This document shows positions 1-64,000 of a stretch of 64,000 nucleotides of DNA, one piece after another. Numbering within the stretch: position 1 is the first letter of the stretch; each line of letters opens with the position of its first letter. The DNA comes from an uncultured Spirochaetota bacterium. GTDB taxonomy: Bacteria; Spirochaetota; Brevinematia; Brevinematales; JAOACQ01. A program made the translations under genes and the position numbers. The stretch covers positions 470,788 through 534,787 of the forward strand of contig CAWCLF010000003.1 in NCBI GenBank assembly GCA_963796325.1. Direction: 5' to 3'. The notes beneath the pieces are model-generated. The model was not told where the DNA came from and did no database searches. It worked only from the letters and a program-made list of their open reading frames with translations.

Positions 1-1
1 G

Positions 2-100
2 AACGCGATGGATCAGAGGCGCATAATTGCGGCTATGACAAGACTGCCCGACATGGTCAAAACCATATCAAAAATAAAGAAAATTCTTGGTCTTGATTGA
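2..100 (+). CDS. 3' end of an unidentified CDS that starts upstream of the window (partial)
   Basis: Frame 2 is open from the window edge to TGA at 98-100 (...MDQRRIIAAMTRLPDMVKTISKIKKILGLD*). Frame 1 is also open to TGA at 94-96, so the frame is uncertain. No recognisable motif. Confidence 0.2.
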   Translation, partial: NAMDQRRIIAAMTRLPDMVKTISKIKKILGLD

Positions 101-147
101 ACAGGACGGCCTTCTGCAGACCGAGACAAAAAAAATCTTAAAAAAAC

Positions 148-176
148 TTGCAAAACGACGCTTGTAGTTTTATTAT
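148..176 (+). promoter_or_regulatory. Candidate sigma70-type promoter for the oxidoreductase operon
   Basis: TTGCAA (148-153), 17-bp spacer, TATTAT (171-176), in an AT-rich region upstream of the first operon gene. Confidence 0.35.
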
Positions 177-318
177 ATTACTCAGTGATATTAGATGGTG
201 ATATTTTGAAAAAATCGTTTGAATGTTTTATTGCGAAATTATTTTACTATAATGTAAAATATTGATTAATCGCGGCAAGTCACAGGCTGATGCCGGAAAA
301 AAGTTCCAGGGAGGTTTC

Positions 319-531
319 ATGGGTTTTTATATAGAAATTGACGGGGAGCTCTGCAAGGGCTGCCAGCTGTGCATTCCCGAATGCCCTGAAAATGTCATAG
401 GGCTCGGTGAAAATTTCAATTCGAAAGGCTGGAGGTATGCGGAGCCGTTCAGGAACTCCGACTGCATAGGCTGCAAAAAATGCGCGGTCGTATGTCCCGA
501 TGTTGCAATAAAAGTCTGGAAAGAGGCGTAA
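319..531 (+). CDS. 2-oxoacid:ferredoxin oxidoreductase delta subunit (2x[4Fe-4S] ferredoxin domain)
   Basis: Two CxxCxxCxxxCP clusters (CKGCQLCIPECP, CIGCKKCAVVCP). I prefer ATG 319, preceded by AGGGAGG at 308-314, over the track's TTG at 262. First gene of a delta-alpha-beta-gamma operon. Confidence 0.85.
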   Translation: MGFYIEIDGELCKGCQLCIPECPENVIGLGENFNSKGWRYAEPFRNSDCIGCKKCAVVCPDVAIKVWKEA

Positions 532-533
532 AT

Positions 534-1619
534 ATGGCTCTAAAAAATATATTATTGATGAAAGGCAACGAGGCGATGGCCGAAGGCGCCATTATAGCCG
601 GATGCCGGTATTATTTCGGTTATCCTATAACTCCCCAGAACGAAGTGCCCGAATATATGTCGGCAAGGATGCCGGAGGCCGGCGGAGTTTTTATACAGGC
701 TGAAAGCGAACTGGCGTCTATAAACCTGGTTTTCGGAGCGGCTGCGGCAGGCGCCAGGGTCATGACAAGCACATCGAGTCCGGGCTTCAGCCTCATGCAG
801 GAAGGCATTTCATACCTTGCAGGAGCGAGGCTTCCATGCGTCCTGGCGAACGTCCAGAGATGCGGACCGGGGCTAGGAAACGTCTGGGTGGGACAGGCGG
901 ATTATTTCCAGGCTGTCAGGGGAGGCGGCAACGGCGATTACCATGTAATAGTCCTTGCACCCGCTTCACCGCAGGAAATGATGGACTTCACCATTCTTGC
1001 TTTCGACCTGGCGGATAAATACAGGATGCCGGCCCTCATTTTAAGCGATGCCGTGATCGGGCAGATGATGGAAAAGGTTGAAGTAAGAGAAAGCAAAGCA
1101 GTGCACAGCGACAAGCCATGGGCCCTGACAGGTGCGAAAGGAAGGGCAAGGAATATTGTCCGTTCGCTTTACGCCAGCGAGGATGCTATTGAAAAGAACA
1201 ATATTGCGATACAGGACGCCTACGCCGGTGCAAAAGAGAGAGAGGTCCGTTTCGAAGAATTTGAAACGGACGGGGCCGGCATCGTGATAGCCGCTTACGG
1301 CATATCCGCAAGGATAGCAAAGAATGCCGTCCGCAGGCTCAGGAGCGAAGGAATAAAGGCGGGACTTATCAGGCCTGTCACACTGAAACCCTTCCCTTAC
1401 GGGGAAATAAAAAAGTTAATTGAAAACGGGGCGAAGAATATCCTTTCCGTGGAAATGAGCGCCGGGCAGATGGTGGAGGATATTTACCTTGCAGCCGCGG
1501 GATCGGCGAAAGTTTCCCTTTACGGCAGGACCGGCGGCAATATTGTCGAAGAGGACGAAATTGTGAGGCGCGCAGTATCCATAAACGGAGGGAGCGAGGA
1601 ATACATATGGCGGATTTAA
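534..1619 (+). CDS. 2-oxoacid:ferredoxin oxidoreductase alpha subunit
   Basis: N-terminal GYPITPQNEV motif typical of KorA/PorA/VorA alpha subunits. ATG 534 follows the ferredoxin stop (529-531) and an AAGAGG RBS. Substrate (2-oxoglutarate, pyruvate or other) cannot be decided from sequence; the D-A-B-G order resembles kor/oor operons. Confidence 0.9.
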   Translation: MALKNILLMKGNEAMAEGAIIAGCRYYFGYPITPQNEVPEYMSARMPEAGGVFIQAESELASINLVFGAAAAGARVMTSTSSPGFSLMQEGISYLAGARLPCVLANVQRCGPGLGNVWVGQADYFQAVRGGGNGDYHVIVLAPASPQEMMDFTILAFDLADKYRMPALILSDAVIGQMMEKVEVRESKAVHSDKPWALTGAKGRARNIVRSLYASEDAIEKNNIAIQDAYAGAKEREVRFEEFETDGAGIVIAAYGISARIAKNAVRRLRSEGIKAGLIRPVTLKPFPYGEIKKLIENGAKNILSVEMSAGQMVEDIYLAAAGSAKVSLYGRTGGNIVEEDEIVRRAVSINGGSEEYIWRI

Positions 1620-2362
1620 TATTCGGCAGGCCGAAGAGTATGACGGATGAACCGCTGCGTTACTGCCCCGGCTGCGGCCATGGGGTCGTGCACAGGGTCA
1701 TCTGCGAAGCAATAGACGAACTCGGCGTCAGGGAAAACACGATAGGAGTCGCTCCGGTAGGCTGCGCCGTTTACGCTTACGACTACTGGAATTTCGATGT
1801 CAGCGAAGCCGCGCATGGAAGGGCTTCATCGGTCGCGACGGGCATAAAAAGGGTTCATCCGGAGAGCCTTGTCATATGCTACCAGGGCGACGGCGACCTG
1901 GCCTCGATAGGAATGGCTGAAACGATCCATACGGCCAACAGGGGCGAGAACATTACGGTAATTTTCATAAATAACGCCAGTTACGGGATGACGGGAGGCC
2001 AGATGGCCCCGACAACGCTGATCGGCCAGAAGACGACTACGACGCCCGGGGGCAGAAATGCCGCTGCCGAAGGATACCCGCTCAAAATGGCGGAGATGAT
2101 CTCGGCTCTTCCCGGTGTGAAATACTCCGTAAGGACAACGGTCGCGGATTTCAAGGGCGTTGTGATGACCAAGCGCGCCGTCAAAAAGGCTTTCGAACTT
2201 CAGCTCGGAAAGGGCGGTTATTCTTTTATCGAAGTACTTTCAAACTGCGGAACGAACTGGGGCATGACGCCCATTGATGCGAACAGGTTCATCCTGAACG
2301 AAACGGTTAAAACATTCCCCCTCGGAGTGTTCAAAGACTTGCCGGCAGGAGCTGATTTATGA
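1607..2362 (+). CDS. 2-oxoacid:ferredoxin oxidoreductase beta subunit (TPP-binding)
   Basis: YCPGCGHG and GDGD...NN TPP-binding signature. Overlaps the alpha-subunit stop by 13 nt, which suggests coupling. Confidence 0.9.
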   Translation: MADLIFGRPKSMTDEPLRYCPGCGHGVVHRVICEAIDELGVRENTIGVAPVGCAVYAYDYWNFDVSEAAHGRASSVATGIKRVHPESLVICYQGDGDLASIGMAETIHTANRGENITVIFINNASYGMTGGQMAPTTLIGQKTTTTPGGRNAAAEGYPLKMAEMISALPGVKYSVRTTVADFKGVVMTKRAVKKAFELQLGKGGYSFIEVLSNCGTNWGMTPIDANRFILNETVKTFPLGVFKDLPAGADL

Positions 2363-2895
2363 AACAGGATATAATTCTTTCCGGTTTCGGCGGACAGGGC
2401 GTGCTGACGGCCGGCCTGTTAATCTCCGAAACGGCTATGCTGGAAGGGTTTAACGCCACTTACTTCCCATCCTACGGCGCGGAGATGAGAGGGGGTACGG
2501 CAAACTGCCATGTCAGAGTTTCGGACGGCGACATCGGGTCTCCGATCTTATCCGGCGCATCCGTCTTAATCGCGATGAGCGCTCCGGCCCTTAAAAAATT
2601 CCTGCCCAGGATCAAAACGGGGGGGATCGTTCTTTACAACGCGGATTTCAGTGAAGATAAATTGAATGTCAATAAATGCAGGGTCGTAACCGTCAAAAGC
2701 GAAAAAATGGCCCTTGAGAAATTCGGCACTTCGAAGCCGGCGAATATGATCATGCTGGGCGCTTTTATAAAATTGTCCCGGGATCTCGATCTTGAAGACG
2801 TTAAAAAATCCGTCAGGAAAAAGTTTGCGAAAAAGGGCGATAAGATCGTGAATGTCAATATAGAGGCCCTTGCCATGGGCTACGGTGCTGTTTGA
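2359..2895 (+). CDS. 2-oxoacid:ferredoxin oxidoreductase gamma subunit
   Basis: GFGGQGV motif near the N-terminus, ~180 aa, ATGA overlap with the beta subunit. Confidence 0.88.
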   Translation: MKQDIILSGFGGQGVLTAGLLISETAMLEGFNATYFPSYGAEMRGGTANCHVRVSDGDIGSPILSGASVLIAMSAPALKKFLPRIKTGGIVLYNADFSEDKLNVNKCRVVTVKSEKMALEKFGTSKPANMIMLGAFIKLSRDLDLEDVKKSVRKKFAKKGDKIVNVNIEALAMGYGAV

Positions 2896-2904
2896 GGAGA
2901 GCAT

Positions 2905-5418
2905 ATGAGTTTTAAGAGGTTTCTGCATGAGGCGAGGCTCAGGCTCCCGCTCACAACAATGCAGAGGATATTCTTTGCATGCCTTATCGGGCTGGGAGCC
3001 GTGATTGGCATATTCATAGCTTACATTATCATCACCTTTACGGAATTGAAGGATATCAAACCTCTGGAAAATTATTCCACTTACGACGTGCCGACAAAAG
3101 TTTACGATATAAATGAAAAACTGATAACCGAGTTTTACAGGGAAAAGAGGGAGCTGGTCTCATATAAGGACCTTCCGGATTCCCTTATCAAGGCGATTAT
3201 TGCCACTGAAGACAACGATTTTTACAATCACCATGGCTTCAACCCTCTTTCATTCATCAGGGCCGTGATAATAGATCCGATCCTGGGCAAGAGAGCCCGG
3301 GGGGCTTCGACAATTACACAGCAGCTTGCCAAGAACCTTTTTACATCAGGTGAAAGGAGCCTGTTCAGGAAAATCGTGGAATTATGGTACGCATTTCAGA
3401 TAGAAAAGAAATATTCAAAAGAGGAAATACTGGAACTTTATTTCAACCAGGTATATTTCGGGCATGGCTGCTACGGAGTGGAAGCGGCTTCGCATTATTT
3501 TTACGATAAGGACGTCAAGGACCTCTCCGTCGGCGAGGCGAGCCTGCTCGCAGGGCTCGTGCAGATGCCGGAGAATTATTCTCCGGTCCTGGCTCCGTAC
3601 AAGGCCCAGGCCAGGCACAGGGTAGTGCTTAATTCAATGGTTAAAATGGGTTTTTTAACAAAGGAAGAAGCCGACGATACTTTCGACCAGTTCTGGAACA
3701 ATTATTCAAGCATAATCAAGGTTAAAGGCATAACGGTGCAGAAAACCCAGAATAATCCGGCCCCGTTTTTTACGGAATACATCCGGCAGATCCTGTCGGA
3801 GAAATACGGCGACGACAGGCTTTATTCGGGCGGCCTGCAGATCTATACAACCCTCGACATCGACAAGGAAAGGGAGGCAAACCTCGAACTGCAGAAAGGC
3901 ATTTCCAACGAACAGGCCAATTACGACTTGGAAACAAGGTTCAACTCCCAGAAGTTCAAGGAATCGTATGACGACATAATCGACCTGTTAAGCCTCTATT
4001 TCGGAGTGAACAGCATTAAGATCGGCACCGGCCGCGTCAAGGACCATCTTGAAAACCTTTATAAGAACTATAATGACATGATCTACCTTTCCAGTTTAGT
4101 TTTCGGGTTCGACAGATTGAACTCCAGGCTGAAGTCCCAGTACATGCTGCCGGTGCTTGTCAAGCAGAAGGAAGACTCTATAGAGGGCGCGCTTATATCG
4201 ATCAACCCGAAAAACGGATATATTGAAGCTATGGTCGGCGGCAGCGAATTCAACTATGCGAACCAGTACAACCGCGTGATCCTGGCCAGAAGGCAGATGG
4301 GGTCCCTTTTTAAAGTCGTTTATTACGCAGACGCAATAGAAAAGGGCCTTATTACACCGGCTTCGGTATTTATGGACATGCCTATGATCTACGAGGACCC
4401 GTCCGGAAAGCCGTACGAACCGAGAAATTACGAGGGCACATTCAGGGGAAAGATCAGGGTGAGACAGGCCCTCCAGTATTCGGTCAACGTTGTTTCCGTA
4501 CAAATATGGAAGCATATGCTCGACACCCTGGGCTACAATTCCATTATCGATACGATGTCGCAATATTACGGTATTTCCGGCGACGAAATGCGGAACAGGA
4601 TTAAACCGTCACTGTCCTATGCCCTCGGCGTCGGGGCTTTCACACCTTTCGAAGTTTCAAAATTTTTCGCCTGCGTAGCCAATGACGGAGTCGAAATAAA
4701 GCCGATCGCCATACTCAAAGTAAAAGACAGATTCGGAAGGATTATAGATGACTTCGAGATGACCAGGGACCTCGACCATGACAGCCGCAGGCAGGTCATG
4801 ACACCCGGAACGGCTTTTTTAATGCAGAGCATGCTTTATACGGTGCTTTACGAAGGGACCGGCGCAGGAGCTGTCACCGAAACAGGTTTTAATTTAACGG
4901 CGGGAGGAAAGACGGGGACGGCTGAAAACTGGAAAGATGCCTGGTTCGCGGGTTTTACCAAGAACCTTGCGACCGTCGTCTGGATGGGATTCGACGACCC
5001 GAGAAAATCTTTTGGAAGGAACAGGGCGGCGGCGCTCGTGGCGGCGCCGGTCTGGATGAAATACATGAAAAATGTCCTCCAGAATGATCCCGACCAGCCT
5101 TTCCAGGCGCCGTCCGATGTCGTCGAGGTGCCGGTTTGCGCAAATACAGGCCTCCTGACAACCCCCTTCTGTCCTCATGTAATAAACGAGTACTTTTTAA
5201 AAAGCAATGCGCCCGTCAGGAAATGCGACATCCACATTTCGCAGGAGACATCGAAGGACGATGAGGACAAGGAAATCTACAGCATTACTAATTCCCTTAA
5301 CCTTAAAGATATAGAATTGAGCAACGAAGAAAGCTCGGATTCGAACTATAACGAGCTCGAAGACATCAAGCAGTCGATGAAGCAGGACAAATTGAATATC
5401 AAATCGGGAATTGAATGA
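2905..5418 (+). CDS. Class A penicillin-binding protein (bifunctional glycosyltransferase/transpeptidase, PBP1A-like)
   Basis: N-terminal TM anchor. GT51 motifs EDNDFYNHHGF and RGASTITQQLAKN. Transpeptidase SxxK (SLFK), SxN (SVN) and KTGT. GAGGAG RBS before the ATG. Confidence 0.93.
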   Translation: MSFKRFLHEARLRLPLTTMQRIFFACLIGLGAVIGIFIAYIIITFTELKDIKPLENYSTYDVPTKVYDINEKLITEFYREKRELVSYKDLPDSLIKAIIATEDNDFYNHHGFNPLSFIRAVIIDPILGKRARGASTITQQLAKNLFTSGERSLFRKIVELWYAFQIEKKYSKEEILELYFNQVYFGHGCYGVEAASHYFYDKDVKDLSVGEASLLAGLVQMPENYSPVLAPYKAQARHRVVLNSMVKMGFLTKEEADDTFDQFWNNYSSIIKVKGITVQKTQNNPAPFFTEYIRQILSEKYGDDRLYSGGLQIYTTLDIDKEREANLELQKGISNEQANYDLETRFNSQKFKESYDDIIDLLSLYFGVNSIKIGTGRVKDHLENLYKNYNDMIYLSSLVFGFDRLNSRLKSQYMLPVLVKQKEDSIEGALISINPKNGYIEAMVGGSEFNYANQYNRVILARRQMGSLFKVVYYADAIEKGLITPASVFMDMPMIYEDPSGKPYEPRNYEGTFRGKIRVRQALQYSVNVVSVQIWKHMLDTLGYNSIIDTMSQYYGISGDEMRNRIKPSLSYALGVGAFTPFEVSKFFACVANDGVEIKPIAILKVKDRFGRIIDDFEMTRDLDHDSRRQVMTPGTAFLMQSMLYTVLYEGTGAGAVTETGFNLTAGGKTGTAENWKDAWFAGFTKNLATVVWMGFDDPRKSFGRNRAAALVAAPVWMKYMKNVLQNDPDQPFQAPSDVVEVPVCANTGLLTTPFCPHVINEYFLKSNAPVRKCDIHISQETSKDDEDKEIYSITNSLNLKDIELSNEESSDSNYNELEDIKQSMKQDKLNIKSGIE

Positions 5419-7040
5419 AATTCGCTGTCATCGACGGTTATGTCGATGAGCCTACCTGCCTGGGAGTGCCTCCTTTCATTTCGACCTATGTAAGGTATGC
5501 GGCCGGAGCCGCCAGGACGGCCGGGGCCCTGTCAATAGACTATATCACTATCGAGGACCTGAGGCAAAATGATTACAATCTTACTGAAAAATACGGCATG
5601 GCGGCGATCATAGCCGGCAATCCCGTTCCGGGAAAATACCTCGGCGGCGTTCCGATGACAGCCGAAGAAGCCGGGCGCATAGGAAGGGCCAACCCCGGGA
5701 CGGTTTTCCTGCTCGGCGGTCCCGTAAGGTTTTCAGGTTCCCGAAATTACGGCTGTCCCAACATCATTCCCGTCAGGCTGGACATCGAACCGTATATTTA
5801 CAGCGCTATAAGGGGCGAAAATCCCGTCGAAAGCCTGAGGACCCTTTCTGAAATCGAACTCTTTTCAAAAGCCGGGGCTTTTATAGCCGGAAAACACCCG
5901 AGGTTTCCCGATGTCATAGCGGAGATCGAGACCGGAAGGGGATGTCCGAGAAAAAGCCACTGCTCCTTCTGCGTCGAGGGGGGCTACAGCGTCGTTTTCA
6001 GGGAACCCGGGTCCGTAATAAGCGAAATACGGGAATTGAATAAAGCCGGAGTTATGCATTTCCGCATCGGCAAACAGGCTGACCTTTTCGCCTACGGATC
6101 TCTCATGAACGAATGGAGAAACGGCTTTCCGAAGCCCGATGTCGATTCGATCAGAAGGCTGTACGAAGGAATCAGGGACGCCGTACCGGATATCAAGACG
6201 CTTCACCTGGATAATGTCAATCCCGGCACGGTGTCCAATTACCCGGACGAATCGTTCAGGATCAGCGAAATCATATCTAAAAATAACACGCCGGGCGATG
6301 TGGCGGCCTTTGGAATGGAAAGCGCCGATCCTGCAGTTATTCATAAGAACTGCCTCAAGGCTTATCCGGAAGACGTAATGAAAGCAATTGAAATCGTTAA
6401 TGAGGCCGGAGGATGGAAAGACGGGGGGCTGCCGAAGCTTCTTCCTGGAATAAATCTGATCCGCGGCCTGCCGGGTGAAAGCAGGGAAACCTTTAAAATG
6501 AATTACGAATTTTTAAAAGAAGTTCTCGATAAGGGATTTCTCCTCCGCCGAATAAATATCAGGCAGCTGAGGGTCTCCGGAGGGACAAAGCTCGGGGAGG
6601 GCGGCCCGCGCAAAAATAAAGAGGAAAAAATTCTCGATGCGGTTTTCAGGAATTACCGTGAAAAGATCAGGCGGGATGTCGACGTTCCGATGATCAGGAA
6701 GGTATTCGGGCCGGGAACTCTCTTCAATAACGTAATTGTTGAAACCCGCAGGGGGGACTGGAGCATAGCAAGGCCGATCGGGACGTATCCTATTGCAGTC
6801 AATATTCCGAAAATCCTGCCGATTCATTCGAAGGCGAATATATTCGTTACAGGTTACCGTGAAAGGTCGCTTATAGGGCTCGTTGCGCCGTTTGCCGCAG
6901 GGAATGCATCTCTTCTTGAAATAAGGCAGATCCCCGGATTTTCAAAAAGTGCGGGGGCGCTGATGGCAAAAAAAAACATAGGACCTCTCGACCTGTCTTC
7001 ATCTCCCATCTTCAAGGACATCAGGAATTTTCTCATTTAG
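5415..7040 (+). CDS. Radical SAM domain protein, function unknown
   Basis: Cysteine cluster GRGCPRKSHCSFC (CX5CX2C spacing). ATGA overlap with the PBP stop. I do not recognise the N-terminal MKFAVIDGYVDEPTCLGVPP region as a named family. Confidence 0.7.
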   Translation: MKFAVIDGYVDEPTCLGVPPFISTYVRYAAGAARTAGALSIDYITIEDLRQNDYNLTEKYGMAAIIAGNPVPGKYLGGVPMTAEEAGRIGRANPGTVFLLGGPVRFSGSRNYGCPNIIPVRLDIEPYIYSAIRGENPVESLRTLSEIELFSKAGAFIAGKHPRFPDVIAEIETGRGCPRKSHCSFCVEGGYSVVFREPGSVISEIRELNKAGVMHFRIGKQADLFAYGSLMNEWRNGFPKPDVDSIRRLYEGIRDAVPDIKTLHLDNVNPGTVSNYPDESFRISEIISKNNTPGDVAAFGMESADPAVIHKNCLKAYPEDVMKAIEIVNEAGGWKDGGLPKLLPGINLIRGLPGESRETFKMNYEFLKEVLDKGFLLRRINIRQLRVSGGTKLGEGGPRKNKEEKILDAVFRNYREKIRRDVDVPMIRKVFGPGTLFNNVIVETRRGDWSIARPIGTYPIAVNIPKILPIHSKANIFVTGYRERSLIGLVAPFAAGNASLLEIRQIPGFSKSAGALMAKKNIGPLDLSSSPIFKDIRNFLI

Positions 7041-7102
7041 CTTCCGCCTGTACTTCTTTATCGATGAGTATTATAATTATTATGTATCGAGAGGAATCGG
7101 TT

Positions 7103-7972
7103 ATGGATCTATTCAGCCTGGTGCAGAACAAATATAAAGAGGCCCTGGATTCGGGCGCCCTGCAGTCGTATATGACCGAAACGCGTCTTGTAAGAAACGG
7201 GCTTGAATATATTGTTTTTGTATTGAAAAATTTAAGCGACATGGAAAAGTTATCCTGGGATAAGAGAGCCAGAGGCGCCGGGGGGAATGACGGTTTTGAT
7301 CCTTTTATGCCTTATGATAAGGATTTATTTGTAGGCGATCTTACGGATACTCATATCTGTCTCCTGAACAAGTATAATGTTATGAAAGATCATATCCTGA
7401 TAGTAACCCGCTCTTTCGAAGACCAGGAATCTCCTCTTTCGCCGGGCGATTTTGAAGCGTTGTGCCTTTGCCTTGAACAAATCGGAGGACTCGCTTTCTA
7501 TAATAGCGGCGAAAAAGCCGGCGCAAGCCAGAAGCACAAGCATATCCAGATGGTGTCGCTTCCGCTTGGAGGATCGGAAGGAAGGATACCCATTGAGCCC
7601 CTGGTCAATGCGGCAGAACGCAGGCCTGGCGGACGGGCGCTGGTCATTCCCCAGTTCGAGTTCAGGCATGGAGTATTCTTCCTTTCTTCTTCAGAAAAGG
7701 CTGCGGTAAAAGAAATAGCCTTTTATCTTTATGAAAAATACCTCGAACTGGCCGACTATACCGGCCTCTCGGGCCAGTGGGGACCTTACAATCTCCTGAT
7801 AACCAGGGAATGGATGCTCTTGATACCCAGGACGCGTGAAAGATTCGAGGGCATATCCGTCAATTCGCTGGGATTTGCCGGCACTCTCCTGGTAAAGGAC
7901 GTTTCCGAGTTTGAAATCATCGAACGCGCCGGGCTTTTCAAAATCCTCAATTCTGTAACCGTTCCTCTATAA
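7103..7972 (+). CDS. ATP adenylyltransferase / Ap4A phosphorylase-like (GalT/HIT-branch)
   Basis: HxHxQ-type motif KHKHIQMV and the LLNKYNVMKDHILIVT pattern typical of Apa2-like enzymes. ATG 7103, preceded by GAGAGG, is preferred over ATG 7064. Confidence 0.65.
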   Translation: MDLFSLVQNKYKEALDSGALQSYMTETRLVRNGLEYIVFVLKNLSDMEKLSWDKRARGAGGNDGFDPFMPYDKDLFVGDLTDTHICLLNKYNVMKDHILIVTRSFEDQESPLSPGDFEALCLCLEQIGGLAFYNSGEKAGASQKHKHIQMVSLPLGGSEGRIPIEPLVNAAERRPGGRALVIPQFEFRHGVFFLSSSEKAAVKEIAFYLYEKYLELADYTGLSGQWGPYNLLITREWMLLIPRTRERFEGISVNSLGFAGTLLVKDVSEFEIIERAGLFKILNSVTVPL

Positions 7973-7995
7973 TAAAACAGGATTGAAAAATTAGC

Positions 7996-8024
7996 TTGCA
8001 TTTATAAATGAATATGATTAAAAT
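7996..8024 (+). promoter_or_regulatory. Candidate promoter for the acyl-CoA ligase gene
   Basis: TTGCAT (7996-8001), 17-bp spacer, TAAAAT (8019-8024). Confidence 0.3.
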
Positions 8025-8056
8025 TATGGCCGGTTAATACACATCGCGGGGGCGTT

Positions 8057-9790
8057 ATGGAAATAAAAACGGTCAGGGAGCTTGTCGATTATATCGGGAT
8101 CTTCGGAGAGAGAACCGCAAGCCGCATAAAGGACCAGGACGGCGCCTACAGGGAATGCACTTTCGACGATTACAAGAGGATCTCCAGATATATAGCGGCA
8201 TACCTCGCAAAAAAGAAACGCATGGTCAAGGGCGATATGGCCGTAATATACAGCGACAACAGGCCCGAATGGATAACGGCATATTTCGGGATAGTATATA
8301 ACGGGTTATGGGCGGTACCTCTCGATGCGAGGCTGACCGACCTCGAAGTAAAAAATCTCGTGTTCGACTGCGGCGCAAAGATAATGTTCCTTACAAAGTC
8401 CCTTTATGAAAATATATGCGGCCTGCCGGAACTGATACGGCATATAAAGGAATTCATAATTCTCGACGGTATTAGCGAAGACATGAAACAGGAGAAAAAA
8501 ATAAAAGATCTGCAGGATGTTATCGATGAAGGCAGGAAATTAGCGGGCTCGATGACTGCTGTCGAAGTCGAAAGAGACGATGTCGCGAGCCTCATCTACA
8601 CCTCGGGTACGATGGGGAACCCGAAGGGAGTCCTCTTAACCCACGGTAATTTCGCACACCAGTTCAATACTGTGCCGAAAACCCTTCCTATCGAGCCCAG
8701 GGACGTTCTCCTGAGCGTGCTGCCGCTTCATCATACTTTCGAATTTTCCATAGAACTTGCGATACTGTTCACGGGAATTTCCATTACATATGCTGAAAGC
8801 CTCAAACCCAACAAGATCCTTGCAAATATCAAGGAAACAGGGGTGACATTTATGGCCGGGGTGCCCATGCTTTATGAAAAGATATATGAAGGCATCATGA
8901 GGCAGGTAAGGAGCCTTCCGATCGGCATAAGGCATATCATCCTCGGGCTGTATTATCTTACTTCGGGCCTGAATAAAATTACTGCGAACAGGGCGGGGAA
9001 AGCGACTTTCAGGTTCCTGAGGAACAGGGCCAGCCTTAACACCATAAAGTTTGTCGTTTCCGGCGCTGCGCCCCTGAATTTTAAAGTGGCGAAAGGGTTT
9101 GAAACTATCGGGCTGACGATCCTCAACGGATACGGCCTGACCGAGGCTTCGCCTATAGTAGCGGTCAACAGATGCGACAGAAAGATTAAAAACGAGACCG
9201 TCGGAATTCCTGTGCTCGGGGAAGAAGTCAGGATAGGGGACGCCGACAATCAGGGAAACGGCGAAATATTCGTAAGGGGCCCTAATGTGATGAAGGGTTA
9301 TTTCAGGAATGAAAAAGCCACGCATGATATAATAGACAAAAAGGGATGGCTGGCGACAGGCGATATAGGCCGGCTCGACCAGGACGGGTACCTCAGGATA
9401 ACAGGCCGCAAGAAAAGCATTATAGTGACCCCGGGCGGCAAGAACGTCTATCCCGAAGAGATCGAGGAATTGCTGAATTCAAGCCCGTTTATCCTTGAAA
9501 GCCTGATCATCGGAATACCCCAGTCCGAATCCAGCTTAGGCGAAAATATCTATGCCCTGATAGTTCCAAATTACGAGTATTTCGACACGTTCGGCAGCGT
9601 AAATTCCATCAAGATCACCGAAGAACATGTTAAAAATACTATCGCAAAGCATGTAAGGGAAGTATCGGGCCGCCTTGCCGATTATAAAAAGATCAAGGGC
9701 TGGAGGATAAGAAGCGAAGAGTTTCCCAAAACATCGACAAGGAAGATCAAGAGATACCTGTTTTCCGGCAGGGATTACCTGTCAAGCTGA
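8057..9790 (+). CDS. Long-chain fatty acid--CoA ligase (AMP-binding/ANL superfamily)
   Basis: AMP-binding motifs YTSGTMGNPKGV, GYGLTE and TGDIGRLDQDGYLRITGRKK. Confidence 0.9.
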   Translation: MEIKTVRELVDYIGIFGERTASRIKDQDGAYRECTFDDYKRISRYIAAYLAKKKRMVKGDMAVIYSDNRPEWITAYFGIVYNGLWAVPLDARLTDLEVKNLVFDCGAKIMFLTKSLYENICGLPELIRHIKEFIILDGISEDMKQEKKIKDLQDVIDEGRKLAGSMTAVEVERDDVASLIYTSGTMGNPKGVLLTHGNFAHQFNTVPKTLPIEPRDVLLSVLPLHHTFEFSIELAILFTGISITYAESLKPNKILANIKETGVTFMAGVPMLYEKIYEGIMRQVRSLPIGIRHIILGLYYLTSGLNKITANRAGKATFRFLRNRASLNTIKFVVSGAAPLNFKVAKGFETIGLTILNGYGLTEASPIVAVNRCDRKIKNETVGIPVLGEEVRIGDADNQGNGEIFVRGPNVMKGYFRNEKATHDIIDKKGWLATGDIGRLDQDGYLRITGRKKSIIVTPGGKNVYPEEIEELLNSSPFILESLIIGIPQSESSLGENIYALIVPNYEYFDTFGSVNSIKITEEHVKNTIAKHVREVSGRLADYKKIKGWRIRSEEFPKTSTRKIKRYLFSGRDYLSS

Positions 9791-9796
9791 TCCGTT

Positions 9797-11317
9797 CTAG
9801 TGGGCGAGAAAAGATATTGAAAATGTGCTTCCCTCCCCGAAAACGGATTCCATTTTGACTTCTCCTCCGTAGTATGACAGGGAATTTTTGACCATAAAGA
9901 GCCCAAGCCCCGCGCCGCTTTCATTCCTCTGTAAAGAATCCTCGCTCCGGTAAAACTGCTGGAATATCTTTTCCTTATCCTCGTCGCGGATCCCGTAACC
10001 GGTATCGATGATATCGATGATCAGGAAGTTGTTTATCGTATTGCCCCTGATTGTTATGGAGCCGTTGGGCTTGTTGTACATTATAGCGTTCGACATGAGC
10101 TCGTCCAGTATGACTCTCAAAACAGCCTTATTGACGCTGAAGGACGCAAATTCTTCGGTGAGGTTTATCGTCACCGTAAGATTTTTATTCCTTATTGTCT
10201 TACCGTATTGAGGAAGGATCGTATTTTCAATAAAATCCCCAACGTCGACGGTGTCCTTGAAAAGTTCGTTCACCGACGATTCCAGTTCCCCGATGGAAAT
10301 CACCTTCGATACGATATTGCCGATCCTGTCTATTACTGTTCCGAACTTTCCTGTCTCCCTCATGATTTCAGGATCCCCGTTCTGCAATAAAGATTCCAGT
10401 TTCCGGAGCTTTTCCCTGGCTTCCGTAACCGGCTTGAGCAGATGATCGGAAAACCTGGTTATAAATTCGTTTTTAATATTTACAAGCTTTAAAAGTTCGC
10501 GGTTTTTGCTTTTGATGCTTTCATAGAGGAAGGAATTGTTGATCGATATGGCCGCCTGCCCTGCGAAAATTTCAGCGCTGTAAAGGTCGCTCGATTTAAG
10601 CGAGGAATTTGCCGACACGACGTCTGCATAAATAACGCCAAGGAGGTTATCCTTGTGAACAAGGGGCACGGCAAGCGATGAAATTACCATAGCGCTATTG
10701 TCAATGCCGATCCTGTTATTTACGTTAAGCGAACTTTTCCTTGAATTCGCCGCCTGGATTATAATATTCTGGCAGTAATTGAAATACTCTTTTCCGTGCG
10801 TGCGGCCCTTGTCGTTGATAAAAATCCTCGGCGTGAGCTTCGTTTTCTCCCTTATAAAGAGCATGCCGTTGTCGGCCTTGACCGAATCCATTAGGCTTTT
10901 TACGATATTATTGAGTAGGCTGTCAAGTTCGAGGATCGTACCTATGTCCTTATTGATCGAAAGTATCTTCTGAAGCGTTTCATCCTTTTCGATCAGTTCC
11001 TGCATTGAAAGCTGGTTTACCTTTTCCTTCGCGTCGAGAAGCTGCACCGATTCCTTTTTCTCCAGTATCGTAAGTTCTTCCAGGCATTCATGCGCCTGGA
11101 TCACCCTCTCGGCTTCGATCTTCTCAACCCGCATCATATCCTGGACTATCTCCTGGGCCTGGAGCATGCGGTCTGCTTCCAGGAGCTCCTTGTTATACAT
11201 GTCCGAAAGGTACTTGTAAGCGTTCACGAGTTTTTCAAGACGTCCGATCTCCAGGTCCCTTTCTTTTAAAATCTCGTTCAATTCCTCCCGGTTTTTATCT
11301 TCATAATTTTCAGCCAT
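9797..11317 (-). CDS. Cytoplasmic sensor histidine kinase (coiled-coil, GAF-like, HisKA, HATPase_c)
   Basis: Candidate H-box FSDHLLKPV. HATPase motifs NAIMYN, DTGYGI and GAGLGLFMV. No TM segment. The heptad-like N-terminus suggests a coiled coil. No adjacent response regulator. Confidence 0.8.
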   Translation of the reverse strand: MAENYEDKNREELNEILKERDLEIGRLEKLVNAYKYLSDMYNKELLEADRMLQAQEIVQDMMRVEKIEAERVIQAHECLEELTILEKKESVQLLDAKEKVNQLSMQELIEKDETLQKILSINKDIGTILELDSLLNNIVKSLMDSVKADNGMLFIREKTKLTPRIFINDKGRTHGKEYFNYCQNIIIQAANSRKSSLNVNNRIGIDNSAMVISSLAVPLVHKDNLLGVIYADVVSANSSLKSSDLYSAEIFAGQAAISINNSFLYESIKSKNRELLKLVNIKNEFITRFSDHLLKPVTEAREKLRKLESLLQNGDPEIMRETGKFGTVIDRIGNIVSKVISIGELESSVNELFKDTVDVGDFIENTILPQYGKTIRNKNLTVTINLTEEFASFSVNKAVLRVILDELMSNAIMYNKPNGSITIRGNTINNFLIIDIIDTGYGIRDEDKEKIFQQFYRSEDSLQRNESGAGLGLFMVKNSLSYYGGEVKMESVFGEGSTFSISFLAH

Positions 11318-11449
11318 AAAAAATACCTCTCAAAACCCCTGCACTTATTATAGCACCGTTCTTCCTTATTTCAAGAAAAATCGTTTCTTTAGCGGTCCCC
11401 TTTGTAAAATTTGCATGTTTGGATTATAATTAAAAAGGATGGTTTAATC

Positions 11450-12313
11450 ATGAAAGTTTATCTTCCGAAGTTCACCGGCTTCTGCCCGGGCGTTAAATTC
11501 GCTGAAAAAAGCATTTTCGAATTGAAGGGCAAGACCCCTGCCAAAAGGATATACGTTCTTGGAAAGCTTATACACAACAGGCGCTATATCGATTACCTTG
11601 CCGGGGAAGGGATTGTTACGGCCGGTTCGGCGGCAGACATACCGGCGGACGGTACGGCTGTCATCAGGACTCATGGCATCGACAGAATTGAGGAGGAAAA
11701 GCTGCGTAAACGCCTTGAAGTTGTGGATCTCACATGCGGCAAGGTCAGGGAACTGCAGAAATATATAAAAAGGTATGCGGGAGAGGGTTACTTCACCGTC
11801 ATCACCGGGAAGAAGGACCACCCGGAAGTCCTCTCCCTGGCAAGCTACGCCTCGGGATTTTTCATAATTGAAAAGGTTAAGGATATAGACGAATTCATCG
11901 GGAGCTACAATGACGTTAAACGCAGGATCCTGGTTGTAAGCCAGACGACGGGAAAAAGGAGCCTCTTCCTTAATGCTGCCGGAAGGATCACGGATGCATT
12001 TTCAGCGTCCTGCATAATCAAGGTAAAAGATTCGATCTGTTCAATTAATACATTGAGAGAAGAGGAATCGGCGAAGCTCCAGGAAAAGGCCGACATCACA
12101 TTCGTTATCGGCGACCGGATTTCGGCGAACGCAAACGAGCTCTACCGGAAATTGAAGGATAATAACAGGAATACCTACTTTGTCGAGGATCTCGCCCACC
12201 TGGTTTCACTCGGGCTGCCGCTTAAGAACTGCAATGCGGCGCTTGTCGTTTCTTCGTCCTCAACGCCCCCCTTCATTGAAAAGGAAACCGTCGATTACCT
12301 GCTCGGCATCTAA
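11450..12313 (+). CDS. ispH: 4-hydroxy-3-methylbut-2-enyl diphosphate reductase
   Basis: GFCPGV, IRTHG and the third conserved Cys region (DSICSI). ~287 aa from ATG 11450 (MKVYLPKFTGFCPGV). Confidence 0.9.
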   Translation: MKVYLPKFTGFCPGVKFAEKSIFELKGKTPAKRIYVLGKLIHNRRYIDYLAGEGIVTAGSAADIPADGTAVIRTHGIDRIEEEKLRKRLEVVDLTCGKVRELQKYIKRYAGEGYFTVITGKKDHPEVLSLASYASGFFIIEKVKDIDEFIGSYNDVKRRILVVSQTTGKRSLFLNAAGRITDAFSASCIIKVKDSICSINTLREEESAKLQEKADITFVIGDRISANANELYRKLKDNNRNTYFVEDLAHLVSLGLPLKNCNAALVVSSSSTPPFIEKETVDYLLGI

Positions 12314-13350
12314 TTTTTCCTGGAGACGCTGTATTCAAGAAGCTCATGCATGACTTTTATATAAACGGGGTCTGCCCCCTCGAGCTTTCCCATCAGGTTT
12401 TCGGCGTCATGCCTCTGCTCCGATATTTTACTGCCGGCCGCCCGGGCGGCGCCTGACTTTACAGCGGCCTCCCTGACGAAATCGAGATCTCTATCCGTGA
12501 TGCTCCCCGAGCCGAAAATCCGTGTGAGTTCATCCCCGGTTTGAGGGTCTGCCATCCGGAATAAATAATAGCGGTAAAGGCCCTTCTTGTTCTCCTTTAT
12601 ATCCGAACCGGCGGGTTTCCCGGTTTCCTTTTCGCTTCCGAAAAGTCCGATCTCGTCATCCTTAATCTGGAAGATAAGGCCCAGCGATTCGCCGATGCGG
12701 CCTATAAGCTCGCAGGTCTTTTCATCCATGCAGGCAAGTATCGATCCTGCGACAAGCGGAAGCGAAAATGTATAGCGGCCCGTCTTGTATTTATACAGGT
12801 TCAGGACAGCTTCCTCGCCGGGGCTGTCGGCCAGATAACCGTAATATACATCCTTCATCTGGGCAAGCGCGACGTCTGCGGCCTCCTTCGAGAAGAGCCC
12901 GGCGATCTTGCGGTCCAGACCTGAAATGATTTCGAATGCAAAAAAAAAGGCGGCGTCGCCCTCGCATATGCCAAGGGATTCTCCGAAATGGTAGGAATCG
13001 GAGAAACCGGAAGCGTCGGCGAAGGTTTTGTACCTGTAAAATACGCTTTCATGGCCCCTCCTGCGGGTATCCCTGTCCATGATGTCGTCATGAATGAGAA
13101 ACCCCGACTGTAGGAGTTCCATAGCCCCTGCCGCCTTCAGGGCGTCCCCTTCATTTTTTCCCCTGAAAAGCGAATGGGCCAGCATCACGAGCCCGCCGCG
13201 CAGCATCTTGCCCGAGGAGGCGAACTCGAGAAGCCCACGGGAAACATCGAGAAGGGGCAGCCCCGCATTACGGAAGTCGCCCTCCTTCGAAACAAAGAAG
13301 CCTTTAAGGAAATTTTCTATCAGGGGTTTCACAGTTTTGAAATATTCCAT
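12310..13350 (-). CDS. Polyprenyl diphosphate synthase (trans-IPPS; GGPP/FPP synthase-like)
   Basis: First Asp-rich motif LIHDDIMDRD and second motif FQIKDDEIG. Product chain length is not determinable. Confidence 0.85.
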   Translation of the reverse strand: MEYFKTVKPLIENFLKGFFVSKEGDFRNAGLPLLDVSRGLLEFASSGKMLRGGLVMLAHSLFRGKNEGDALKAAGAMELLQSGFLIHDDIMDRDTRRRGHESVFYRYKTFADASGFSDSYHFGESLGICEGDAAFFFAFEIISGLDRKIAGLFSKEAADVALAQMKDVYYGYLADSPGEEAVLNLYKYKTGRYTFSLPLVAGSILACMDEKTCELIGRIGESLGLIFQIKDDEIGLFGSEKETGKPAGSDIKENKKGLYRYYLFRMADPQTGDELTRIFGSGSITDRDLDFVREAAVKSGAARAAGSKISEQRHDAENLMGKLEGADPVYIKVMHELLEYSVSRKN

Positions 13351-13353
13351 CCG

Positions 13354-15003
13354 TCAATTTCCTGCCGCTTGAGAATAAGTCAGATACCCGCCCGAAAGAT
13401 TGTATACGTCCTTGAATCCGTTCTGCATAAGAATCCGTGTAGCTAAATAGCCTCGGAACCCGACCCGGCAGTACACCGCGATCTTCTTGTCCGGCGGGAC
13501 TTCGCCGAGCCTTTCCCTGAGGCTGTCCACCGGAATGTTTACGGCGCCCGGGATCGAACCCCTGCCGTATTCCTCTTCCGTCCTTACGTCAAGGATGAAG
13601 AAGCTTCCGCCGTCCGGGCCTGCAAGGTCGGTCCAGTAAACCGGTTTTACGAGGGACTCCAGCATATTTTCGGCGGTGAACCCGGCCATGTTGAGCGGGT
13701 CTTTCGCAGAAGAAAACTGAGGCGAATAGGCCTGTTCGAATTCCGAAAGGTCGTAGACCGTGCCGTTTTTAAGCATCAGGGCCGAAATGACATCGATACT
13801 TTTGTCGGCTCCTTCGAAGCCCACGGCCTGCGCCCCGAGTATGAGCCCGTCTTCCGGGCCGAACATTACCTTGATCGAAAGGGTTGACGCGCCCGGGTAG
13901 TACCCGGCATGGGAAAGGGGATGGACGATGGTCGTACGATGAGGAATTCCATCCCTATCCAGCGCCTGTTCGGAAGCCCCCGTGAAAGCGACGGCAAGCC
14001 CGAAAACGCTGACGATCGCCGTTCCGAATGTCCCGCCGTACGTCTTTTTGTTGCCTCTTATTATATTATCGGCGGCTATGCGTCCCTGTTTGTTCGCAGG
14101 GCCTGCCAGCGGATAAAAGGCGTACCTTTTTAAAACGGGATTGTATGTTTCGATGGCGTCTCCGACTGCATAAATATAAGCGTCGGACGTCTGGAGGAAT
14201 TCATTTACCCTTATTCCTCCCGATTTTCCGGTCTCGAGGCCCGCCTCCATGGCAATTTTAGCGTCCGGCTTTACTCCTACGGAAAGGACCGCCATATCGG
14301 CTTGGATGCTTTCCCCGCTTAAAAGATCGATCGTTACGCCCTTAAGAGCCTGCTTCAGGGATACGGCTTCCTCGCCGAGTTTTAAAGCTATATTATTTTT
14401 TTTAAGGTGGTCCTGCACGATAAGCGCCATCTCGCTGTCGATGAGGGGGAGGATATGGCCGGTCTTTTCCAGGATCGTGACGTCTGCCCCGAGCCGTTTG
14501 AGATTTTCAGCCATTTCGAGGCCTATATAACCCCCGCCGATAACTGCGGCGCTGCCGGGCCTCGATTTTCCCGCCGCTTCCATTATCCTGTCCATGTCCG
14601 GAATGTCGCGCAGAGTATAAACCCCCGGGCCGGTTATGCCGGGGATAGGGGGAATTACGGGTCTCGCCCCTGTGGAAATGACGAGCCTGTCGTAAGGGAT
14701 GTCGAACTCCCCGGACGCATCGGCCGCATGTACTGACCTTGCGCCCCGGTTTATGGACAGCGCTTCGCATCCCGTCCTGACATCTATATTGAATCTTTCC
14801 CTCAGGGATTCCGGGGTCCGGATCAGGAGGTCGCCGCGTTCTTTAATGATGCCGCCTATAAAGTAAGGCAGGCCGCAGTTGGCGTAGGAAACATACGCGC
14901 CCTTTTCCAGGACTGTTATTACGGCTTTTTCGTCAAGCCTTCTCAGGCGGGCCGCGGCCGACATGCCTCCGGCGACTCCGCCGATGATTACTATTCTGAG
15001 CAT
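13354..15003 (-). CDS. CoA-disulfide reductase / NADH-dependent persulfide reductase-like flavoprotein with C-terminal rhodanese domain
   Basis: GGVAGG FAD fold, redox Cys motif SYANCGLPY, second dinucleotide fold GGGYIGLE, C-terminal rhodanese active-site loop YCRVGFRG. Confidence 0.85.
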   Translation of the reverse strand: MLRIVIIGGVAGGMSAAARLRRLDEKAVITVLEKGAYVSYANCGLPYFIGGIIKERGDLLIRTPESLRERFNIDVRTGCEALSINRGARSVHAADASGEFDIPYDRLVISTGARPVIPPIPGITGPGVYTLRDIPDMDRIMEAAGKSRPGSAAVIGGGYIGLEMAENLKRLGADVTILEKTGHILPLIDSEMALIVQDHLKKNNIALKLGEEAVSLKQALKGVTIDLLSGESIQADMAVLSVGVKPDAKIAMEAGLETGKSGGIRVNEFLQTSDAYIYAVGDAIETYNPVLKRYAFYPLAGPANKQGRIAADNIIRGNKKTYGGTFGTAIVSVFGLAVAFTGASEQALDRDGIPHRTTIVHPLSHAGYYPGASTLSIKVMFGPEDGLILGAQAVGFEGADKSIDVISALMLKNGTVYDLSEFEQAYSPQFSSAKDPLNMAGFTAENMLESLVKPVYWTDLAGPDGGSFFILDVRTEEEYGRGSIPGAVNIPVDSLRERLGEVPPDKKIAVYCRVGFRGYLATRILMQNGFKDVYNLSGGYLTYSQAAGN

Positions 15004-15134
15004 TTATCGCTCCTTCTTATTTGCCATACATTAATGATAATACAACCGGAGAGTAATATCAAAGGGGCCGGGGGGTTTGACATTGGCTTCCGAACTTCAT
15101 TATATTTTAAAATACGCAATCGGAGGAGTATCGG

Positions 15135-16394
15135 ATGAATAATGCAATAATTGTTATTTTGCTTGTTTTCATAGCGCAGAGGCTCTGGAGTTACATCCTG
15201 GAGATCCTCAATCTCCTTCATATGAAAAGGAACGCCGGGAGGGTGCCGCCTGAAATGGCCGGTTTCATAGATCCTGAAATGCTCGGTAAAAGCGCCGGCT
15301 ATGAATCCGACAACACCCGCTTCGGTATAATCGAAGGTCTGTTTTCCGATGCCGGCACTGCCGTACTGATCTTCGCGGGCCTCCTGGATCTCTATAATTC
15401 CTGGATGTCGGGCTGGGGGCTCCCTTTCATCCCGGCCGGGATCTTTTATTTCCTTTTGCTGTCATGGGCTGCCGGCATTTACGGTATGCCTTTCCGTATT
15501 TACAGGACTTTCAGGATCGAAAAAAAATTCGGCTTCAACGCCATGAAACCCGGGCTCTTTGCAGCCGATTTCATCAAATCAATGCTGATAGAAACGGCTA
15601 TTATAGCAGCGCTCTCTGCGGCAGGCCTGTGGCTCGTGCAGGCCGGTCCCAAATTATGGTGGCTATTCCTCTGGATATTCCTGTTCCTTTTCGGAATCTT
15701 TTTGATGTACGTTTCGCCGTTCATCCTGGACCCTCTTTTCAACAAGTATACGCCTCTTGACGACGAACAGCTCGAGAGTAAAATCAGGGAAGTCCTGGGA
15801 AGAACCGGCATCGGCATCGGCAGGGTGTTCAAGGTCGACGCCTCGAAGCGCAGCAGGCATTCCAATGCCTATTTTACCGGTATCGGGAGGGTCAAAAGGA
15901 TCGTGATATTCGATACGCTCCTTGAAAAACTGAGCGCCGAAGAAATCGCCGCCGTCCTCGCTCATGAAGCGGGGCACTGGAAGAAGAGGCATGTCCTGAA
16001 AACCCTGGCAGTAAACGAAATTACAGTCTTTATCGGCCTTTACCTGGGTTATATCGCCATCAATTCGGACCTGCTGCCTGCCGTTTTCAATATCCATGAG
16101 GGCGGTTTTTTCGTAAAGGCGGTTCTTGCAGGTTTCATAGCAGGACTGGTCATGTTTTTCCTGTCGCCGCTGGCATCCTGGTATTCCAGGAAAAACGAGA
16201 AAGAGGCCGACAGGTTCGCTTTCGACGCCATGGCCGGACATGAGGCCATGTCCGCCGCCCTTAAAAAACTTGCAAGGGACAATCTGTCCAACCTTAACCC
16301 CCATCCCCTGTATGTCAAATTCAACTATTCCCATCCCCCGGTGATCGAAAGGCTGAGATATCTCGAGGGGTTTTCAAATGAGGAGCCCGGTTAA
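15135..16394 (+). CDS. M48 family zinc metalloprotease (Ste24/HtpX-like, membrane)
   Basis: HEAGHWKKRH (HExxH), multiple TM segments, downstream glutamate region EKEAD. Confidence 0.85.
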   Translation: MNNAIIVILLVFIAQRLWSYILEILNLLHMKRNAGRVPPEMAGFIDPEMLGKSAGYESDNTRFGIIEGLFSDAGTAVLIFAGLLDLYNSWMSGWGLPFIPAGIFYFLLLSWAAGIYGMPFRIYRTFRIEKKFGFNAMKPGLFAADFIKSMLIETAIIAALSAAGLWLVQAGPKLWWLFLWIFLFLFGIFLMYVSPFILDPLFNKYTPLDDEQLESKIREVLGRTGIGIGRVFKVDASKRSRHSNAYFTGIGRVKRIVIFDTLLEKLSAEEIAAVLAHEAGHWKKRHVLKTLAVNEITVFIGLYLGYIAINSDLLPAVFNIHEGGFFVKAVLAGFIAGLVMFFLSPLASWYSRKNEKEADRFAFDAMAGHEAMSAALKKLARDNLSNLNPHPLYVKFNYSHPPVIERLRYLEGFSNEEPG

Positions 16395-17410
16395 TTTGTC
16401 GAATATGCAACAATGTTGCTGCCATTTGAAACCGTGACGAACTTGCCGTTGCCGTAGGCGGCGGAATAAAAGCTGCAGGGACCCGGCAGGGGCGTCAATG
16501 CGGCCGACCAGTTTATCCCGTCGAACGAATATGCAGCCTTCGACGAGATGCTTGACGAAATCGCTATAAAAACGCCGTTGCCGTATCCTACGGAGTACCA
16601 GTTATCCAGGATCGGCATTGGAGCGGCAGTCCAGTTTTTTCCGTCGGTCGAATAATCCGCTGTCGAGATGCCCGTAGCGACGGCTACAAAGACTCCGTTG
16701 CCGTAAACGACTGAATGCCAGTAACTTGCCGAAGTCGTAGAAGAATTCCAGCTTATCCCGTCTGTCGAATATGCCGCCGCAGGTCCGGGGTCGGCGACAG
16801 CCGCGAATATGCCGTTGCCGTAAGCGACTGACATCCAGAAATCGCCCGTACCGGGCATTGTCGAAGGTAACCAGTTTATCCCGTCGGCCGAATAAGCTTC
16901 CCCGGTGCCGGTGGCTACTGCTACAAATTTGCCGCTGCCGTAGGTTACAGAGTTCCAGTTCGCAGATGACGGCATAGTTGAGGAAAGCCAGGTTTTCCCG
17001 TCGTACGAATAAGCCGCATACCCCGAATTACCTACCGCTACAAACATGCCGTTGCCGTAAGCGACCGACATCCAGAAATTGCCCGTACCGGGCATTGATG
17101 AAGGTAACCAGTTTATCCCGTCTGCCGAATAAGCCGCGTTCCCGTCGTTGGCAACCGCTACGAATATATTGTTGCTGAAAGCTACACATTCCCAGCTTAA
17201 TGTAGTATTCGGCAGCTGCGCCACGGCGGAAGCCCAGTTCAGCCCTGCGTGAGCCGAAGACGATGAAGAGGCCGTCGACGAAGCCGAAGACTGCGAACCG
17301 GACGGCCTCGCGCCTGTCTGGCTGATAAAATCAGGCGTAAAGAATAACTGGCAGGAAGCTATAAAAACAACCGCCGGTATTATATGAATCAGCTTAAATA
17401 ATTTTTTAAT
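16391..17410 (-). CDS. Predicted lipoprotein with ~7 beta-propeller-like repeats (SxDGxxW ... YGNGxFVAV)
   Basis: The track ORF starts at GTG 17224. The frame stays open upstream to the TAG at 17420-17422 and encodes I-KKLFKLIHIIPAVVFIASC (signal peptide plus IASC lipobox) followed by a Ser-rich linker. The only plausible initiator is ATT 17408-17410, 5 nt after GGAGG. Seven ~40-aa repeats follow. Confidence 0.6.
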   Translation of the reverse strand: MKKLFKLIHIIPAVVFIASCQLFFTPDFISQTGARPSGSQSSASSTASSSSSAHAGLNWASAVAQLPNTTLSWECVAFSNNIFVAVANDGNAAYSADGINWLPSSMPGTGNFWMSVAYGNGMFVAVGNSGYAAYSYDGKTWLSSTMPSSANWNSVTYGSGKFVAVATGTGEAYSADGINWLPSTMPGTGDFWMSVAYGNGIFAAVADPGPAAAYSTDGISWNSSTTSASYWHSVVYGNGVFVAVATGISTADYSTDGKNWTAAPMPILDNWYSVGYGNGVFIAISSSISSKAAYSFDGINWSAALTPLPGPCSFYSAAYGNGKFVTVSNGSNIVAYSTN

Positions 17411-17419
17411 AACCGCCTC

Positions 17420-18769
17420 CTAAAATTTGAAACCGGCGGCAATTGCCGGGAAAAACTGTTTCGCTCCGAAATCATAACTATAGCCCAGCTTCAAATTGAG
17501 CCACATCCATTCCGCATCCGCATAAACCCCGGCCGAATAGTCGTAGGGCCGGGCGAAACCAGAAGCCGGAAGATATGCGTAATAACCGCCCGAAAGGGCG
17601 ATCCCCGCCCGGAAATCCGTCTTCATGTCTCCGAATATGTAAAATCCGGCGTCAAGATAAGGTGAAATCTGGTAAAAGGAATTTTCCCATGAAACCCCGC
17701 TTCCCGCTTCGATCCAGAAATACCTCCAGGGGAAATATTCAAGCCCTATCCCGGCAAAGGCCGAGCTTCCGGTATAAAACCTGACATGCAGGGGTCCGCC
17801 CCATATTTCCTCGGGTGCGGCATTGACAGTCGCCCCGTCGACGATGTTTATAGGCGACTGGTATATAATGTTAGAATCCTGGTCGATTACGCTTATCGAA
17901 TGGTTTGTTACGGCGGACATATTAGTAAAAACCTCGTTCTCGTATGCGGGTCTGCCGTCGACCGAATAGATATATTTTCTGCCCGATATGCCGTAACGTA
18001 CAGGATTTATCACAACCGTGCATGCCGCCGTATAACCGACGGCCAGATCCTGTTTGGCTGCGAGTTTCCCGCTTTCAGTGTAGACGGTGCTGCCGTCCCG
18101 GGTCCTTACAAGATTGATAATATAAAGCTGCTCTCCCAGAACATTCATGCTCTTTTTATAGTCCTGATTGAATGGGGAATCGATCAGCTTGTTGTTGATA
18201 TAAATTTCATAATTTTCGGGGCCCGGCTTGATATCGAAGTCTATCCTGGCAAGCGTAAAATCGATTTTTAAAACATCGTCGACAACGTTTTTAAGGATCA
18301 TGTCGATGCAATCGAAAATTTCGATATCGGTGGGTGTTTCATAGGTTTTTGAGAAAATATTTTTATCGTCTCCCTTCGACCATACTCCTACCCGTAATAC
18401 GGCTTTTTCGGGTTTTTTCTGCTTCAGGTAATAGTCCCCGTAAAGGATATAATCGGCGCCATAAACGGCGTCCGGGACAAGATCGTGATTTGTTGTCTCC
18501 CATTTCGACAGGACCGGCGTGAGGGAGGAAAGGTCTTTCAAAACCCTTTCATCGGGCACATCGAGGGAGGGTATAATCCTCATAAAGTTATATATCGACT
18601 TGAACAATACAAGCTGAAAAGACGTGGATTTCGAACTCTTCACGTCTTTAATGGGAAGGATATAAAATCTGGAAACTTGCTTGACCGGCAGGGACGAAGC
18701 TGCCGCGCCGCCGGTCCATTCTAAAAAAGAAGCTGATATGATAAAAATAGAAAACAGGTATATCTTCAT
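17420..18769 (-). CDS. Predicted outer-membrane protein (signal peptide, C-terminal beta-barrel-like region ending in Phe)
   Basis: N-terminal MKIYLFSIFIISASFLEW... signal. The C-terminal ~130 aa are rich in alternating aromatic/Gly residues and end ...AAGFKF. Immediately upstream of, and probably co-transcribed with, the lipoprotein gene. Confidence 0.55.
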   Translation of the reverse strand: MKIYLFSIFIISASFLEWTGGAAASSLPVKQVSRFYILPIKDVKSSKSTSFQLVLFKSIYNFMRIIPSLDVPDERVLKDLSSLTPVLSKWETTNHDLVPDAVYGADYILYGDYYLKQKKPEKAVLRVGVWSKGDDKNIFSKTYETPTDIEIFDCIDMILKNVVDDVLKIDFTLARIDFDIKPGPENYEIYINNKLIDSPFNQDYKKSMNVLGEQLYIINLVRTRDGSTVYTESGKLAAKQDLAVGYTAACTVVINPVRYGISGRKYIYSVDGRPAYENEVFTNMSAVTNHSISVIDQDSNIIYQSPINIVDGATVNAAPEEIWGGPLHVRFYTGSSAFAGIGLEYFPWRYFWIEAGSGVSWENSFYQISPYLDAGFYIFGDMKTDFRAGIALSGGYYAYLPASGFARPYDYSAGVYADAEWMWLNLKLGYSYDFGAKQFFPAIAAGFKF

Positions 18770-19097
18770 CGGATTTTACGCAAGCCCCCTGACAATAAGT
18801 GAATGTATCCTTATACCCCTTTTTTAAAAAGACGATTATTAATAATACCGGTAATATTTTTGATTTCGGAACAAATTAAAAAAAATTGTTTGCACCGGGT
18901 TCAGGTAAAATCAGCCCTAAAAATTCAAGTCCCCCTGAATGCCGCAGAATTATATTATTATGTAAGTCGAATGTCAATATATTGGAACCTTATCATCCGG
19001 GAAGTCCCGGTTTATATATGTCTTAATATTTATTGAGGTATTTTTACTGCGCCGGTAAAATATCACCCGGTTAAAAATTTTTAGGGGACATTCGGTT

Positions 19098-20381
19098 ATG
19101 AGCGTCGATCTTAAAAAATATTTCGCCAGGAACGCGGCGGCGATTTCATCCGGCGAGTTCCTGTGGGGCCTCGGCCTGCCGGTCGTAATGGAATCGACTT
19201 TCGTAACTGTCTTTTTAAGCTTTGCCGGCGCCACGAATACGCAGATAGGGCTCTCGGGGCTTGTGCTCAGCGTCTCGTTTGCAGCAGTTCCGTTATTTGC
19301 CGCCTTTTCCACATCGAAAATGCCCTATAAAAAAGGGCCGACCGTCTGGCTCCAGGTTATCGCCTCGGCGGGGATTATTTTCCTTGGCCTGGCATATATC
19401 CTGGCGGGATCTAAGAGCAACGCCTACATGATATTCATTATTTTTTATTCTTTTTTCGCCGTCGGCATAGCTTCGACGATACCTGTCTGGCAGAATTTCA
19501 TAGTCAAAATATTCACTCCGAAGGACAGCATCAGGGGCATGTCCGTTATGATGCTTGCCCAGAACTCGGCAAAACTTCTTAGCGGCTTTATCCTGGCGTT
19601 AACGATCGGAAAATCCGGGATCAGCGTTTATGGCGCAGGGTTCATCTTTGCCGCCGCCGGCCTTTTGTTCCTTGCCGGCTCTTTTGCCTATGCATATGCC
19701 GTGGAGGACCGCGATAATATCGATCATGACAGAGGCAGGGACCTGCCCGGATATTTCAGTTTCTATATCAGGCATATCCTTAAAAACAGGAATATGGTTT
19801 TTTTCCTTCTCCAGGATATAGAGTTCTCGGCGACGGTCGTTTTCATTTCTTTTTATTCCAGGTTCGCGATAGATTACTGCGGCATACCCGCATCAATGGC
19901 ATCCGGCGTTTTCATAATCATGATCTTCACCGGTGCGGTAATTTCAAACCTCCTGCTGGGCTTTACAAGGAATATTTCACTGAAAGCCCGCTACCTGGCG
20001 ATCAAGGCCGGGACCCTTGCCGGGATGGCGGCGCTCATTCTATTCAGAAGCGAGGCGGCATTTTTTGTTACGAGCCTCCTGCTCGGATTTTCAAGGTCGG
20101 GAAGGATCCAGCTTTACGGCCCAGCGGTAAAGGGGATGTCCGGTCTTGCCGATGCAAGTCCTTATTATGCCATCGCGCCTTTGATAATAATGCCCGTAAC
20201 TTCCTTATTGCCCGTTACGATGGGGACCCTCCTGGATAAGCTGTCTTTCATGAAGTCGGGGGCGTTTACCGCCGGTTTTATCTTTCTTTTCATTGTCGCC
20301 GGTTTGAGCCTGATCCCATTTGCCATGCTCCGGTTCGGGAAAACCGCGGATGAAAAAGCGGCGCCGCCTTCGATGGAATGA
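19098..20381 (+). CDS. MFS-type transporter
   Basis: 427 aa and about 12 hydrophobic segments with a central charged loop (EDRDNIDHDRGRD). No substrate-specific motif recognised. Confidence 0.7.
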   Translation: MSVDLKKYFARNAAAISSGEFLWGLGLPVVMESTFVTVFLSFAGATNTQIGLSGLVLSVSFAAVPLFAAFSTSKMPYKKGPTVWLQVIASAGIIFLGLAYILAGSKSNAYMIFIIFYSFFAVGIASTIPVWQNFIVKIFTPKDSIRGMSVMMLAQNSAKLLSGFILALTIGKSGISVYGAGFIFAAAGLLFLAGSFAYAYAVEDRDNIDHDRGRDLPGYFSFYIRHILKNRNMVFFLLQDIEFSATVVFISFYSRFAIDYCGIPASMASGVFIIMIFTGAVISNLLLGFTRNISLKARYLAIKAGTLAGMAALILFRSEAAFFVTSLLLGFSRSGRIQLYGPAVKGMSGLADASPYYAIAPLIIMPVTSLLPVTMGTLLDKLSFMKSGAFTAGFIFLFIVAGLSLIPFAMLRFGKTADEKAAPPSME

Positions 20382-20576
20382 TGAATCCGCGGATTGCGCA
20401 GATAAGTCCCTGAGCAGAGCTCAGGGAGAACACCGGAACCATGCATGTCTGCGGATCTGCTCATTGCCCGCGCCCTTCCTGTAAAATTGACAAAACCGAT
20501 CATATTTAATACAATAATTACTTAAAAAAACGACATAAAGGGATCATACCGCATTATTTAAAATTATGGAGACGAT

Positions 20577-21596
20577 ATGAGTATTTCCGAAAAGCTCTGG
20601 AAGAGGGGTTCTGAATTCCTCGGCGTTAAATATCCCATAATGGCCGGGGCGATGACCTGGATTTCCAACTTCGAACTGGCCAGCGCGGTGAGCTCTAACG
20701 GGGCCTTCCCCGTCCTTGCTGGCGGGAATATGGACCCCGATCTTTTTGAAAAGGAAGTCGAGAGGTGCGTAAAAAACCTCAAAACTTCCTTCGCAGTCAA
20801 CCTCATAACGATAGCGCCCAATTACAGAAAGCAGTACGAGATCGTACAGGGTAAAAACGTTCCCATAGTGATATTTGCGGGGAATTTCCCGAAAAAGTCC
20901 GATGTGGACGGAATGAAACCGAAGGGCAAAAAGACCATGGCATTCGCGTCGAGCGGGCAGATCACCGACCAGATGATAAGGTTCGGGATAGACGCCCTGA
21001 TCCTCGAAGGCAGCGAGGCCGGCGGGCATATCGGCTACGTTTCTACTATGATACTTCTACAGCAGATACTTTTCAGCACCGATAAGGTCCCCGTGTTTAT
21101 CGCCGGCGGGATAGGTACAGGCAAAATGATCGCCCACCTCCTCCTGATGGGGGCGTCGGGCGTGCAGCTTGGGACCCGGTTCGTTGTCAGCGAGGAATGC
21201 ACCGCCCATGAGAAATTCAAGGAAGCTTTCATAAAAGCCAAGGCAAGGCATGCAATAGCGACCCCCCAGTACGACTCCAGGCTCCCTGTAGTTTCCGTCA
21301 GGGCGCTTAAAAACAAGGGCACGGAAAATTTCGGGAAACTCCAGCTCGAACTCATAAAGAAGCTTGAAAGGGGCGAGATATCGAGGGAGGAAGCCCAGTT
21401 CGAAGTCGAGCGTTACTGGGTCGGCGGGCTCCGCAAGGGAGTCGTCGACGGAGACATCGAGAACGGGTCCCTAATGTCCGGCCAGAGCGTTGGCCTTGTC
21501 GAAAAGATACAGCCCATATGCGAGATAATAAATGAGCTTGTAAGGGATACGGAGAAGGAACTTCAAAGAATTAAAAGCCTTATGCATGGAATATAG
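20577..21596 (+). CDS. FMN-dependent oxidoreductase of the nitronate monooxygenase / FabK (enoyl-ACP reductase II) family
   Basis: TIM-barrel NMO-like pattern (YPIMAGAMTWIS..., GSEAGGHIG, AGGIGTG). Lies next to etfBA-acd, so a fatty-acid role is plausible but unproven. Confidence 0.75.
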   Translation: MSISEKLWKRGSEFLGVKYPIMAGAMTWISNFELASAVSSNGAFPVLAGGNMDPDLFEKEVERCVKNLKTSFAVNLITIAPNYRKQYEIVQGKNVPIVIFAGNFPKKSDVDGMKPKGKKTMAFASSGQITDQMIRFGIDALILEGSEAGGHIGYVSTMILLQQILFSTDKVPVFIAGGIGTGKMIAHLLLMGASGVQLGTRFVVSEECTAHEKFKEAFIKAKARHAIATPQYDSRLPVVSVRALKNKGTENFGKLQLELIKKLERGEISREEAQFEVERYWVGGLRKGVVDGDIENGSLMSGQSVGLVEKIQPICEIINELVRDTEKELQRIKSLMHGI

Positions 21597-21607
21597 AATT
21601 AACGGTG

Positions 21608-21637
21608 GAGACGCTTTAAGAGCGTCTCTATTTTTAT
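21608..21637 (+). terminator. Rho-independent terminator after the NMO/FabK-like gene
   Basis: 8-bp perfect stem GAGACGCT / AGCGTCTC (21608-21615 and 21621-21628), 5-nt loop, then TATTTTTAT. Confidence 0.6.
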
Positions 21638-21663
21638 GCCGATCGAAATAAAGGAGGAATCAA

Positions 21664-22536
21664 GTGTCATATAATATTGCCGTTCTGGTAAAACAGGTTC
21701 CGGACACCCACAATATTACGGGAAAAGCCATGAAGGACGACGGCACGGTCAACCGCCAGGCCCTTCCCGCCATTTACAATCCTGAAGATCTGAACGCCCT
21801 TGAAGAAGCGCTTTCCATCAAGGAAACTCTTGGCGCAAAGGTGACGGTCATTACTATGGGGCCTCCCAACGCGGCCCAGGTATTGCGCGAAAGCCTCTAC
21901 CGCGGCGCCGACGACGTCGTTTTGATAACGGACAGGGTCTTTGCAGGCGCCGATACGCTGGCGACCTCTTACGTGCTGAGCCTCGCCGTTAAAAAACTGG
22001 GGAAGGTCGATATCGTAATGTGCGGAAGACAGGCAATAGACGGGGATACAGCCCAGGTCGGGCCCCAGTCGGCTGAAAAACTTAAAATGAACCAAATGAC
22101 ATGCGTCAATAAGATAGTATCCCTTAAAAAGGACTCGATCACGGTAGAAAGATCGATAGAAGGCGGGTATGAAGTCCTGACTGCAAAGCTTCCGGTTTTA
22201 TTGACCATAACGGGCGAAGCGAATACGCCCAGATCCGCCTCGGCCAAAAAACTCCTGGCATACAAGCATGCTATGACGCCGCTGGAACTCGAGAACCTCG
22301 AGGAAGCGTACATCAGCGCAAATGAAATAACCGATTCGCATGCCCTTATAAAGCTCTGGGACCACAAGGAAATAGGGGCGAGCCCCGAGCAGTGCGGACT
22401 TCCGGGTTCTCCGACAAAGGTAAAACAGATAGAATCGATCGTCCTCGGAGCGCAGGAATTCAAAAAGATCGAGAACACGAAGGAGGGGCTCGGAGAGCTT
22501 ATTTCGGAACTTATGAAGGAACATATTTTAGGTTAA
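21664..22536 (+). CDS. etfB: Electron transfer flavoprotein beta subunit
   Basis: VLVKQVPD N-terminal signature; GTG start preceded by AGGAGGA; followed by etfA. Confidence 0.9.
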   Translation: MSYNIAVLVKQVPDTHNITGKAMKDDGTVNRQALPAIYNPEDLNALEEALSIKETLGAKVTVITMGPPNAAQVLRESLYRGADDVVLITDRVFAGADTLATSYVLSLAVKKLGKVDIVMCGRQAIDGDTAQVGPQSAEKLKMNQMTCVNKIVSLKKDSITVERSIEGGYEVLTAKLPVLLTITGEANTPRSASAKKLLAYKHAMTPLELENLEEAYISANEITDSHALIKLWDHKEIGASPEQCGLPGSPTKVKQIESIVLGAQEFKKIENTKEGLGELISELMKEHILG

Positions 22537-22548
22537 CGGGAGATTATT

Positions 22549-23577
22549 ATGAAAACGAATGAAGTATGGATTTATATAGAACAGAATAACGGGAAGATCG
22601 CCGATGTAAGCCTTGAACTTCTCGGCAAGGGCAGCGAACTGGCGAAAAGGCTCGGGGTCAAAACAGGGGCCGTTCTTATCGGCAGCAAAGTCGGGGTTTT
22701 GGCTGAAACCCTTATCAAGTACGGGGCCGACAAGGTTTATCTCGCGGAATCGGAAAAGCTCGGGGATTACCTGACACTCCCTTATGCAAGCATAATGGTC
22801 AGCCTGATCAGGGAATACGGGCCGCAGATCGCGCTTTACGGCGCTTCGACGACCGGAAGGGATATCGCCCCCCGCATAGCCTCGGAACTGAGGGTGGGCC
22901 TGACAGCCGACTGCACAAATCTCCAGATCGGCGACTACACCAAGCCTTCGTCAAAGGAAGGAGACGTCCTTTACAAGGACATACTTTACCAGATACGTCC
23001 GGCTTTCGGCGGAAACATCATCGCCACTATCGTGAGCCCGGACCACAGGCCCCAGATGGCTACGGTCAGGGAAGGCGTGATGAAGATGAATAACCCCGAT
23101 CCTTCAAGGAAGGGGGAAATAGTGGAGCATAAGCCCGAACTCCCCGAAGGGCTTTTCATAACTGAAATAGTGAAGAAAATACAGCGTGAAAAAACAGTAG
23201 ACCTGAAATCGGCCGGCATCATCGTGTCGGGCGGCATGGGCGTGGGTTCGAAGGAAAATTTCAAGCTCATACACGAACTTGCCCATGTGCTTGGCGCACA
23301 GGTCGGAGGGTCGCGCGCGGCTGTGGACGCAGGGTTCATCCCCAAGGACCACCAGGTCGGCCAGACCGGAACGACGGTAAGGCCCAAGCTCTATATAGCG
23401 GTAGGAATCTCAGGACAGATACAGCATATGGCCGGGATGAAGGAATCCAACCGCATCATAGCGATAAACAGCGATGCCGGCGCCCCGATTTTCGGGATAG
23501 CCCATTACGGCATTGTCGGGGACCTGAACGACGTACTGCCGAAGTTAATCGAAACCTATAAATCATTAATGAAGTAA
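22549..23577 (+). CDS. etfA: Electron transfer flavoprotein alpha subunit
   Basis: C-terminal FAD-binding signature PKLYIAVGISGQIQHMAGM. Confidence 0.92.
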   Translation: MKTNEVWIYIEQNNGKIADVSLELLGKGSELAKRLGVKTGAVLIGSKVGVLAETLIKYGADKVYLAESEKLGDYLTLPYASIMVSLIREYGPQIALYGASTTGRDIAPRIASELRVGLTADCTNLQIGDYTKPSSKEGDVLYKDILYQIRPAFGGNIIATIVSPDHRPQMATVREGVMKMNNPDPSRKGEIVEHKPELPEGLFITEIVKKIQREKTVDLKSAGIIVSGGMGVGSKENFKLIHELAHVLGAQVGGSRAAVDAGFIPKDHQVGQTGTTVRPKLYIAVGISGQIQHMAGMKESNRIIAINSDAGAPIFGIAHYGIVGDLNDVLPKLIETYKSLMK

Positions 23578-23587
23578 GGAGCTCAAT

Positions 23588-25309
23588 ATGCCGAATTTTT
23601 ATAAAGACAACGACGATATCCAGTTTCATATGAAAACAATGGACCTCGAAAGGGTCATAAAGCTTAAAGAAAACGATTTCGAGGACAAAGGGAAATACGA
23701 TTACGCGCCCGTAAATGAGCTGGATGCGAAGGATTCGTACGATAAAATCCTTGATATTACCGGAGACCTGGCAGGGAATTACATTGCGCCGCGCGCTGCG
23801 GGAGTCGACGAAGAAGGGGCGCATTTCGAGAACGGTCAGGTCAGGTACGCCAAGGGTATGGAGGAATCCCTCGACATGCTTAAGAAAGCCGATCTCATGG
23901 GCTTCACGCTGCCCAGGAAATACGGCGGATTGAACTGCCCGGTAACAATATACGTAATAGCGACCGAAATGGTCTCGAGGGCGGACGCGTCCCTTATGAA
24001 CCTGTTCGGGCTTCAGGATATCGCGGAAACCATAAACCTGTTCGCCGAAGAGGACCAGAGGATGCGGTACCTTCCGCGGTTCTGCTCGGGAGAAGTGACG
24101 GGATCCATGGCGCTCACCGAACCTGACGCAGGGAGCGACCTGCAGTCCGTACAGCTCAAGGCGTACCAGGATGAAAAGGGGACCTGGAGGCTTAAAGGAG
24201 TCAAGCGCTTTATAACCAACGGCTGCGGCCATATATCGCTTGTCCTTGCGAGGAGCGAGGAAGGATCGACAGACGGCCGCGGGCTGTCCATGTTCATCTA
24301 CGAAAGGGACGAAAAGATGAAGATAAGAAGGATCGAGAATAAATTGGGCATTCACGGCTCGCCCACCTGCGAACTCCAGTTCAACGACGCGCCCGCCGAA
24401 CTCTGCGGAAAGAGGAGAATGGGGCTGATAAAGTATGTTATGTCCCTGATGAACGGCGCCAGGATCGCCATTGCGGCGCAGGGCCTGGGCATAGCCGAAG
24501 CGGCTTACGCAGAAGCCGACCAGTATGCGAAAGACAGGGTCCAGTTCAAGAAATCGATCAGGGAAATGATCCCTGTAAGCGAACTATTAGTCAATATGCG
24601 CGTCAAGATCGAGGCGGCCAGAACCCTCCTTTACGAAACTGCGAGGATTGTGGATATCAAGAACGGCCTCGAGCACCGGAGCGAAAAGAGCGAGGAAAAG
24701 GCGAAGGAATTAAGGGACGAGCTTAAAAAATACACGGCGCTGGCTGCGCTTTTTACCCCCATTGCGAAGGCTTTCAATACCGAAGTTGCAAACCAGGTGG
24801 CGTACGATACGATCCAGATACATGGCGGCACCGGGTTCATGAAAGAATTCAATGCCGAAAGACACTACAGGGATGCAAGGATCACGAACATTTACGAAGG
24901 GACCACCCAGCTCCAGGTCGTAGCGGCCATCGGGGGCATAGTCAAGGGTACGGCCATGGACAAGCTTAACGAGTACGACTCCGGTTTCGATTTTAACGGC
25001 CTTGAATTCCTGTGCAAGCCCCTGAGGGAAATGAAAGAATATACTGAAAAAGCGATATCCTTCGTAAGGACAAGGAACGACAGTCTTTACCAGGATTACC
25101 ATTCAAGGAGGCTGGTGGAGATGACGACCGATACGATAATCGGTTATCTCATGCTCCGCGACGCAGCCAGGTCCGAGAGGAAAAAGGATGTTGCGAAGCT
25201 CTTCATAGAATTCGCTCTTCCCGGCGTTAAAATGAAGCATGACCTGATCACCGGGAACACCCAGCATTTCCTGGAAAAAAAGCAGGAACTGCTCGACGGC
25301 AGGAATTGA
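23588..25309 (+). CDS. Acyl-CoA dehydrogenase (long form with C-terminal extension)
   Basis: ACAD motifs ALTEPDAGSD, QIHGGTGF and YEGTTQLQ. Clustered with etfBA. Confidence 0.9.
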   Translation: MPNFYKDNDDIQFHMKTMDLERVIKLKENDFEDKGKYDYAPVNELDAKDSYDKILDITGDLAGNYIAPRAAGVDEEGAHFENGQVRYAKGMEESLDMLKKADLMGFTLPRKYGGLNCPVTIYVIATEMVSRADASLMNLFGLQDIAETINLFAEEDQRMRYLPRFCSGEVTGSMALTEPDAGSDLQSVQLKAYQDEKGTWRLKGVKRFITNGCGHISLVLARSEEGSTDGRGLSMFIYERDEKMKIRRIENKLGIHGSPTCELQFNDAPAELCGKRRMGLIKYVMSLMNGARIAIAAQGLGIAEAAYAEADQYAKDRVQFKKSIREMIPVSELLVNMRVKIEAARTLLYETARIVDIKNGLEHRSEKSEEKAKELRDELKKYTALAALFTPIAKAFNTEVANQVAYDTIQIHGGTGFMKEFNAERHYRDARITNIYEGTTQLQVVAAIGGIVKGTAMDKLNEYDSGFDFNGLEFLCKPLREMKEYTEKAISFVRTRNDSLYQDYHSRRLVEMTTDTIIGYLMLRDAARSERKKDVAKLFIEFALPGVKMKHDLITGNTQHFLEKKQELLDGRN

Positions 25310-25330
25310 ACCCTGCCGACCGGATTTTGC

Positions 25331-25359
25331 TTGATAAGTTCGGAGTTAATGATTATAAT
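25331..25359 (+). promoter_or_regulatory. Candidate sigma70-type promoter for frr-uppS-cdsA
   Basis: TTGATA (25331-25336), 17-bp spacer, consensus TATAAT (25354-25359). The same TTGATA-17-TATAAT layout precedes tRNA-Ser. Confidence 0.5.
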
Positions 25360-25390
25360 ATAATTTGTTAATCGCGGAGGAGGGAAAAAG

Positions 25391-25957
25391 ATGGTTGAGG
25401 AATACGTTAAGCTGAAAAAAGATGCCAACGAAAGAATGGATAAAACTATTCAGCATTTAAAAGACGAATTCAAGAAAATGCGGACAGGCAGGGCCAATAT
25501 CGCGATGGTGGAAGACATACGCTTCGACTACTACGGAAACCAGACGCCGATCAAACAGGCCGCATCCCTGTCAACCCCCGATCCGCATACTATCGCCATA
25601 GATCCCTGGGATAAAAGCGCTCTCAAGGCCATCGAAAAGGGCATATCCGATTCAGGCATGGGTTTTAACGCGGTGAACGACGGGAAGCTCATCAGGGTAA
25701 TAATACCCCCCATGACGGAAGAAACGAAGCTCGAATATGTAAAAAAGGTGAAAGAAACGGCCGAAGAGGCCAAGGTAGCCATACGCAACGAAAGAAGGGA
25801 CATCAACGCCCATGTAAAAAAAATGGCGAAGGACGGCCATTTCAGCGAAGACGACGAAAGACAGGAGCTCGACGAGATCCAGAAGGTCACCGACAAGCAC
25901 ATGGAAACCATAGACGATCTCCTCGGGAAAAAAGAAAAAGAGATAATGGAAATTTAA
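25391..25957 (+). CDS. frr: Ribosome recycling factor
   Basis: ~188 aa, KKMRTGRAN motif, charged helical C-terminus, conserved frr-uppS-cdsA synteny. Confidence 0.95.
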   Translation: MVEEYVKLKKDANERMDKTIQHLKDEFKKMRTGRANIAMVEDIRFDYYGNQTPIKQAASLSTPDPHTIAIDPWDKSALKAIEKGISDSGMGFNAVNDGKLIRVIIPPMTEETKLEYVKKVKETAEEAKVAIRNERRDINAHVKKMAKDGHFSEDDERQELDEIQKVTDKHMETIDDLLGKKEKEIMEI

Positions 25958-25961
25958 AGGA

Positions 25962-26690
25962 ATGCGTTTTTATAACCTCGATATCGATGAAAACGCCCTC
26001 CCGGTGCATATGGGAATCATAATGGACGGCAACGGGAGATGGGCCGCAAAGAGAGGCCTCCCCCGCATACAGGGCCATGTGAAAGGCTACAAAGTACTGA
26101 AAAAGATCATTGAATTCAACAGAAAGGTCGGGATCAAGTTTATCTCGGTTTACGCCTTTTCAACAGAAAACTGGAACAGGCCCAGGGAAGAGGTCGAATT
26201 TTTAATGGGCCTGGCCAGAGACCTGATCGCGGAGTATACACAGACACTGCTTAAGAACGATATAAGGCTCATGGTGACCGGGACCAGGGACAATCTCGAC
26301 AGGGAATTCGTCGAACTCCTGGATGAATCGATAAAAAAAACCGAAGACTGCCGGTCTTATGTCCTCAATATAGTTTTCAATTACGGGGGCAGGAGGGAGA
26401 TACTGGACGCCGCGAAGAAAATAGCGGCCGATATCAGCGGAGGGAAAGTAGATCCCGTGAAAGTCGACGAGAGCTCTTTCAGGGAATACCTGTACCAGCC
26501 CGGCCTGCCGGATGTCGACCTGGTCATAAGGACAAGCGGGGAGTACAGGCTTTCAAACTTCCTGATCTGGCAGTCCAGCTATGCCGAATTTTATTTCACG
26601 AAGAGGTTATGGCCTGATTTTACGGGGCGCGATTTTATAAGGGCCGTTTTCAGTTTTCAGGCAAGACACAGGAGATTCGGCAGCATATAG
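25962..26690 (+). CDS. uppS: Di-trans,poly-cis-undecaprenyl diphosphate synthase
   Basis: HMGIIMDGNGRWA, FSTENWNRP and DLVIRTSGEYRLSNFLIWQSSYAEF. Confidence 0.95.
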   Translation: MRFYNLDIDENALPVHMGIIMDGNGRWAAKRGLPRIQGHVKGYKVLKKIIEFNRKVGIKFISVYAFSTENWNRPREEVEFLMGLARDLIAEYTQTLLKNDIRLMVTGTRDNLDREFVELLDESIKKTEDCRSYVLNIVFNYGGRREILDAAKKIAADISGGKVDPVKVDESSFREYLYQPGLPDVDLVIRTSGEYRLSNFLIWQSSYAEFYFTKRLWPDFTGRDFIRAVFSFQARHRRFGSI

Positions 26691-26708
26691 GAAATCCGGG
26701 GGCTTAAC

Positions 26709-27551
26709 ATGTGGAAAAGAATGATCACGGTTCTGCTGCTGCTGCCGCTTTGTGCGGTGCTGGTATTCACTAATATTTTCAACGGTCTGCCTGTTTTCAT
26801 AACCCTGATGGTCATATCGATCTTCATTGCATACGAGATATCCTCGCTGTTCGAAAAGAACGGTTTTTCATTCAATCCATGGCTTCATACTTTCGCTTTG
26901 ACTGTCAGTTATATCAGCTTTTACCTGTACGGCATGGGAACGATCGATATAGGACGGCTTTTCGTCATACTGACGGGGATCATCACAGGGTATCTATTGA
27001 TCATAATTTCTATCGAATCGTTCTCGGGCAGGTTCGAGCATTCCATTGAAAACATCAGCTTTCCCGTTTTCAGCTTCATCATGCTGGGGATCTTTTTTCC
27101 CCTCCTCGGGGTCCTTAAAGTAATGGATATGACCGGGTGGCTGCTCGCCATTCTACTTTCCATCACCTTCCTCACCGATACGGGCGGCTGGCTTTTCGGC
27201 AAGCTTTTCGGCAGGCACAAGGTCGGGTTCCTTTCGAGCCCCAACAAAACAACGGAGGGTTTTTTAGGCGCTTTCCTCCTCGGCGCTGCAGGAGGAGTTA
27301 TGGTTTATGCGGCGGAACTCATTTTCCCGACCCCTGTCAAATTCTCCGTCCCTGAAATCGTTCTGATCACTGCAGCAGTCATAATTTCAGCCATCATAGG
27401 GGACCTGGGCGAATCATGCATAAAACGGTGGGCCCACCTCAAGGATTCGGGAGACCTTCTGCCGGGCCATGGCGGGTTCTTCGACCGCTTCGACAGCATT
27501 ATTTTTTCAACTCCCGTTTTCTTCGTGATCATCAAGCTTATCGGCCGGTGA
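26709..27551 (+). CDS. cdsA: Phosphatidate cytidylyltransferase
   Basis: Polytopic membrane protein with C-terminal signature SCIKRWAHLKDSGDLLPGHGGFFDRFDS. Confidence 0.92.
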   Translation: MWKRMITVLLLLPLCAVLVFTNIFNGLPVFITLMVISIFIAYEISSLFEKNGFSFNPWLHTFALTVSYISFYLYGMGTIDIGRLFVILTGIITGYLLIIISIESFSGRFEHSIENISFPVFSFIMLGIFFPLLGVLKVMDMTGWLLAILLSITFLTDTGGWLFGKLFGRHKVGFLSSPNKTTEGFLGAFLLGAAGGVMVYAAELIFPTPVKFSVPEIVLITAAVIISAIIGDLGESCIKRWAHLKDSGDLLPGHGGFFDRFDSIIFSTPVFFVIIKLIGR

Positions 27552-28319
27552 ATAATACCCTCTTTTGAAGATAAGCCCCCTGGCAGGTACGGGTGTTTTG
27601 TATAGAGGCAATAGATCTGTCCTGTCGGCAAGGGAGTCGATTACGAGGTCCGAATCGATCTTCCCCCTGGAATAGTTGAGGCAGACCGAAACTATCGAGC
27701 GTATCATTCCGTTCAGAAATCCGTTCCCTTTTATAAAAAAAAGGGTCAGCGGCCCGCACCTCTTCACCCTGAGGTAATAGATCAGCCTTGTAAAATCGAT
27801 TTTCTTTTTATACCCGTAGCAGAAATTCCTGAAGGAGTGATTGCCCCTGAACAGCCTGCAGACCTCTTTCAGGCGCAAAATGTCGATCGGGTCTTCGACG
27901 GAATAAGTATAGCGGGATAAGAAGGGAAGATAAGGCAAAGTTAACGGGTCCACTCTGGGCTGTTCCAATATTATGTAGACATATTCGCGCGCATATGCCG
28001 AAAACCGGCTGTGAAAGCCTGGCGGCGCTTCTTCGATCGAATTAACCCTGATATCTCCGGGAAGGCGCCGGTTGAGTATCAGGCGGAGTTTGGAAGCGGG
28101 TATGGGAAAACCCGGGGCCAGGAAATTGGCCGTATAATTTACGGCATGCGCCCGTGCGTCCGTCCGCCCGACGCCGTTGACGCAGGTCCTTATTCCTAAT
28201 ACGCCTGCCAGGGCCTTTTCCACTTCGCACTGAATTGAAACGGCGTTCTTCTGCCTCTGCCATCCTGAATAGGAACTTCCGTCAAAGCTGAGGTTAAGCT
28301 TAAAATTAATTCCATCCAT
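27507..28319 (-). CDS. truA: tRNA pseudouridine(38-40) synthase
   Basis: Catalytic Asp motif GVGRTDARAHA. ~270 aa. The 3' end overlaps the cdsA 3' end convergently by 45 nt. Confidence 0.9.
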   Translation of the reverse strand: MDGINFKLNLSFDGSSYSGWQRQKNAVSIQCEVEKALAGVLGIRTCVNGVGRTDARAHAVNYTANFLAPGFPIPASKLRLILNRRLPGDIRVNSIEEAPPGFHSRFSAYAREYVYIILEQPRVDPLTLPYLPFLSRYTYSVEDPIDILRLKEVCRLFRGNHSFRNFCYGYKKKIDFTRLIYYLRVKRCGPLTLFFIKGNGFLNGMIRSIVSVCLNYSRGKIDSDLVIDSLADRTDLLPLYKTPVPARGLIFKRGYYSPADKLDDHEENGS

Positions 28320-28328
28320 AAGGAATTG

Positions 28329-28709
28329 TCAGTACAGATTGATAAGCCGGTGTATGAGACTGTCGAGAATATTGGGCGCGGCGTTTTCTGCCGGGGTTCC
28401 GGCGCTCTCTTCGGTAAGTTCGCTGACGGGTACAACGATTACGTCTTTCATCGTGATCGGCTTTCCCAGGGAAGAATAATCGTAACTTGATAGTCTCTGG
28501 AGTTCTCCATCGATCCTTATTGAAAGCTCCATCTTTTGTGAATTATAAATTTCAATGTTTTTCTGAATTTCCCTTATGCGAATGTCGTATTCTTTCGATT
28601 CGAGCCTCTGTTCGACGAGAACGAACATGAAGCCGGCAAACAGCATGAAAATAACGGCAATTTTAAGCCCGTTTGCACCGGAGTTATTCATCCATTCCTC
28701 TTTTTTCAA
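28329..28709 (-). CDS. FtsL-like small bitopic cell-division protein
   Basis: Single TM (IAVIFMLFAGFMFVLV) followed by a coiled-coil-like segment, directly downstream of rsmH as in dcw clusters. The start could instead be ATG 28691. Assignment is by position and architecture only. Confidence 0.5.
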   Translation of the reverse strand: MKKEEWMNNSGANGLKIAVIFMLFAGFMFVLVEQRLESKEYDIRIREIQKNIEIYNSQKMELSIRIDGELQRLSSYDYSSLGKPITMKDVIVVPVSELTEESAGTPAENAAPNILDSLIHRLINLY

Positions 28710-29601
28710 AAACCCTCAGTTTCGCGCTTCTTGAAGCCCTGTTCCCGGCCGTTTCAACGGCCGAAGGCACTACAGGCTTCCTTGTAAGGACAATGCCTTT
28801 GCCCTCGTTTTCAAGCGATCTAAAGGCATTTTTGACAAGCCTGTCCTCAAGCGAATGATAGCTCATTATGACAAGCCTGCCGCCAGTCAATAGATTATCG
28901 ACAGCCAGGGGTATAAAACTTTCGAGAATTTCCAGTTCTTTGTTCACATAAATCCTGAGCGCCTGGAAACTCTTTGTCGCCGGGTGAATTCTGGAACCCT
29001 TCCTCTTTTTTTTTGCCCTGGCTATGACCCCTGCAAGCTCCTCCGCGCTCCGGTAGGGCCGGTTGGAACATATTGCAGCCGCTATCTTCCTCGACTCGTA
29101 TTCTTCGCCGTATTTATATAGTATATCGGCGATTTCGTTAACCCCGAAACTGTTCACTATTTCCACCGCATCGATGCCGGGTCCGCCGTCGAGCCTCATG
29201 GATAGAGAACTTCCGTCCGTATAGCTGAATCCGCCGGCCGCACCCGACCGCAGGTGGAAGAGCGAAATTCCCAGATCTGCTAATATTCCATCGACTTTAA
29301 AAATCTTTTCTTGAGCGAGAATCATGGAAATTTTATCGAAAACGGCTTCATGATAGGATATGTTCTGAAAATCCCGGAGACGATTTCTTGCCCTGGAAAG
29401 AATAAGGCCGTTCCTGTCTATGCAGATCAGCCTGCCGCCGGGGATTTTCTCCGCGATAAGAGCCGAATGGCCGCCTTCCCCGCAGGTTGCATCGACTATG
29501 AGGCTTCCGGGATTGAGGTTGAGAAACCCGATGACTTCCGTGGGCATCACCGGAATATGGAATATCTCATCCGGCATTGCCGGCTCCGGCGCCGCCGCCA
29601 T
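28684..29601 (-). CDS. rsmH: 16S rRNA (cytosine1402-N4)-methyltransferase
   Basis: HIPVM, DATCGEGGHS and SYHSLEDR motifs. Confidence 0.93.
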   Translation of the reverse strand: MAAAPEPAMPDEIFHIPVMPTEVIGFLNLNPGSLIVDATCGEGGHSALIAEKIPGGRLICIDRNGLILSRARNRLRDFQNISYHEAVFDKISMILAQEKIFKVDGILADLGISLFHLRSGAAGGFSYTDGSSLSMRLDGGPGIDAVEIVNSFGVNEIADILYKYGEEYESRKIAAAICSNRPYRSAEELAGVIARAKKKRKGSRIHPATKSFQALRIYVNKELEILESFIPLAVDNLLTGGRLVIMSYHSLEDRLVKNAFRSLENEGKGIVLTRKPVVPSAVETAGNRASRSAKLRVFEKRGMDE

Positions 29602-32050
29602 GCAACTTCATGAACATCGTTATCTCGTTTCCCGAACTGTTGTACCTTACCTTATCCATCACTTTCTTCACTATATAAACGCCGCGGCCGGAAGGCTTGA
29701 GAACATTCGCATCGTCTATCGGGCTGGGGAGGTTCTTATAATCGAATCCTATCCCTTCGTCCCTGACTTTCATGATGATCCAGTTTTTAAATATCCTGTA
29801 TATCACTGTAACCCTCTTCTGGGCTCCGTACCTGTTCCCATGCTCCACGGCGTTGATCATGGCTTCGTACAGGGCGGTATACGACTTCCATTGTTCCTCT
29901 TCGTCCAGGGGGGCGACCTTATTGATGCTGTTAGTGATTTTCAGGATGGCGTTATCGATCTCAAGAACATTGCTCGGTATCGACAGGAACTTTTTATACA
30001 TCAGTTCCTTGTTGATTATGATGAGCAGCATGCTGACGTCATCGTCCGCGAACTGCGTCGAAGTCTTCAGCATTTTCATATACATATCGTTAAGTATATA
30101 TCTGGTCCGCAGATGAATACTTCCCAGGAAGATCTCGATCAGGTCGTCCGTCCTCATCATCCTGTTTTCCTTCCTGAAAGTCAGTATGCCGTCGGTGAAA
30201 ACGAGTATCTTGCAGTTTGTAGGAAGGGCAACCCTCCTGCGGGCTTCATGGAAAGGTACATTTTTCCTCACCCCTAAAGGATAGGTCATTCCTTCGAGGG
30301 TGGATATTTCGCCCGTCTTGCCGGCGAAAAGTATAGGGCAGGGGTGCCCGCAATTTATATAATCGAAAGTGTATTTTTGAAGATCGATAATGCCGTATAA
30401 AAGGGTAATATACTGGTCTTCAGGCAGTATCTTTAAAAGGACCAGGTTCAGGTAATTGACTATATCGTCAAGTTCCTGACCCTCTTTCTGCGAATATTCG
30501 ACGAGCATTTTAAGCATGGACGTCATCAGGGAAGCCGATACTCCATGTCCCGAAACATCGGCCATGATGACCCCGATGTGATAATCGTCGACCTGGATTA
30601 TATCGCAGAAATCTCCTCCGAGCTGGGAAGAGGGTTTGAAAAAGGTCTCGAAACGTATAAGGGAGGAATAGACGGGGGGGATTGACAGTACATGGTTCCA
30701 TATTTTTCTTGCGGTAGAGAGCTCCTCCTCGATCATCTTGGTCTTTTCGGCAAGCTGTGCGTAGAGCTTGTTTTCGAGGCTTATATCCTGGAATGTCGCT
30801 TCGATCAGTTCCACGTCTCCAAGGAGTATTTTCTGCAGGTGCGCCGAAAATATCCTGTCGTTGCCCTGGTCGTTCCTGAGGTTGAGTTTAAGAAGGAGGA
30901 AGTCCTGCTCCTGGACCTTGTTCGCGATCTCCTTGAAATTGTTGTCCGGAATATCGAAATAGTTCTGAATCGGGTTGCCCTGCAGCTTATCGGCTTCCGT
31001 GAAGCCCAGCGAAGAAATAAAATTGTCGTTGACGAAATATATGATTCCTTCCTGGTTTATTATTGCAAGGCCTATCGGCAGTTCCTTGAGGAATTTCTTG
31101 TACCTTTCCTCGGAAGCCTCAAGTTTTTTCAGCAGAAGATACTGGAGAGATTCGTCAAGCAGGGTGAAAATCCCGCCCTTTATGACGCCGGTATGGCTGT
31201 GCAGGGGCATTCCGTAAATTTTAAGATTTTTATTTCCGTAAAAGGCGTCCTTTTCCAGCGTATGGCCGTCGATGACCTTTGTAAAAGTCGTATTGTCGAT
31301 AATTCTTGTGATCCTGTCGATGTTGGGTGAGAAATTTGAAAAGCTTGCATTGCTCTGTATTATATTGCCCGACCTGTCGGAAACGCACAGGGGGACAGGA
31401 TTTTTAAAGAAAAGCCTGTTCATGAATTCCTCTTTTTCATTGTAAAGCGAGAGAAATTCCTTCAGGTAAAGGAGTATATTGATGAAACGGCCGATGAGTT
31501 CGCAATGCCGGACAAGGCGAAGATCTTCGCCTTTCGTGAAAAAAATCAAAAAATAATTGACTGTTTGTATTGCCGGATTATATTGATGCACTAAAGCGTC
31601 ACGGAAATTCCTTTTTATCGCTGCGGGATCCAGAAGGCGGAAAAGGGATGAATTGTCCGAATATCCGGGGGCGGCGAATCCCGCCCGGTTCATCTTCTGG
31701 ACGGAATAGTCCTTCCTGATGGAATTGATAAGGAAGTCCGTGACAGCGGCATCGGTTATTATTTCATTATTCATTATGTTCGTAAGGAATGAACCGTCCG
31801 ACCTTATAATCACGCCCTTCAGGAATCCCGAGCCTGCCATTGCGCCCAGGATCGAATGAATCGATTTATCGGCTTGCTGCGAGGAGACTTCACGTTTGAA
31901 AAGGGAAAGGACCGAGTCTTCAATTTTTTTTGTCAGCTTGTCCCATTTTTCGGCTTTACGGGTTACATTCCTGCAAAATATAAAGCCCGCAGCGAAACCG
32001 GTTAAAAGGAAGAAAATTAAGATAGAGAGGTTAACAAGTAATTTTTCCAT
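29567..32050 (-). CDS. Membrane-anchored sensor with PAS-like region, PP2C/SpoIIE-type phosphatase domain and C-terminal HATPase_c (RsbW/anti-sigma-kinase-like) domain
   Basis: N-terminal TM. PAS-like segment (LPIGLAIINQEGIIYFVNDNF). PP2C motifs GGDFCD, ADVSGHGVSASL and FTDGI. C-terminal NAVEHGN, DEGIGFD and GRGVYIV. Confidence 0.8.
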   Translation of the reverse strand: MEKLLVNLSILIFFLLTGFAAGFIFCRNVTRKAEKWDKLTKKIEDSVLSLFKREVSSQQADKSIHSILGAMAGSGFLKGVIIRSDGSFLTNIMNNEIITDAAVTDFLINSIRKDYSVQKMNRAGFAAPGYSDNSSLFRLLDPAAIKRNFRDALVHQYNPAIQTVNYFLIFFTKGEDLRLVRHCELIGRFINILLYLKEFLSLYNEKEEFMNRLFFKNPVPLCVSDRSGNIIQSNASFSNFSPNIDRITRIIDNTTFTKVIDGHTLEKDAFYGNKNLKIYGMPLHSHTGVIKGGIFTLLDESLQYLLLKKLEASEERYKKFLKELPIGLAIINQEGIIYFVNDNFISSLGFTEADKLQGNPIQNYFDIPDNNFKEIANKVQEQDFLLLKLNLRNDQGNDRIFSAHLQKILLGDVELIEATFQDISLENKLYAQLAEKTKMIEEELSTARKIWNHVLSIPPVYSSLIRFETFFKPSSQLGGDFCDIIQVDDYHIGVIMADVSGHGVSASLMTSMLKMLVEYSQKEGQELDDIVNYLNLVLLKILPEDQYITLLYGIIDLQKYTFDYINCGHPCPILFAGKTGEISTLEGMTYPLGVRKNVPFHEARRRVALPTNCKILVFTDGILTFRKENRMMRTDDLIEIFLGSIHLRTRYILNDMYMKMLKTSTQFADDDVSMLLIIINKELMYKKFLSIPSNVLEIDNAILKITNSINKVAPLDEEEQWKSYTALYEAMINAVEHGNRYGAQKRVTVIYRIFKNWIIMKVRDEGIGFDYKNLPSPIDDANVLKPSGRGVYIVKKVMDKVRYNSSGNEITMFMKLHGGGAGAGNAG

Positions 32051-32123
32051 TATATTTATAACATTACAGACCCGTCATTTTTTTAATTTTAGAGCATCGC
32101 CGTTGAATAAGCAAATTTTACTT

Positions 32124-32216
32124 CGGTCGTCAGCCGACTGTCACAGTCGATAATGTGCAGTCATGTTATCCCTGAGGACTTTCGACTGATGACTGTTGAC
32201 TGACGACTGATGACTA
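32124..32216. repeat. Inverted 7-bp-unit repeat arrays (degenerate AGTCNNN arm / NNNGACT x6 arm)
   Basis: Right arm 32174-32215 reads gaggact ttcgact gatgact gttgact gacgact gatgact. The left arm 32124-32165 carries AGTC/GGTC units in the opposite orientation. Spacer ttatccct. Confidence 0.75.
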
Positions 32217-33029
32217 TATGTATCCGACGCCTTTAAAAAATGTATAAACGAAAACTCCGTCTTTGCCGGCCGTCCTGTACAGGTCCCTTATTCCCTTGTT
32301 GAAATCATTTTCATCGATTATGGAACTTTTAAGCGCCTCTTCCCTGATACCCTCGATCATGGCGGTAAACGTGTTTATTGTGAAGCCTTCGACCATCTCA
32401 GGCCTGCCGGGATCTGCATAAACGGTCCTCGTGCCGACCCTGCAGTTTTTGTAGCCCGCCGATTCGAGAAGTGGATAAATCTGCCTGCCGACAAGGGCGT
32501 TGCCGCCTTTCCGGGCCTGCAGGATCACCTGGGCCTCGATCGCTTTCCTTGCATAGGTGCTGTCCGGGTAAAAGAAGGCCGAGCCATGGTCTCCCTCGAT
32601 CACGGTGACGGTCCCGCCCTTTTTAAGGACCCTTTTTACGGACAGGAGGGCTGCGACAGGATCGGGCAGGTGTTCAAGAACAAAGCATATCAGGATATGG
32701 TCGAATGCGGAATCTTCGAAATCAAGTCTGTTGATGTCCCCTTCAAGGAGAGAGACGTTCTTTATTCCCTCTTTTTTAAGCATTGCCGCTGCTTTTGACA
32801 GGGATTCCACGGATATATCCATTGAAACGAATTTTGAATCGGGGTTTTTTGGAGCTACTATTTTTGTCTGTGCGCCTGTTCCGCAGCCCGCTTCAAGTAT
32901 CAGCGAACCTTTTGGAAAGACGGTGTCGGAATGCAGGAGGTCGGACAGGCACTCAGCCTGGTCTCTAAGCCTCGAAGCTTCCCTTTCGGTGTAGCCATGC
33001 ACATAATTATCGTTCATATTTTTTACCAT
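32214..33029 (-). CDS. Class I SAM-dependent methyltransferase
   Basis: Motif I LEAGCGTGAQ and post-I acidic residue (SMDIS). Substrate unknown. Confidence 0.8.
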   Translation of the reverse strand: MVKNMNDNYVHGYTEREASRLRDQAECLSDLLHSDTVFPKGSLILEAGCGTGAQTKIVAPKNPDSKFVSMDISVESLSKAAAMLKKEGIKNVSLLEGDINRLDFEDSAFDHILICFVLEHLPDPVAALLSVKRVLKKGGTVTVIEGDHGSAFFYPDSTYARKAIEAQVILQARKGGNALVGRQIYPLLESAGYKNCRVGTRTVYADPGRPEMVEGFTINTFTAMIEGIREEALKSSIIDENDFNKGIRDLYRTAGKDGVFVYTFFKGVGYI

Positions 33030-35356
33030 TTCATCCAGACTCCCAGCTCGGGATATATTCCTATAGGGCTCTCTACCGCGGTTTTAGTATTATAATTGTC
33101 GGAGTAGGAATAGTAAAGTACGGGCCTGTAATTATAGACATTGTTTACTTCTAAATAAATCCCTGCCGGCAGTTCGAATAATAATCCCCGGTATTCGATC
33201 TTGAGGTTGAGCTGGTGGATGTCCGGAAGCCTTTCCGCATTGTATGTATTCCAGACAGGCGTATAAAAAGTGTTCCCTCCGATTGTATTGGTCTGTACAT
33301 ATGCAACGGAAGTATACTGGCCGCCCGACTGCCACTGGAATTCGGAGGTCAGCGTCCAGTTCCCGGATATGTCCCAGATCGCAACGAGGTCGACCTTGTA
33401 AAGAAGGGACCCGGGATCGAACCATTCGTTGACCGGAGGCTGGGAGAACTGGCCTGAAACCATGACCGAAGGCTGTCCCATGACCGGGCCGGGATTGAGG
33501 TTCTCCAGCGAATTGGGGTCGAATCCCGTCGTCCGGTAGCCGCGGACATAATAACTTCCGATGGAAAGCCACCCGTAAACCGGGATATTGTCCTTCTTTT
33601 TCATGAGGAGAAAGTCGGCCCCGTATACCCGGTGCTCCTCGCCGGACGTCTGCATCAGGTATGCCACGTTCGATTCCTGCGAAGGGTAATTGACATAGTA
33701 TTTATAATAACCCTCGAGGCTAAGGCCGTACGCCCCTTCTTCGATGCCCGTACCGGCAATGAAGTGCCAGCAGCCGGGAATGGAAAGTTCCTTATTCGTA
33801 TCAAGGACCTCCAGGGAAAATCCGTCGGCAGGGAATTCGGAAAGATATCCGGCACAGATATAAACCTTGTCCCCGGGTGTAAATCTGTAACCCAGTGTCA
33901 GGCGCGGATCGAACGAATATTTTTTAATATAATCCACGTAATTCAGCCTGAGTCCGTCCTCGATGAAAACCCTCCTGTCGAAAAGGCCGGTGTCGTTCTC
34001 GATGAACAGCGAATAAATTCCAAGGGAACCGTTCCATGCGGAGTTGTTGAAAAGCTGCCATTCGGGCGACCCTGTAACCTGGTTCGTTATAAAGCTCAAT
34101 ATATAGTTCGTATAGAAAAGCTGCGGGAAATACTGCACTTCGCCGCCTATATCGAAGGAGAGGTTTTCAAGAGGCGCATAGGTCGCAAAAGTCTTATACC
34201 TCAAGTCATATCCCGATTCCCTCATCACGGTACTATTGTCCTTCTCGTTCATTTCGAAGTCCATGTAACTCCAGGTTACGCCTAGAGTCTGGTCGAGCGC
34301 CCATTCCCCTGAAAACGAGTGCTGCCAGTCGAGATTGAGCATACTGTCGATGTAATCCAGGCTGTCGGCATTTGTGAGGATTGTGCCCGACGGGGAAAAG
34401 TTCGTCCAGGACATAGGCTCTTCCGAAAACAGCCAGTCTAATGAGACCGTATCGCCCCCGTCCTTATAACTGATCCTGCCATGCGAATCAAGGTAATACG
34501 GAGCATGAAAATTTGTGCCCCCGCCCTGCAGGAATAGAGGCATGACCAGGTCATACTGGGTCCTGCGTAAACCGCCGGCATAGTTCCACTTCCGGTCTTC
34601 GGTAGCCCCCGAAACCGTAATGTAGGTGTTTATAAGACCGAGATCGACCTTGCCGTGGAAACCGGGCTCTCCCTCGATCGTATTGACCTGGAGGAGGCTC
34701 GATTCGGCCTGGCCGTAACGCGCGGGAAGGACTCCCTTGTACAGGTCGATGCTGTCGACGATGTCGTCTATGAAGACCGAATCGCCGATAAAGTGGTGAT
34801 AGGGATACTCGACAAGGGCGTTGTCAAGGAGCGCCAGGTTTTCATTGCCCGTACCGCCGCGAACCGAGAGTTTCGTGTTGTTCTGCAGGTTTCCCATCCC
34901 GAGGTCGCTTACTCCGGGCATCAGCGTGATAGTATGTACAGGATCCCCGGTGATGTTTTCCGGGGCCTTTTCACGGACATCCTTTGTAATTACGTTTTTA
35001 GACTCGGTATCTTTCAGCTTTTCCCCCGTGACTTCGATTTCGCCCAGATTCGAGGTACTCTGAGCAATTATGTAAAACACGACGTTTATTCCGGCTTTTA
35101 CCGTAATATCCCTGGATTCCTGGTAATATCCCGGCGCCATTACCGACAGGGTGTATCTGCCCGCAGCGGCATCCAGGACAAAAGACCCGTCGTCGAGAGT
35201 TTGTACGGCTGCAACGGTATTTGTCCCTGATTTAAGGACGATGTCTGCCGATGCGATGCCAGCCCGCGTATCGGCGCGCATCACTTTTCCCCTTATCTGT
35301 AAAGAGAATGCGGCTGCAGGGAGGATAACCAGTAATATGACCCCTATTTTAAACAT
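33023..35356 (-). CDS. TonB-dependent-receptor-like outer membrane protein with N-terminal carboxypeptidase-regulatory-like domain
   Basis: Signal peptide; CarbopepD_reg-like beta-sandwich (IRGKVMRADTRAGIASADIVL...); plug-like region; long beta-rich C-terminus ending in aromatic ...GVWMKW. Confidence 0.7.
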   Translation of the reverse strand: MFKIGVILLVILPAAAFSLQIRGKVMRADTRAGIASADIVLKSGTNTVAAVQTLDDGSFVLDAAAGRYTLSVMAPGYYQESRDITVKAGINVVFYIIAQSTSNLGEIEVTGEKLKDTESKNVITKDVREKAPENITGDPVHTITLMPGVSDLGMGNLQNNTKLSVRGGTGNENLALLDNALVEYPYHHFIGDSVFIDDIVDSIDLYKGVLPARYGQAESSLLQVNTIEGEPGFHGKVDLGLINTYITVSGATEDRKWNYAGGLRRTQYDLVMPLFLQGGGTNFHAPYYLDSHGRISYKDGGDTVSLDWLFSEEPMSWTNFSPSGTILTNADSLDYIDSMLNLDWQHSFSGEWALDQTLGVTWSYMDFEMNEKDNSTVMRESGYDLRYKTFATYAPLENLSFDIGGEVQYFPQLFYTNYILSFITNQVTGSPEWQLFNNSAWNGSLGIYSLFIENDTGLFDRRVFIEDGLRLNYVDYIKKYSFDPRLTLGYRFTPGDKVYICAGYLSEFPADGFSLEVLDTNKELSIPGCWHFIAGTGIEEGAYGLSLEGYYKYYVNYPSQESNVAYLMQTSGEEHRVYGADFLLMKKKDNIPVYGWLSIGSYYVRGYRTTGFDPNSLENLNPGPVMGQPSVMVSGQFSQPPVNEWFDPGSLLYKVDLVAIWDISGNWTLTSEFQWQSGGQYTSVAYVQTNTIGGNTFYTPVWNTYNAERLPDIHQLNLKIEYRGLLFELPAGIYLEVNNVYNYRPVLYYSYSDNYNTKTAVESPIGIYPELGVWMKW

Positions 35357-35591
35357 AAAGTCCTCTTATCCCAATTTTAATATATCGTTTTTCCTGATCC
35401 ATGAATCCTGTCTATGTTATTAACACATGGAACTTCAAAATGTGTCACTTCATCCCGAAAATAAATACTGACATTTAAAGAGCAAACAATGTGCCATTGA
35501 TTATTATTTCTAACTTTGCATGGTTAAATAAGATATGATTGACCATGAATATTTTAAAAAATTTATTGTATCAAAAGTGATATGATAAATT

Positions 35592-36389
35592 TTATCGAAA
35601 TTGATCCGGGACCGCTTCGACTTCAAGCCTCTTCATTTTAACGGCGCACCGGCCGTCCCTGCCGGGCGGGAATCCTATCAGGTAGTCATCAGCTATCATG
35701 GATATGAATTCGGCCTGCAGGTTAACAGGGAGCCTCTGCACGTACGGAGAGAGGGCTAACCTTATCCATCCTGCCAGTCCCTCTTTGCCTTCCAGGATGT
35801 TTTCCTTATCGACAAGTTCTATCCTTAAGGGTTTGAATCCGGTTTCAGCCAGCCATTTTTTATATTCATCGATGCCGTAATATCCGAACGAAAACCTGAA
35901 GCTGCTGAAATAATTCTCCCATTTTTTGTTTCCGGCTATTTTATAAAGGGATGAAAAAAGGTCCTGCATGTTGCCCTTACCGCCCATCTGTATGTAAAGC
36001 CTCCCGGAGCTTTTGAGGCTTTTCCGTATTCTTTCGAGCACCGGTACATGGCCGCTGAGCCAGTGAAGCGCGGATGTAGAATATACCAGGTCGAACTGCC
36101 TCTCAAACTTCATGTCGAGCACATCCAATAGCAGGAATTCGAGATTCGGGAAATCCTTCGCGCTGTAATACGCCTTCGAATATTCTATCATATCGATCGA
36201 ATTGTCTATCCCGGTAACATGGCCCCGGGGCACCGACAATGAAATTTCGGAGGTTATCTTACCGTCTCCGCTGCCGATATCGAGAACGGACTCTCCCCCG
36301 TCAAGTCTCAATTTTTTTGCGAATTCCATCGCCCATAATTTGTGCCTGGAAGGGCTGCCGCCGTATCCTGCAGGGTCCCATTTTACCAT
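35592..36389 (-). CDS. Class I SAM-dependent methyltransferase (trans-aconitate methyltransferase-like)
   Basis: Motif I LDIGSGDGKIT and N-terminal W..YG....H pattern resembling the Tam family. Confidence 0.75.
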   Translation of the reverse strand: MVKWDPAGYGGSPSRHKLWAMEFAKKLRLDGGESVLDIGSGDGKITSEISLSVPRGHVTGIDNSIDMIEYSKAYYSAKDFPNLEFLLLDVLDMKFERQFDLVYSTSALHWLSGHVPVLERIRKSLKSSGRLYIQMGGKGNMQDLFSSLYKIAGNKKWENYFSSFRFSFGYYGIDEYKKWLAETGFKPLRIELVDKENILEGKEGLAGWIRLALSPYVQRLPVNLQAEFISMIADDYLIGFPPGRDGRCAVKMKRLEVEAVPDQFR

Positions 36390-36538
36390 CGGATCTGTCT
36401 CCCTCGATTTGCCGGAACTTCCCGGATTGAATTAAATTATAGATATTATATGGGCGGTTCCAATAAAATTCAATATCGTTAATAATTAGCATTCTAATTA
36501 TTTATAATTCGCCCAATGGTCACTACTTATCCGCCTTG

Positions 36539-36622
36539 CTTGTACCGGCTTGTCCGGTGCTTGTACCGGCTTGTCCGGTGCTTGTACCGGCTTGTCCGGT
36601 GCTTGTACCGGCTTGTCCGGTG
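36539..36622. repeat. Perfect tandem repeat, 4 x 21 bp (gcttgtaccggcttgtccggt)
   Basis: Units at 36539-36559, 36560-36580, 36581-36601 and 36602-36622. Each unit is two ~10/11-bp sub-repeats (cttgtaccgg / cttgtccggtg). Degenerate half-units follow at about 36630 and 36647. Confidence 0.95.
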
Positions 36623-36723
36623 AAAAGGCCTTGTACCCGCAGGGTGCTTGTACCCGTAAGGGTAGGTTATTAGAAGTGACCATATGAAAATGCAAAGACT
36701 GTCAAAAAAAATCGGGAGGCCGT

Positions 36724-36948
36724 ATGAAAAATCAAGGCAGGATTTTATCATGGATAATCTGGGCCGGCATTGTAATAATCGCGCTTGTTTCGTACCATTC
36801 GGTCTGGGAGATCCATTACCTGAAATCGTTCTATCCCCATAGTTTCACGGTGGCCGAAGCTTTTTACGCGGCAATGGTCGAGCTAATAAAAGTGGCGCTC
36901 GCGGCGGGGCCGATCATTCTGATTATCAGGCGTTTATCCCCAGAATGA
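36724..36948 (+). CDS. Small hypothetical membrane protein (2 TM)
   Basis: GGGAGG RBS before the ATG; two hydrophobic helices. No homology recognised. Confidence 0.4.
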   Translation: MKNQGRILSWIIWAGIVIIALVSYHSVWEIHYLKSFYPHSFTVAEAFYAAMVELIKVALAAGPIILIIRRLSPE

Positions 36949-37254
36949 GACCGCAAGTCCGACGAGCCCGCCGCCGGCAAGACCTGTAAGGTTTATAGGG
37001 ATGTAAGCCCTCGTTATGATCGATGAAGGGACGCTGAATAAAAGGCCTGCCAAAAGACCTGTAATTACAGGACTTATCCCGAACTGCAGGTTCGGAATGA
37101 TGAAGCCGATGAGGAACCTGTCGATGAAGGCGCCTGTCATCGCTTCGGTTTTGTTCTTTTTCGAATCGTACTTCAGGGGAAGCATCAGCAGCACGTCTAT
37201 TACCCCGAATGCGAGGCCGCAAAGAAGACCCAGAAGAATGTGATTCATGATCAT
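36934..37254 (-). CDS. Small hypothetical polytopic membrane protein
   Basis: 106 aa, 3-4 hydrophobic segments, last gene of the long minus-strand array. No family recognised. Confidence 0.45.
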   Translation of the reverse strand: MIMNHILLGLLCGLAFGVIDVLLMLPLKYDSKKNKTEAMTGAFIDRFLIGFIIPNLQFGISPVITGLLAGLLFSVPSSIITRAYIPINLTGLAGGGLVGLAVSFWG

Positions 37255-37275
37255 CCTCCTTACAAATTAAAAAAT

Positions 37276-37839
37276 TTATACGCCGTCATATCCCAGGCGC
37301 TTCAAGATGAGATTGGCCATGACCGCCGCGGCCAGGGAAACCTTCGGAGAATAAAATCCTGCAGCACAGTTTCCGGGCCTGAAATCGCCTACGATGGCGA
37401 CGTTTTTACCGAACCAGCGAACCCTTACGCCTTCGATATCGAAGCCTGAGACTCCGCAGGCGCTAACCACGAATGCATCTTTACCGGCGAATGTTTCGAC
37501 AAGCGCGGCTTTAGATTCAGGGTTATCGAAACCCTCGACTATCACGGCGCAGCCTTTAAATACTTCAGGCAGAGCTGCCGCTGTGAGCATGCGCCTTTCC
37601 TTTTCTATCTTCAAACCCGTTCCGATGCGTTTGAGGTTCGCCTCGAGGGCCGATACCTTGTCTTTCCCGACCTGATTCCTGAAAAAGAACTGCCTGTTCA
37701 GGTTCGATTCGTCCACGAAATCGAAATCGACAAGCTTGAAATGTTTTATGCCGCACCTTACCAGGTGTACGGCCACATTGCTGCCTATGCCACCCGTTCC
37801 CGCTATTCCTATTTTATCCGCCGGCACTATCCCTTCCAT
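37276..37839 (-). CDS. Short ThiF-family (E1-like) adenylyltransferase
   Basis: Nucleotide-binding GTGGIGS and DESNLNRQ motifs. At ~187 aa it resembles the short 'ThiF family 2' proteins. No thiS/thiG/thiH nearby. Confidence 0.7.
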   Translation of the reverse strand: MEGIVPADKIGIAGTGGIGSNVAVHLVRCGIKHFKLVDFDFVDESNLNRQFFFRNQVGKDKVSALEANLKRIGTGLKIEKERRMLTAAALPEVFKGCAVIVEGFDNPESKAALVETFAGKDAFVVSACGVSGFDIEGVRVRWFGKNVAIVGDFRPGNCAAGFYSPKVSLAAAVMANLILKRLGYDGV

Positions 37840-37847
37840 ATTTTCCC

Positions 37848-38288
37848 CTAAAGATACATGAAAAAGCCGATCTTGTCCGTGGAGTTAAAGCCGAGCTTTT
37901 CATAAAAAGCATGGGCGGCTTTCCTCCCGGAGCTGGATAAAAGCATTACCTTGTAGCAGCCGCAAGCCCGGGCGAAATCGACCGCGGCATTGACGACTTT
38001 TGCGCCGCATCCCCTGTTCCTGTAGTCATGGCGGGTTACGACGTTTTCAATAACTGAAAACGGGCGGGCGCCTCTGGAAAGGTTGGGTATCACTGCAATA
38101 TTGCAGGTAGATACGATCTGTTCGCCCTGTTCCATGACGAAGTAACGGATGCTGTCTTTTCCCATGATATCGCGCCATACGGATTCAAGCGCTGTGTTAT
38201 CTGCAATATTGTCATCGTCCGGGTTCAATTCGGAATACAGCTTCATTATTCCGCCGAGGTCGTTTATATCCGCGGTCCTGACTTCCAT
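37848..38288 (-). CDS. GNAT family N-acetyltransferase
   Basis: 146 aa; acetyl-CoA-binding R-x-x-G-x-G/A motif (RNRGCGAKVV). Confidence 0.8.
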   Translation of the reverse strand: MEVRTADINDLGGIMKLYSELNPDDDNIADNTALESVWRDIMGKDSIRYFVMEQGEQIVSTCNIAVIPNLSRGARPFSVIENVVTRHDYRNRGCGAKVVNAAVDFARACGCYKVMLLSSSGRKAAHAFYEKLGFNSTDKIGFFMYL

Positions 38289-38289
38289 A

Positions 38290-40386
38290 TCACTCCCCTT
38301 TTACGTTTCCATTCATGTCGAACATGACTTCTGAACCTGCCGGATAAACCGTGCCGCCGATCTTCGTATCGTCAGAAAGCGTTCCCTTATAGAGCCTTCC
38401 GTTTTCATAAAAATACAATACGGTCCATTTCTGGAATGTAATGCCTTTGATTTTCGTATCGTCCCGGAGCGTTCCGCTTTTGAGCGCTCCCGAAGGGTAG
38501 AAACTTGCGTAGCTTGTTTTCCTGAAGACTATGTCCTGGCCTTCGCCCTTTAGATAGCTGTCTTCCTCGAGCATGCCGTTGGATAACGTTCCGGATTCGT
38601 ACAGCGTGATCTCGGATCCCTGCCTGAATGCCGTTTCATAAAGGGTGGTGCTGCGCGCAAGGATCCCGCTTCTGACCTTACCCGACCTGTAGAAAGATAC
38701 AGGCCCCGAATATTCGATATCCTGCAGGACAGTTTCATGCGACAGCACCGCACTCTGGACTTTACCGGTATCGTAAAATGAAATGCCGGGCAGATAGATA
38801 TCTGAGGCCTTGCCGCTTTTATCGAAGCCGTTCGTGACCGTTTTAATTAAAGGCTTGAAAGTCACGCCTTCGATGACCTCGGTTTCCCCGGCCAGGGAAC
38901 CGTTTGAAACAATCCCGTTTGAATAGAAGGTGACGACCGTTCCATCCCTGAATACGATAGGGCTGTAGATTTTCATAAGCTCCTGGTCGCCCGACAGGGT
39001 CCCGGATTCGACCTGACCGCCGCGGTAAAACATGATGCTCGTATTCGAAAGGAATTTTATTTTTTTAACGGCAAGGTCCCCGGCTGATAGAGCGTTTTCC
39101 AGCGTCCCCCCTTCATAAAAGCCGACAGGCGTTCCGGCCTCGAACGTGACGCCATGGTCGATCTCGCTTTTGCCCAGCGTCCCGGCCTTTGCCGTTCCGT
39201 CGGGATAAAAATCGACTTCGCATCCGCCCTTGAAAAGCCTGCCGCCGGCGGTTAAATCGGCTTCCGGGGTTCCCGATATCACTTTCCCCTTTTCGTCGAA
39301 GGCGATTTTAAAGCCGTCTTTCCATGCAATCCCGCCGATAACTGTCCCGGCCGAAAGCGTCGCGGACATCACTCTGCCGTTCTCAAAAAAATTTATTTCT
39401 TCGTAGCCCTTGCATGGGGCCCCTTTTATGAGCGAGTCGGCATACAGAACTGCGCTCCGGACCGTTCCGGATTTAAAGAATGTTATGGGGTTTTGCCCCC
39501 TGTAGAGCACTCCGTCTATCCTTGCGTTTTCCGCAAGCTCCATTTTAAGGGGAAGGATCATCTGGCCTGATTTTGAAAGATTGAGCGTCGTCCCGGTCTC
39601 TATTTTCATATGACGCATCCGGATAGATGCCGCGAGGGTCCCGCTTTTAGGTTTTCCGCCGGAATACACGGCGATCTGTTCGTTGCCCCTGAAGGGAATG
39701 CCGCTATAAAGCATGTCCCTGCCGATCTCGATCCTGTCAGGATATACAGGCGCTCCTCCCGAGCCGAACAGGACTTCGGCGCCCTTGTAGAACGGCAAGC
39801 CGGCGATCATAGTATCCCCGGCAAGGGAAACGCTCAAAAGGGCGCCCGAATCGTAAAAACGCACTTCAGAATCCGCCGGAACATTGATTCCATCGATCGG
39901 AGTATCTTTCGCCAGAGTGCCGAAGCTCACATTGCCCGAATCGTAAAAATAAGTATCCATATTCGCTTTAAAATCGATCCCTTTGAATACCGTGTCCTCT
40001 GCAAGCTCCATTTTCGGAGGCATAATAACCCTCCCGTCGCCGGAAAAGGCGAGCGACAATCCGGCCGGGAAAAGTATTCCCTGGATGCGCGTATCGGAAT
40101 CGATTTTTACGGCCGCGATCTTTTTATTTTTAAGATAGATCTCGGTGTAAGGATGGAATTTTATCCCCAGGATTTCCGAATCATCGGTAAGCTTTATATA
40201 GATGAGGTTGCTCCTGGCGTCTATAGCGACTTCCGAACCCTCTTTCAGGAAAAAGCCCTGGTAAGTCCTGTCCTTTTTTAAGGTTATTACAGGCCCGTCG
40301 AAGGGGAATAAAACCTGCGCCGCAAGCGTCAGGATTATGAAAACAAGAATGACTGTCGACTGCCGACTATTGACTGTTGACTTCAT
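38290..40386 (-). CDS. Secreted repeat protein built from ~30-aa units (..I.GI.F..GT.V.FY.SG.L.SGTL..DT..)
   Basis: ATG 40386, preceded by a GGGGGAA RBS 10 nt after the upstream stop, is preferred over the track start at 40449. Signal-like N-terminus MKSTVNSRQSTVILVFIILTLAAQ. More than 20 tandem degenerate repeats. Paralogous to the upstream gene. Confidence 0.65.
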   Translation of the reverse strand: MKSTVNSRQSTVILVFIILTLAAQVLFPFDGPVITLKKDRTYQGFFLKEGSEVAIDARSNLIYIKLTDDSEILGIKFHPYTEIYLKNKKIAAVKIDSDTRIQGILFPAGLSLAFSGDGRVIMPPKMELAEDTVFKGIDFKANMDTYFYDSGNVSFGTLAKDTPIDGINVPADSEVRFYDSGALLSVSLAGDTMIAGLPFYKGAEVLFGSGGAPVYPDRIEIGRDMLYSGIPFRGNEQIAVYSGGKPKSGTLAASIRMRHMKIETGTTLNLSKSGQMILPLKMELAENARIDGVLYRGQNPITFFKSGTVRSAVLYADSLIKGAPCKGYEEINFFENGRVMSATLSAGTVIGGIAWKDGFKIAFDEKGKVISGTPEADLTAGGRLFKGGCEVDFYPDGTAKAGTLGKSEIDHGVTFEAGTPVGFYEGGTLENALSAGDLAVKKIKFLSNTSIMFYRGGQVESGTLSGDQELMKIYSPIVFRDGTVVTFYSNGIVSNGSLAGETEVIEGVTFKPLIKTVTNGFDKSGKASDIYLPGISFYDTGKVQSAVLSHETVLQDIEYSGPVSFYRSGKVRSGILARSTTLYETAFRQGSEITLYESGTLSNGMLEEDSYLKGEGQDIVFRKTSYASFYPSGALKSGTLRDDTKIKGITFQKWTVLYFYENGRLYKGTLSDDTKIGGTVYPAGSEVMFDMNGNVKGE
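40349..40383. repeat. Single-arm 7-bp-unit array (NNGACTN x5) inside the 5' end of a CDS
   Basis: GACT at 40351, 40358, 40365, 40372 and 40379, an exact 7-bp register. Encodes KSTVNSRQSTV of the downstream repeat protein. Confidence 0.8.
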
Positions 40387-40396
40387 GTATTCCCCC

Positions 40397-41818
40397 TCAC
40401 TTCCTGATATTGCCGGACTGATCGAACCTGACTTCGCTGTATGCTTCAACTTTTACGCCGCCGATCTCCATGTCTTTAACGGGCTTCGCCGATGCGAGCG
40501 CGCCCTTTTCATCCAATTTTATCTCGGTGCCGGGCGGCAGTGTGAACTGGTAGAAAGCCTTCGCCTCAGCCAGGATCCCTCCGCTTACGCTTCCGGATTC
40601 AAAAAACGAAACCCTTGTATTCTTCAGGAATTTTATGCCCTGGAAAACCGTGTCGTCCTTTACCTGTACGGACTTTATTTTTCCGGATTCGGCGAAGGCA
40701 ACGTTCCGTCCCTCTATGAGGCTCATGCCGCCCGTTTTCATATTTTCCGTTAAAACAGCCGATTTGAGCTTTCCGGATTCGTAGAGTGATACCGCAGTCC
40801 CTGCCTTATAAGTATTGGAGGATATCGCGGCGTTTTCGGCCAGCGTGCCGGAACTGACTTTCCCGGAAGGGTAGAACGATATCCTGGTTTTGGCCCTGAA
40901 CTTCAAGCCTCCCGATTCGGCATCGGAAGCGAGCATGCCGCCTGAAAGTTCGCCGGTTTCGTAAAATGTAATTTCATTGCCGGCGGCGAATGTCATCGAT
41001 TTGAAGGCTGCATCGGCGGGCGTAACTGCGCTTTCAAGCCCGCCCTCGTCGTAGAATTTTAATCTGGAGCCGGTTTTTAAACTGATGTTTTTGAAGGCTG
41101 CGTCCCCGCCGAGCGTCCCTGTACGGACGTATTCGAACGGGCCGAATTCGACCTTCGTGCCTTCACTGAAAACCATGCCCTGGATTTTCGTGTTCTCAGC
41201 GAGGTCGAGCTCCGGCGGCATAATGAGCGAGCCGTCCCTGTCGAAATACAGCATAGAACCGGCCTTGAAGAGAATGCCCTGCACCCTGGCCGGCGCGCCG
41301 AGCCCGGCGGTATCCAGCCGTCCTGCGGAACTCCACCCGAGCTCTGTGCCTGCGGGGAAATCTATGCCTTCCGCCCTGAATTCAGCCGACAGGACGGCTG
41401 TTACAAAAGCCCCCGATTCCAGGAAGCCGGCGTATGTGCCTCCCCTGCATGGGATGGAATTAATCAGGGTATCCGCCCCCAGGTAAACACAATCGAGTTT
41501 CCCGCTTTCATAAAAAAATGCCGTGCTCCCGGCTTTGAACTTATGCCCCTGGACGGCAGTGTCCGCCGCCATTACGCACGAACGGAGGCTCCCCGATTCG
41601 AAAAAGGAAACCTCGGTGTTCTTTGCGCATACGATGCCATGAAGGGACGTATCCGCACTCAGGACCCCCATCCGGAGGCTGCCTGAAGAATAAACGTATA
41701 TCCAGCCGCTTTTAATCGGAAGCCCCTGGATAACGGTGTTTTTATCGAGGTTCTGCCATCCGGCGTAGGAAGCGCCGGCAGCGGTAAAAAGAATAAAGGA
41801 TAGCAATAAATATTTCAT
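40397..41818 (-). CDS. Secreted repeat protein, paralog of 38290-40386 (~30-aa units)
   Basis: ATG 41818 preceded by GGGAGGG. Signal peptide MKYLLLSFILFTAAGASYA. Same F(Y/F)ESG.L..G.L..D periodicity as the downstream gene. Confidence 0.65.
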   Translation of the reverse strand: MKYLLLSFILFTAAGASYAGWQNLDKNTVIQGLPIKSGWIYVYSSGSLRMGVLSADTSLHGIVCAKNTEVSFFESGSLRSCVMAADTAVQGHKFKAGSTAFFYESGKLDCVYLGADTLINSIPCRGGTYAGFLESGAFVTAVLSAEFRAEGIDFPAGTELGWSSAGRLDTAGLGAPARVQGILFKAGSMLYFDRDGSLIMPPELDLAENTKIQGMVFSEGTKVEFGPFEYVRTGTLGGDAAFKNISLKTGSRLKFYDEGGLESAVTPADAAFKSMTFAAGNEITFYETGELSGGMLASDAESGGLKFRAKTRISFYPSGKVSSGTLAENAAISSNTYKAGTAVSLYESGKLKSAVLTENMKTGGMSLIEGRNVAFAESGKIKSVQVKDDTVFQGIKFLKNTRVSFFESGSVSGGILAEAKAFYQFTLPPGTEIKLDEKGALASAKPVKDMEIGGVKVEAYSEVRFDQSGNIRK

Positions 41819-41841
41819 GATCCCTCCCTGCGGCAGCCTGT

Positions 41842-42996
41842 TTAGAATTTCTTCCACCTGAACATTTTAAGGGCGGGGTCGCCTTTAAAATTTTTCATGA
41901 TCAGCAGAAGGTCGTCCGAGCCGTACCGGGCGGTCAGCGCGTTTGCAATATCGACGGCGACAGTATTTTCAATGACAACTCCGCATGCGGCAACTGCGGT
42001 TATATCGGAGCGTTCTGTTGAAGCGGATTCCGCAGATTTGGTTTTTATATTGACCGACCTCAGCGGGATCATCAGGGTGGGTATGGGTTTCATAACGGAC
42101 CTGAAAACCACGGGACTGCCGTTCGTCATGCCGCCTTCTATCCCGCCCGCCCTGTTTGTCTTCCTGTAGTACTTTTGTTCGCTGCCGCTGTAAAAGATCT
42201 CGTCGTGCGAGTTCCTTCCCGAAGTGGAAGCGTACCTGAACCCGTAGCCGAATTCGATCCCCTTTACCGCCTGTATGCCCAGCACCGTCCTTGCGATGTT
42301 CGAATCGAGCTTTTCCCCGAATGTCTGGTAGCTGCCCAGGTACGGAGGCACCGGGAAAATTATCGTTTCGATGATCCCGCCTATGGTATCGCCCTCCATC
42401 CTCGCCCCGGCGATAAGGGCCTTGATCTTCGCCCCGGTATCTTCGTCGCAGGCGCACCTTAAATCGCTCGAAAGGGACATCGACCTTATTTCATTTATCG
42501 AAAGTGAAGACGTGTCTATCTCGATGCCGCCCCAGTTGACGACGTGAGAAAAGATCCCGATGCCGAATTCCTTCAGGAAAATGCGCGCCACGGCGCCGGC
42601 GGCCACCCTGGCGGATGTCTCACGGGCGCTCGATCTTTCGAGCACCCTGCGGATATCGTCCGTCGAGCCGAATTTATAGGCCCCCGTCAGGTCTGCATGG
42701 CCCGGCCTGGGCCGGAGCACCTTCGGAGGATTTTTATCCTTCCAGTTTTCATAGTCTTTATTCCAGATGACGAGGGTTATCGGGGCGCCGTTCGTGACCC
42801 CGTTTATGACGCCGGCGATTATATCGACCCGGTCTTTTTCGATTTTCATCCTGTCGCCGCGGCCGTATCCCGTCTGCCTTCCGGCAAGCTGGGAATTGAT
42901 GAAGTCCTCGTCGATTTTAAGGTTGGATGGAACTCCTTTAACGGTGACGGTCATGCCCCTGCCATGGGATTCGCCCGATGTTATGTATTCTATCAT
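41842..42996 (-). CDS. aroC: Chorismate synthase
   Basis: N-terminal TSGESHGRG, RPGHAD and GGIEGGMTNG motifs. Confidence 0.93.
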   Translation of the reverse strand: MIEYITSGESHGRGMTVTVKGVPSNLKIDEDFINSQLAGRQTGYGRGDRMKIEKDRVDIIAGVINGVTNGAPITLVIWNKDYENWKDKNPPKVLRPRPGHADLTGAYKFGSTDDIRRVLERSSARETSARVAAGAVARIFLKEFGIGIFSHVVNWGGIEIDTSSLSINEIRSMSLSSDLRCACDEDTGAKIKALIAGARMEGDTIGGIIETIIFPVPPYLGSYQTFGEKLDSNIARTVLGIQAVKGIEFGYGFRYASTSGRNSHDEIFYSGSEQKYYRKTNRAGGIEGGMTNGSPVVFRSVMKPIPTLMIPLRSVNIKTKSAESASTERSDITAVAACGVVIENTVAVDIANALTARYGSDDLLLIMKNFKGDPALKMFRWKKF

Positions 42997-43065
42997 AACA
43001 AACCCTCTTGTTCTTAATAATATATCACGGAACTATTTTAATAAAAGGGGCCTATTATATCAATC

Positions 43066-44625
43066 TTAATCGATCCTGTAATGGGCGCCGATGCTTTCAC
43101 GGTTCGCCCGGGCATGCCTTGCGACCAGGAGGCCTGTCTGGACTGCATTGCGCAGTTCGATTATGGATTTCGACACCTTCGTGTCCCGGTAAAAATCTTC
43201 GACGTCGACATTGAGGTTATTCAGGTCGACTATGGCGCGCCTTAGACGCCTGGAACTCCTGACCGCGCCGACATAATTCCACATGATGTTCTTGAGAAGG
43301 TTCCAGTCCTGGTTGATAAGCGCCTGGTCCGCTCCGTCGCTTACGCCGGTATCTATCCAGTCGAGGATATTTGAAAATCCCGGATCCGCCAGGTAATTCT
43401 TTTTGTTCTTTGCTATATATCCGGCGGCCCTTTTACCGAATACCACGCCTTCCAGGAGCGAAGTGCTGGCCAGGCGGTTGGCGCCATGGAGCCCTGTGCA
43501 TGCGACTTCTCCGACCGCGAAAAGCCTCTCGATATTCGTCTTCCCGTTCATGTCGGTAAGGATCCCGCCGCAGGAAAAGTGGAACGCCGGAACGACGGGC
43601 AGGGGTTCGAGGGTAATGTCGAACCCGTAATCGAGGCAGGTCCTGTATATATAAGGGAACCTGTTTTTTATCTTGGCCTGGCCTATGCCCGTAATATCGA
43701 GATATACGTATTTTTCACCGGAATCGAGCATCTCGTTCAAAATTGCTCGTGTCACTATATCCCTTGGCGCGAGGTCTTTCAGGGGATGGTACTTTTCCAT
43801 GAAGCGGCGTCCGTTCTTGTCGACGATGACGGCCCCTTCGCCTCTTACCGATTCCGATATGAGGAAATTAGAGGCCTTGGGATGGTACAGGGTCGTCGGA
43901 TGAAACTGGGTGTATTCCATGTTGATGAGCCTGGCGCCCGCCCTGTTTGCCATTGCATATCCGTCGCCCGTTGCCAGGGAAGGGTTCGTTGTATGAAGAT
44001 AGATCTGCCCCATACCTCCCGTGGCAAGGACCACGACGCCTGAAAGTATTTTAACCACCTGGCCGCTCCTGTTGTCGACGGCATAAACTCCCATTGAAGT
44101 GACCGGCTGGTATTTCCGGTATTTGTCGAAGGAGTGGTGGTCCAGCGTGATAATATCGATGACGGTGTGGTCGGGCAGAAATGTTATATTTTTGCAGTTT
44201 TTAAGGCTTTTTATGGCATTTTCCTCGATGCTTTTGCCGGTCGAGTCGAATGCATGGAGGATCCTGCGGGCCGAATGAGCGGCTTCCTCGGTGAGGTCAA
44301 GGCGGCCTTCGCCGTCCCTTGAGAAGTCGACGCTGAAATTTCTGATGAGGACCTCGTCCACGTCGGCTCCGGATTCCCTGGAGATGATAAGGGCCGCCTC
44401 GGGATTGGATATGCCTCCGCCGGCGCTCATGATATCGTTGAACAGGAGCTCCGGCGAATCTTTTTTACCCCTGTAAACAATGCCGCCCTGCGCATAGTAG
44501 GTATTGCTCTGTTCAATGCTTTCGGCCTTGTTAATGAGGGCGACTTTCAGACCTTCTTCTGCAAGGTAGTATGCGCAAACGGACCCGGCAATGCCGCTTC
44601 CCACGACTACAGCGTCGAATTCCAT
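43066..44625 (-). CDS. nadB: L-aspartate oxidase
   Basis: GSGIAG FAD fold, YAQGGI, FHPT, and a succinate dehydrogenase/fumarate reductase flavoprotein-like layout at ~520 aa. Confidence 0.88.
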   Translation of the reverse strand: MEFDAVVVGSGIAGSVCAYYLAEEGLKVALINKAESIEQSNTYYAQGGIVYRGKKDSPELLFNDIMSAGGGISNPEAALIISRESGADVDEVLIRNFSVDFSRDGEGRLDLTEEAAHSARRILHAFDSTGKSIEENAIKSLKNCKNITFLPDHTVIDIITLDHHSFDKYRKYQPVTSMGVYAVDNRSGQVVKILSGVVVLATGGMGQIYLHTTNPSLATGDGYAMANRAGARLINMEYTQFHPTTLYHPKASNFLISESVRGEGAVIVDKNGRRFMEKYHPLKDLAPRDIVTRAILNEMLDSGEKYVYLDITGIGQAKIKNRFPYIYRTCLDYGFDITLEPLPVVPAFHFSCGGILTDMNGKTNIERLFAVGEVACTGLHGANRLASTSLLEGVVFGKRAAGYIAKNKKNYLADPGFSNILDWIDTGVSDGADQALINQDWNLLKNIMWNYVGAVRSSRRLRRAIVDLNNLNVDVEDFYRDTKVSKSIIELRNAVQTGLLVARHARANRESIGAHYRID

Positions 44626-44640
44626 GATTTCCTCCAGTTG

Positions 44641-45408
44641 TCAAAGCCGGGAAAGGATAAGAGGTTCGCCGTCGGTAACGGCAATGGAATGTTCCCAGTG
44701 GGCCGCGCATTTATTGTCGGCTGTTACGACGGTCCAGCCGTCCTTTAACGTCCTGACCTCGTGCGTGCCGAGCGTTATCATCGGTTCGATGGCCAGGACC
44801 ATTCCCTTTTTAAGTTTCGGGCCTTTTCTTTTGGGATCGTAATAATTGATTACGGGAGGCTCTTCGTGCAGGGCCTTCCCCACGCCATGGCCGCAGTAAT
44901 CGCGGATAATGCCGTACCCTTTGGGAGAGAGATAAAAAGATATGGCCCTGCCGATTTCGAAGAGGTAATTTCCCTCCCTTGCGGCGTCTATGCCCAGCAT
45001 CAGGGCCTGGCGGGTGTCTTCCGACAGTTTTTTTATCTCGGGCTTTACGGTGCCAACAAGGTAAGCGCGGGTGGCGTCGCCGTAATACCCGGACAGTATT
45101 GTGCCGATATCGATCTTGACTATGTCGCCGTCTTTAAGAATATAGCTGCCGGGGATGCCATGAATAACTTCGCTGTTGACGGAAATGCATGTATCGGCCG
45201 GGAAACCGGGAAAACGGGGTGAGGGCGTATATCCCTTGAAACTCGATATTGCCCCCTTCGACCGGATGAAATCCGATGCGAGGGAATCCAGCTCGAGAGT
45301 TGAAACGCCCGGCCTGACATAAGGATTGAGATAATCGAACAATTCGGCTATTATGCGGTTGCTCTTCCTGATGTATTCGATTTCAACGCTGGTCTTTAAT
45401 GAAATCAT
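44641..45408 (-). CDS. map: Type I methionine aminopeptidase
   Basis: Metal-ligand context DIVKIDIG, GHGVGKALHEEP, IEPM and EHSIAVT. Confidence 0.93.
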   Translation of the reverse strand: MISLKTSVEIEYIRKSNRIIAELFDYLNPYVRPGVSTLELDSLASDFIRSKGAISSFKGYTPSPRFPGFPADTCISVNSEVIHGIPGSYILKDGDIVKIDIGTILSGYYGDATRAYLVGTVKPEIKKLSEDTRQALMLGIDAAREGNYLFEIGRAISFYLSPKGYGIIRDYCGHGVGKALHEEPPVINYYDPKRKGPKLKKGMVLAIEPMITLGTHEVRTLKDGWTVVTADNKCAAHWEHSIAVTDGEPLILSRL

Positions 45409-45879
45409 CTATTTTGCCGGGGCTTCTTTTATCTTCAGGTCGGTTATCTTTTTCTTTTCTTCGTCGAAAATCGCGTCGAAGTTGATCGACGGGCCCGAAG
45501 CGTAAGCGTCTTCGATGATCTTGTCGACGTCCTTCTTCTGCCCGGCAGTGATTGTGATGTTTCCCTTCACCACTACTCCGGGGTCCATGGAGAGCTGGGG
45601 AGTCATGATATTCCCAAGCACCCTTCCCGTCGAAAGGAGCTTCACTTCCTCGAGCGCGTCTATATCGCCCAGAACGATGCCGGCGATCGTCACCTTCTTG
45701 GCGCGGATAACTTCAGTTTTGACTTTTCCCGTCTCGCCTACGTAGAGGTGTTCCTCGGATCTTATCTCCCCCTCGAATTTTCCATCGATCTGAAACGATC
45801 CATGAACAAAAAATTTCCCCTGGAAAACCGAACCTTCCCCGATCATTGTATTAAGCGGGCCTTCAACTTTTGGCGGCAT
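45409..45879 (-). CDS. Bactofilin-family polymer-forming cytoskeletal protein
   Basis: DUF583-like beta-helical repeats (GEGSVFQGKFFVHGSFQIDGKFEGEI...VTIAGIVLGDI...) and a charged C-terminal tail. Abuts the map start. Confidence 0.8.
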   Translation of the reverse strand: MPPKVEGPLNTMIGEGSVFQGKFFVHGSFQIDGKFEGEIRSEEHLYVGETGKVKTEVIRAKKVTIAGIVLGDIDALEEVKLLSTGRVLGNIMTPQLSMDPGVVVKGNITITAGQKKDVDKIIEDAYASGPSINFDAIFDEEKKKITDLKIKEAPAK

Positions 45880-45951
45880 ATCAACCTCCTTGCCGGAACC
45901 CTTGCATACCCGATATGATTATAACATAAAAAAAAATTCGCGTTAAGTTTT

Positions 45952-46794
45952 TCAAAGACTTCCGACTTTTTCCCTGAACCGGGGCAGAATTCTTTCGGCG
46001 TCTTCAAGGCTTATCCCGAAGCGCCCGATTTCATCCGATTCGTCGTCGCCGTGGAAATCGCTCCCGGCCGTTAAGATCAGCTTTTTTGAATATTCTTCCG
46101 CAATCCTTGCCGAGAACCCTTTTGAAATCCTGGGATGCATATATTCTATCCCGGCAAGGCCCGCCGATATCATCCTGTCCACGCATCCCCATTTGTCCCC
46201 TGATTTGAGAAAGACCGGATGCGCAAGAACGGGAACGCCTCCCGCACTTTTAACGGCGGATATGACATCGTACGTTCCGACTTCCTTTCTCTCGATGTTG
46301 CAGGGACGCCCTTCGCCCAGGTATTTTTCGAACGCTTCGCGGACGCTTCCGGTATATTTCAGCCGGACCATTTCACGGGCTATGTGCATTCTTCCTACAG
46401 GCTTGCTGGACCTCTGCAGGAGCGCTTCGAGAGGAATATCGATATGGTATTTTTTAAGACATTCCAGTATACGTCCGGCCCTCTTTTTGCGTCCCCTTCT
46501 GAATTCCTCAAGAAATCCGTCCATTTCCCTGTACGATTCGCCTGAAAAATATCCCAGGATATGGGTTTCGCCGGTATCCGCGTTATAGGTGGAAAATTCG
46601 CATCCCGCTATAAAATAGATCGGCGGCGTGAAACGTTTTATGGCTCTGAGGCAGGCGCCGACGCCTTCGAAGGTGTCATGATCGGTCAGGGCGAATCCGC
46701 CCAGGTTTTTATGAACCGCCGTATTAACGATCTCTTCAGGACTGTAAAGGCCGTCGGAAAGGACGGAATGAACATGAAGATCTGCAATTTTCAA
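45952..46794 (-). CDS. PHP-domain metal-dependent phosphoesterase
   Basis: DLHVHS, TDHD, AHP and GSDFHG motifs. Confidence 0.85.
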   Translation of the reverse strand: MKIADLHVHSVLSDGLYSPEEIVNTAVHKNLGGFALTDHDTFEGVGACLRAIKRFTPPIYFIAGCEFSTYNADTGETHILGYFSGESYREMDGFLEEFRRGRKKRAGRILECLKKYHIDIPLEALLQRSSKPVGRMHIAREMVRLKYTGSVREAFEKYLGEGRPCNIERKEVGTYDVISAVKSAGGVPVLAHPVFLKSGDKWGCVDRMISAGLAGIEYMHPRISKGFSARIAEEYSKKLILTAGSDFHGDDESDEIGRFGISLEDAERILPRFREKVGSL

Positions 46795-46853
46795 TTCGGC
46801 AACTCCTTAACAGTATTTTACGGTCTTACCTGAAATTAATCAAGTAATACCTT

Positions 46854-47249
46854 TTATTGATCCCTGAAATACACCTCTAGCGGTTTAAAATAAAATTCTT
46901 CCCACCCCTTCCTGTATTCCTCCCCCTGGCCTTCGGGAATTTCAGTATGCTTCAGGGTCAGCAAGGTATCTTTGCCCTTTTCTTCAAGGGTTATTTCAAG
47001 TTTTGAATCCGGGCTCTCGATCGGGAATTCGGTTGTCCGCCATGCCTGGACGATCCGGGCGAAGGGTTCAAGCTCGAGCGTGGTTCCCATGATGTAGCCG
47101 TCCCAGGCTTTGAATTTTCCGCCTGCTTCAGGGACGATTTCGGCGGGCGATCCCGTGAATCCCGAATGTTCGCCGCTGTCCAGCCATGCTTTGTAAATCC
47201 GTTCGGCGCTTGCCGGAATCCTGACCGACAACTCAATGGATTCTTTCAT
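46854..47249 (-). CDS. SRPBCC/Aha1-domain protein
   Basis: 131 aa, AHSA1-like pattern (IYKAWLDSGEHSGFTG..., TLLTLKHTEIPEG). Function unknown. Confidence 0.65.
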   Translation of the reverse strand: MKESIELSVRIPASAERIYKAWLDSGEHSGFTGSPAEIVPEAGGKFKAWDGYIMGTTLELEPFARIVQAWRTTEFPIESPDSKLEITLEEKGKDTLLTLKHTEIPEGQGEEYRKGWEEFYFKPLEVYFRDQ

Positions 47250-47334
47250 AATGCCTCCGACATTGGTTTTATTAAAACAAGCTTATATTAAAGTAACTAT
47301 CGCGGGATAAAATATCAAATCCGCTAGATCTGAC

Positions 47335-47425
47335 GGTAGTCGTCAGTCGTCAGTCTGCAGTCGACGGTCGGCAGTGGATAGTTTATAATGTCGACTTTCG
47401 ACTGCCGACTGCTGACTTTCGACTG
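47335..47425. repeat. Inverted 7-bp-unit repeat arrays: (NNNAGTC)x6, 14-bp spacer, (NNGACTK)x5
   Basis: 47335-47376 reads ggtagtc gtcagtc gtcagtc tgcagtc gacggtc ggcagtg. Spacer gatagtttataatg. 47391-47425 reads tcgactt tcgactg ccgactg ctgactt tcgactg. Confidence 0.9.
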
Positions 47426-47492
47426 AATAAGTTGAAAGTTCGGGGTTCAGGATTTAAAATATTAAATTGCCTGTGTTTGAAGGAGCCGGCTT

Positions 47493-49931
47493 ATGGAAAG
47501 GATCTATGATTTTTTAAGCATTGAAAAAAAATGGCGGGAATTCTGGGACTCTGAAAAGACTTTCAGGGTGACCGAGGATCCCTCGTACCCCGATGAGAAA
47601 CGGCTGTATGTACTCGACATGTTTCCGTACCCTTCGGGTTCCGGCCTGCATGTCGGGCATCCCGAAGGATATACGGCCACCGATATTTATACGCGCTTCA
47701 AGCGCCTTCAGGGCTACAACGTTCTTCATCCCATGGGTTTCGATTCCTTCGGGCTTCCGGCGGAGAATTACGCCATAGAGAAGGGTACGCATCCGGCTGT
47801 AATAACCGTTGAAAATATAGACCGCTTCAGGAACCAGATAAAGTCCCTGGGGTTCTCCTACGACTGGGACCGCGAGGTTTCTACGTCGAGCCCCGATTAC
47901 TATAAATGGACTCAGTGGATATTTCTCCAGCTTTTTAAAAAGGGTCTCGCATACGAAGCGGATATGCCGATCAACTGGTGCCCCCACTGCCTGACCGGGC
48001 TGGCAAACGAGGAAGTCAGCGACGGGAAGTGCGACAGGTGTTCGACCCCGATCGAGAGGCGGAGGATCAGGCAATGGATTTTAAAAATAACCGCATACGC
48101 CGAAAGGCTCCTTCTTGACCTCTCTCTCCTCGACTGGCCTGAACCCATCAAGCTCATGCAGGAAAACTGGATAGGAAAGAGCGAGGGGGCCGAGGTCGAC
48201 TTCAGGGTCGACGGGATGGAGGATCTTATCCGTGTTTATACGACAAGGCCCGATACGCTTTTCGGGGCCACGTACATGGTCCTGGCGCCCGAGCATCCGC
48301 TTGTGGAGAAGATAACTGCCCCCGGGAATTCGGATGATGTCGAAATATATATTAATAAAACAGTGTCGAAATCCGAACTGCAGAGGACCGAACTCAACAA
48401 GGAAAAAACGGGCGTTTTTACCGGAGCCTATGCCGTGAACCCTGTAAACGGCGCCAAAATACCAATCTGGATAGCAGATTACGTATTGTGGGGCTACGGT
48501 ACGGGCGCTATCATGGCAGTGCCTGCACATGACGAACGCGATTTCGAATTTGCAAAAAAATTCTCCCTTTCCATTGTCCAGGTCGTATCCGGGGACGGGA
48601 GCGTTTATCCTGCGGTCCGGCCCGAAACGGAAGATGGCATTTCCGTCAATTCCGGGGAATTCAGCGGCATGAAGACTGCCGCCTGCAAAAAAGCTATTAC
48701 CGAATGGCTTGCAAAAAGGGGCCTGGGCCAGAGCAAGGTTAACTACAAGCTTAGAGACTGGGTATTTTCACGGCAGAGGTACTGGGGAGAACCGATACCC
48801 GTCGTGCACTGCGAAAATTGCGGGATAGTCCCGATCGATGAAAAAGAACTTCCCCTCAGGCTGCCCGAAGTCAAATCATACAAACCGACGGGCACGGGGG
48901 AGTCGCCGCTTGCCGGCATCGAAGAGTGGGTAAATACAAAATGTCCGAAATGCGGGGGCCGGGCCCGGCGGGAAACCAACACAATGCCACAGTGGGCCGG
49001 AAGTTCCTGGTATTATATAAGGTTCACCGATCCGCATAACGACAAGGCCCCGGCCGACGCCGCCAATATCAGGTACTGGCTGCCGGTCGACCTTTATATA
49101 GGCGGAGCCGAGCATGCGGTTCTGCATCTGTTGTATGCGCGGTTCTGGCATAAATTCCTGTTCGATATCGGCGTCGTCAATACGCCGGAGCCGTTCATGT
49201 CGCTCAAGAACCAGGGTATGATTTTAGGCGAGAACGGCGAAAAGATGTCCAAGTCGCGGGGCAACGTTGTCAACCCGGACGATGTGGTAAATGAATACGG
49301 GGCCGACACTCTCAGGATTTACGAGATGTTCCTGGGGCCGCTTGCTTCGGATAAGCCATGGAACATGCAGAGCATAATCGGGATCAAGAGGTTCCTCGAC
49401 AAGGCCTGGAAGCTTTTCGAAAAAAATACGGCTGATGATGCGCCCGTGCCTCTTGAGCTTTTAAAACTCCGGCACAGGACAGTCAAAACGGTTGCCGAAA
49501 AGATAGACGCCCTTGAATTCAACACTGCAGTAAGCTCGCTGATGATATTTGTCAACGCGCTTTCAAGGGAGGATGTGCTCAACAGGCCGCTCCTCCGCGA
49601 TTTCACTGTCATTCTTCACCCGTTCGCCCCCTTTATTACCGAAGAAATGTGGGAGATCTGCGGGGAGAAGCCTTCCGTATCGGCCGCTGCATGGCCGGAA
49701 TACGATCCGGAAATGATAAGAGAGGATTTCATAGCCATTGCCGTCCAGGAAAACGGGAAGCTCCGCGACACGGTCCGGATGCCGGCCGGTGTATCCGCCG
49801 ATGAAATGATAAAACAGGCCATGGAGAGTAAAAAAGTGAAACTTGCGCTGGAAAATAAAGAAGTGGTGAAGATAATACCGGTGCCGGGCAGGGTCGTAAA
49901 TATCGTGACGAAACCCATGACAGGCAAATAA
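47493..49931 (+). CDS. leuS: Leucine--tRNA ligase
   Basis: HIGH-type HVGH, KMSKS, CP1 editing domain region, zinc-binding Cys pairs; 812 aa. Confidence 0.96.
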
Positions 49932-49936
49932 AAAAT

Positions 49937-49966
49937 TTGACATCACCGGTTTCAAAATGCTATCAT
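49937..49966 (+). promoter_or_regulatory. Candidate extended -10 promoter for the HD-domain gene
   Basis: Consensus TTGACA (49937-49942), 18-bp spacer ending in TGc, TATCAT (49961-49966). Confidence 0.45.
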
Positions 49967-50016
49967 ATTTTCGAGTTAATAAATGACGTTTAATAAATAA
50001 TTCAGGGAGAGTCGTT

Positions 50017-50940
50017 ATGGATCAGAATAAGGAAGCGGTGCAGCTTTCCCGTCTTCTGAAAAGCCCTGCACCACAGCATGTAATCTCGGAAGTCAAAAAG
50101 ATTTTCCAGTACTCCTACCCGTCACATTCCTTCTCGAAAATCCTGAGTAATTTCAAGAATATCGTCAATCTCTTCGACGGGAAATTCCCCGGATACCAGG
50201 CCTGCAATACTATGTACCACAATCTCGGCCATACGCTGGACGCCCTGCTGGCCGCAGCCCGCCTTGCCGACGGCTACAACCTTTCGTCCGGAAACATGAG
50301 CTGCGAAACCATGGTAGACCTTCTTCAGGCAGCCCTCTTCCACGATACGGGTTATATACTCGAGGACTGGGACAGGACCGGGACCGGCGCCAAGTACACG
50401 AAAAGCCATGTCGAAAGAAGCATGATGTTCATTCAGAAGAACAGGCCTGCCCTCCAGCTTGACAGCAGGGAAGTCGCCGTTATATCGAGGATAATTTCCT
50501 GCACGGGGCTCCAGGTAAACTGGAAGGATATCCCCTTTAACAGCCGGGACGAGGAGATAGCGGGCGCGATACTCGGTACGGCCGACCTTTTAGGCCAGAT
50601 GTCCGACAGGTTTTACCTTGAAAAACTGCACTACCTTTACGACGAATTCAGGGAAGCCGGCATACAGGGATATGATACCGAATTCGATATAATACAGAAA
50701 ACTGCGTTTTTCTACAAGATGACGACCGACAGGTTTTCAAGCGATCTTATGAACGTAAACGAGTATGCGAAGGTTCATTTCAGGGCGAGGTTCGGGATGG
50801 ATTCCAACCTCTACATGGAATCGATATCCAGGCACATCGATTACCTGAAGGGAATCATCGAGGACAGCACTTCGAACTTCAGGAACAAGCTCAAGCGGAA
50901 AGCTGCCTATATACCTCTTTATTACAGCCAGGCGCACTGA
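50017..50940 (+). CDS. HD-domain metal-dependent phosphohydrolase
   Basis: H...HD signature: HNLGHTLD followed by FHDTGY. Specific function unknown. Confidence 0.7.
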   Translation: MDQNKEAVQLSRLLKSPAPQHVISEVKKIFQYSYPSHSFSKILSNFKNIVNLFDGKFPGYQACNTMYHNLGHTLDALLAAARLADGYNLSSGNMSCETMVDLLQAALFHDTGYILEDWDRTGTGAKYTKSHVERSMMFIQKNRPALQLDSREVAVISRIISCTGLQVNWKDIPFNSRDEEIAGAILGTADLLGQMSDRFYLEKLHYLYDEFREAGIQGYDTEFDIIQKTAFFYKMTTDRFSSDLMNVNEYAKVHFRARFGMDSNLYMESISRHIDYLKGIIEDSTSNFRNKLKRKAAYIPLYYSQAH

Positions 50941-50955
50941 CGTCTGTCGGCAATC

Positions 50956-51086
50956 GAAAGTCGGCAGTCGACAGTCAACTTCAGTCAAGAGTCGAGAGTC
51001 GAGAGTGACATTTGCCGGTAAATAATTGCCGGTTGTTTGTTAATCAGCACTCGTTCTATACGACTGTTGACTGTTGACTGTTGACT
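50956..51086. repeat. Inverted 7-bp-unit repeat arrays flanking a 46-bp core, between convergent genes
   Basis: AGTC at 50959, 50966, 50973, 50983, 50990 and 50997. The core contains ttgccggt twice (51012 and 51026). GACT at 51062, 51069, 51076 and 51083 (cgactgt tgactgt tgactgt tgactg). Confidence 0.9.
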
Positions 51087-52074
51087 GAGGTAAGAGCCCG
51101 ACTTTTTTGTAAACCTTCCCGAGCGTTTTGCCGGAGATTTCCGAGGCCTTTGCCGCCCCTTCCCGAGCGGTCCTGAGTAAAAATTCCTTGTCTTTGCGGA
51201 ATTCCGCGTAGCGGCACCGCACAGGCGCGAACAGCCTCTCGATCGATTCGGCCAGGTCTTTCTTGAAAACAGCATAACCTTTGCCGGAATACCCGGCGGC
51301 TATCTCTTCCATCGGAAAGTCCCTCACGCTACTCATAATTGTCATCAGGTTGAAGATGCCCGAGCCGTCGTCCTTCAGGGGGTAATCTGCGCCGCTTCCC
51401 GTAACGGCGCCCTTAATCTTGCGGCCGATCTCCTCGGGGCTGTCCAGGACTGATATATAATTCCGCTCGTTGGCGTCGGATTTGTCCATCTTCTGGGACG
51501 GATCGAGAAGTTTTTTTATGCGGCCGCCGCTTTTCAGCACCATGGCTTCGGGCACCGTGAAAACAGGTCCGAAGCGGTTGTTGAAGCGCAGCGCGATGTC
51601 GCGGGCCAGTTCCACATGCTGGCGCTGGTCCTCCCCTACCGGGACGATATCGGTATCGTAAAGGAGTATGTCGCCCGCCATGAGAACGGGGTAGGTATAG
51701 AGGCCCGCATTGATATTTTCAGGATTTTTTTTGGATTTATCCTTGAACTGGGTCATGCGGTTAAGCTCCCCCGTATAAGTGAAGCATCCCAGGATCCAAG
51801 CAAGCTCCGCGTGCGCGCTTACATGAGACTGGAAGAATACAATGCTCTTATCCGGGTCGATCCCGCATGCCAGGAACAGCGCCATGTAATCGAAACAGCG
51901 GGACCTGAAACCGGCGGGGTCCTGCAGTGTCGTCATCGAGTGAAGATCGACGATGGAAAAGACGCAGTCGTATTCGTCCTGCATGGCTACCCAGTTCCTG
52001 ACCGCGCCGATATAGTTGCCTATTGTCATGACGCCCGTCGGCTGTATTCCGCTGAACACCCTTTTTTTTGCCAT
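51040..52074 (-). CDS. trpS: Tryptophan--tRNA ligase
   Basis: GIQPTG plus TIGNYIG (HIGH-equivalent) and KMDKSD (KMSKS variant). The last ~16 codons (..PQSTVNSQQSYRTSAD) are encoded by the heptamer array. Confidence 0.93.
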   Translation of the reverse strand: MAKKRVFSGIQPTGVMTIGNYIGAVRNWVAMQDEYDCVFSIVDLHSMTTLQDPAGFRSRCFDYMALFLACGIDPDKSIVFFQSHVSAHAELAWILGCFTYTGELNRMTQFKDKSKKNPENINAGLYTYPVLMAGDILLYDTDIVPVGEDQRQHVELARDIALRFNNRFGPVFTVPEAMVLKSGGRIKKLLDPSQKMDKSDANERNYISVLDSPEEIGRKIKGAVTGSGADYPLKDDGSGIFNLMTIMSSVRDFPMEEIAAGYSGKGYAVFKKDLAESIERLFAPVRCRYAEFRKDKEFLLRTAREGAAKASEISGKTLGKVYKKVGLLPQSTVNSQQSYRTSAD

Positions 52075-52162
52075 AAAATTCCCCGCAAATATTACAAATT
52101 CCGGGAAAAATTATGCCATAAAAGCCGCATTGTTTCAATATTTCCAGGATTTAGACTAAAAT

Positions 52163-52191
52163 TTGATAGTTAAACGGCCCTGTTTTATAAT
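52163..52191 (+). promoter_or_regulatory. Candidate promoter for tRNA-Ser
   Basis: TTGATA (52163-52168), 17-bp spacer, TATAAT (52186-52191). The tRNA 5' end lies 20 nt downstream. Confidence 0.5.
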
Positions 52192-52211
52192 AACTGACCC
52201 GGCAGTTAAAT

Positions 52212-52299
52212 GGAGAGATGCCCGAGCGGTCGAAGGGGGCACCCTGCTAAGGTGTTGTACCCCATAAGGGTACCGAGGGTTCGAATCCCTCTCTCTCCG
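52212..52299 (+). tRNA. tRNA-Ser (anticodon GCU), class II with long variable arm
   Basis: Hand-folded. Acceptor GGAGAGA/TCTCTCC. Anticodon stem GCACC/GGTGT with loop CTGCTAA (GCT). Variable arm tgtaccccataagggtacc. T arm GAGGG-TTCGAAT-CCCTC. Discriminator G. No encoded CCA. Confidence 0.9.
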
Positions 52300-52567
52300 A
52301 ATCGAACTTACCGCCTAAATGTTGTATAGTCAACCACATCAACCCCGTGCTACGGAAAAATTAATTTTAGCGATCGAGAGGTAACAGTTTAAGGTAAAGA
52401 AGGATCGAATAGATGGGAAAAAGCAATAATTTGAATAAAAAGTAACATTTTTCTACGTGAAATATCAGATAATATATTCATTAAGAACTGGAAATTTAAA
52501 GAAAGAGAGCATAGTACTGGCGTGGTCATAGGACTAAGGTTAGAAATCGTAAGAGAGAATCCGTAAT

Positions 52568-53686
52568 TTAAGCCGGAAGCGCTGACAGCCTGTAGTAGTG
52601 ATGTACCAGTCCGCCGAGGATGGGTTTTGAGACAATCCTGCCTTCGGTTTGAGGAATATAGCCTTTGGGAACCTGAAGGCCGATGCCCTGGTGAGGCCGC
52701 AGGCTGTTGTAGTAATTAATATATTCAGCAAGGATATTCCGGAGCTGGTTCTCTGTGAATATTATAAACCAATCCAAGCATTGCCGGCGCAGTGTCCCGA
52801 CGAAACGCTCGGCGACGGGGTTCATATTGGGAGAATACGGAGAAATCCTGATATGTTTGAAATGGAAAAGCTTCCAGCAGAACCAGTAAAACTCGCCCGA
52901 GCCGTCGTGAAGAAGATAAGCTTTAGCAATTCCCATTTCCTCAAGTCTTTGCTCGAAATAATAGAACCGGTTTTTAAGGAATTGAATTGTCGGATGTTTT
53001 GTTACGGCGAACTGGATAATTTCCCTTGTCCGGTAATGGATAATGAAGAACACATAGAACCGGGAGCCTGAAAGTGAATCGACGGTAAGAAAATCGCAGG
53101 CGAACAGGGAACGGATATGAGAAGAAATGAAAACCTTCCAGGAGGGGAACGAAGGAATTTTACCTTGTTTTCTGAATTGGTATAGGACATTGCGGATGGT
53201 TTTCTCATCGAGATATATGCTTAGCTTATGAAGTTCTCCGAGTATGAAAAGAGGACCGCGAAGCGGGTTGTCGAGCTTTATTTGAAGAATAAGCTTCCGG
53301 ACATCGAGGGGAACAGGAGGCCGGCCGGGGGATGAAGCATCAGGTTTGAAAGTCCATCTTTTTTTAATAAGGATCTTGAACCACTTGAGGATTGCCGAAG
53401 GATGGACGATGGAAGAAAGATGCGGTTTAAAGCATTCTAACTGTGAAAGGACGATGAAGAAAATTCTGTCGAACCAATCGATGAAGGGATGTTTTTTTGA
53501 AGATCGTTTAAGTATTTCGATTTCTTTTTGAAGGCGGATATTGTCGATACGCAAATCAAGTATAATTTTCTCATATTCTGAAAGACTTCTGGCAGAGTGA
53601 TGAAACAAAGGTTTTAAAATGGAGAAGCAAAAGCTGTAGAAAAGGATGAAAAAGAGTTTAAACATGGTGGCCTTCCGATTTAACAA
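52568..53686 (-). CDS. rve/DDE integrase-type transposase (different family from the three-copy IS)
   Basis: Candidate D-D-E residues in FLTVDSL, LLHDGSGEF and NPVAERF. C-terminal YNSLRPHQGIG and GGLVHHYYR tail. IS ends not delimited. Confidence 0.75.
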   Translation of the reverse strand: MLNRKATMFKLFFILFYSFCFSILKPLFHHSARSLSEYEKIILDLRIDNIRLQKEIEILKRSSKKHPFIDWFDRIFFIVLSQLECFKPHLSSIVHPSAILKWFKILIKKRWTFKPDASSPGRPPVPLDVRKLILQIKLDNPLRGPLFILGELHKLSIYLDEKTIRNVLYQFRKQGKIPSFPSWKVFISSHIRSLFACDFLTVDSLSGSRFYVFFIIHYRTREIIQFAVTKHPTIQFLKNRFYYFEQRLEEMGIAKAYLLHDGSGEFYWFCWKLFHFKHIRISPYSPNMNPVAERFVGTLRRQCLDWFIIFTENQLRNILAEYINYYNSLRPHQGIGLQVPKGYIPQTEGRIVSKPILGGLVHHYYRLSALPA

Positions 53687-53818
53687 AAAATTCTTTTTTA
53701 TTTGATATAGATAGACGAAGAGTATAAAATAATCAGGTAAAACACTAAATTATTTTTACCCATGAATTATTTCTGTTAAAGTAAAAAATAGAAAAGTATT
53801 CGTTTTATAAGGGGATAC

Positions 53819-54079
53819 ATGAAAATTCACATTGAACCACACACACTTGAACGGGCGGAAGAAAGAGGAACAGACCGGGCTGAAATTATTGAAGTGATTG
53901 AAACAGGATTACCGGTAGAAGCTAAATACAAAAGAATAGGTAAATCGAAAATATTTAATTTTCAAAGACAGAGACTGGGCAAATATTATGAACAAAAGCG
54001 TGTCGAAGTATTTTATAATATTGAAAATGATGAAATTACCACCGTGACGGTATATGTGTTTTATGGTAAATGGCAGTAA
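53819..54079 (+). CDS. DUF4258-like small protein (putative toxin of a two-gene module)
   Basis: 86 aa. The N-terminal H..ERAEERG... pattern resembles DUF4258. Overlaps the next gene by 10 nt. Confidence 0.5.
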   Translation: MKIHIEPHTLERAEERGTDRAEIIEVIETGLPVEAKYKRIGKSKIFNFQRQRLGKYYEQKRVEVFYNIENDEITTVTVYVFYGKWQ

Positions 54080-54300
54080 AGGAGGAAAACATGCAAATAA
54101 TATATAATCCTGGCACAGACCTTTTATATATACGCATTGATGATAAAAAGCAGGATGTGATTAATCAGAGGGTAAGCGAGGAAATGGTGCTGGATATTGG
54201 CGAAGACAATAAAATTGTCGGCATCGAAATACTGGATGCTTCAAAAAGTGTGGATTTAGATAAAGTATTACCTATTAAATACAGTTATGAAAACTCGTAG
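54070..54300 (+). CDS. DUF2283-like small protein (putative antitoxin partner)
   Basis: YNPGTDLLYIRIDD...IVGIEILDASK matches my memory of the DUF2283 pattern (Y.D...D.LYI...G.EIL.AS). 76 aa. Confidence 0.55.
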   Translation: MAVKEENMQIIYNPGTDLLYIRIDDKKQDVINQRVSEEMVLDIGEDNKIVGIEILDASKSVDLDKVLPIKYSYENS

Positions 54301-54427
54301 ATGCGGCGAAGTAATATCTCAATTCTGTAATGAAAATGTAAGCCTTATTAATACGACAGCGCAGGAAGGGTCGTAATGAAGGCCTGCGGGGGCAGAAGGG
54401 AAACTTACAGGTACGACCAGCGTGACC

Positions 54428-55930
54428 AGCGGCACTGGGTGCGAATCTGAAGTAAAAGTCCAGGATTTTGGACTAAAGTAAATAGGCAGATATAAGGATA
54501 AAAAAGAGAAGAAAACACAGGCAATTGAAGGTTGTTTATAGAACTTAGGTAAAGCGAATGTGAAGCAAGGGTAAAAGAAGTCTCTTTAATGCCTTGATTT
54601 TACACAATCCCTGCTAAAACTGGCATATTGGGCAGGAAGCGATGCGGTTTTCCTGAATTCTTCTCAAACGTGCCAGCTCGAATTGAGATCGGATAAAATC
54701 AAGGTCGGGCAGTTTGCCTGAATAAGCCTCGGCGGGAGTCTGGTATTGATGGGCATGATGAGGGCGGACATGGTTGTATTCATGGATAACCTTCTCAAGA
54801 TATTTATCAAGGTCGTTTAGATCGCGGTACTGCCGCAGGAATAGCCAGGAGTATTTCAGGCTTTTATTCACGGCTTCGATCATGCTGTTTGAAAAACGGA
54901 TATGTTTTTGAGCGATCAGATGCTTTATGGTAATTTTATCCTCAAGGTATTGCTTTATTGTGTCGTTATCGTTTTCAGGACCTCCGTCGGTAAGGAAAAT
55001 GATATAAGGGTCTATGGTATCGCTTTGTTTTTTAACGATACTGGAATAAGCATCTTTAAGGTTTGAGAGAGCGATTTCAGCAGAAACACGGAGGGATACT
55101 TTATAGGAGATGACAAACCTGGAAAAGTTATCTGCGATAAGATAAATATAGGCGGTAAGTCCGTCCAATAGTTTCAGGCAGGTAATATCGGCGTGAATTA
55201 TCTCGTTAGGCCGGAAGGCCCTGATACCTTTAGATTGGCGCGGTTTTTTAAAACGTTTCCCGGTAAATCCGAATAACCTGGAATACTTGTACCATGAACC
55301 TCTGCCGATGAATAATGCTTTTAACCTGACGGCTTCGGAATGGACGGCATGGACAGGCCAGCCTGTGTATTTCGGATCAAGCAGAAATTTCTTCATAATG
55401 TTTAGCTCTGACCCTGAAACCTGGTTGGGCCAGACCTTGGGGCATTTATGGATGGGGGAGATAAGGCACCTGGCTTTGACCTGGACGGCCCAGTTGTAAA
55501 ATGTGGAGAGTTTAAGTTTAAAAAATCTGCAGGCCCTTTCAATGGGGATCTTAAAACGGTTGGAGAGGAAATAAACGGCTTTGACGGTCATGTTTTGAAT
55601 GTTATCAAGATAGCCGGAAGGCTTATGGATGAGGGAATCCTGTATTTTTTTATAAAAGCGATAGACATGGCATAGGATGGTAATAGTTATTATCAATTTT
55701 CTGGAATGAGCAAATGTCTTAACCAGAGGCAATAATTGAGATTGAAAATCCCTGTACTCATAACCGAATAGAGAAGAAAGGTTGTAATTCAAGAGATGGT
55801 AGTATGTGGATTTTGAAATCGTTGAGCGGACGGAATTGTAAGAAATAGAGCCTATCTGAAGGGCGAGAGTAAAGTTATGGTCGTATTTTTTATGAGAGCG
55901 CATAAGGGAAACTCCGAATGTTATTATTAT
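54428..55930 (-). mobile_element. IS element copy A (~1.5 kb, single 429-aa rve/DDE transposase)
   Basis: Boundaries are taken from where identity with copies B and C begins (AGCNNCACYGGGTGCGAATCTGAAG at 54428) and decays (~25-30 bp upstream of the ATG). Clear terminal inverted repeats not found by eye. Confidence 0.7.
54614..55903 (-). CDS. IS transposase, copy A (rve/DDE)
   Basis: Candidate D-D-E residues in IIHADIT, FLTDGGPEN and IEAVNKSLK. C-terminal YNHVRPHHAHQYQTPAEAY. About 20 aa differences from copy B by manual comparison. Confidence 0.85.
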   Translation of the reverse strand: MRSHKKYDHNFTLALQIGSISYNSVRSTISKSTYYHLLNYNLSSLFGYEYRDFQSQLLPLVKTFAHSRKLIITITILCHVYRFYKKIQDSLIHKPSGYLDNIQNMTVKAVYFLSNRFKIPIERACRFFKLKLSTFYNWAVQVKARCLISPIHKCPKVWPNQVSGSELNIMKKFLLDPKYTGWPVHAVHSEAVRLKALFIGRGSWYKYSRLFGFTGKRFKKPRQSKGIRAFRPNEIIHADITCLKLLDGLTAYIYLIADNFSRFVISYKVSLRVSAEIALSNLKDAYSSIVKKQSDTIDPYIIFLTDGGPENDNDTIKQYLEDKITIKHLIAQKHIRFSNSMIEAVNKSLKYSWLFLRQYRDLNDLDKYLEKVIHEYNHVRPHHAHQYQTPAEAYSGKLPDLDFIRSQFELARLRRIQENRIASCPICQF

Positions 55931-56024
55931 CCGCCGAAGGGTTGTGGAAATAGGCTCTGACCCGGCAGACTGTCAGGATAGCAACGGGAAGGCGGGTGAA
56001 ATAGATGGGCTGTGTTATGAGTTG

Positions 56025-56405
56025 CTATTCATCCAGCAGTTTTATAACGTTCTGAGTGTTGATAAAGTTATTAAAGCCTTTTTTCGGCAAATTTTCAATG
56101 AGTGCTTTATCATTGGTCCATAATGGATAACCGAATTCAACACAGAGAGCAATAAAAGGTGTGTCTTTTTCATCAATTCCCTTACAAAGTTCAATAGCTT
56201 TATCGTAGGCGAATTTTCTGACAGCAATTTTTGGAATTATTATAATTTCCTCGAAAAGATTTTTGATGAACAATCTAAAATCAGAGATCGGCAGTTTCCT
56301 TTTCTTTAAAATGACATCTTCGTATTTTTCAAGTTCTTTCAGGGCAAAGTCAGGCATGTAAAAATGAATTTTCTTAACCAGTTCAATATATCTCCGGTTG
56401 CCCGG
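56025..56405 (-). pseudogene. PIN-domain protein, 5'-truncated by IS copy B
   Basis: C-terminal PIN pattern IDEKDTPFIALCVEFGYPLWTNDKAL. The frame runs without a start into the IS-B terminus at 56406, and the N-terminal segment with the first catalytic Asp is missing. Confidence 0.6.
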
Positions 56406-57908
56406 AGCAACACCGGGTGCGAATCTGAAGTAAAAGTCCAGGATTTTGGAATAAAGTAAATAGACAGATATAAGGATAAAAAAGAGAAGAAAACACAGGC
56501 AATTGAAGGTTGGTTATAGAACTTATGTGAAGTGGAAGTGAAGCGAGTGTAAAAGAAGTCTCTTTAATGCCTTGATTTTACACAATCCCTGCTAAAACTG
56601 GCATATTGGGCAGGAAGCGATGCGGTTTTCCTGAATTCTTCTCAAACGTGCCAGCTCGAATTGAGATCGGATAAAATCAAGGTCGGGCAGTTTGCCTGAA
56701 TAAGCCTCGGCGGGAGTCTGGTATTGATGGGCATGATGAGGGCGGACATGGTTGTATTCATGGATAACCTTCTCAAGATATTTATCAAGGTCGTTTAGAT
56801 CGCGGTACTGCCGCAGGAATAGCCAGGAGTATTTCAGGCTTTTATTCACGGCTTCGATCATACTGTTTGAAAAACGGATATGTTTTTGAGCGATCAGATG
56901 CTTTATGGTAATTTTATCCTCAAGGTATTGCTTTATTGTATCGTTATCGTTTTCAGGACCTCCGTCGGTAAGGAAAATGATGTAAGGGTCTATTGGATTG
57001 CTCTTATTTTTAACGATACTGGAATAAGCATCTTTAAGGTTTGAGAGAGCGATTTCAGCAGAAACGCGGAGGGATACTTTACAGGAGATGACAAACCTGG
57101 AAAAGTTATCTACGATAAGATAAATATAGGCGGTAAGGCCGTCCAATAGTTTCAGGCAGGTAATATCGGCGTGAATTATCTCGTTGGGCCGGAAGGCCCT
57201 GATACCTTTAGATTGGCGCGGTTTTTTAAAACGCTTTCCGGTAAATCTGAATAACCTGGAATACTTGTACCATGAATCTCTGCCGATGAATAATGCTTTT
57301 AACCTGACGGCTTCGGAATGGACGGCATGGACAGGCCAGCCTGTATATTTCGGATCAAGCAGAAATTTCTTCATAGTGTTAAGTTCGGATTCTGAAAGCT
57401 GGTTAGGCCAGACCTTCGGGCATTTATGGATGGGGGAGATAAGGCACCTGGCTTTGACCTGGACGGCCCAGTTGTAAAAAGTGGAAAGTTTAAGTTTAAA
57501 AAATTTGCAGGCCCTTTCAATGGAAATCATAAAACGGTTGGAGAGGAAATAAACGGCTTTGACGGTCATGTTTTGAATGTTATCAAGATAGCCGGAAGGC
57601 TTATAGATTAGTAAGTCCTGTATTTTTTTATAAAAGCGATAGACATGGCATAGGATGGTAATAGTTATTATCAATTTTCTGGAATGAGCAAATGTCTTAA
57701 CCAGAGGCAATAATTGAGATTGATAATCCCTGTACTCATAGCCGAATAGAGAAGAAAGGTTGTAATTCAAGAGATGGTAGTATGTGGATTTTGAAATCAT
57801 TGAGCGGACGGAATCGTAAGAAATAGAGCCTATCTGAAGAGCGAGGGTAAAGTTGTGGTCGTATTTTTTGTGAGAGTGCATAAAAAAACTCCGGTTATTT
57901 TATAGAAA
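56406..57908 (-). mobile_element. IS element copy B
   Basis: Same terminus (agcaacaccgggtgcgaatctgaag) and internal sequence as copy A; same orientation. Confidence 0.7.
56592..57881 (-). CDS. IS transposase, copy B (rve/DDE)
   Basis: 429 aa, ~95% identical to copy A by manual comparison. Confidence 0.85.
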   Translation of the reverse strand: MHSHKKYDHNFTLALQIGSISYDSVRSMISKSTYYHLLNYNLSSLFGYEYRDYQSQLLPLVKTFAHSRKLIITITILCHVYRFYKKIQDLLIYKPSGYLDNIQNMTVKAVYFLSNRFMISIERACKFFKLKLSTFYNWAVQVKARCLISPIHKCPKVWPNQLSESELNTMKKFLLDPKYTGWPVHAVHSEAVRLKALFIGRDSWYKYSRLFRFTGKRFKKPRQSKGIRAFRPNEIIHADITCLKLLDGLTAYIYLIVDNFSRFVISCKVSLRVSAEIALSNLKDAYSSIVKNKSNPIDPYIIFLTDGGPENDNDTIKQYLEDKITIKHLIAQKHIRFSNSMIEAVNKSLKYSWLFLRQYRDLNDLDKYLEKVIHEYNHVRPHHAHQYQTPAEAYSGKLPDLDFIRSQFELARLRRIQENRIASCPICQF

Positions 57909-58342
57909 TTTGGCATAAAAATAGATAAGAATATAAAATAAAAGCAACGGATATGCAATTATTTTTATCGGTCATGGTTATAGGAATAAGGATAGTCAGA
58001 TTATCCCCGCATTACGAGGAAGCGTAATGAGGCTGCGAAACGAAGTGAGCATAGCCGAATTATCACTGAGCGATAGCGAAGGGATAGAGCCGCCGGCGAA
58101 AAACGGCAGTAAGCGGGCGGACTGTTTGAGGGACTTTTTGCCATTTACAATACGAATCTTATTTTTTACAAAGATTCGGCAATAAGATTTTAGCAAAAAG
58201 TACCGAGTTCCGCCCGCAGCCGTTTTGAGCCTGTGCGGCTCAAGCTTCTGAGTACAGCGGGGAAAGTTTTCTTTCTGGTTCGCTTTCTTTTGCTTTTTCA
58301 AAAGAAAGCGAACGGTACTACGACCCCTCCGCCGGAAGGTTT

Positions 58343-60127
58343 ATGACCACAGACCCCATAAGCGACCCGTCGAGGCGGTACTCGCCCGCGGGGCTCAACA
58401 GGTACGTTTACTGCTACAACAGGCCGCTGTATTATACCGACCCGGAGGGAAGGTGGTACCTCGATTTAGGAATCATCGGGATAGGAAACGACGATACTAC
58501 AGGAAACTTCATATTCGGCGTAGGGTTCGGTTTAAGCAATTTTGTCTGGCAACAGGACAGCAGCGGGAATATTTCGAACTACCAGACTTTCGTGGGGCTT
58601 AACATAGCCAACCAGAAGCTCGGAATAGGATACAGCTATGACGAAAAGGCATTATATGACGAGGAAGAATTATCATTCGGAATACAATATTACTGTTTCA
58701 ATGCCAATATCAGTTTTTATCACAAGAAGACGTGGAACAGCAAAGAAGAATGGTGGAGCGTGAGCGGCAGCGCGGGAATCAGCTATGAAGGGATAGGTGT
58801 CGGAGCTGAGGCGGGGATCAGCTCATATACCAACAGCCAGGGACAAACGAAAAAAACCAGCGATATGGGGGTGTACGCGGGTTATAACGAAAACGGCGTA
58901 TTGGTAGGCGTTAATGCACAGTGGAACTATGACACTTACGGGATGTATACGGGAATGAATTTGGGCGTGAGTATAGGCTCTACTTTTGATGGCGGCAACG
59001 GCGAATTATCTTTCGGAACCAACGCATACTTTGACGCTCAGGGGAGATTCATTGGAATTACCGGATCTGTTTCAATACAGCATAGCATTAGTGCTTACGG
59101 CGTAAATATCGGCAGCGGAAGCTTCGGCCTGACCTTTGGAAATGTAAACGGCGGCTGGGTACTGGGGGGCGGAATCAATCTTAATCCGGGAGTGAATCTT
59201 GACAATATGGCGAATGCCGAAGCAGCAAAGATGCCGTATAGTACAAGGCAGACCCTCATAAGTGCAGGAGTGACCCTGCCTGAGTATGGGATAGGGTCGC
59301 CTAACGGGGCAAACTTACCCGGTTTCAACGACTGGCTGATGTTACAGCCTCAGGAAGGTCAAATCAGCACAAATGTTGATACAGGTCAGCAGTATATATA
59401 TCAAAATGGAGAATGGGTTAATTATAATAAGAATTTGAATAATTCAGGAAGTATAATAGAAGTATCACAAACTCAGACAATATCTCTTGAAGAAAATGCT
59501 TCCAAAGCATATGAAAATTTAATGGAGGCTGTAAAATCACAGGATCATGATCCAGATGATATTGTGGGAATAATGTTTTTGAATAAAGAAAAAGATGTTT
59601 CTGGCTTTGGCCATAATGCGATTGCTTTTATTTACGCGGATGGGTCGGTTGATATTTATTCATACAGAGCCACTAATACTGATGATTTTACTATTTTATT
59701 AGGATCAAATGTTCCTGCTACAATGGATAAAAATCATTATGAGGCAGATGATTTTAGTACATTTTTATCTACACAACCACCGAATGACAAATCTTATAAC
59801 CGCTATATAATGATTCCTGTCGATGCAGAATCGGGACAGGCAATGTTAAACAGAGCAGAAGATTATCATATTAACGCTGGTACATATAACATAGTAGGAC
59901 ATAATTGTGAACATGTAGCACAGGACATACTTTCTTACGGCGGCCTCAGTTTTGCTCCGACAAAAAGCGATCAAAATGATGTAAATATATATTTATATGG
60001 ATTTCCTTCCGCAGTTTATAATTATTTTATTTCAACAGGTACGATACCGAACTCTGCGTATAATATAGGTGTAAATGTTGCAAATTTTGAGGGATGGAAT
60101 TTCGGATATATAGGAGTACCAAAATGA
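58343..60127 (+). CDS. Orphan Rhs/YD-repeat C-terminal tip with polymorphic toxin domain (LRAT/NlpC-P60-like His...NCEH)
   Basis: The frame is open from 58229. 58313-58460 encodes RYYDPSAGRFMTTDP...NRYVYCYNRPLYYTDPEGRW, the last YD repeat and the Rhs core end motif. No Rhs repeats lie upstream. A Gly-rich ~300-aa region is followed by GFGHNAIAFIYADG ... YNIVGHNCEHVAQDI. Confidence 0.7.
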   Translation: MTTDPISDPSRRYSPAGLNRYVYCYNRPLYYTDPEGRWYLDLGIIGIGNDDTTGNFIFGVGFGLSNFVWQQDSSGNISNYQTFVGLNIANQKLGIGYSYDEKALYDEEELSFGIQYYCFNANISFYHKKTWNSKEEWWSVSGSAGISYEGIGVGAEAGISSYTNSQGQTKKTSDMGVYAGYNENGVLVGVNAQWNYDTYGMYTGMNLGVSIGSTFDGGNGELSFGTNAYFDAQGRFIGITGSVSIQHSISAYGVNIGSGSFGLTFGNVNGGWVLGGGINLNPGVNLDNMANAEAAKMPYSTRQTLISAGVTLPEYGIGSPNGANLPGFNDWLMLQPQEGQISTNVDTGQQYIYQNGEWVNYNKNLNNSGSIIEVSQTQTISLEENASKAYENLMEAVKSQDHDPDDIVGIMFLNKEKDVSGFGHNAIAFIYADGSVDIYSYRATNTDDFTILLGSNVPATMDKNHYEADDFSTFLSTQPPNDKSYNRYIMIPVDAESGQAMLNRAEDYHINAGTYNIVGHNCEHVAQDILSYGGLSFAPTKSDQNDVNIYLYGFPSAVYNYFISTGTIPNSAYNIGVNVANFEGWNFGYIGVPK

Positions 60128-60157
60128 TAGCGATATATTTTTGGTTTTTAATGTTAT

Positions 60158-61024
60158 TTGCTGCAGAAAAAAATAGTATTTGTTAAAAGCTTACCGGGTG
60201 AGGTAATTTTACCGAATATATCAACAAATGATGATACCGGAATTCTGATAATTAATATGCATGATGGAACGGAACGTCAGATATTGAAAGGGCTTAAATT
60301 TACCCTGGGCGAATGGAACAGAGATAAAAAAAAGATATTATTGTTTAATGATTATTATATTTCAGGCTTTGTCACCAGTTCTGATTATTCTGTATTTGAA
60401 TACGATATTGAAAAGAGTGTTATGAGGCCTATACTTAAAGAGGTTCATTATACTTCTAGACATGAAATAAATTACGAAAGAATCCGTTATATACCTGGCA
60501 AAAATGCAATAAGTTATATTTTTGCTGATGGTTATAAATTACATGATTATAGAAATTACCTTCATATTTATGATCTTGATAGGAAAAAAGATGAAAAGTT
60601 GTTTAGAACATCTAGTTATTATTCATGGGATTCTAACGGTACATCGATTTACTATAATCCAATGAAAGCATATGCTGTTGATAATCATATATTTGAATAT
60701 AACGTTATGACGAAAGAAACAAAAGAACTATTTACAGGTTATACTCCCGAATGTTCTCATAATGGCGAATACATTGCTTATACCAAATATAACGGAGATC
60801 TTGTAGTGAGAGAAATGAAAAACGGGAAGGAATGGCCGATAATGATTGAGGGTTATAATTACCTCTTTTCACCTGATGATAAGTATATAATGTTAAGTAA
60901 AGATTGGAATGAATTGCCTATAGAAAAAGCGAAACAAGTACTATATTACGAATTCAAAACCGGAAAGAGTGGTATATTTATATATGATCGTTCTGGAAAA
61001 GTAAATTGGTATGATTGGAATTGA
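60158..61024 (+). CDS. Candidate immunity protein, beta-propeller-like (PD40/TolB-type degenerate repeats)
   Basis: Lies directly downstream of the toxin. Repeats such as HNGEYIAYTKYNGDLVV and FSPDDKYIMLS. The track start is TTG. An ATG at 60124 in another frame encodes a TM-like 20-mer, separated from this frame by an A7 tract. Confidence 0.5.
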   Translation: MLQKKIVFVKSLPGEVILPNISTNDDTGILIINMHDGTERQILKGLKFTLGEWNRDKKKILLFNDYYISGFVTSSDYSVFEYDIEKSVMRPILKEVHYTSRHEINYERIRYIPGKNAISYIFADGYKLHDYRNYLHIYDLDRKKDEKLFRTSSYYSWDSNGTSIYYNPMKAYAVDNHIFEYNVMTKETKELFTGYTPECSHNGEYIAYTKYNGDLVVREMKNGKEWPIMIEGYNYLFSPDDKYIMLSKDWNELPIEKAKQVLYYEFKTGKSGIFIYDRSGKVNWYDWN

Positions 61025-61773
61025 ACGCAAAAGCAATGATTTTCTCGTACTCTACTAAGAAAATAATTTTAAGTAATAAAAGAAATTGAAGGGCTTATTC
61101 CAGCAGAAATTCAGTAGTAAAACTGCCCAATGTTGTAATACACATAACGCACAAAATGTGAATGGGAGCAGTCACGCAATTCAGTCCCATTTGGAGTGAT
61201 ATATTATTGTTATCTAATGAGATAAAAAGATCAATCGCAGTCCCTTTCCAAGATAAAATACGAGAATATTGCATAAAATATGGTAGTATTAACCGCTTAT
61301 ATAGAGCATTTTAACCATAAAATGGGACTATTGTGCGGGTAGAAGTCCCACATGTAAACGGCTCCCTGGAGGCACATAAATTCGAGGACAGGTATCGAAT
61401 TTATGTTGGGAAACATAACGCACAGCGGTGTATGAGATATCAGGCCCTGATGAATATTGTAGGGATCTTGAGCGATTTAGGATGACACTATACGCAACAG
61501 CAATGCGTGTTATAACTTCATAAATATCAATATGTTTACAAAAACCGCCGGTATTTGTAACTCCATCTTCCGGTATGAAAGCATCGGGTCAAAAGTGGAC
61601 CCTAATTGTATATATGCCGGATAGTTCAACCGATATTTTGATATGATTTCCAGGGGGAGGGTTGACTGCGAATAGGCTGCGGAGACAGGCTCTAACCCGG
61701 CGGCCCGAGAGGCGGGCAAAGGGATATCGAGGGCTTTCTAAACGACAATATTTTGCAGGAATTGAGGACAATG

Positions 61774-62235
61774 TTATTTAGAAAGCAGTTCTTCGGGGGA
61801 ATGAACGGTAATTTCTTTATAAATCTCGAAGTCTTTTTTATCGTAAGTAAGGATGTTTTTGATTCCATTTTCCAGCATAGTAGCCGTGATTGCGGCATCG
61901 TGGATATTTTTACCGGAGATTTGATATTTTTCGGCAATTTTCATGAGCCGTTCAATAGTTTCAATTTCGATGTTTAAAACCTCGAAGTTTTGCCTGAACT
62001 CTTTGACCTTCCGGTTTGCCTCTTTTATTGGCAGAGGATTTTTGAGGAATTTCTTATTAGTTGAAACCGAGAGAAACTCTCTTATTATCTGTGTAGAAAT
62101 GAAAAGATGATGCTGACTTTCAACCAACTGCCTTAATATCTCAACGGAACTTGAATATTTTATGGGATCGAAGTCTTCAAGAGAAGCGTATACGAGGATG
62201 TTAGTATCGATAAAAAGCTTAGATTCTCGGTTCAT
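61774..62235 (-). CDS. vapC: PIN-domain toxin (VapC-like)
   Basis: N-terminal KLFIDTNILVYA with catalytic Asp; later HDAAITATM. ATG 62235 is preferred over 62334 and overlaps the upstream antitoxin gene by 17 nt. Confidence 0.75.
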   Translation of the reverse strand: MNRESKLFIDTNILVYASLEDFDPIKYSSSVEILRQLVESQHHLFISTQIIREFLSVSTNKKFLKNPLPIKEANRKVKEFRQNFEVLNIEIETIERLMKIAEKYQISGKNIHDAAITATMLENGIKNILTYDKKDFEIYKEITVHSPEELLSK

Positions 62236-62443
62236 AAATGTCTTCCCTGGTAAAGTCTTGAATTTTACCGCCGCATTTGAAAGTAGTCCAATGGAATTTA
62301 GTCTTCTTTTTCGTTGTTGACACTTCATTTCCAAGGACGACTACTTCAGCTTTGCGATTGAACAAATCGCGCAATTTTGCGGGGAGGACGATCTTGATTT
62401 CTCCTTCATGATTGATATTTACATCAGTTTTATATGCCAGCAT
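62219..62443 (-). CDS. vapB: AbrB/SpoVT-type antitoxin (VapB-like)
   Basis: 74 aa with a swapped-hairpin-like segment GEIKIVLPAKLRDLFNRKAEVVVLG. Immediately upstream of, and overlapping, the PIN gene. Confidence 0.6.
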   Translation of the reverse strand: MLAYKTDVNINHEGEIKIVLPAKLRDLFNRKAEVVVLGNEVSTTKKKTKFHWTTFKCGGKIQDFTREDIYEPRI

Positions 62444-62456
62444 TTTACAGCTCCCA

Positions 62457-62798
62457 CTATTTCGAGTAAGCCACTTTAGCTTTAGTGTCTCTTAAAAAAG
62501 CGTCTAAAACGGTCAAAATATGCTGTTTTTCCTGTTCGGGTAAATGCTCAATTTGGGAAAGCCTATCGAGCATTTTCTTATCTTTCAATTCGGTCAGGAG
62601 GTCGTTTTCATCGACCAGATAGTCGATACTGACATCCAGGGAATCTGCTATTTTTTTAGCTACTTCGATTGAAGGTTTTATTTCATTCCGTTCATATCTG
62701 CCTACAATCGGGCCGCTAGTGCCTATCTTTTCCGCGAGTTCTTGCTGGGACCATCCTTTTTGCTTTCTAAGCATAAAAACTTTATCTCCAAACCTCAT
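62457..62798 (-). CDS. XRE-family helix-turn-helix transcriptional regulator
   Basis: HTH_3 pattern LRKQKGWSQQELAEKIGTSGPIVGRYERNEIKPSIEVAKKIADSL. Confidence 0.85.
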   Translation of the reverse strand: MRFGDKVFMLRKQKGWSQQELAEKIGTSGPIVGRYERNEIKPSIEVAKKIADSLDVSIDYLVDENDLLTELKDKKMLDRLSQIEHLPEQEKQHILTVLDAFLRDTKAKVAYSK

Positions 62799-63013
62799 AA
62801 AATCACCTATTTATATCAGATTGCACTTAAAATCTCTTATATTAGTAATTTTACATCATAAATATTATTTAGTCAACACTTTTTGGATACACATTAATGA
62901 ACAGGTATTGTAACGCAAATGATGTAAAAAATATTATTCGAACATAAAAATGTAACGTTTGGGTTATATTTAGAATCAAAATAGCTTCAAAAAAATATTT
63001 TTAGGAATATTAT

Positions 63014-63423
63014 ATGAAAGTGATAGTATTCAGCAATCAAAAGGGCGGAGTGGGTAAGACCACGACCACGAGAGAATTAGGGATTTACCTTGCGGAAAAG
63101 AGTTATCGTGTGTTATTAATCGACGGGGACCCGCAGGCGAACCTTTCTAAAAGCCTTGTGGATAATCCAGGCTTCGGTCTATACGAAGCCTTGAGCGGCG
63201 GGGAATGCGAGCCGGAGGACGTTAAATTGAATTTATCCTTACTCTCCGGGGGGATAAAGCTTGCGGGGCTTGAAAAGAGCCTGATCGGGGAGCTGGGCGC
63301 GTTTACCCGCCTGCGGGACTTATTGGAGCAGGAAATTTTCCGGACCTATGACTTTATACTGATAGACAGCCCACCGTCATTGGGGGTGCTTACAGGCAAC
63401 GCCTTGACTGCCTCCGGCTGCCA
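63014..63423 (+). pseudogene. parA: ParA/Soj-type partition ATPase, 3'-truncated by IS copy C
   Basis: Deviant Walker A NQKGGVGKTTT and IDGDPQANLS. The reading frame runs into the IS-C terminus at 63424 and stops at 63451. Only ~137 native residues remain. Confidence 0.75.
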
Positions 63424-64000
63424 AGCAGCACCGGGTGCGAATCTGAAGTAAAAGTCCAGGATTTTGGACTAAAGTAAATAGGCAGATATAAGGATAAAAA
63501 AGAGAAGAAAACACAGGCAATTGAAGGTTGGTTATAGAACTTATGTGAAGTGGAAGTGAAGCGAGTGTAAAAGAAGTCTCTTTAATGCCTGGATTTTACA
63601 CAATCCCTGCTAAAACTGGCATATAGGGCAGGAAGCGAGGCGGTTTTCCTGAATTCTTCTCAAACGCGCCAGCTCGAATTGAGATCGGATAAAATCAAGG
63701 TCGGGCAGTTTGCCTGAATAAGCCTCGGCGGGAGTCTGGTATTGATGGGCATGATGAGGGCGGACATGGTTGTATTCATGAATAGCCTTCTCAAGATATT
63801 GCTCAAGGTCGTTTAGATTGCGGTATTGCCGCAAGAATAGCCAGGAGTATTTCAGGCTTTTGTTCACGGCTTCGATCATGCTGTTTGAAAAATGTATATG
63901 CTTTTGAGCTATCAGATGCTTTATGGTAATTTTATCCTCAAGGTATTGCTTTATTGTGTCGTTATCGTTTTCAGGACCTCCGTCGGTAAGGAAAATGATA
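63424..64000 (-). mobile_element. IS element copy C (partial, continues past window end)
   Basis: Same terminus (agcagcaccgggtgcgaatctgaag) and the same downstream 185-bp non-coding end with the agtcca/tggact hairpin as copies A and B. Confidence 0.7.
63610..64000 (-). CDS. IS transposase, copy C (C-terminal part; N-terminus outside window)
   Basis: The frame stays open upstream of the track's internal Met at 63879 (..KHIHFSNSMIEAVNKSLKY..). Homologous to the C-termini of copies A and B, with a few substitutions. Confidence 0.8.
   Translation of the reverse strand, partial: IIFLTDGGPENDNDTIKQYLEDKITIKHLIAQKHIHFSNSMIEAVNKSLKYSWLFLRQYRNLNDLEQYLEKAIHEYNHVRPHHAHQYQTPAEAYSGKLPDLDFIRSQFELARLRRIQENRLASCPICQF

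Follow-up and report, generated by a model that had tools for sequence, protein, structure and literature searches.

A heptanucleotide array in the signal-peptide region of a Brevinematales repeat protein, probably one copy of a dispersed repeat family

Does a tandem array of 7-bp units within the first codons of a secreted-protein gene make that gene phase-variable? The question is raised by an uncultured Spirochaetota bacterium (Brevinematales), in a 64,000-nucleotide stretch of DNA which we analysed as a whole and call the window. An earlier, sequence-only reading had found the array, placed it in a signal peptide and proposed it as a switch. Its description and its frame arithmetic stood, while the reading as a functional switch was not supported. 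The locus comprises the following features:

38290 to 40386, minus strand: gene of a secreted MORN_2-like repeat protein, 698 aa, with a weak Pfam MORN_2 match
40315 to 40350, minus strand: hydrophobic core of the signal peptide, ILVFIILTLAAQ, residues 13–24
40351 to 40382, minus strand: focal heptamer array, four full units plus a core, read in AGTC sense by the gene and encoding residues 2–12 (KSTVNSRQSTV)
40384 to 40386, minus strand: ATG start of the repeat-protein gene, at a position homologous in the orthologues (ATGAA...)
40392 to 40398, minus strand: Shine-Dalgarno-like GAGGGGG, 5 nt ahead of the ATG, identified by direct reading of the sequence
40397 to 41818, minus strand: upstream paralogue, 473 aa as called, beginning with MKYLLLSFILF, array absent

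On the plus strand, the five GACT cores start at 40351, 40358, 40365, 40372 and 40379, with a spacing of exactly 7 bp, and the units read GACTGTC, GACTGCC, GACTATT, GACTGTT and GACT(TCA). Read on the minus strand, the array comes directly after the ATGAA of the start at 40384–40386 and codes for K2 to V12, in agreement with the coordinates and translation given before. It has 4.6 copies with four different units, none of them identical to its neighbour; neighbouring units mismatch at 1–3 of 7 positions, and no lag-7 self-match extends beyond 6 nt. TRF gave a period of 7 or 14 at the arrays. The focal array is solo and unpaired and has no secondary structure of its own (fold z +0.09), by which an RNA structure at this site was rejected. 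The possibility that its TTGACT units form a −35-like promoter was rejected by eye, with no −10 at the proper distance. An independent Logan assembly (L001) is 100% identical to the window between 36596 and 50386, which means that the unit count does not stem from one assembler alone.

The protein starts with MKSTVNSRQSTV, followed by the hydrophobic ILVFIILTLAAQ. The array-encoded K2–V12 precede this core, which confirms their location in the n-region, and judged by eye the layout is that of a Sec-type signal peptide (K2 and R8, then the core). The Shine-Dalgarno-like GAGGGGG overlaps the TGA stop of the upstream paralogue (40397–40399), and the spacer from this stop to the ATG is 10 nt in the window and in a related locus (L002) alike. 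An exhaustive HMMER search recovered 865 homologues of the repeat protein; a word-indexed homologue search with it gave no matches. With its longer n-region the protein probably continues to be exported.

The orthologues were located via the neighbouring chorismate synthase and contig look-ups, and the comparison covered two related Brevinematales genomes and the adjacent paralogue. Synteny and the ATG are retained in the orthologues (L002, L003 and L004) and the array is absent; they read MKNRLFII... or MKNIILSA.... The order aroC, paralogue, gene is conserved in L002 and L003. Array-free N-termini in the orthologues and a distant homologue were MKNRLFIISLFIL, MKNIILSAVFL and MKRFGLILLSLLF. 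The distant homologue starts with MKRFGLILL and the adjacent paralogue with MKYLLL, neither with an array, and all these proteins share the form MK(N/Y/R) plus hydrophobic core. The comparison with paralogue and orthologues, which the sequence-only reading had suggested as a check, thus found the array in none of them. GACT-type arrays were also absent from ~92 kb of DNA from the loci of five relatives, and array positions are not shared with related species (syntenic loci L002, L003, L004). Because orthologues, paralogue and the ~92 kb of relatives are array-free, the focal array is, as judged from this comparison, a lineage-specific in-frame insertion into a tolerant signal-peptide n-region.

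A single sample, ERR10755942, with its MAG is the only record of the organism. The exact repeat protein was found solely in the Logan contig and the MAG, and the neighbouring GNAT gene on those two contigs. A look-up with bactofilin for strain or population variants gave no matches, and a cluster look-up for variants returned singleton clusters. In JGI there was no protein more than 77% identical to the chorismate synthase of the host organism.

The focal array has company in the window. We found seven arrays of at least three units at four sites, five of them with at least four units. First-order Markov simulations of the window (100 runs) gave on average 0.07 and 0 such arrays, respectively, and the periodicity of the window arrays is far above chance. 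Four arrays are intergenic; of the other three, one abuts a stop codon, one lies over the last 14 codons of trpS and one is the focal array in codons 2–12. The genes next to the non-focal arrays are trpS, leuS, a methyltransferase gene and a SpoIIE/HATPase gene. The features at these sites are:

32123 to 32150, plus strand: degenerate AGTC-type arm, pairing with the array at 32177–32215
32177 to 32215, plus strand: GACT array of 6 units, abutting the methyltransferase TAG stop (32214–32216) and upstream of the SpoIIE/HATPase gene
47338 to 47375, plus strand: AGTC array, left arm of an inverted pair between the divergent genes AHSA1 and leuS
47393 to 47424, plus strand: GACT array of 5 units, right arm, pairing with 47338–47375
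50946 to 51006, plus strand: AGTC-type arrays in two registers, left arm, starting 6 nt past the stop of the gene at 50017–50940
51014 to 51033, plus strand: terminator-like hairpin GCCGGTAAATAATTGCCGGT, then TGTTTGTT, in the loop between the arms
51062 to 51087, plus strand: (GACTGTT)x3 + GACTG, right arm, overlapping the last codons of trpS (51040–52074, minus strand)

Inverted pairs able to fold into long hairpins were present at three of the four sites (z −4.5 to −7.4), the focal site being the solo one. The region 32120–32225 folded with −41.4 kcal/mol (z −5.0 on the plus and −4.55 on the minus strand), the AHSA1/leuS pair with −52.5 kcal/mol (z −5.96) and the pair with the left arm at 50946–51006 with −67.5 kcal/mol (z −7.44). 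All three pairs had the order AGTC arm, loop, GACT arm. An Rfam scan recognized a tRNA and nothing else, hence no known RNA family at the arrays. Each unit consists of GACT and three variable bases, with a consensus of about GACTG-N-Y; the invariance of GACT follows in part from how the units were picked. Over 28 units, G occupies position 5 in 68% and never occurs at position 6, and 79% have C or T at position 7. An origin from a restriction or nicking site (GAGTC/GANTC) was rejected, as it suits the units at 50983–51006 alone and not the CAGTC majority.

In trpS, the array at 51062–51087 adds STVNSQQSYRTSAD to the protein, whose C-terminus reads ...KVGLLPQSTVNSQQSYRTSAD*. Homology of the TrpRS to solved structures stops at about residue 328–330, just ahead of the array peptide. 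The earlier claim that this peptide and the similar one at the focal site are made by the same element was borne out. The likeness is automatic, because three units of 7 nt make 21 nt and any frame of (AGTCAAC)n gives a cyclic SQQSTVN. For annotators, STVNSQQ-type peptides are by-products of the repeat and not protein motifs. Altogether, protein termini have been remodelled at three genes: in a signal-peptide n-region, in a 14-residue TrpRS tail and at a stop codon on an array edge.

From these results, the focal array probably belongs to a family of heptanucleotide tandem repeats that is lineage-specific and dispersed over the genome, this genome-wide spread being an extrapolation from four sites in 64 kb. 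Most likely the array is an insertion that the gene tolerates, and not an on/off switch built for the purpose. Such arrays would lie at gene boundaries, mostly as two inverted arms forming a long imperfect hairpin round an intergenic spacer, with one hairpin enclosing what looks like a terminator stem-loop. They presumably arise by polymerase slippage or template switching in a 7-nt register. The focal copy would be a solo arm that arose just within the ORF, after codon 2 and ahead of the hydrophobic core, and it would have survived because the AGTC-sense orientation is open in the frame used, because its net length preserves the frame and because a Sec signal peptide can accommodate added polar or basic residues in its n-region. 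At present the copy would extend the n-region by about 7–10 residues and do nothing more; the insertion is likely near-neutral. An array of roughly 32 nt stands here at a place where the orthologues have no seed, and neither a target duplication nor an associated enzyme was seen. The fixed GACT core with variable positions 5–7 could reflect selection for a putative binding site and not neutral repeat dynamics.

The window arrays resemble the known LSSR/STRR-type repeats in their 7-nt head-to-tail units, dispersed copies (in the window), gene-edge location, unconserved positions and stem-loop pairs. One close parallel is the Xanthomonas GGGAATC/(GGGANTN)n repeat (Rehm et al. 2015, PMC4692102), also with dispersed 7-nt units near ORF ends, stem-loop pairs, a minority overlapping ORFs and no bias to surface genes. 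The Xanthomonas arrays have heterogeneous units with a conserved core and typically ~4 units; 89–93% are intergenic and 7–11% overlap ORFs, convergent inverted pairs occur, and sister species have them at different positions (PMC4692102). In contrast to the G-rich Xanthomonas unit, the GACT core has no G-quadruplex potential, the host belongs to the Spirochaetota (Brevinematales), and the focal copy is translated in frame within a signal peptide. Heptanucleotides of Calothrix are mentioned in the same paper (PMC4692102).

The TAACTGA repeats of marine Beggiatoaceae, some Cyanobacteria and Bacteroidetes (MacGregor 2015, PMC4679880) are similar as an ACTG-core heptamer occurring in many sets at gene boundaries. 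One of their orientations carries stop codons; the reverse one is translatable and is tolerated nowhere in ORFs but at the very start or end, and relatives with the same gene neighbourhood are repeat-free (PMC4679880). They are, however, mostly direct repeats just upstream of starts, with one indirect repeat reported (PMC4679880), whereas in the window inverted pairs dominate and the units are degenerate.

With respect to unit sequence, cyanobacterial repeats are close as well. Mazel et al. reportedly described in 1990 the repeats STRR1 (CCCCAGT) and STRR3 (CAACAGT). The (GACTGTT)n of the array at 51062–51087 is the reverse complement of (CAACAGT)n, and several focal units are identical to it or one base off. 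The cyanobacterial STRR arrays are mostly long and pure, unlike the short (3–6 units), mixed arrays of the Brevinematales genome, and the likeness may be convergent. In a contig scan, GACT-period-7 arrays were common across phyla among the matches listed. Among these, STRR1-type (GACTGGG) and STRR3-type (GACTGTT) units came from Nostoc, Dolichospermum, Tychonema and Microcoleus, and Acidobacteriota and Bacteroidota had degenerate paired arrays filling short intergenic gaps. Spirochaetota (Brevinematales) joins the lineages with dispersed heptanucleotide arrays.

Could the focal array nevertheless be a contingency locus, in which slipped-strand mispairing alters the number of 7-bp units, shifts the frame beyond codons 2–12 and toggles the secreted repeat protein? 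Contingency loci are also tandem units, not a multiple of three, at the 5′ end of an exported-protein gene. The array lies in the first 12 codons and, as the sequence-only reading had pointed out, a one-unit change shifts the frame: simulated changes of one or two units gave products of 8–63 aa, and changes of three units kept the frame. A downstream in-frame start that might rescue the protein is absent, with no second ATG, GTG or TTG within the first 80 codons, and the product is a secreted repeat protein. Elsewhere, heptamer arrays of related Cyanothece strains differ mainly by 7-nt indels (PMC4679880), and work cited in PMC4692102 reports SSRs enriched near the N-termini of prokaryotic ORFs. 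Phase variation is arithmetically possible, yet unsupported, and we regard it as unlikely.

Known phase switches use homogeneous tracts, such as the tetranucleotide contingency tracts in Haemophilus and Neisseria ORFs and the 7-bp ATCTTTC repeats of the hmw promoters, all of them homogeneous and demonstrably polymorphic. The focal tract is heterogeneous, without any identical adjacent units, and it is a poor substrate for slipped-strand mispairing because adjacent units differ and the lag-7 self-match reaches at most 6 nt. Its sister arrays adjoin housekeeping genes and not surface or host-interaction genes; since arrays are also found at trpS, leuS and the methyltransferase gene, the location fits a gene-edge habit and not selection on a surface protein. 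Rehm et al. rejected phase variation for the Xanthomonas arrays on the same ground, as these flank housekeeping genes (PMC4692102). The focal array is moreover a recent insertion, with orthologues lacking it, and the unit count is equal in the two assemblies, which is weak evidence as both come from one sample. Against the proposed switch thus stand the unlike neighbouring units, the housekeeping neighbours and the array-free orthologues and paralogue. For other 7-bp tracts in 5′ coding regions, tract purity and genome-wide distribution should be checked before phase variation is called.

A second, equally doubtful explanation is a cis-regulatory array, with the AGUC (RNA) or GACT (DNA) cores as putative sites of a multimeric protein at many gene boundaries. 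The bound protein would control translation initiation or transcription, including at the focal start codon. The invariant core with variable positions 5–7 is as a recognition motif would show, and the focal array is unstructured and begins 2 nt past the ATG. The omega repressor of pSM19035 has heptad operators arrayed in both direct and inverted orientation. For TAACTGA repeats beside start codons, a regulator acting post-transcriptionally was proposed by MacGregor (PMC4679880). Against such a role, the arrays stand in no constant relation to the genes, one lying at a 3′ end and others within a 5′ coding region, in a divergent promoter region and in a convergent terminator region. In the ~92 kb covered, relatives with the same genes are array-free, so that there is no conserved regulon; no candidate binding protein was identified, and part of the GACT invariance comes from the picking of units.

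Just as tentatively, the arrays might be not passive microsatellites but polar hairpin-building elements spread across phyla, of which a solo arm in a 5′ coding region could make a genuine frameshift switch, here for an exported protein of a free-living spirochaete. Their order would be 5′-(AGTCNNN)n, loop, (NNNGACT)n-3′, and they would grow round intergenic stem-loops by a specific process, either nick-primed fold-back synthesis or a dedicated binding protein. Among the matches listed, 15 of 17 pairs were AGTC-first (the window's three pairs, and 12 of the 14 loci that belong to other phyla). Simple slippage accounts for neither this polarity bias nor the terminator-like hairpins enclosed in some loops. 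For the origin of heptamer arrays, the focal locus with its orthologues offers a clean before-and-after comparison, and no solution.

It is rather improbable that the arrays are REP/REPIN- or MITE-type remnants, with paired arrays as both arms of an element that was mobilised and the focal copy as a half-element left after insertion or deletion. The stable inverted-pair hairpins at three of four sites, each with the AGTC arm ahead of the loop and the GACT arm behind it, would agree with such a unit, as would the AGTC-first order in 12 of 14 paired loci of other phyla among the matches listed and the positions not conserved between relatives. However, the arms have only the heptamer core in common and differ in length, unit composition and loop, and the conserved imperfect palindrome of ~20–40 nt common to all copies, by which REP, BIME and REPIN are recognized, is not present. 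Neither terminal repeats nor target duplications were observed. Among the 18 window ORFs scanned there was no Y1 (RAYT) transposase; the transposases present in the window are rve-type IS genes. Arrays growing round an existing hairpin fit better than an inserted unit, because one loop holds an apparent native terminator.

Chance periodicity or an assembly artefact, for which only the shortness of the array (32 nt) speaks, is refuted by the simulations (Markov mean of 0.07 arrays against 7 observed) and the two identical assemblies, with the reading frame intact through the array.

Two smaller observations concern neighbouring sequence. A promoter-like match extends across 47361–47389, over array and loop. 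At the end of the paralogue, GACT was seen by eye at ~40416 and ~40430 (plus strand). These AGTC of its last codons, 14 bp apart, were rejected as part of the array, since orthologues without AGTC keep (E/K)FDxSGN; the spacing reflects this conserved protein motif.

Direct reading of the sequence bore out the heptamer array described by the sequence-only reading. On the + strand, GACT is found at 40351, 40358, 40365, 40372 and 40379, spaced by exactly 7 bp (units GACTGTC, GACTGCC, GACTATT, GACTGTT and GACT(TCA)). Translation also confirmed that, on the minus strand, the array codes for residues 2–12 from ATG 40386 (K2-V12), ahead of the hydrophobic core. It starts 2 bases past the ATG, and the protein begins with MKSTVNSRQSTV, followed by ILVFIILTLAAQ.

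38290-40386, minus strand: repeat-protein gene, 698 aa, start ATG 40384-40386
5 nt upstream of the ATG, minus strand: Shine-Dalgarno motif GAGGGGG, overlapping the TGA stop of the upstream paralogue

The focal array was not unique to this gene. Searching the window for cores of either sense (GACT, AGTC) that recur every 7 bp, we found seven arrays at four sites.

32177-32215: heptamer array, six units
40351-40382: focal heptamer array, five cores
47338-47375 and 47393-47424: heptamer arrays, inverted pair
50946-51006 and 51062-51087: heptamer arrays, inverted pair

Simulating the window 100 times with a first-order Markov model gave a mean of 0.07 arrays of at least three units (seven observed) and never one of at least four (five observed). 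Across the 28 units GACT was fixed, in part as a result of the unit-selection procedure; position 5 was G in 68%, position 6 was never G, and position 7 was C or T in 79%. The flanking genes are ordinary: a class I SAM methyltransferase, a SpoIIE/HATPase regulator, AHSA1, LeuRS, an Npun_R2479-family protein and TrpRS. The methyltransferase stop (TAG, 32214-32216) sits on the edge of its array.

The adjoining chorismate synthase placed the organism in Brevinematales/Brevinematia, with best non-self matches 73–77% identical. Contigs of two relatives kept the gene order aroC, paralogue, repeat-protein gene. Their orthologues begin at a homologous ATGAA, with an upstream stop-to-start spacer of 10 nt in one of them (L002), as in the window. 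The array is absent from both orthologues, whose N-termini (MKNRLFIISLFILTGF… and MKNIILSAVFLSSF…) realign with the window protein from …KDRTYQG(F/I)FLKEG. Ahead of this motif the window protein has 7 and 9 more residues than these two; the array is thus inserted in frame, after codon 2 and ahead of the hydrophobic core. The adjacent paralogue begins MKYLLLSFILF, and the best distant homologue among 865 begins MKRFGLILLSLLF. No GACT-type heptamer array was found in ~92 kb spread over five loci of relatives, which suggests an expansion specific to the window's lineage. The G + C content was 48% in the window versus 36–46% in the nearest relatives' syntenic or related loci (L002, L003, L125-L127), so the array-bearing lineage also appears shifted in base composition. 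At the leuS junction, the AHSA1-family gene (46854-47249) beside the hairpin at 47338-47424 is missing from the relative L003/L004, where leuS and the PHP gene are separated by just 60 bp (5270-5330 in L003); both the gene and the arrays there are thus likely lineage-specific.

The window arrays show every defining trait of the known dispersed heptamer class. The GACTGTT unit of 51062-51087 is the reverse complement of the cyanobacterial STRR3 CAACAGT. Scanning the genomes of 185,579 species gave at least 120 loci with five GACT cores in 7-bp register; the matches listed include cyanobacteria, Bacteroidota, Acidobacteriota, Verrucomicrobiota, Planctomycetota, Gemmatimonadota and others. Among them, 14 loci had an inverted partner no more than 300 bp away; the pairs occupied short intergenic gaps, 2–27 nt from ORF ends. 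Mrazek et al. 2007 are reported to have found that, of the long simple-sequence repeats, heptamers are over-represented most strongly in many bacterial genomes. Xanthomonas (GGGANTN)n arrays number ~186 copies per genome, are 89–93% intergenic (mean 28 nt from the upstream ORF; ORF overlap 7–11%), form 70–75 convergent inverted pairs, and differ in position between two sister species (Rehm et al., PMC4692102). TAACTGA repeats, known from Beggiatoaceae, cyanobacteria and Bacteroidetes, have intragenic copies at ORF peripheries only, and the repeats are lacking in relatives with the same neighbourhood (MacGregor, PMC4679880).

At three of the four sites a spacer separates an AGTC-type arm from a GACT-type arm, and the sequence folds into a long imperfect hairpin (z-scores against 200 dinucleotide shuffles of each fold).

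47325-47435: hairpin, -52.5 kcal/mol, z -5.96
50942-51090: hairpin, -67.5 kcal/mol, z -7.44
32120-32225, + strand: hairpin, -41.4 kcal/mol, z -5.0
32120-32225, - strand: hairpin, -38.3 kcal/mol, z -4.55

The AGTC arm came first in all three window pairs (47338-47424, 50946-51087, 32123-32215) and, among the matches listed, in 12 of 14 pairs from unrelated phyla (L007, L015, L032, L042, L059, L067, L069, L081, L089, L095, L097, L098; exceptions L035 and L048), a polarity not predicted by simple slippage. The spacer of the convergent site holds a terminator-like stem-loop (51014-51033) and, after it, TGTTTGTT; the stem-loop appears to be the native terminator of gene 50017-50940. Similar GC stems with a T run lie in the spacers of L048 (1488-1630), L089 (724-877) and L097 (395-449), suggesting that terminator hairpins were there first and the arrays flank or lengthen them. 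The window arrays lack the tested traits of REP/REPIN elements, as the copies share no palindromic unit.

The array at 51062-51087 runs over the end of trpS, adding STVNSQQSYRTSAD* to TrpRS beyond residue 328–330 (…KVGLLPQ), where similarity to solved structures ends; the similar peptide noticed there does come from the same element. Three 7-nt units make 21 nt, or seven codons, so (AGTCAAC)n gives one cyclic heptapeptide, SQQSTVN, whatever the frame. That KSTVNSRQSTV and QSTVNSQQS look alike is therefore automatic, and a shared protein motif was rejected. On the GACT strand of the focal array, TGACT units yield TGA and two of three frames are closed; on the AGTC strand the used frame and one other are open, and one has TAG. 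A like strand asymmetry is described for TAACTGA repeats (PMC4679880). A 138-aa antisense ORF (40337-40753, +), with its ATG just left of the array, crosses it in the sole open GACT-strand frame (MKTRMTVDCRLLTVDF…); wholly contained in the two repeat-protein genes, it is in all likelihood spurious.

We consider the focal array probably one copy, in frame and tolerated, of a dispersed heptamer repeat particular to this lineage, lengthening a putative signal-peptide n-region without dedicated function at this site. The sequence-only reading had proposed a phase-variation switch, in which unit-number change turns the repeat protein on or off. Its frameshift arithmetic held: simulated gain or loss of one or two units gave 8–63-aa products and three units kept the frame, with no rescuing in-frame ATG, GTG or TTG in the first 80 codons. 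Heptamer arrays also vary in 7-nt steps among close Cyanothece strains (PMC4679880). A selected switch is nevertheless unlikely, since adjacent units are never identical (1–3 of 7 positions differ; longest lag-7 self-match 6 nt), and the array, missing from orthologues, is a recent arrival. Established contingency tracts are generally homogeneous. Sister arrays lie at housekeeping genes, an argument used to dismiss phase variation for Xanthomonas arrays (Rehm et al., PMC4692102). A role for the array as a set of sites bound by an RNA- or DNA-binding protein is likewise unlikely. The focal array is solo, lacking an inverted partner unlike the other three sites, and showed no structure (z +0.09). 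That it is half of a hairpin-type mobile element is also unlikely. Artefact or chance is hardly conceivable; an independent Logan assembly was 100% identical to window 36596-50386, the organism being on record from one sample only.

That Logan contig terminates, at 36596, inside a perfect tandem repeat with a 21-bp unit (TGCTTGTACCGGCTTGTCCGG, 4.1 copies, 36537-36622) between ORFs 35592-36389 and 36934-37254, which is followed by degenerate copies (…CTTGTACCCGCAGGGTGCTTGTACCCG…). A tRNA-Ser(gct) (52211-52300) precedes three rve-type integrase/transposase genes (region 52211-57893).

52568-53686: rve-type integrase/transposase gene
54614-55903: rve-type integrase/transposase gene
56592-57881: rve-type integrase/transposase gene

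The last two lie in tandem IS copies, 95.8% identical over 1484 bp. A 120-bp repeat (three copies, 67% matches, 16806-17167) within ORF 16391-17224 (-) is probably a protein-level repeat.

Follow-up and report, generated by a model that had tools for sequence, protein, structure and literature searches.

The window, i.e. the whole 64,000 nt stretch of DNA analysed here, is from an uncultured Spirochaetota bacterium (GenBank assembly GCA_963796325.1, contig CAWCLF010000003.1, positions 470,788–534,787). At positions 47335–47425 it contains a paired array of 7-nt units, located between the divergent starts of an AHSA1/SRPBCC gene (47249) and leuS (47493), as a preliminary description made from the sequence alone had stated. 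The left arm (47335–47376), detected in the sequence, by TRF and by an inverted-repeat search, has six NNNAGTC-type units, ggtAGTC gtcAGTC gtcAGTC tgcAGTC gacGGTC ggcAGTG. The inverted 7-bp architecture first proposed for it stands, but not the claim that all six units end in AGTC; four have the exact core and the other two have one mismatch (GGTC and AGTG). An AT-rich 14-nt gap, gatagtttataatg (47377–47390), is the predicted hairpin loop and has A or T at 11 of 14 positions, with TATAAT within. The right arm (47391–47425) consists of five NNGACTK units, tcGACTt tcGACTg ccGACTg ctGACTt tcGACTg, and all five have the exact core, in agreement with the initial account.

Period 7 is found in both arms by TRF, with 6.0 and 5.3 copies. 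The inverted-repeat search aligns 36 nt of the two arms at 78% complementarity, close to an earlier hand count of 26 of 35. The suspected potential for a long hairpin is also confirmed by folding. RNA folds of 47325–47435 have energies of −52.5 (+ strand) and −44.6 (− strand) kcal/mol, with z-scores of −6.0 and −6.5, and DNA folds of the same segment give −25.4 and −23.0, with z about −5. With Rfam 15 at gathering score, the sole match in the window is a tRNA and there is none at the heptamer arrays; the E-value mode returns sub-threshold miRNA-hairpin look-alikes (29 bits vs a cutoff of 88). An assembly artefact is unlikely, as an independent Logan re-assembly (run ERR10755942) matches with 100% identity across 14,748 bp, a segment that spans three of the four array loci discussed below, the two assemblies apparently stemming from the same sequencing data.

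A leuS promoter-like sequence, TTGAAA-17-TAAAAT (47432–47460, + strand), is directly downstream of the right arm, which ends 7 nt upstream of the −35-like box. It was recognized by a promoter scan and by comparison with the closest relative (L122, LeuS 78%), where the promoter motif aagttgaaagttc is conserved upstream of leuS and the repeat is missing. Since the leuS promoter begins just past the right arm, the array is likely to be in neither flanking mRNA. Judged from sequence, it is probably upstream of both divergent promoters, and would have little effect at the RNA level.

The same architecture recurs in the window. Three consecutive GACT-N3 units are matched 16 times vs 0 in 100 dinucleotide shuffles, and all matches are confined to four loci: 32123–32215, 40351–40382, 47335–47425 and 50946–51087. 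These are all at 32–51 kb of the 72 kb covered (window plus an 8.4-kb extension, out of a 602-kb contig), and there are no arrays in the 8.4 kb that flank the window in the same genome. At each of the four loci TRF finds period 7 with 3.4–6.0 copies, which places them among heptanucleotide tandem repeats, taken as at least 3–4 head-to-tail copies, and three of the four have paired opposite-strand arrays of the Xanthomonas/Geobacter type. The second pair is formed by a degenerate AGTC-type left arm (32123–32165), evident from sequence, inverted-repeat search and fold, and a right arm of six exact GACT units (32177–32215). Five exact GACT units make up the single arm at 40351–40382. In the third pair the AGTC-type left arm (50946–51007) is in two registers (50945–50976 and 50983–51007) and begins about 6 nt past the stop of an Npun_R2479-family gene; the right arm (51062–51087) is a perfect repeat, (GACTGTT) × 3.7, also found by TRF. 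Recurrence had been noted initially at 32124–32216, at 50956–51086 and, as a single arm, at 40349–40383. This stands, except that the third locus really begins near 50946 and that the register is broken within its left arm.

Arm order is fixed in the window pairs (3/3). In each of the three the left arm is degenerate and the right arm is perfect (cores 6/6, 5/5 and 4/4), and 20 of 20 right-arm units of the window keep the GACT core exactly, with variable spacers. The four perfect-core arrays (32177–32215, 40351–40382, 47391–47425 and 51062–51087) all read GACT on the + strand, and every partner arm has decayed. This could reflect strand-specific maintenance, the sample being small. RNA folds of the three pairs range from −38 to −68 kcal/mol, with z-scores of −3.9 to −7.6; no structure is predicted by folding for the single arm at 40351–40382. 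The loops and spacers of the three pairs have no common sequence, and an 18-nt stretch, GACTGTCGACTGCCGACT, is common to two loci.

With respect to termination, no intrinsic terminator, i.e. a G+C-rich stem with a direct U-tract, was found at 47200–47520 or 32030–32260. A scan of 50880–51160 shows only a separate small hairpin between the arms, the big hairpin having no U-tract. This small terminator-like hairpin, GCCGGTAAATAATTGCCGGT plus a T-rich tail (51014–51043, + strand), is canonical-looking, is at a convergent locus and overlaps the TrpS stop codon.

Three array copies, those starting at 40351, 51062 and 32177, reach into coding sequence. The array at 40351–40382, which is 15 nt past the stop of the upstream gene, encodes on the − strand the peptide STVNSRQSTV, which forms codons 3–12 of a 698-aa MORN-repeat protein and is in the signal-peptide n-region. 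The protein starts MK-STVNSRQSTV-ILVF... and its ortholog starts MKKIILSAMF..., without this peptide, and the array, which falls within codons 2–12, is therefore an in-frame insertion that added ten codons. The array at 51062–51087 overlaps the last codons of a TrpS-type ORF (...GLLPQSTVNSQQSYRTSAD, then stop) and encodes most of its C-terminal tail (...PQSTVNSQQSYRTSAD, then stop). At the second pair, the last unit of 32177–32215 supplies the TAG stop (32214–32216) of a 271-aa methyltransferase ORF on the − strand. All three have the look of additions tolerated at gene edges, and not of conserved regulators.

Several other features of the window may be mentioned. A tRNA-Ser(GCT) gene (52211–52300) is followed by a low-GC region that extends to 64000 (0.38–0.41 vs about 0.50). 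Region 52211–64000 has three rve-integrase transposase ORFs, a PIN-domain ORF and a truncated ParA-like ORF; two 429-aa rve ORFs are in tandem IS copies, 1978 bp apart and 96–100% identical over 300 nt. It has the appearance of an island of mobile elements at a tRNA gene. At 36537–36622 there is a perfect 21-bp tandem repeat, TGCTTGTACCGGCTTGTCCGG × 4.1 with 100% matches, which has a methyltransferase gene on one side and a small ORF on the other and is unrelated to the heptamers. A 120-bp repeat × 3 with 67% matches (16806–17167), inside the − strand ORF 16391–17224, probably corresponds to a domain repeated within the protein.

The Brevinematales/Brevinematia (Spirochaetota) provide the best named LeuS relatives, and the window proteins are singletons in clustering at 90% identity. 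Relatives with LeuS 73–78% identical, too diverged for empty sites to be defined, show no GACT arrays in approximately 67 kb of mostly syntenic DNA, other than one weak 5-unit run. As the arrays are missing at syntenic loci of the closest relatives, recent lineage-specific gains are indicated. From these sequence comparisons, the arrays look like a recent gain in one Brevinematia lineage, in at least four copies, and do not have the appearance of dedicated leuS control. Of two marks of a dispersed element family named in the preliminary description, i.e. further copies and conservation in relatives, the second is lacking, but the family itself is widely dispersed, as described below. Two contigs of the comparison set (L124 and L125, positions 1–10000) have identical LeuS and wholly different upstream genes (dnaN...RtcB vs chorismate synthase...PHP), which suggests that one contig is a chimeric assembly or is rearranged.

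The repeat had been thought to match no known class. This view does not hold, as the arrays fit the heptanucleotide tandem repeats (STRR/LSSR), whose paired form has been described in Xanthomonas and Geobacter metallireducens. Among the long simple-sequence repeats of bacteria heptamers dominate, and it has been proposed that they arise by slippage. STRR are three heptanucleotides first found in Calothrix PCC 7601. The STRR units CCCCAGT and CAACAGT rotate to NNN+AGTC, and the (GACTGTT)n arm at 51062–51087 is a reverse-complement rotation of the STRR3 unit CAACAGT. Similarities to STRR are the 7-nt tandem arrays and, as far as the 72 kb covered show, their dispersed, intergenic distribution, but STRR are mainly homogeneous direct arrays of heterocystous cyanobacteria, whereas those in Brevinematia are heterogeneous and mostly paired. 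By a strict definition, which calls for an STRR1–3 unit in a heterocystous host, just 51062–51087 equals an STRR3 rotation, and thus the arrays belong to the wider heptamer class and are not STRR proper.

Xanthomonas GGGAATC repeats form 70–75 opposite-strand pairs per genome, always in one orientation and with stem-loop potential; they are found chiefly near stop codons and in gaps between aligned ORFs; most are transcribed, and their length differs from one species to another (Rehm et al., 2015; PMC4692102). Both systems share dispersed 7-nt tandem arrays, close opposite-strand pairs and fixed orientation. However, the Xanthomonas unit is G-rich, forms G-quadruplexes and is near-identical from unit to unit, whereas the spirochaete arrays have a GACT core, variable spacers and no G-runs. 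In G. metallireducens, MTYCTGA heptamers, about five per site, form eight pairs that were annotated as putative ‘class 3 global regulator binding sites’ and are absent in the sister species (Aklujkar et al., 2009; PMC2700814). Fifteen of the 16 Geobacter sites have five units and the arm order is fixed in 8 of 8 pairs; it matches that of the window, with the left site on the − strand and the right one on the + strand. MTYCTGA rotates to GAMTYCT, e.g. GACTCCT. In contrast to the window arrays, the Geobacter units have a constant spacer (YCT) and a core that is either GACT or GAAT; the IHF/HU regulator role is the authors' proposal.

TAACTGA direct repeats are found in Beggiatoaceae, Cyanobacteria and Bacteroidetes (MacGregor, 2015; PMC4679880). 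The heptamer differs from one of the window units by a single base (AACTGAT vs GACTGAT), and both types of repeat are lineage-specific and intergenic, adjoin gene starts and have a patchy spread. They differ in that TAACTGA repeats are nearly all direct (169 direct sets vs one indirect), with 2–6 identical units just before start codons. Heptamer repeats of the form GGGGA(C/T)T are present in Nostoc, where deletion of the heptamer repeat alters recO reporter output and a role at recF has been suggested (bioRxiv 10.1101/2022.06.06.494920).

The most plausible functional likeness is to REP/BIME/REPIN elements, given the dispersed intergenic inverted pairs, the hairpins at gene ends and the fixed orientation. 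REP elements are 20–40-nt imperfect palindromes with a GTAG head; they are RAYT-mobilized, are found in Proteobacteria and form hairpins in operon mRNAs. Unlike REPs, the heptamer arrays have no GTAG head and no common palindrome; their arms are internally periodic and the copies share only the heptamer core. A Pfam scan of 20 ORFs (27.5–63.5 kb), together with the Logan-annotated genes at 37.5–52 kb, shows no RAYT in these segments. The early exclusion of CRISPR, MITE and REP remains sound. CRISPRs have 23–47-nt direct repeats with unique spacers of similar length, and that layout is missing in these inverted arrays of a 7-nt unit; for a MITE there is no conserved body common to the window copies, and no flanking target-site duplication is seen among them. 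G-quadruplex and GANTC-methylation readings are ruled out on sequence. Protein-binding sites with short conserved cores and free spacers exist in the RNA targets of HutP and TRAP, the HutP site UAG-N4 having a 7-nt period, and ω-repressor operators consist of contiguous 7-bp heptads, direct or inverted, each bound by one subunit. These are single-locus sites of known proteins, unlike the dispersed, gene-independent arrays described here.

A genome scan for five consecutive GACT-N3 units, with one genome per species, has among the matches listed Cyanobacteria, Bacteroidota, Acidobacteriota, Planctomycetota, Verrucomicrobiota, Gemmatimonadota, Actinomycetota and others, and there are at least 120 matches of GACT-core arrays in viral contigs. 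Perfect simple repeats (GACTAAT, GACTCCT, GACTGGG and GACTGTT) account for about 40% of arrays among the matches listed. Many other arrays keep GACT and vary the spacers, with an extreme in Pedobacter, where 10 units have 8 different spacers. BLAST searches with the element yielded one unannotated partial match in phage collections and none in plasmid collections.

The arm order is also biased outside of the window. In viral contigs, AGTC × 3, a gap of 8–38 nt and GACT × 3 are found in this order at 30 sites vs 4 with the arms swapped, or about 24 vs 4 after duplicate removal; at genome loci the ratio is 13 vs 3 among the matches listed. Median fold z-scores of 31 non-redundant GACT pairs are −7.4 and −6.8. 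The context of 43 GACT pairs was assessed by a long-ORF heuristic, and of 25 that could be classified, 20 are between co-directional genes, three are convergent and two are divergent. Co-directional pairs often span the gap, being 0–10 nt from the stop codon and 13–25 nt before the next start. With only two divergent cases in 25, the locus at 47335–47425 is in a rare context. Single arrays adjoin the 3′ ends of long ORFs about twice as often as the 5′ starts (133 vs 63) and show no sense preference at ORF ends (67 vs 66), the ORF heuristics for array position being crude. Phage cases gave the idea of sense 5′-UTR elements before the SD/ATG, which was rejected on an overall count of 10 vs 10 within 30 nt.

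Two phage-like contigs, L162 (3853–6340) and L186 (2676–6594), have heptamer arrays in almost all inter-cistronic gaps. On the mRNA their units, AGTCAGG and AGTCGGA, appear as AGGAGTC and GGAAGTC, and are Shine-Dalgarno-like tandem motifs directly before the next start. An interpretation as tandem Shine-Dalgarno arrays is true of these AGGAGTC-type units in phage contigs, but not of the window units.

The complementarity of spacers is higher in true pair arms than in arms re-paired between loci (0.58 vs 0.38; 0 of 500 shuffles, pooled), although the pooled value may reflect merely that each genome has one unit type. Selection for the hairpin through spacer complementarity was set aside, as the per-pair test is underpowered and mostly non-significant.

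Arm polarity is still stronger in GATT-core pairs, (GATTNNN)n, gap, (NNNAATC)n, with 95 viral sites vs 0 swapped (viral loci L379–L457); examples are L381 1791–1862 and L391 1865–1935. The 5′ arm of these pairs is G/T-rich by keto content in 94 of 94 and has G>C by G-C skew in 93 of 94. In swapped GACT pairs the G-C skew rule holds in 6 of 6 and keto content splits 3:3. An explanation of polarity by a G/T-rich, G>C 5′ arm, which could avoid exposure of C-rich RNA to Rho, was rejected because only 23–25 of 36–37 ordinary GACT pairs conform; of the three window pairs it fits one. Strand skew therefore explains arm polarity only partly. As a control of core specificity, GTCA also gives at least 120 matches, as does the scan with which it is compared, and it overlaps TGACT and STRR2-like GTCAYTN arrays. 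In viral GTCAYTN arrays (e.g. L293 3270 and L268 741) the last positions are variable, and therefore partly variable heptamers extend beyond the GACT core. GTCAYTN is a rotation of the cyanobacterial STRR2 unit TTGGTCA.

How can these observations be interpreted? The locus at 47335–47425 may well be a paired heptanucleotide locus of the STRR/LSSR kind, made in place and with a REP-like structural role that we infer, and not an operator of leuS or the SRPBCC gene; we favour this reading tentatively. Its layout is (NNN-AGTC)n, gap, (GACT-NNN)n, in which one unit type is present on opposite strands. The 7-nt units would arise and extend in place through slippage or local conversion, with some constraint that would preserve the GACT core and let the 3-nt spacers drift. 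When single-stranded, as RNA or DNA, the pair would snap into a long hairpin interrupted by mismatches at intervals of about 7 bp. The usual effect would be that of a REP-like intergenic stem-loop, which acts between cistrons and at the ends of transcripts as a barrier or insulator, and copies would persist where they are tolerated, as in intergenic DNA, a signal-peptide n-region or a protein C-terminus. Counting against this reading, the transcribed strand at 32123–32215 folds no better than the other strand, the big hairpins are not followed by U-tract terminators, and the copy at 47335–47425 is probably not transcribed. The exactness of the core with variable spacers and the polar arm order, taken up below, also speak against it.

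Explanations that tie the repeat to its neighbouring genes are the weakest. A regulator-binding palindrome specific to leuS and/or the SRPBCC gene is suggested by the position of the array between the divergent starts and 7 nt before the −35-like box, and ctxAB, with TTTTGAT heptads in 7-bp arrays upstream of the promoter, is a precedent; but L122 retains the leuS promoter without the repeat, the same repeat is at unrelated genes and the divergent context is the rarest for GACT pairs (2 of 25 classifiable), which makes an operator very unlikely. Equally improbable is a contingency locus, in which slippage in unit number would switch genes, for instance by 7-nt frameshifts in the 698-aa MORN protein or by altered promoter spacing. 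The array in codons 3–12 of a signal-peptide protein would suit such a switch, and heptamer repeat numbers do differ between related strains in other taxa. However, neighbouring units differ (four spacer types in five units), so that slippage would be inefficient; copy numbers are equal in the two assemblies, which are apparently from the same data and hence not independent; and most copies are poorly placed for gene switching. Of the three options originally listed, namely a slippage-prone VNTR, a protein-binding array and a structured RNA or single-stranded DNA element, phase variation by a VNTR is therefore the least supported. A mobile hairpin, i.e. a non-autonomous REPIN/MITE-like pair whose heptamer arms act as TIRs for a transposase or HUH enzyme, would account for the fixed arm order, the presence here and absence at syntenic sites of relatives, the insertion-like overlap with gene ends, GACTGTCGACTGCCGACT in two loci and the occurrence of pairs in viral contigs. 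Yet the loops and spacers in the window are unalike, arm lengths vary, single arms exist, and neither a target-site duplication nor conserved ends are visible. In addition, no RAYT, IS200-type or other candidate is among the window ORFs scanned, and the rve transposases at 52.5–57.9 kb are part of ordinary IS copies. Mobilization of this type is thus improbable.

The main rival to a paired heptamer locus made in place is a periodic binding array, where each 7-nt unit is the site of one subunit and GACT (or AGUC) is read on one strand. The reader might be TRAP/HutP-like, a contiguous array of cold-shock protein or, on duplex DNA, ω-like, with the partner arm competing through hairpin formation. 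An invariant core with variable spacers is unpredicted by neutral slippage plus decay and points to sequence-specific recognition. Similarly, both arm orders would give an equal duplex, and thus hairpin stability alone fails to explain the polarity (30 vs 4). Together, invariant core and fixed order favour a strand-specific reader or maker. Typical arrays of about 5–6 units (five in 15 of 16 Geobacter sites) and the GACT reading of the four perfect-core window arrays on the + strand, with decayed partners, are consistent with this. Binding has also been proposed for the related repeats, by the Geobacter authors for global-regulator sites (PMC2700814), by MacGregor for S1, Csp or CsrA at TAACTGA repeats (PMC4679880), and in Nostoc, where a binding partner is inferred (bioRxiv 10.1101/2022.06.06.494920). 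On the other hand, no candidate protein has been found and contexts are heterogeneous; relatives with the same genes do not have the arrays, so that there is no conserved regulon; and spacer types differ by genome and GATT and GTCA cores behave alike, which speaks against one universal reader. A binding array is therefore possible but unlikely. It is more doubtful still, though conceivable, that the polar pair itself is the functional unit, i.e. a hairpin of GACT sites read in single-stranded form by a strand-specific enzyme or multimeric binder that also propagates or maintains it. Such a unit would cover the invariant core, the free spacers, the arm order (30 vs 4, and 95 vs 0 for GATT) and the patchy spread. 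If true, it would be a cross-phylum, phage-borne REPIN analogue with a different chemistry.

In many bacteria no long simple-sequence repeat is as common as the heptamers, for which neither a function nor an origin has gained acceptance in 35 years. The kind of heptamer found here is already described; what is new is the fixed order, the position in gaps between co-directional genes and the strong folds across phyla and viral contigs. The findings extend the heptamer class to the Brevinematia, a lineage for which we found no earlier report, and the window supplies clean examples of arrays gained recently that alter the ends of proteins. The comparison yields testable rules that any mechanism must explain, namely a set order of the arms, placement in gaps between co-directional genes, and a constant core whose spacers are free to vary. 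With these rules one could look for the factor behind the reading or making of heptamer repeats, and of them the cross-phylum polarity is most worth pursuing.

Follow-up and report, generated by a model that had tools for sequence, protein, structure and literature searches.

An inverted pair of AGTC-core heptamer arrays at the convergent ends of an HD-domain gene and trpS in a Brevinematia-like spirochete

Among the long simple-sequence repeats of prokaryotes, those with a unit of seven nucleotides are the most frequent, and polymerase slippage has been proposed as their cause, according to the summary of Mrazek 2007 given in PMC4679880. In Xanthomonas, GGGAATC heptamers (GGGGA(C/T)T in Nostoc) with one or more variable positions are dispersed over the genome, mostly between genes (Rehm et al. 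2015, PMC4692102). Each Xanthomonas genome holds 70-75 inverted heptamer pairs capable of forming stem-loops, and the repeats show a strong bias to lie within 50 bp of a stop codon or to overlap one; their unit number differs between related species, and they have no established function (PMC4692102). The 7-bp STRR repeats of cyanobacteria form hairpins between hupS and hupL that possibly stabilise transcripts, and a role in transcript stability or translational coupling has been suggested for them (PMC2670836). The TAACTGA repeats of marine Beggiatoaceae, which have a patchy distribution across phyla, overlap the stop codons of upstream genes (MacGregor 2015, PMC4679880). With one inverted case in 170, nearly all of them are direct; most lie a short way upstream of a start codon, and "reverse" copies encode the extreme N- or C-termini of the otherwise conserved proteins MurG and an ABC permease (PMC4679880).

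Here we describe an element of this general kind in a window of 64,000 nt, the whole stretch of DNA that was analysed, located between an HD-domain gene on the + strand and trpS on the - strand, two convergent genes whose stop codons are 99 bp apart. The HD gene (50017..50940, +) encodes a 307-aa protein of the Pfam PF28239 Npun_R2479 family, and its TGA stop (50938-50940) opens the first of three degenerate in-phase units, TGACGTC TGTCGGC AATCGAA (50938..50958, +). The initial annotation had the element begin at 50956, just after the HD stop; the phasing in sevens moves the start back to 50938 and takes in the stop itself. The left side consists of two sub-arrays split by TTC, namely sub-array A, AGTCGGC AGTCGAC AGTCAAC (50959..50979, +), and sub-array B, AGTCAAG AGTCGAG AGTCGAG (AGTg) (50983..51006, +; 94% matches in TRF), with AGTC at 50959, 50966, 50973, 50983, 50990 and 50997 on the + strand, each at the position first assigned to it. 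A unique, non-repeat core of 52 nt (51007..51058) then carries a small hairpin, the last trpS codons, (Y)RTSAD, and the trpS stop. The two copies of ttgccggt reported in this core are indeed there, at 51012-51019 and 51026-51033; since TTGCCGG is 2.6-fold over-represented across the window on both strands (33 observed vs 12.5 expected, mostly within genes), its double occurrence is less special than it looks. The right arm was likewise recovered as described, cgactgt tgactgt tgactgt tgactg on the + strand with GACT at 51062, 51069, 51076 and 51083; read on the - strand it comprises three copies of AGTCAAC and one AGTCGTA (51059..51086; 3.7 copies, 100% matches in TRF), and it lies inside the trpS ORF.

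The periodicity of these arms exceeds chance by far: AGTCN3AGTCN3AGTC has 16 matches in the window vs 0.00 expected from 100 shuffles, AGTC forms chains of 6 at 7-nt spacing, GACT forms chains of 4-5, and TRF calls period-7 arrays in the element at 50946-50976 (period 7/14), 50983-51006 and 51062-51087. The element therefore has the form of a heptanucleotide long simple-sequence or STRR-type repeat, a 7-nt unit repeated head-to-tail in at least three copies, and also that of a Xanthomonas-type inverted pair, with arms of the same unit close together on opposite strands and 77-93% complementary.

The predicted RNA folds of the element differ between the two strands. The + strand (HD-sense) fold reaches -73.4 kcal/mol (z -7.3) and the - strand (trpS-sense) fold -50.2 kcal/mol (z -3.2), the latter being weaker because G-U pairs become C-A mismatches on the other strand. 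The two left sub-arrays compete for the one right arm: sub-array A, its best complement (86%, 93%), pairs with it in the - strand fold, and sub-array B pairs with it in the + strand fold through G-U pairs and with one mismatch per heptad. Hairpin mismatches are confined to the variable triplets, and the AGTC/GACT cores are always paired. Our scan for promoters and terminators returned one promoter-like site at chance level and one weak terminator-like site, on the + strand only, where the small hairpin GCCGGTAAATAATTGCCGGT (51014-51033, +) within the core is followed by TGTTTGTT. The initial proposal that the element may act as a bidirectional terminator is not supported by this analysis. Instead of a GC-rich stem-loop with a U tract in both senses, we found a T-rich tail behind the small hairpin on the + strand only and no U tract after the large hairpin in either sense, with none at all in the trpS sense; moreover, sister elements lie between divergent genes and inside an N-terminal coding region, as described below. 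Some protection of 3' ends, mainly that of the HD transcript, would be plausible. An Rfam scan of the whole window at gathering score matched only a tRNA-Ser at 52212-52299 and nothing at the element, and it gave no T-box or other leader upstream of leuS.

The trpS gene (51040..52074, -) encodes 344 aa, with a conserved catalytic body followed by a tail after ..KKVGLLP. As initially reported, its TAA stop (51040..51042, -) falls within the element, between the two arms and in the core. The predicted protein ends ..KKVGLLPQSTVNSQQSYRTSAD* (predicted C-terminus ..QSTVNSQQSYRTSAD). The final 16 residues had been taken to be repeat-encoded; codon positions assign about 9-10 of them to the right arm, which encodes (Q)STVNSQQS(Y), and RTSAD and the stop to the non-repeat core. 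How the gene can read into a repeat in this way follows from the frames of the unit. In (AGTCAAC)n there is no stop in any frame, and all three frames give the same heptapeptide cycle; the complement, (GTTGACT)n, has TGA in all three. Each arm turns its AGTC sense towards the gene that reads into it, so that in a pair with an AGTC arm followed by a GACT arm the open sense comes first on both strands and a gene arriving from either side ends only in the core. The right arm, stop-free in its AGTC sense, is thus read as part of trpS, and translation would end with the first stop codon that the core offers. An equivalent open-strand/stop-strand logic has been described for TAACTGA repeats (PMC4679880). 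When we simulated 0-7 AGTCAAC units, the trpS ORF always closed within the element, with tails of 7-40 residues after GL: LPQSYRTSAD without any unit, LPQSTVV with one, 33 residues with two and 17 residues with the three units actually present. Changes in repeat length therefore cannot inactivate TrpS, and the protein could be lengthened without harm because it is the open strand of the repeat that the gene meets, with a stop a few codons further on in each frame.

The last ~16 residues of TrpS, initially suspected to be unique, are so among its homologues. Within the best 120 TrpS homologues of a search of 5.8 billion proteins, only the identical sequence spans the last ~15 residues; the other 119 have 94-97% query coverage, and none covers the tail. 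The cluster of the window protein has one member, and in 18 aligned orthologs TrpS ends 2-13 residues past the conserved GL. Judged from these alignments, the TrpS tail is lineage-specific. An assembly or sequencing error that shifted the trpS stop was considered and ruled out: an independent Logan assembly from run ERR10755942 (L002) matches the element letter for letter, although it possibly derives from the same sample and so checks the assembler rather than the biology, and the ORF closes inside the element at every unit number.

The closest relative, represented by a 5-kb contig (L001), has 76% nucleotide identity in trpS and 80% amino acid identity in TrpS. It carries the convergent HD/trpS pair without the repeat, the two stops being 12 bp apart, and its TrpS ends ..EKVGLII* at 329 aa vs 344 aa in the window, with an HD protein of 307 aa in both. 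In other relatives, the HD gene does not adjoin trpS. The array is thus absent from the closest relative and the tail absent from the homologues, which upholds the initial suggestion that an element was gained here together with a new trpS tail. That the element itself created the whole tail is a stronger statement and holds in part. Two histories agree with the data. In one, all of the ~144 bp was gained and the former trpS stop was overrun. In the other, the core could be an ancestral spacer with a small terminator and an ancestral 10-residue tail, the arrays having grown on both sides of it; the trpS-side array could then be an in-frame 21-nt (7-aa) insertion that did not displace the stop. 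Either history makes at least 7 TrpS residues products of the repeat, in a protein that exceeds its closest ortholog by 15 residues, but the part of the tail that the core encodes may be ancestral. A lone AGTCAT overlaps the trpS stop of the closest relative (L001 2822-2836; ..ATT TAA GTC ATT..) and could be an array seed or a coincidence.

The history of trpS itself may be separate from that of its neighbourhood. Besides the closest relative, its best homologues are from Firmicutes at no more than 58% identity, and the neighbouring leuS matches Brevinematia/Spirochaetota at 72-78%. On these matches, trpS looks like a horizontally acquired gene, or xenolog, so that a second trpS copy elsewhere in the genome is possible and the "essential" status initially given to this gene is assumed.

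The element is one of a family. AGTC-core heptamers occur at four loci within 20 kb of the window (32k, 40k, 47k and 51k) and share the unit AGTCRNC; two of the loci lie between genes, one adjoins a stop codon and two extend over the end of an ORF, as is typical of a dispersed repeat family. Across 40 phased units the consensus AGTC-R-N-C holds 1.3-1.8 bits per position in the core and 0.3-0.8 bits at the last three positions, and deviations were found at 12 of 160 core positions vs 50 of 120 tail positions, counts that carry some ascertainment bias because the unit phase was chosen on AGTC. The variable triplets of neighbouring units are no more alike than those of units from different loci (p = 0.16, at low power). 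Outside the arrays, AGTC/GACT is mildly avoided, at 0.8 of the Markov expectation, and it is normal in a relative. No other substantial period-7 arrays were found in the window. It does contain, at 36537-36622, a perfect 21-nt tandem repeat of TGCTTGTACCGGCTTGTCCGG (4.1 copies, 100% identity) in a 540-bp gap without a long ORF, with two degenerate half-copies after it; this repeat is unrelated to the heptamers.

The sister loci differ in their setting. At 47334..47425, inverted AGTC and GACT arrays around a loop of about 17 nt lie between divergent genes, upstream of leuS, and are predicted to fold into a hairpin of -52.5 kcal/mol (z -6.0). In the element at 32116..32215 (-), an array of six units begins precisely where a methyltransferase gene (32214..33029, -) ends, so that the TAG stop of this gene forms part of unit one (T-AGTCATC); the arm opposite, at 32116-32162 and upstream of a SpoIIE/HATPase regulator gene, is weak and degenerate. 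The third sister, at 40351..40382 (-), is a single arm of five units that encodes residues 3-12 (STVNSRQSTV) of a MORN-like protein that bears a signal peptide (38290..40386, -). The ATG of this gene at 40386 precedes the array, and a strong GAGGGGG Shine-Dalgarno sequence lies upstream of it. The protein starts MKSTVNSRQSTV.., and its longer N-terminal stretch, MKSTVNSRQSTVILVFIILTLAAQVLFPFDG.., can be set against that of the ortholog in the relative L123 (L123 1521-1820), MKKIILSAMFLSFFTCIYPFEG.., which opens MKKIILSAMF.. (MKKIIL.. vs the array-containing start), has no array and is collinear with the window protein afterwards. By this comparison, the 40-kb array has added about nine residues to the N-terminal, signal-like region of the MORN-like protein, and this N-terminus is a second, independent case of an array-encoded protein terminus.

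Arrays in coding sequence raise the question of contingency (phase-variation) loci, in which gain or loss of a 7-nt unit would switch the frame and hence the expression or form of a protein. The unit length is not a multiple of 3, unit number alters the TrpS tail (7, 10, 14, 17, 33 aa and so on), and the array at 40351-40382 occupies codons 2-12 of the secreted MORN-like protein; because a one-unit change at 40351-40386 would frameshift that whole gene, it is a candidate phase-variable locus. At trpS, though, every frame ends within the element and leaves no on/off switch, the arrays are short and their units heterogeneous, which would slow slippage, and a housekeeping synthetase is an improbable target. 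As an account of the element, phase variation therefore seems to us extremely unlikely.

The LeuRS of the window is nearest to Brevinematales/Brevinematia (Spirochaetota), with named matches at 72-73% identity and others up to 78%, and about 22 kb around leuS was compared in each of the relatives L123/L124 (LeuRS 78%), L125/L126 (76%) and L127 (73%). Neither AGTC heptamer arrays nor notable period-7 arrays were found in L001 and L123-L127 (~95 kb, five relatives). In L001 the neighbour of the HD gene is an NHL-repeat gene and not leuS, so the leuS-upstream element has no counterpart to compare there. In one relative, L125/L126, a restriction-modification cassette (12504-15731) composed of two N6/N4 methyltransferases and a DpnII-like endonuclease lies between leuS and the HD gene. 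The absence of arrays from the relatives indicates that the heptamer family is a recent, lineage-specific acquisition, and its gain at trpS may have been by in situ growth or by insertion, the trpS DNA of the closest relative being just 76% identical.

Insertion would be expected of a non-autonomous mobile element, REPIN- or MITE-like, with the arms as terminal inverted repeats and a transposase encoded elsewhere. The hairpin architecture would suit such an element, as would the occurrence of the inverted kind at two or more loci and of single arms at two more, all absent from relatives, and the ~144 bp gained at a junction that measures 12 bp in the relative. REPINs have a dedicated RAYT transposase (PMC3116915). 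The three hairpin-type elements, however, align through their heptamer arms alone: the copies share only the heptamer periodicity, their loops or cores differ in sequence and in length (17 vs 52 nt), with the long core exclusive to the 51-kb element, and both the number of arm units and the variable triplets change from copy to copy. No target-site duplication is convincing, the "ACTGA"-like end strings being part of the units, and a 21-mer scan of JGI metagenomes found no related copy of the core, its one match being an unrelated high-GC contig without other similarity. The transposase genes that the window does contain are of the rve IS type and sit apart from the arrays, in a low-GC block that has none. 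Neither in the alignment of the three elements nor in the window did we thus find the shared terminal and internal sequence, target duplication and cognate transposase that mark a MITE or REPIN, and we hold a mobile origin to be quite unlikely.

The surroundings of trpS have features of their own. A tRNA-Ser(GCT) gene lies beside it at 52211-52300, and right past this gene begins a block (52500-64000) with a GC content of 35-44% vs ~50% elsewhere and no heptamer arrays. This block holds several rve-family transposase genes, including two copies of equal length (429 aa; 54614..55903 and 56592..57881), and probably represents an island, or a cluster of IS elements, next to a tRNA gene.

Arrays of this type are found well beyond the spirochete. 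A scan of 185,579 species genomes for three AGTCRNN units followed by AGTC gave at least 120 loci; the present genome is not among the matches listed. Among these, about a third of the loci are cyanobacterial, and the other phyla represented are Acidobacteriota, Planctomycetota, Bacteroidota, Chloroflexota, Gemmatimonadota, Omnitrophota, Spirochaetota and others. At 11 of the 120 listed loci an AGTC array is followed within 150 nt by a GACT array, the opposite order being seen at 2, and the inverted AGTC...GACT pairs among them typically start 4-9 nt past the stop of a co-directional gene. Among the 140 arrays in the listed matches, 51 are situated no more than 40 nt past a stop codon, by a crude stop call, 37 of these with AGTC in the gene sense vs 14 with GACT and with a peak of array starts from -2 to +10 nt of the stop, and 20 of the 140 lie inside ORFs. 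AGTC is not a universal heptamer core, an idea we ruled out: 13% of 193 other period-7 arrays in the listed loci contain it, vs about 5.5% expected by chance on our own estimate. A Spirochaetota MAG (L024) carries three AGTC(R)(N)A arrays within 4.3 kb (2277-2294, 2643-2700 and 4190-4214), two of which begin a few nt past stop codons, with near-identical flanks (TGAAGACAGTCGAAAG).

These distributions bear on the possibility that the element works as RNA or DNA and is under selection, whether as a bidirectional terminator or stabiliser of the 3' ends of the convergent HD and trpS transcripts, or as a set of AGUC sites at 7-nt spacing for a binding protein, much as a cold-shock-domain or S1-type protein has been proposed to bind TAACTGA repeats (PMC4679880). 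Consistent with selection, the hairpin is predicted to be strong, a T-rich run comes after the inner hairpin on the + strand, the units keep their AGTC core and vary in the spacer, and, among the matches listed, arrays abut stops across phyla with the preferences for AGTC sense and for inverted-pair polarity given above. The heptamer repeats of Xanthomonas coincide with the beginnings or ends of transcripts more often than control repeats do (PMC4692102), and stabilisation of transcripts has been proposed for the STRR hairpins (PMC2670836). Against this stand the large hairpin without a U tract on either strand, the positions of the sister elements in a divergent promoter region and a coding N-terminus, which do not fit one common function, and the relatives that manage with 12 bp between the same genes; there is no Rfam match either, and we identified no candidate binding protein. 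On balance, we regard a selected function as unlikely.

We consider it likely that the element is an inverted pair of AGTC-core heptamer arrays belonging to a lineage-specific family at gene boundaries, the counterpart in a spirochete of the STRR and Xanthomonas repeats. On this explanation, the arrays would grow and shrink by slipped-strand mispairing, and the three perfect AGTCAAC copies in trpS would be the freshest expansion, 21 nt long and in frame. The C-terminus of TrpS presumably tolerates such extension because it is naturally variable in length. Once transcribed, the arms would form a long imperfect hairpin that may protect or define the 3' ends of both convergent mRNAs, mainly that of the HD gene, an effect that would probably be a by-product and not the reason for the element.

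Slippage and neutral decay leave the contrast between the conserved AGTC core and the varying 3-nt tails unexplained, and they likewise do not account for the tightness to stop codons and the AGTC-first arm order. In view of the conserved core with its variable triplet, the 11 vs 2 loci for arm order and the 37 vs 14 stop-adjacent arrays among the matches listed, we leave a place for a bolder and distinctly improbable idea: that the arrays are made or maintained by a sequence-specific process, be it a nuclease, a recombinase or a selected RNA- or ssDNA-binding protein, that reads AGTC/GACT at 7-nt spacing. If this were true, such a process would, across a wide range of phyla, place arrays at stops in one set polarity, the AGUC arm 5' and the GACU arm 3', and, as a side effect, would rewrite protein termini, those of housekeeping enzymes included.

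Under the likely explanation, comparison at this locus shows in clean form how a labile simple repeat can enter a housekeeping gene at its end, and the trpS and MORN-like cases together present heptamer repeats as a source of new protein termini. The same termini are an annotation pitfall in metagenome-assembled genomes. The practical importance of the element is modest, its function being putative. Our findings extend the heptamer-repeat hairpins of cyanobacteria and Xanthomonas to a Brevinematia-like spirochete, and because the acquisition is recent, this lineage is useful for asking how heptamer families start.

How closely the element matches each known system can be stated feature by feature. 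Like the Xanthomonas pairs, it consists of convergent 7-nt arrays with variable positions near a stop codon; unlike them, it has the unit AGTCRNC and a spirochete host, and its array lies 20-45 nt within an ORF and demonstrably lengthens the protein. As AGTCRNC units lack G3 runs, G-quadruplex formation does not apply, and the G tracts with a preference for four units that characterise the Xanthomonas type are not seen here. The likeness to cyanobacterial repeats extends to the unit. Mazel et al. 1990 are said to have defined STRR3 as CAACAGT and STRR1 as CCCCAGT; on this definition STRR3 would be a cyclic permutation of AGTCAAC, the unit of the trpS-side arm, and STRR1 would contain AGTC as well. 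In both cases, dispersed heptanucleotide tandems form hairpins between genes, but the STRR families were defined in heterocystous cyanobacteria and the window belongs to a spirochete. Since LeuRS places this host close to Brevinematia, the element is not an STRR in the strict sense and the resemblance is one of kind only, and with the arrays missing from its close relatives, nothing points to an origin shared with STRRs. With the TAACTGA repeats the element shares one all-stop and one open strand, the overlap with a stop codon and the coding of protein ends; it differs from them in its unit, AGTCRNC, and in the arrangement of its arrays as an inverted pair. REP/BIME and REPIN sequences are intergenic hairpin repeats at gene ends, able to stabilise upstream mRNA, and Rickettsia palindromic elements (RPE) are in-frame insertions in coding genes that add peptide segments; each of these families conserves a sequence of 20-150 nt per copy, whereas the window elements conserve only a 4-nt core at 7-nt spacing. 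The element is, in sum, a heptamer-repeat hairpin of an already known kind; it agrees with that kind in all structural features tested and differs in its unit, its host and its depth inside an ORF.

Follow-up and report, generated by a model that had tools for sequence, protein, structure and literature searches.

Tox-Act1, an effector of the Salmonella SPI-6 T6SS, and TseH of Vibrio cholerae are phospholipase toxins of the permuted NlpC/P60 type (PMC12994826). Homologues of Tox-Act1 frequently carry the annotation "RHS core protein", as does one in Leptospira, and the Lnb_N family (DUF4105) has been placed as a sister clade of Tox-Act1 (PMC12994826).

A putative toxin of this kind occurs in the window, the whole stretch of 64,000 nucleotides that was analysed, which comes from an uncultured Spirochaetota bacterium. 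Its closest characterised relatives are Tox-Act1 and TseH, Tox-Act1 being likened to it by description. Like Tox-Act1, it is a C-terminal polymorphic-toxin domain in which a His is followed by a Cys about 100 residues on (H43/C151 in Tox-Act1, H462/C560 here). Tox-Act1 and TseH act in the periplasm and have membrane-associated or exported immunity proteins; immunity homologues of the window toxin carry lipoprotein signals. In contrast to both, the window family has an extra conserved C-terminal motif, (T)IPNxAY, with an invariant Pro. It also differs from TseH in that none of its TseH matches is significant (best E 8.4e-5) and that TseH is absent from the top 50 PDB folds found by Foldseek with the toxin model.

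Another comparison is with the LRAT and HRASLS (PLAAT) enzymes. These share the His-then-Cys order, and their Cys likewise lies at the start of a helix in an N-C-x-H-like motif. A PDB profile search with the toxin family gave PLAAT/HRASLS chains as its top nine matches (E 0.02-0.05). However, this link is confined to the Cys helix, and only some 30-40 residues around the Cys can be aligned; hhalign of the family against a PLAAT3 sequence covered only 39 columns at 64% probability. LRAT/PLAAT domains are also shorter, with about 120-130 aa compared with about 215 aa and extra helices in the window toxin. The best fold matches of the toxin model are picornavirus proteins of the 2A H-NC type. Aichivirus 2A leads the Foldseek search of the PDB (E 0.065, prob 0.85), where nothing reached E <= 0.001, and another picornavirus polyprotein was found in BFVD (E 2.9e-4, prob 1.0).

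The orphan rhs-CT/immunity cassettes that follow full-length rhs genes in Enterobacteria provide a model for the locus itself (PMC3482391). As in these, the window keeps the end of the core together with a variable tip and the immunity gene of that tip, while the shell and the gene start are missing. The canonical layout is seen in relatives. For instance, locus L002 encodes a 3602-aa Rhs protein with the identical order of core, module and toxin, and L003, on the same contig, is an orphan that retains about 320 aa of shell; in L006, tip, immunity gene, orphan and immunity gene follow one another in tandem. The window cassette differs from the canonical form in that its homology block comprises only 48 core residues, IS copies and a probable palindromic junction flank it, and its immunity gene is apparently frameshifted.

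A last parallel is the FHA-2/C-terminal half of CdiA, which inserts in the target outer membrane and passes the CdiA-CT toxin (PMC13625785). Its likeness to the Gly-rich module of the window protein is a functional analogy only, each being a segment that lies just upstream of a polymorphic toxin and is proposed to build itself into a target outer membrane and bring the attached toxin to the periplasm. No sequence relationship or established structural relationship links the two, the CdiA carrier is a two-partner-secretion filament as opposed to an Rhs shell, and membrane insertion is proposed for the module.

Positions 58313-61024 are rather likely to be an orphan 3' Rhs cassette that was stranded by IS elements. 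Its tip would consist of a barrel-like module, a linker and a His-Cys toxin, followed by an immunity gene (Table 1).

Table 1. Features of the orphan Rhs cassette and of the DNA upstream of it (window positions).
Feature	Position	Strand	Basis or remark
Rhs YD-repeat shell relic, YDSAGRVVMKACGGRRETYRYDQRD	54346..54426	+	tblastn with P0002 residues 335-361: 85% identity, E 2e-9
IS copy A, rve-type transposase ORF 54614-55903	54428..55916	-	95.8% identical over 1484 nt to copy B
PIN_2 domain gene, a bystander flanked by IS copies A and B	56025..56357	-	Pfam PIN_2, E 2.4e-15
IS copy B, transposase ORF 56592-57881	56392..57893	-	transposase matches Pfam rve_3/rve
Non-coding spacer, 419 bp, rich in inverted repeats	57894..58312	.	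without Rhs homology in any frame
Perfect hairpin, 15-bp stem, 6-nt loop (GTTCGCTTTCTTTTG / CAAAAGAAAGCGAAC)	58278..58313	+	inverted-repeat arms
Rhs-associated core, C-terminal end (RYYDPSAGRF...YYTDPEGRW), N side truncated	58313..58456	+	TIGR03696
Gly-rich pre-toxin module, residues 77-335	58457..59233	+	predicted amphipathic, all-beta, transmembrane-barrel-like
Linker from module to toxin, residues 336-415	59234..59473	+	outside the P0002-homologous segment
Toxin domain, residues 416-632, permuted papain-like/NlpC-P60-type His-Cys enzyme (predicted)	59474..60124	+	family matches, AF2
Cognate immunity gene, apparently frameshifted	60124..61024	+	homology to the gene after P0022 in L009

The reading frame 58229-60127 opens directly after a TGA (58226-58228), has 632 codons and ends at the TGA of 60125-60127. 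The peptides quoted in an earlier, sequence-only reading are all found in it: ERYYDPSAGRF...DPEGRW (residues 28-76), GFGHNAIAFIYADGSV and YNIVGHNCEHVAQDI. With its earliest ATG, at 58343, as the start, the ORF has 594 aa, which is how gene callers report it (P0001, 100% identical). That reading had recognised a polymorphic tip behind the end of an Rhs core, and NCBIfam TIGR03696 (Rhs_assc_core) indeed matches residues 25-74 (E 3.4e-11; 43.5 bits, cut-off 32.5). Because the match covers only positions 32-75 of the 76 in the profile, the core lacks the N-terminal part of the domain. The core end includes DPxG motifs, after which Rhs tips are normally set free. It is nearly identical to the core ends of P0002, P0003 and P0082. 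Protein homology to P0002, a 1104-aa RHS-repeat protein, begins at R29 (codon 58313-58315) and extends over 312 aa with 56% identity. A PDB sequence search with the whole window protein gave no match.

The DNA upstream was correctly described before as IS copy B and inverted-repeat-rich non-coding sequence. No contiguous shell of long YD repeats lies upstream of the core; thus the tip belongs to an orphan or displaced cassette, as had been proposed. The accompanying claim that no Rhs shell repeats precede it holds for the adjacent DNA, but the same strand has a relic of 27 codons, the sole shell sequence, 3.9 kb upstream. A stop codon stands before this relic, and IS copy A lies against its end. 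A matching stretch also occurs in L003, within what that orphan retains of the shell. The IS ends show no evident target-site duplications. The right arm of the hairpin ends at the point from which homology to full-length Rhs runs, and the hairpin is a probable palindromic rearrangement junction. Rfam gave no significant match in the spacer, the only sub-threshold one being GA-cis, and the spacers upstream of orphans at different loci have no shared sequence. In 57800-61400, no intrinsic terminator-like sites were found.

One idea for such a locus is shuffling by a site-specific recombinase. Recombinase pairs adjoin the orphans of L001 and L003. In the window no tyrosine-recombinase relics were found, and therefore this process is rejected for the locus. 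Nor does the cassette look like the clean toxin-switching module that had been suggested: the shell relic, the IS copies, the truncated core and the apparently frameshifted immunity gene all speak against it. The earlier observation holds, and its interpretation is partly supported. The window copy is probably a decaying remnant and probably not deliverable in its present state, although an intact ORF of 594 codons argues against long-standing decay. Orphan-like paralogues, P0003 and P0082, are present on the same contig, and P0082 is truncated after the Gly-rich module.

The tip had been assigned to the LRAT or NlpC/P60 group. Its His and Cys do have the permuted, LRAT-type order of a papain-like enzyme, but the protein is not a member of the LRAT family. 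Pfam LRAT (PF04970) scores 14.8 bits on the whole protein and 16.8 bits on the domain alone, both below the gathering threshold of 24.3, and membership was rejected. No single match of the window protein reached the curated threshold of an NlpC/P60-clan family. Homologues of the domain form a family without annotation, with 77 cluster representatives. Invariant in the 32 aligned members are G-H (H462), C560 and the Pro of TIPN (60047-60049), and another 41 members all have the Cys as well. The putative catalytic pair is His462 (59612-59614) and Cys560 (59906-59908), 98 residues apart. NCEH, previously taken as a motif, does not survive as one: the family has, for example, NCNH, NCNY, NCDN and NCEF at this place, so that the Cys alone is invariant there. 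The lack of a conserved His after it also sets the family apart from LRAT/PLAAT.

Scanning 78 family sequences against Pfam gave weak matches to enzyme domains, namely TseH (12), Peptidase_C97 (PPPDE; 9), Lnb_N (6), LRAT (3) and DUF2459 (1). The best E values, all sub-threshold, are 8.4e-5 for TseH, 8.3e-5 for C97, 3.7e-4 for LRAT and 6.5e-4 for Lnb_N. These weak matches are mutually consistent, all being to permuted NlpC/P60-type families; the remaining matches are to accessory or fused domains. In the AF2 model of the domain (pLDDT 92.4), the His is residue 1 of the strand 47-54, and the Cys is residue 1, at the N-terminus, of the helix 145-154. Sequence family and model together support a permuted His...Cys papain-like enzyme of the NlpC/P60 branch. 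The linker lies mostly upstream of the toxin-domain matches, the best stretch of which begins at query residue 82, which is residue 417. Members of the family are carried by Rhs, VgrG, WXG100-type and secreted proteins. Word-indexed sequence searches with alignments were lossy and returned 2 and 3 matches, and a tblastn search of plasmids with the toxin and immunity proteins gave no match.

Between the core end and the linker lies a region that the sequence-only reading could describe as Gly-rich and beta-strand-like but not classify. The region can now be placed as a module that is conserved ahead of the toxins and, by prediction, barrel-like. It contains 17% Gly and 10% Asn and is 56% identical to the corresponding part of P0002 and 76% to that of P0082. 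The module is found in 11 Rhs tips with differing toxins. It follows the Rhs cleavage motif and precedes several different toxins in an Rhs clade associated with Spirochaetota/Brevinematales. Core and module bear differing tips in P0002-4, L001-3 and L005-8. One of these sister toxins is an M23 peptidase according to Pfam; others, read by eye, contain a lipase-like GQSLGG motif, papain-like motifs or HExxH.

The immunity gene begins at ATG 60124, which overlaps the toxin stop (ATGA). This start encodes MIAIYFWFLMLFAAEK... and the frame stops at 60186. Most of the gene, the ORF 60158-61024 (288 aa), is read in a different frame, and a run of seven A (60167-60173) lies between. An apparent frameshift at this run separates the signal-like start of the gene from this ORF, and it could be a homopolymer sequencing error rather than a real mutation. 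The protein of 288 aa shares 29% identity (E 1e-28) with that of the gene directly 3' of the toxin homologue P0022 in L009, and P0022 itself matches the toxin family profile with E 3.4e-41. Lipoprotein-type signals are present on the immunity neighbours at L009 and L010. By homology, the pairing of putative toxin and immunity gene is conserved, recurring in L009.

By analogy, the toxin is most likely a Tox-Act1/TseH-like (phospho)lipid acyl-ester hydrolase or acyltransferase. The tip may instead attack peptidoglycan as an amidase or endopeptidase, which is what NlpC/P60 enzymes classically do; this is possible but doubtful. Such a substrate would suit the M23 peptidase on the same module, the other module toxins that appear M15-type by eye and the initial proposal of TseH as a peptidase. 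It would also suit the fusions to PG_binding_1, PG_binding_3 or LysM in six family members, which fit a lipid substrate equally. Against it, the permuted order of His and Cys goes with acyl-lipid substrates in LRAT/PLAAT, YiiX, Lnb, Tox-Act1 and TseH, the evidence for TseH being liposome assays, and the toxin comes closest in structure and sequence to PLAAT and H-NC proteins. For the Gly-rich module (residues 77-335), a transmembrane-type beta-barrel of 16 strands is a low-confidence prediction. The AF2 model, built from an alignment of 6 sequences, has 16 antiparallel strands of 10-16 residues with short turns, and its confidence is low (pLDDT 55.8, pTM 0.47). Its 50 best Foldseek matches are all transmembrane beta-barrels (E 2e-3 to 1e-2, TM 0.37-0.52), although a beta meander will match any barrel. 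Compared with shuffled sequences, the period-2 hydrophobic moment is raised (z = +4.3 to +4.7) and helical periodicity depleted (z -3.1), the toxin domain as control being about 0. Of the Pfam OMP families, none exceeds its threshold on the module, and OMP_b-brl matches the L001 homologue only: the L001 module with E 3.7e-4 in a scan that gave no cut-off, and the whole L001 protein with 17.9 bits, the cut-off being 28.7. The low model scores and the modest fold matches would also suit a beta-rich spacer, soluble or disordered, or a Gly-rich segment of colicin type that serves translocation or receptor binding. Such a region would avoid the difficulty of fitting a folded 16-strand barrel inside an Rhs shell. 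The uniform fold matches, the strand lengths, the periodicity and the OMP_b-brl match make this a tentative alternative, and the barrel-like prediction is preferred.

The 594-aa ORF could be a working stand-alone toxin gene whose product is exported by some other route. In agreement with this, the ORF is intact, P0001, P0003 and P0082, all from this genome, are called from the same MTTDPISDPSRRY start, and a promoter-like site lies at 58138-58165. However, the common Met is just the first ATG inside the conserved core, which is cut mid-domain; promoter-like matches number 18 against 12.2 +/- 2.9 in shuffled sequence, barely above expectation; sequence inspection and Pfam revealed no signal peptide or other trafficking domain in the window protein; and making the toxin while its immunity gene is frameshifted would be self-harm. 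A stand-alone gene is thus improbable. Still less credible, to the point of being nearly discounted, is that a complete rhs gene was misassembled here and only seems truncated upstream. Misassembly is a classic problem at repeated IS copies, but these differ by about 4% and can therefore be distinguished, and the window lies inside a contig of 602,571 bp. The Rhs frame is continued by neither IS flank. Furthermore, the relic corresponds to residues 335-361 of P0002 and the tip begins at residue 528, so that 166 residues would be missing even without the IS copies. A stranded orphan cassette remains the favoured reading.

The process that could have produced the locus starts with an Rhs polymorphic-toxin gene of a Spirochaetota/Brevinematales-type genome, from which an IS-associated rearrangement would have stranded the cassette. 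Where an Rhs protein of the clade is intact, established Rhs biology suggests that the autoproteolytic core would free a fragment from about DPEGRW onwards. This fragment would consist of the Gly-rich amphipathic beta module of about 260 aa, the linker of about 80 aa and a permuted NlpC/P60-type Cys hydrolase of 215 aa, with Cys560 as putative nucleophile and His462 as putative general base. The toxin would most likely act in the periplasm or envelope of a rival cell, presumably on a lipid acyl ester. An envelope site is suggested because immunity homologues carry lipoprotein signals, because an M23 peptidase and toxins with envelope-type motifs share the module, and because PG-binding or LysM domains occur as fusions in six members of the family. 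The toxin would be neutralised by the product of the gene just downstream, an exported immunity protein predicted to be beta-propeller-like. The barrel-like module may cross or anchor in an outer membrane. In its strongest form, this proposal makes the module an outer-membrane beta-barrel that inserts itself and leaves the Rhs shell together with the toxin. It would take envelope-acting toxins, among them NlpC/P60-type, M23 and lipase-like ones, through the outer membrane of rival cells or anchor them there, which is a speculative and unlikely possibility.

Permuted NlpC/P60 toxins on Rhs carriers have been characterised only just now (Tox-Act1, 2026). The locus adds a sister family so far unannotated, together with its conserved immunity partner. 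The toxin is a further case of a known His-Cys type, and the novel part is the architecture of core, module and toxin, especially the Gly-rich region. With the window copy probably a remnant in decay, it is the family and this architecture, rather than the locus itself, that are of value. To our knowledge, it has not been worked out how Rhs toxins cross the target outer membrane in diderms that have no obvious T6SS. A conserved barrel-like module between the Rhs release site and the toxin is a candidate for this delivery step. If this is true, Sec-exported Rhs proteins of spirochaetes would gain a T6SS-independent delivery, with a step like that of CdiA FHA-2 but built differently.

The plus-strand frame begins at 58229, abutting the TGA at 58226-58228, and runs for 632 codons to the TGA at 60125-60127. 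On translation, the frame and all the peptides cited in the sequence-only reading are present. The first ATG, at 58343, gives a 594-aa product that is 100% identical to a public gene call (P0001) on a 602,571-bp contig. Residues 25-74 match the NCBIfam profile TIGR03696 (Rhs-associated core) with an E-value of 3.4e-11 and 43.5 bits, above the cut-off of 32.5, which bears out the proposed Rhs core end. Because the match covers only profile positions 32-75 of 76, the core is truncated N-terminally. The earlier observation is right, and its interpretation is right in outline, with four corrections needed.

One correction concerns the state of the locus, which had been described as a module of the kind used for toxin switching. 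It is no tidy example of one but degraded: the core is truncated, the shell relic lies far off, IS copies are present and the immunity gene is split. A 1104-aa RHS-repeat relative, P0002, has two tblastn matches in the window, one to the tip and one to a 27-codon relic. The claim that no Rhs shell repeats precede the tip thus holds for the adjoining DNA and fails for this relic. The upstream IS copy and hairpin-rich non-coding DNA are present as described. Between relic and tip 166 Rhs residues are absent, as is everything upstream of the relic, so that excision of the insertion sequences would not rebuild the gene. IS copies A and B share 95.8% identity; this divergence and the length of the contig oppose an assembly artefact as the source of the truncation. 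Small toxin-antitoxin-type genes surround the cassette: a DUF4258/DUF2283 pair, PIN_2, and a PIN gene with an HTH_3 regulator.

Features of the Rhs tip locus and other elements of the window
Feature	Position	Strand	Remarks
Repeat pair, 92 nt	16806-16897 / 17043-17134		93% identity (self-BLAST); unrelated to Rhs cassette
Repeat, 44 nt	36537-36580 / 36579-36622		perfect match, offset 42 nt (self-BLAST); unrelated to Rhs cassette
Separate rve-type IS	52568-53686		distinct from A, B and C
Toxin-antitoxin-type island segments	53819-54300, 56025-56357, 61774-62798, 63014-63451
Shell relic, 27 codons	54346-54426	+	P0002 residues 335-361, 85% identity (tblastn); stop codon before it
IS copy A	54428-55916		shell relic ends against it
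PIN_2 gene	56025-56357		between IS copies A and B
IS copy B	56392-57893		follows PIN_2 gene
Non-coding DNA, rich in inverted repeats			419 bp, between IS copy B and tip
Perfect hairpin, 15-bp stem	58278-58313		only one such in window
Rhs tip homology	58313-59233	+	P0002 residues 528-830, 56% identity (tblastn)
Immunity ORF, 288 aa	60158-61024	+	downstream of toxin
IS copy C	63412 to window end		interrupts ParA-like ATPase gene

Homology to full-length Rhs protein begins at R29 (58313), the final base of the hairpin. The right arm of the hairpin is Rhs coding sequence and encodes (S)KESE. Relatives such as the L006 locus (GHYFDKESKLYYARARFYNP) have a similar, conserved DKES where their core starts, so the left arm may duplicate, in inverted orientation, the Rhs codons retained first, which would make the hairpin a palindromic rearrangement junction.

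Relatives are scarce, with four matches among 5.8 billion proteins; a fifth, P0082, was found in a later search. Scans of genome and metagenome contigs gave eight loci, seven of which were analysed, and these include one uncultured Brevinematales MAG and one uncultured Spirochaetota MAG. The full-length relative is L002 (887-11695), a 3602-aa protein in which the shell is followed by core, Gly-rich module, linker and M23 peptidase; this is very large among Rhs proteins. By eye, its N-terminus resembles a Sec signal peptide and not a PAAR/VgrG-type T6SS adaptor. In this clade the C-terminal piece to be released is ~520-560 aa long, or 644 aa in P0003, rather big, it seems, to be enclosed by an Rhs shell.

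Orphan cassettes are normal in this clade, as three cases indicate. About 22 kb downstream of L002, on the same contig, lies L003, an 881-aa orphan that keeps ~320 aa of shell (~80% identical to the L002 counterpart, estimated by eye) and has a different tip. L006 is a tandem array of tip, immunity gene, extra gene, orphan and immunity gene. Finally, the metagenome orphans L005 (31-1884) and L006 (3563-5590) are identical across the core, module and linker start, after which their toxin domains are unrelated, so toxins can be exchanged beyond the module. The window relic maps inside the shell portion kept by L003, which suggests that the window formerly held an orphan of that type. The window's own 602,571-bp contig carries, outside the window, at least two further Rhs C-terminal fragments, P0003 and P0082, both beginning at the same MTTDPISDPSRRY. 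The former has a lipase-like GQSLGG tip, and the latter is truncated directly after the Gly-rich module.

In two MAGs, at L001 (7664-9791) and L003 (6616-8902), an overlapping pair of tyrosine-recombinase genes lies 200-260 bp upstream of the orphan. The pairs are homologous and in the same order (35% identity, E 2e-73; 38%, E 1e-60), possibly representing a recombinase-associated mobile toxin cassette. No relic of such a pair was found in the window.

An exhaustive HMMER search with residues 336-632 against 1.84 billion cluster representatives gives 77 homologues (E <= 1e-10 for 16), with matches spanning residues ~417-630. Family carriers are proteins with RHS repeats (6), Phage_GPD/VgrG (1) or WXG100 (1), and also signal-peptide proteins. 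Across 32 aligned domains, four positions never vary: the Gly-His pair (H462), Cys560 and, within a C-terminal (T)IPNxAY motif, the Pro. The residue following Cys-x varies (NCNH, NCNY, NCDN, NCEF), so the histidine of NCEH, earlier taken as a signature, is not a family feature.

Among 78 family sequences, Pfam enzyme-domain matches are to TseH (12), Peptidase_C97/PPPDE (9), Lnb_N/DUF4105 (6), LRAT (3) and DUF2459 (1), weak but consistent, with best E-values of 8e-5 to 6.5e-4; the first four of these families belong to the permuted papain-like or NlpC-P60 type. The top hits of the family profile against PDB sequences are nine PLAAT/HRASLS chains (E 0.02-0.05), aligned on the helix bearing the catalytic Cys; hhalign against an approximate human PLAAT3 sequence covers that region too (39 columns, 64% probability). 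A confident AlphaFold2 model from the 32-sequence alignment (pLDDT 92.4, pTM 0.90) places the His as first residue of a strand and the Cys as first residue of a helix, the arrangement of papain-like enzymes. In Foldseek searches, the first-ranked PDB structure is Aichivirus 2A (E 0.065, probability 0.85), which belongs to the H-box/NC proteins of the LRAT group; the top BFVD entry is a picornavirus polyprotein (E 2.9e-4, probability 1.0). Assignment to the permuted papain-like/NlpC-P60 clan is thus well supported by convergent weak evidence from Pfam, PDB-profile and fold matches. The proposed LRAT/NlpC-P60-like tip stands at this level; there is no support for placing it in LRAT proper, where the window domain scores 16.8 bits (E 0.0084) against a cut-off of 24.3.

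Among characterised toxins, Tox-Act1 and TseH come closest. The former, a permuted NlpC/P60 enzyme with catalytic H43 and C151, acts in the periplasm, cleaves phosphatidylglycerol and phosphatidylethanolamine, and has a membrane-associated immunity protein (PMC12994826). Its homologues are frequently annotated as RHS core proteins, one of them in Leptospira santarosai (PMC12994826), so an Rhs tip with this type of enzyme is already known. A further correction concerns the substrate, which could be lipid or peptidoglycan; the latter stays a candidate because six family members are fused to PG_binding_1, PG_binding_3 or LysM.

The immunity ORF is without a Pfam match, and its sole NCBIfam match is a faint one to a TolB propeller. 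The toxin homologue P0022 lies on L009, a metagenome contig of 2.9 kb. Its stop is overlapped by a gene whose 331-aa product shows 29% identity (E 1e-28) to the window ORF along the entire length. The toxin frame there stays open up to the first base of the contig, and its earliest part is the end of the Gly-rich module. L009 thus repeats the whole architecture.

The neighbour proteins in L009 and in a further locus, L010, start with lipoprotein-type signals (…GFSSC, …LFSGC), and the window ORF has none. An ATG at 60124 overlaps the toxin stop (ATGA) and opens a 20-codon frame (60124-60186) encoding a hydrophobic, signal-like MIAIYFWFLMLFAAEKNSIC. The two frames are offset by one at an A7 run (60167-60173), and deleting one A would join them. 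The split could stem from a real frameshift mutation, from phase variation or from a sequencing error in the homopolymer. Under mutation or sequencing error alike, the ancestral immunity protein would have been exported, which points to the envelope as the toxin's site of action.

The Gly-rich region had been called unclassifiable. Instead it is a conserved, barrel-like pre-toxin module found in P0002, P0003, P0004, P0082, L001-L003 and L005-L008, always directly after DPxG and ahead of a linker and a locus-variable tip. In the window it spans residues 77-335 (17% Gly, 10% Asn). Identity is 56% to P0002 over residues 29-335, core end included, and 76% to P0082. A hydrophobic, glycine-zipper-like stretch opens the module in most members and is shortened in the window, P0002 and P0082. 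The tips it carries include one M23 peptidase by Pfam and, by eye, lipase-like GQSLGG, papain-like, HExxH and M15-like motifs. No account of a comparable module in Rhs proteins turned up in the literature searched.

The low-confidence AlphaFold2 model of the module, from six sequences only (pLDDT 55.8, core 60-76), shows 16 antiparallel strands, each of 10-16 residues, arranged as a meander with short turns. Its best 50 Foldseek matches in the PDB are all transmembrane beta-barrels, including BamA, OprD/Occ, OmpC, AlgE, OmpG, VDAC, TamA and Sam50 (E-values 2e-3 to 1.3e-2, TM-scores 0.37-0.52). The period-2 hydrophobic moment lies 4.3-4.7 SD over shuffles and helical periodicity 3.1 SD under, with the toxin domain as control near zero. 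The L001 module also matches Pfam OMP_b-brl (E 3.7e-4). The module is thus probably a fold of the transmembrane beta-barrel type.

What such a barrel would do is a separate matter. In function the closest analogue is CdiA, whose C-terminal half inserts into target-membrane proteoliposomes before toxin cleavage (PMC13625785). Delivery of the toxin across the target outer membrane would be the corresponding role, a speculative and rather unlikely one. Alternatively, the module may anchor in the producer's own outer membrane or in vesicles, or may have no membrane role at all. The barrel-like Gly-rich module is the most interesting lead of the locus.
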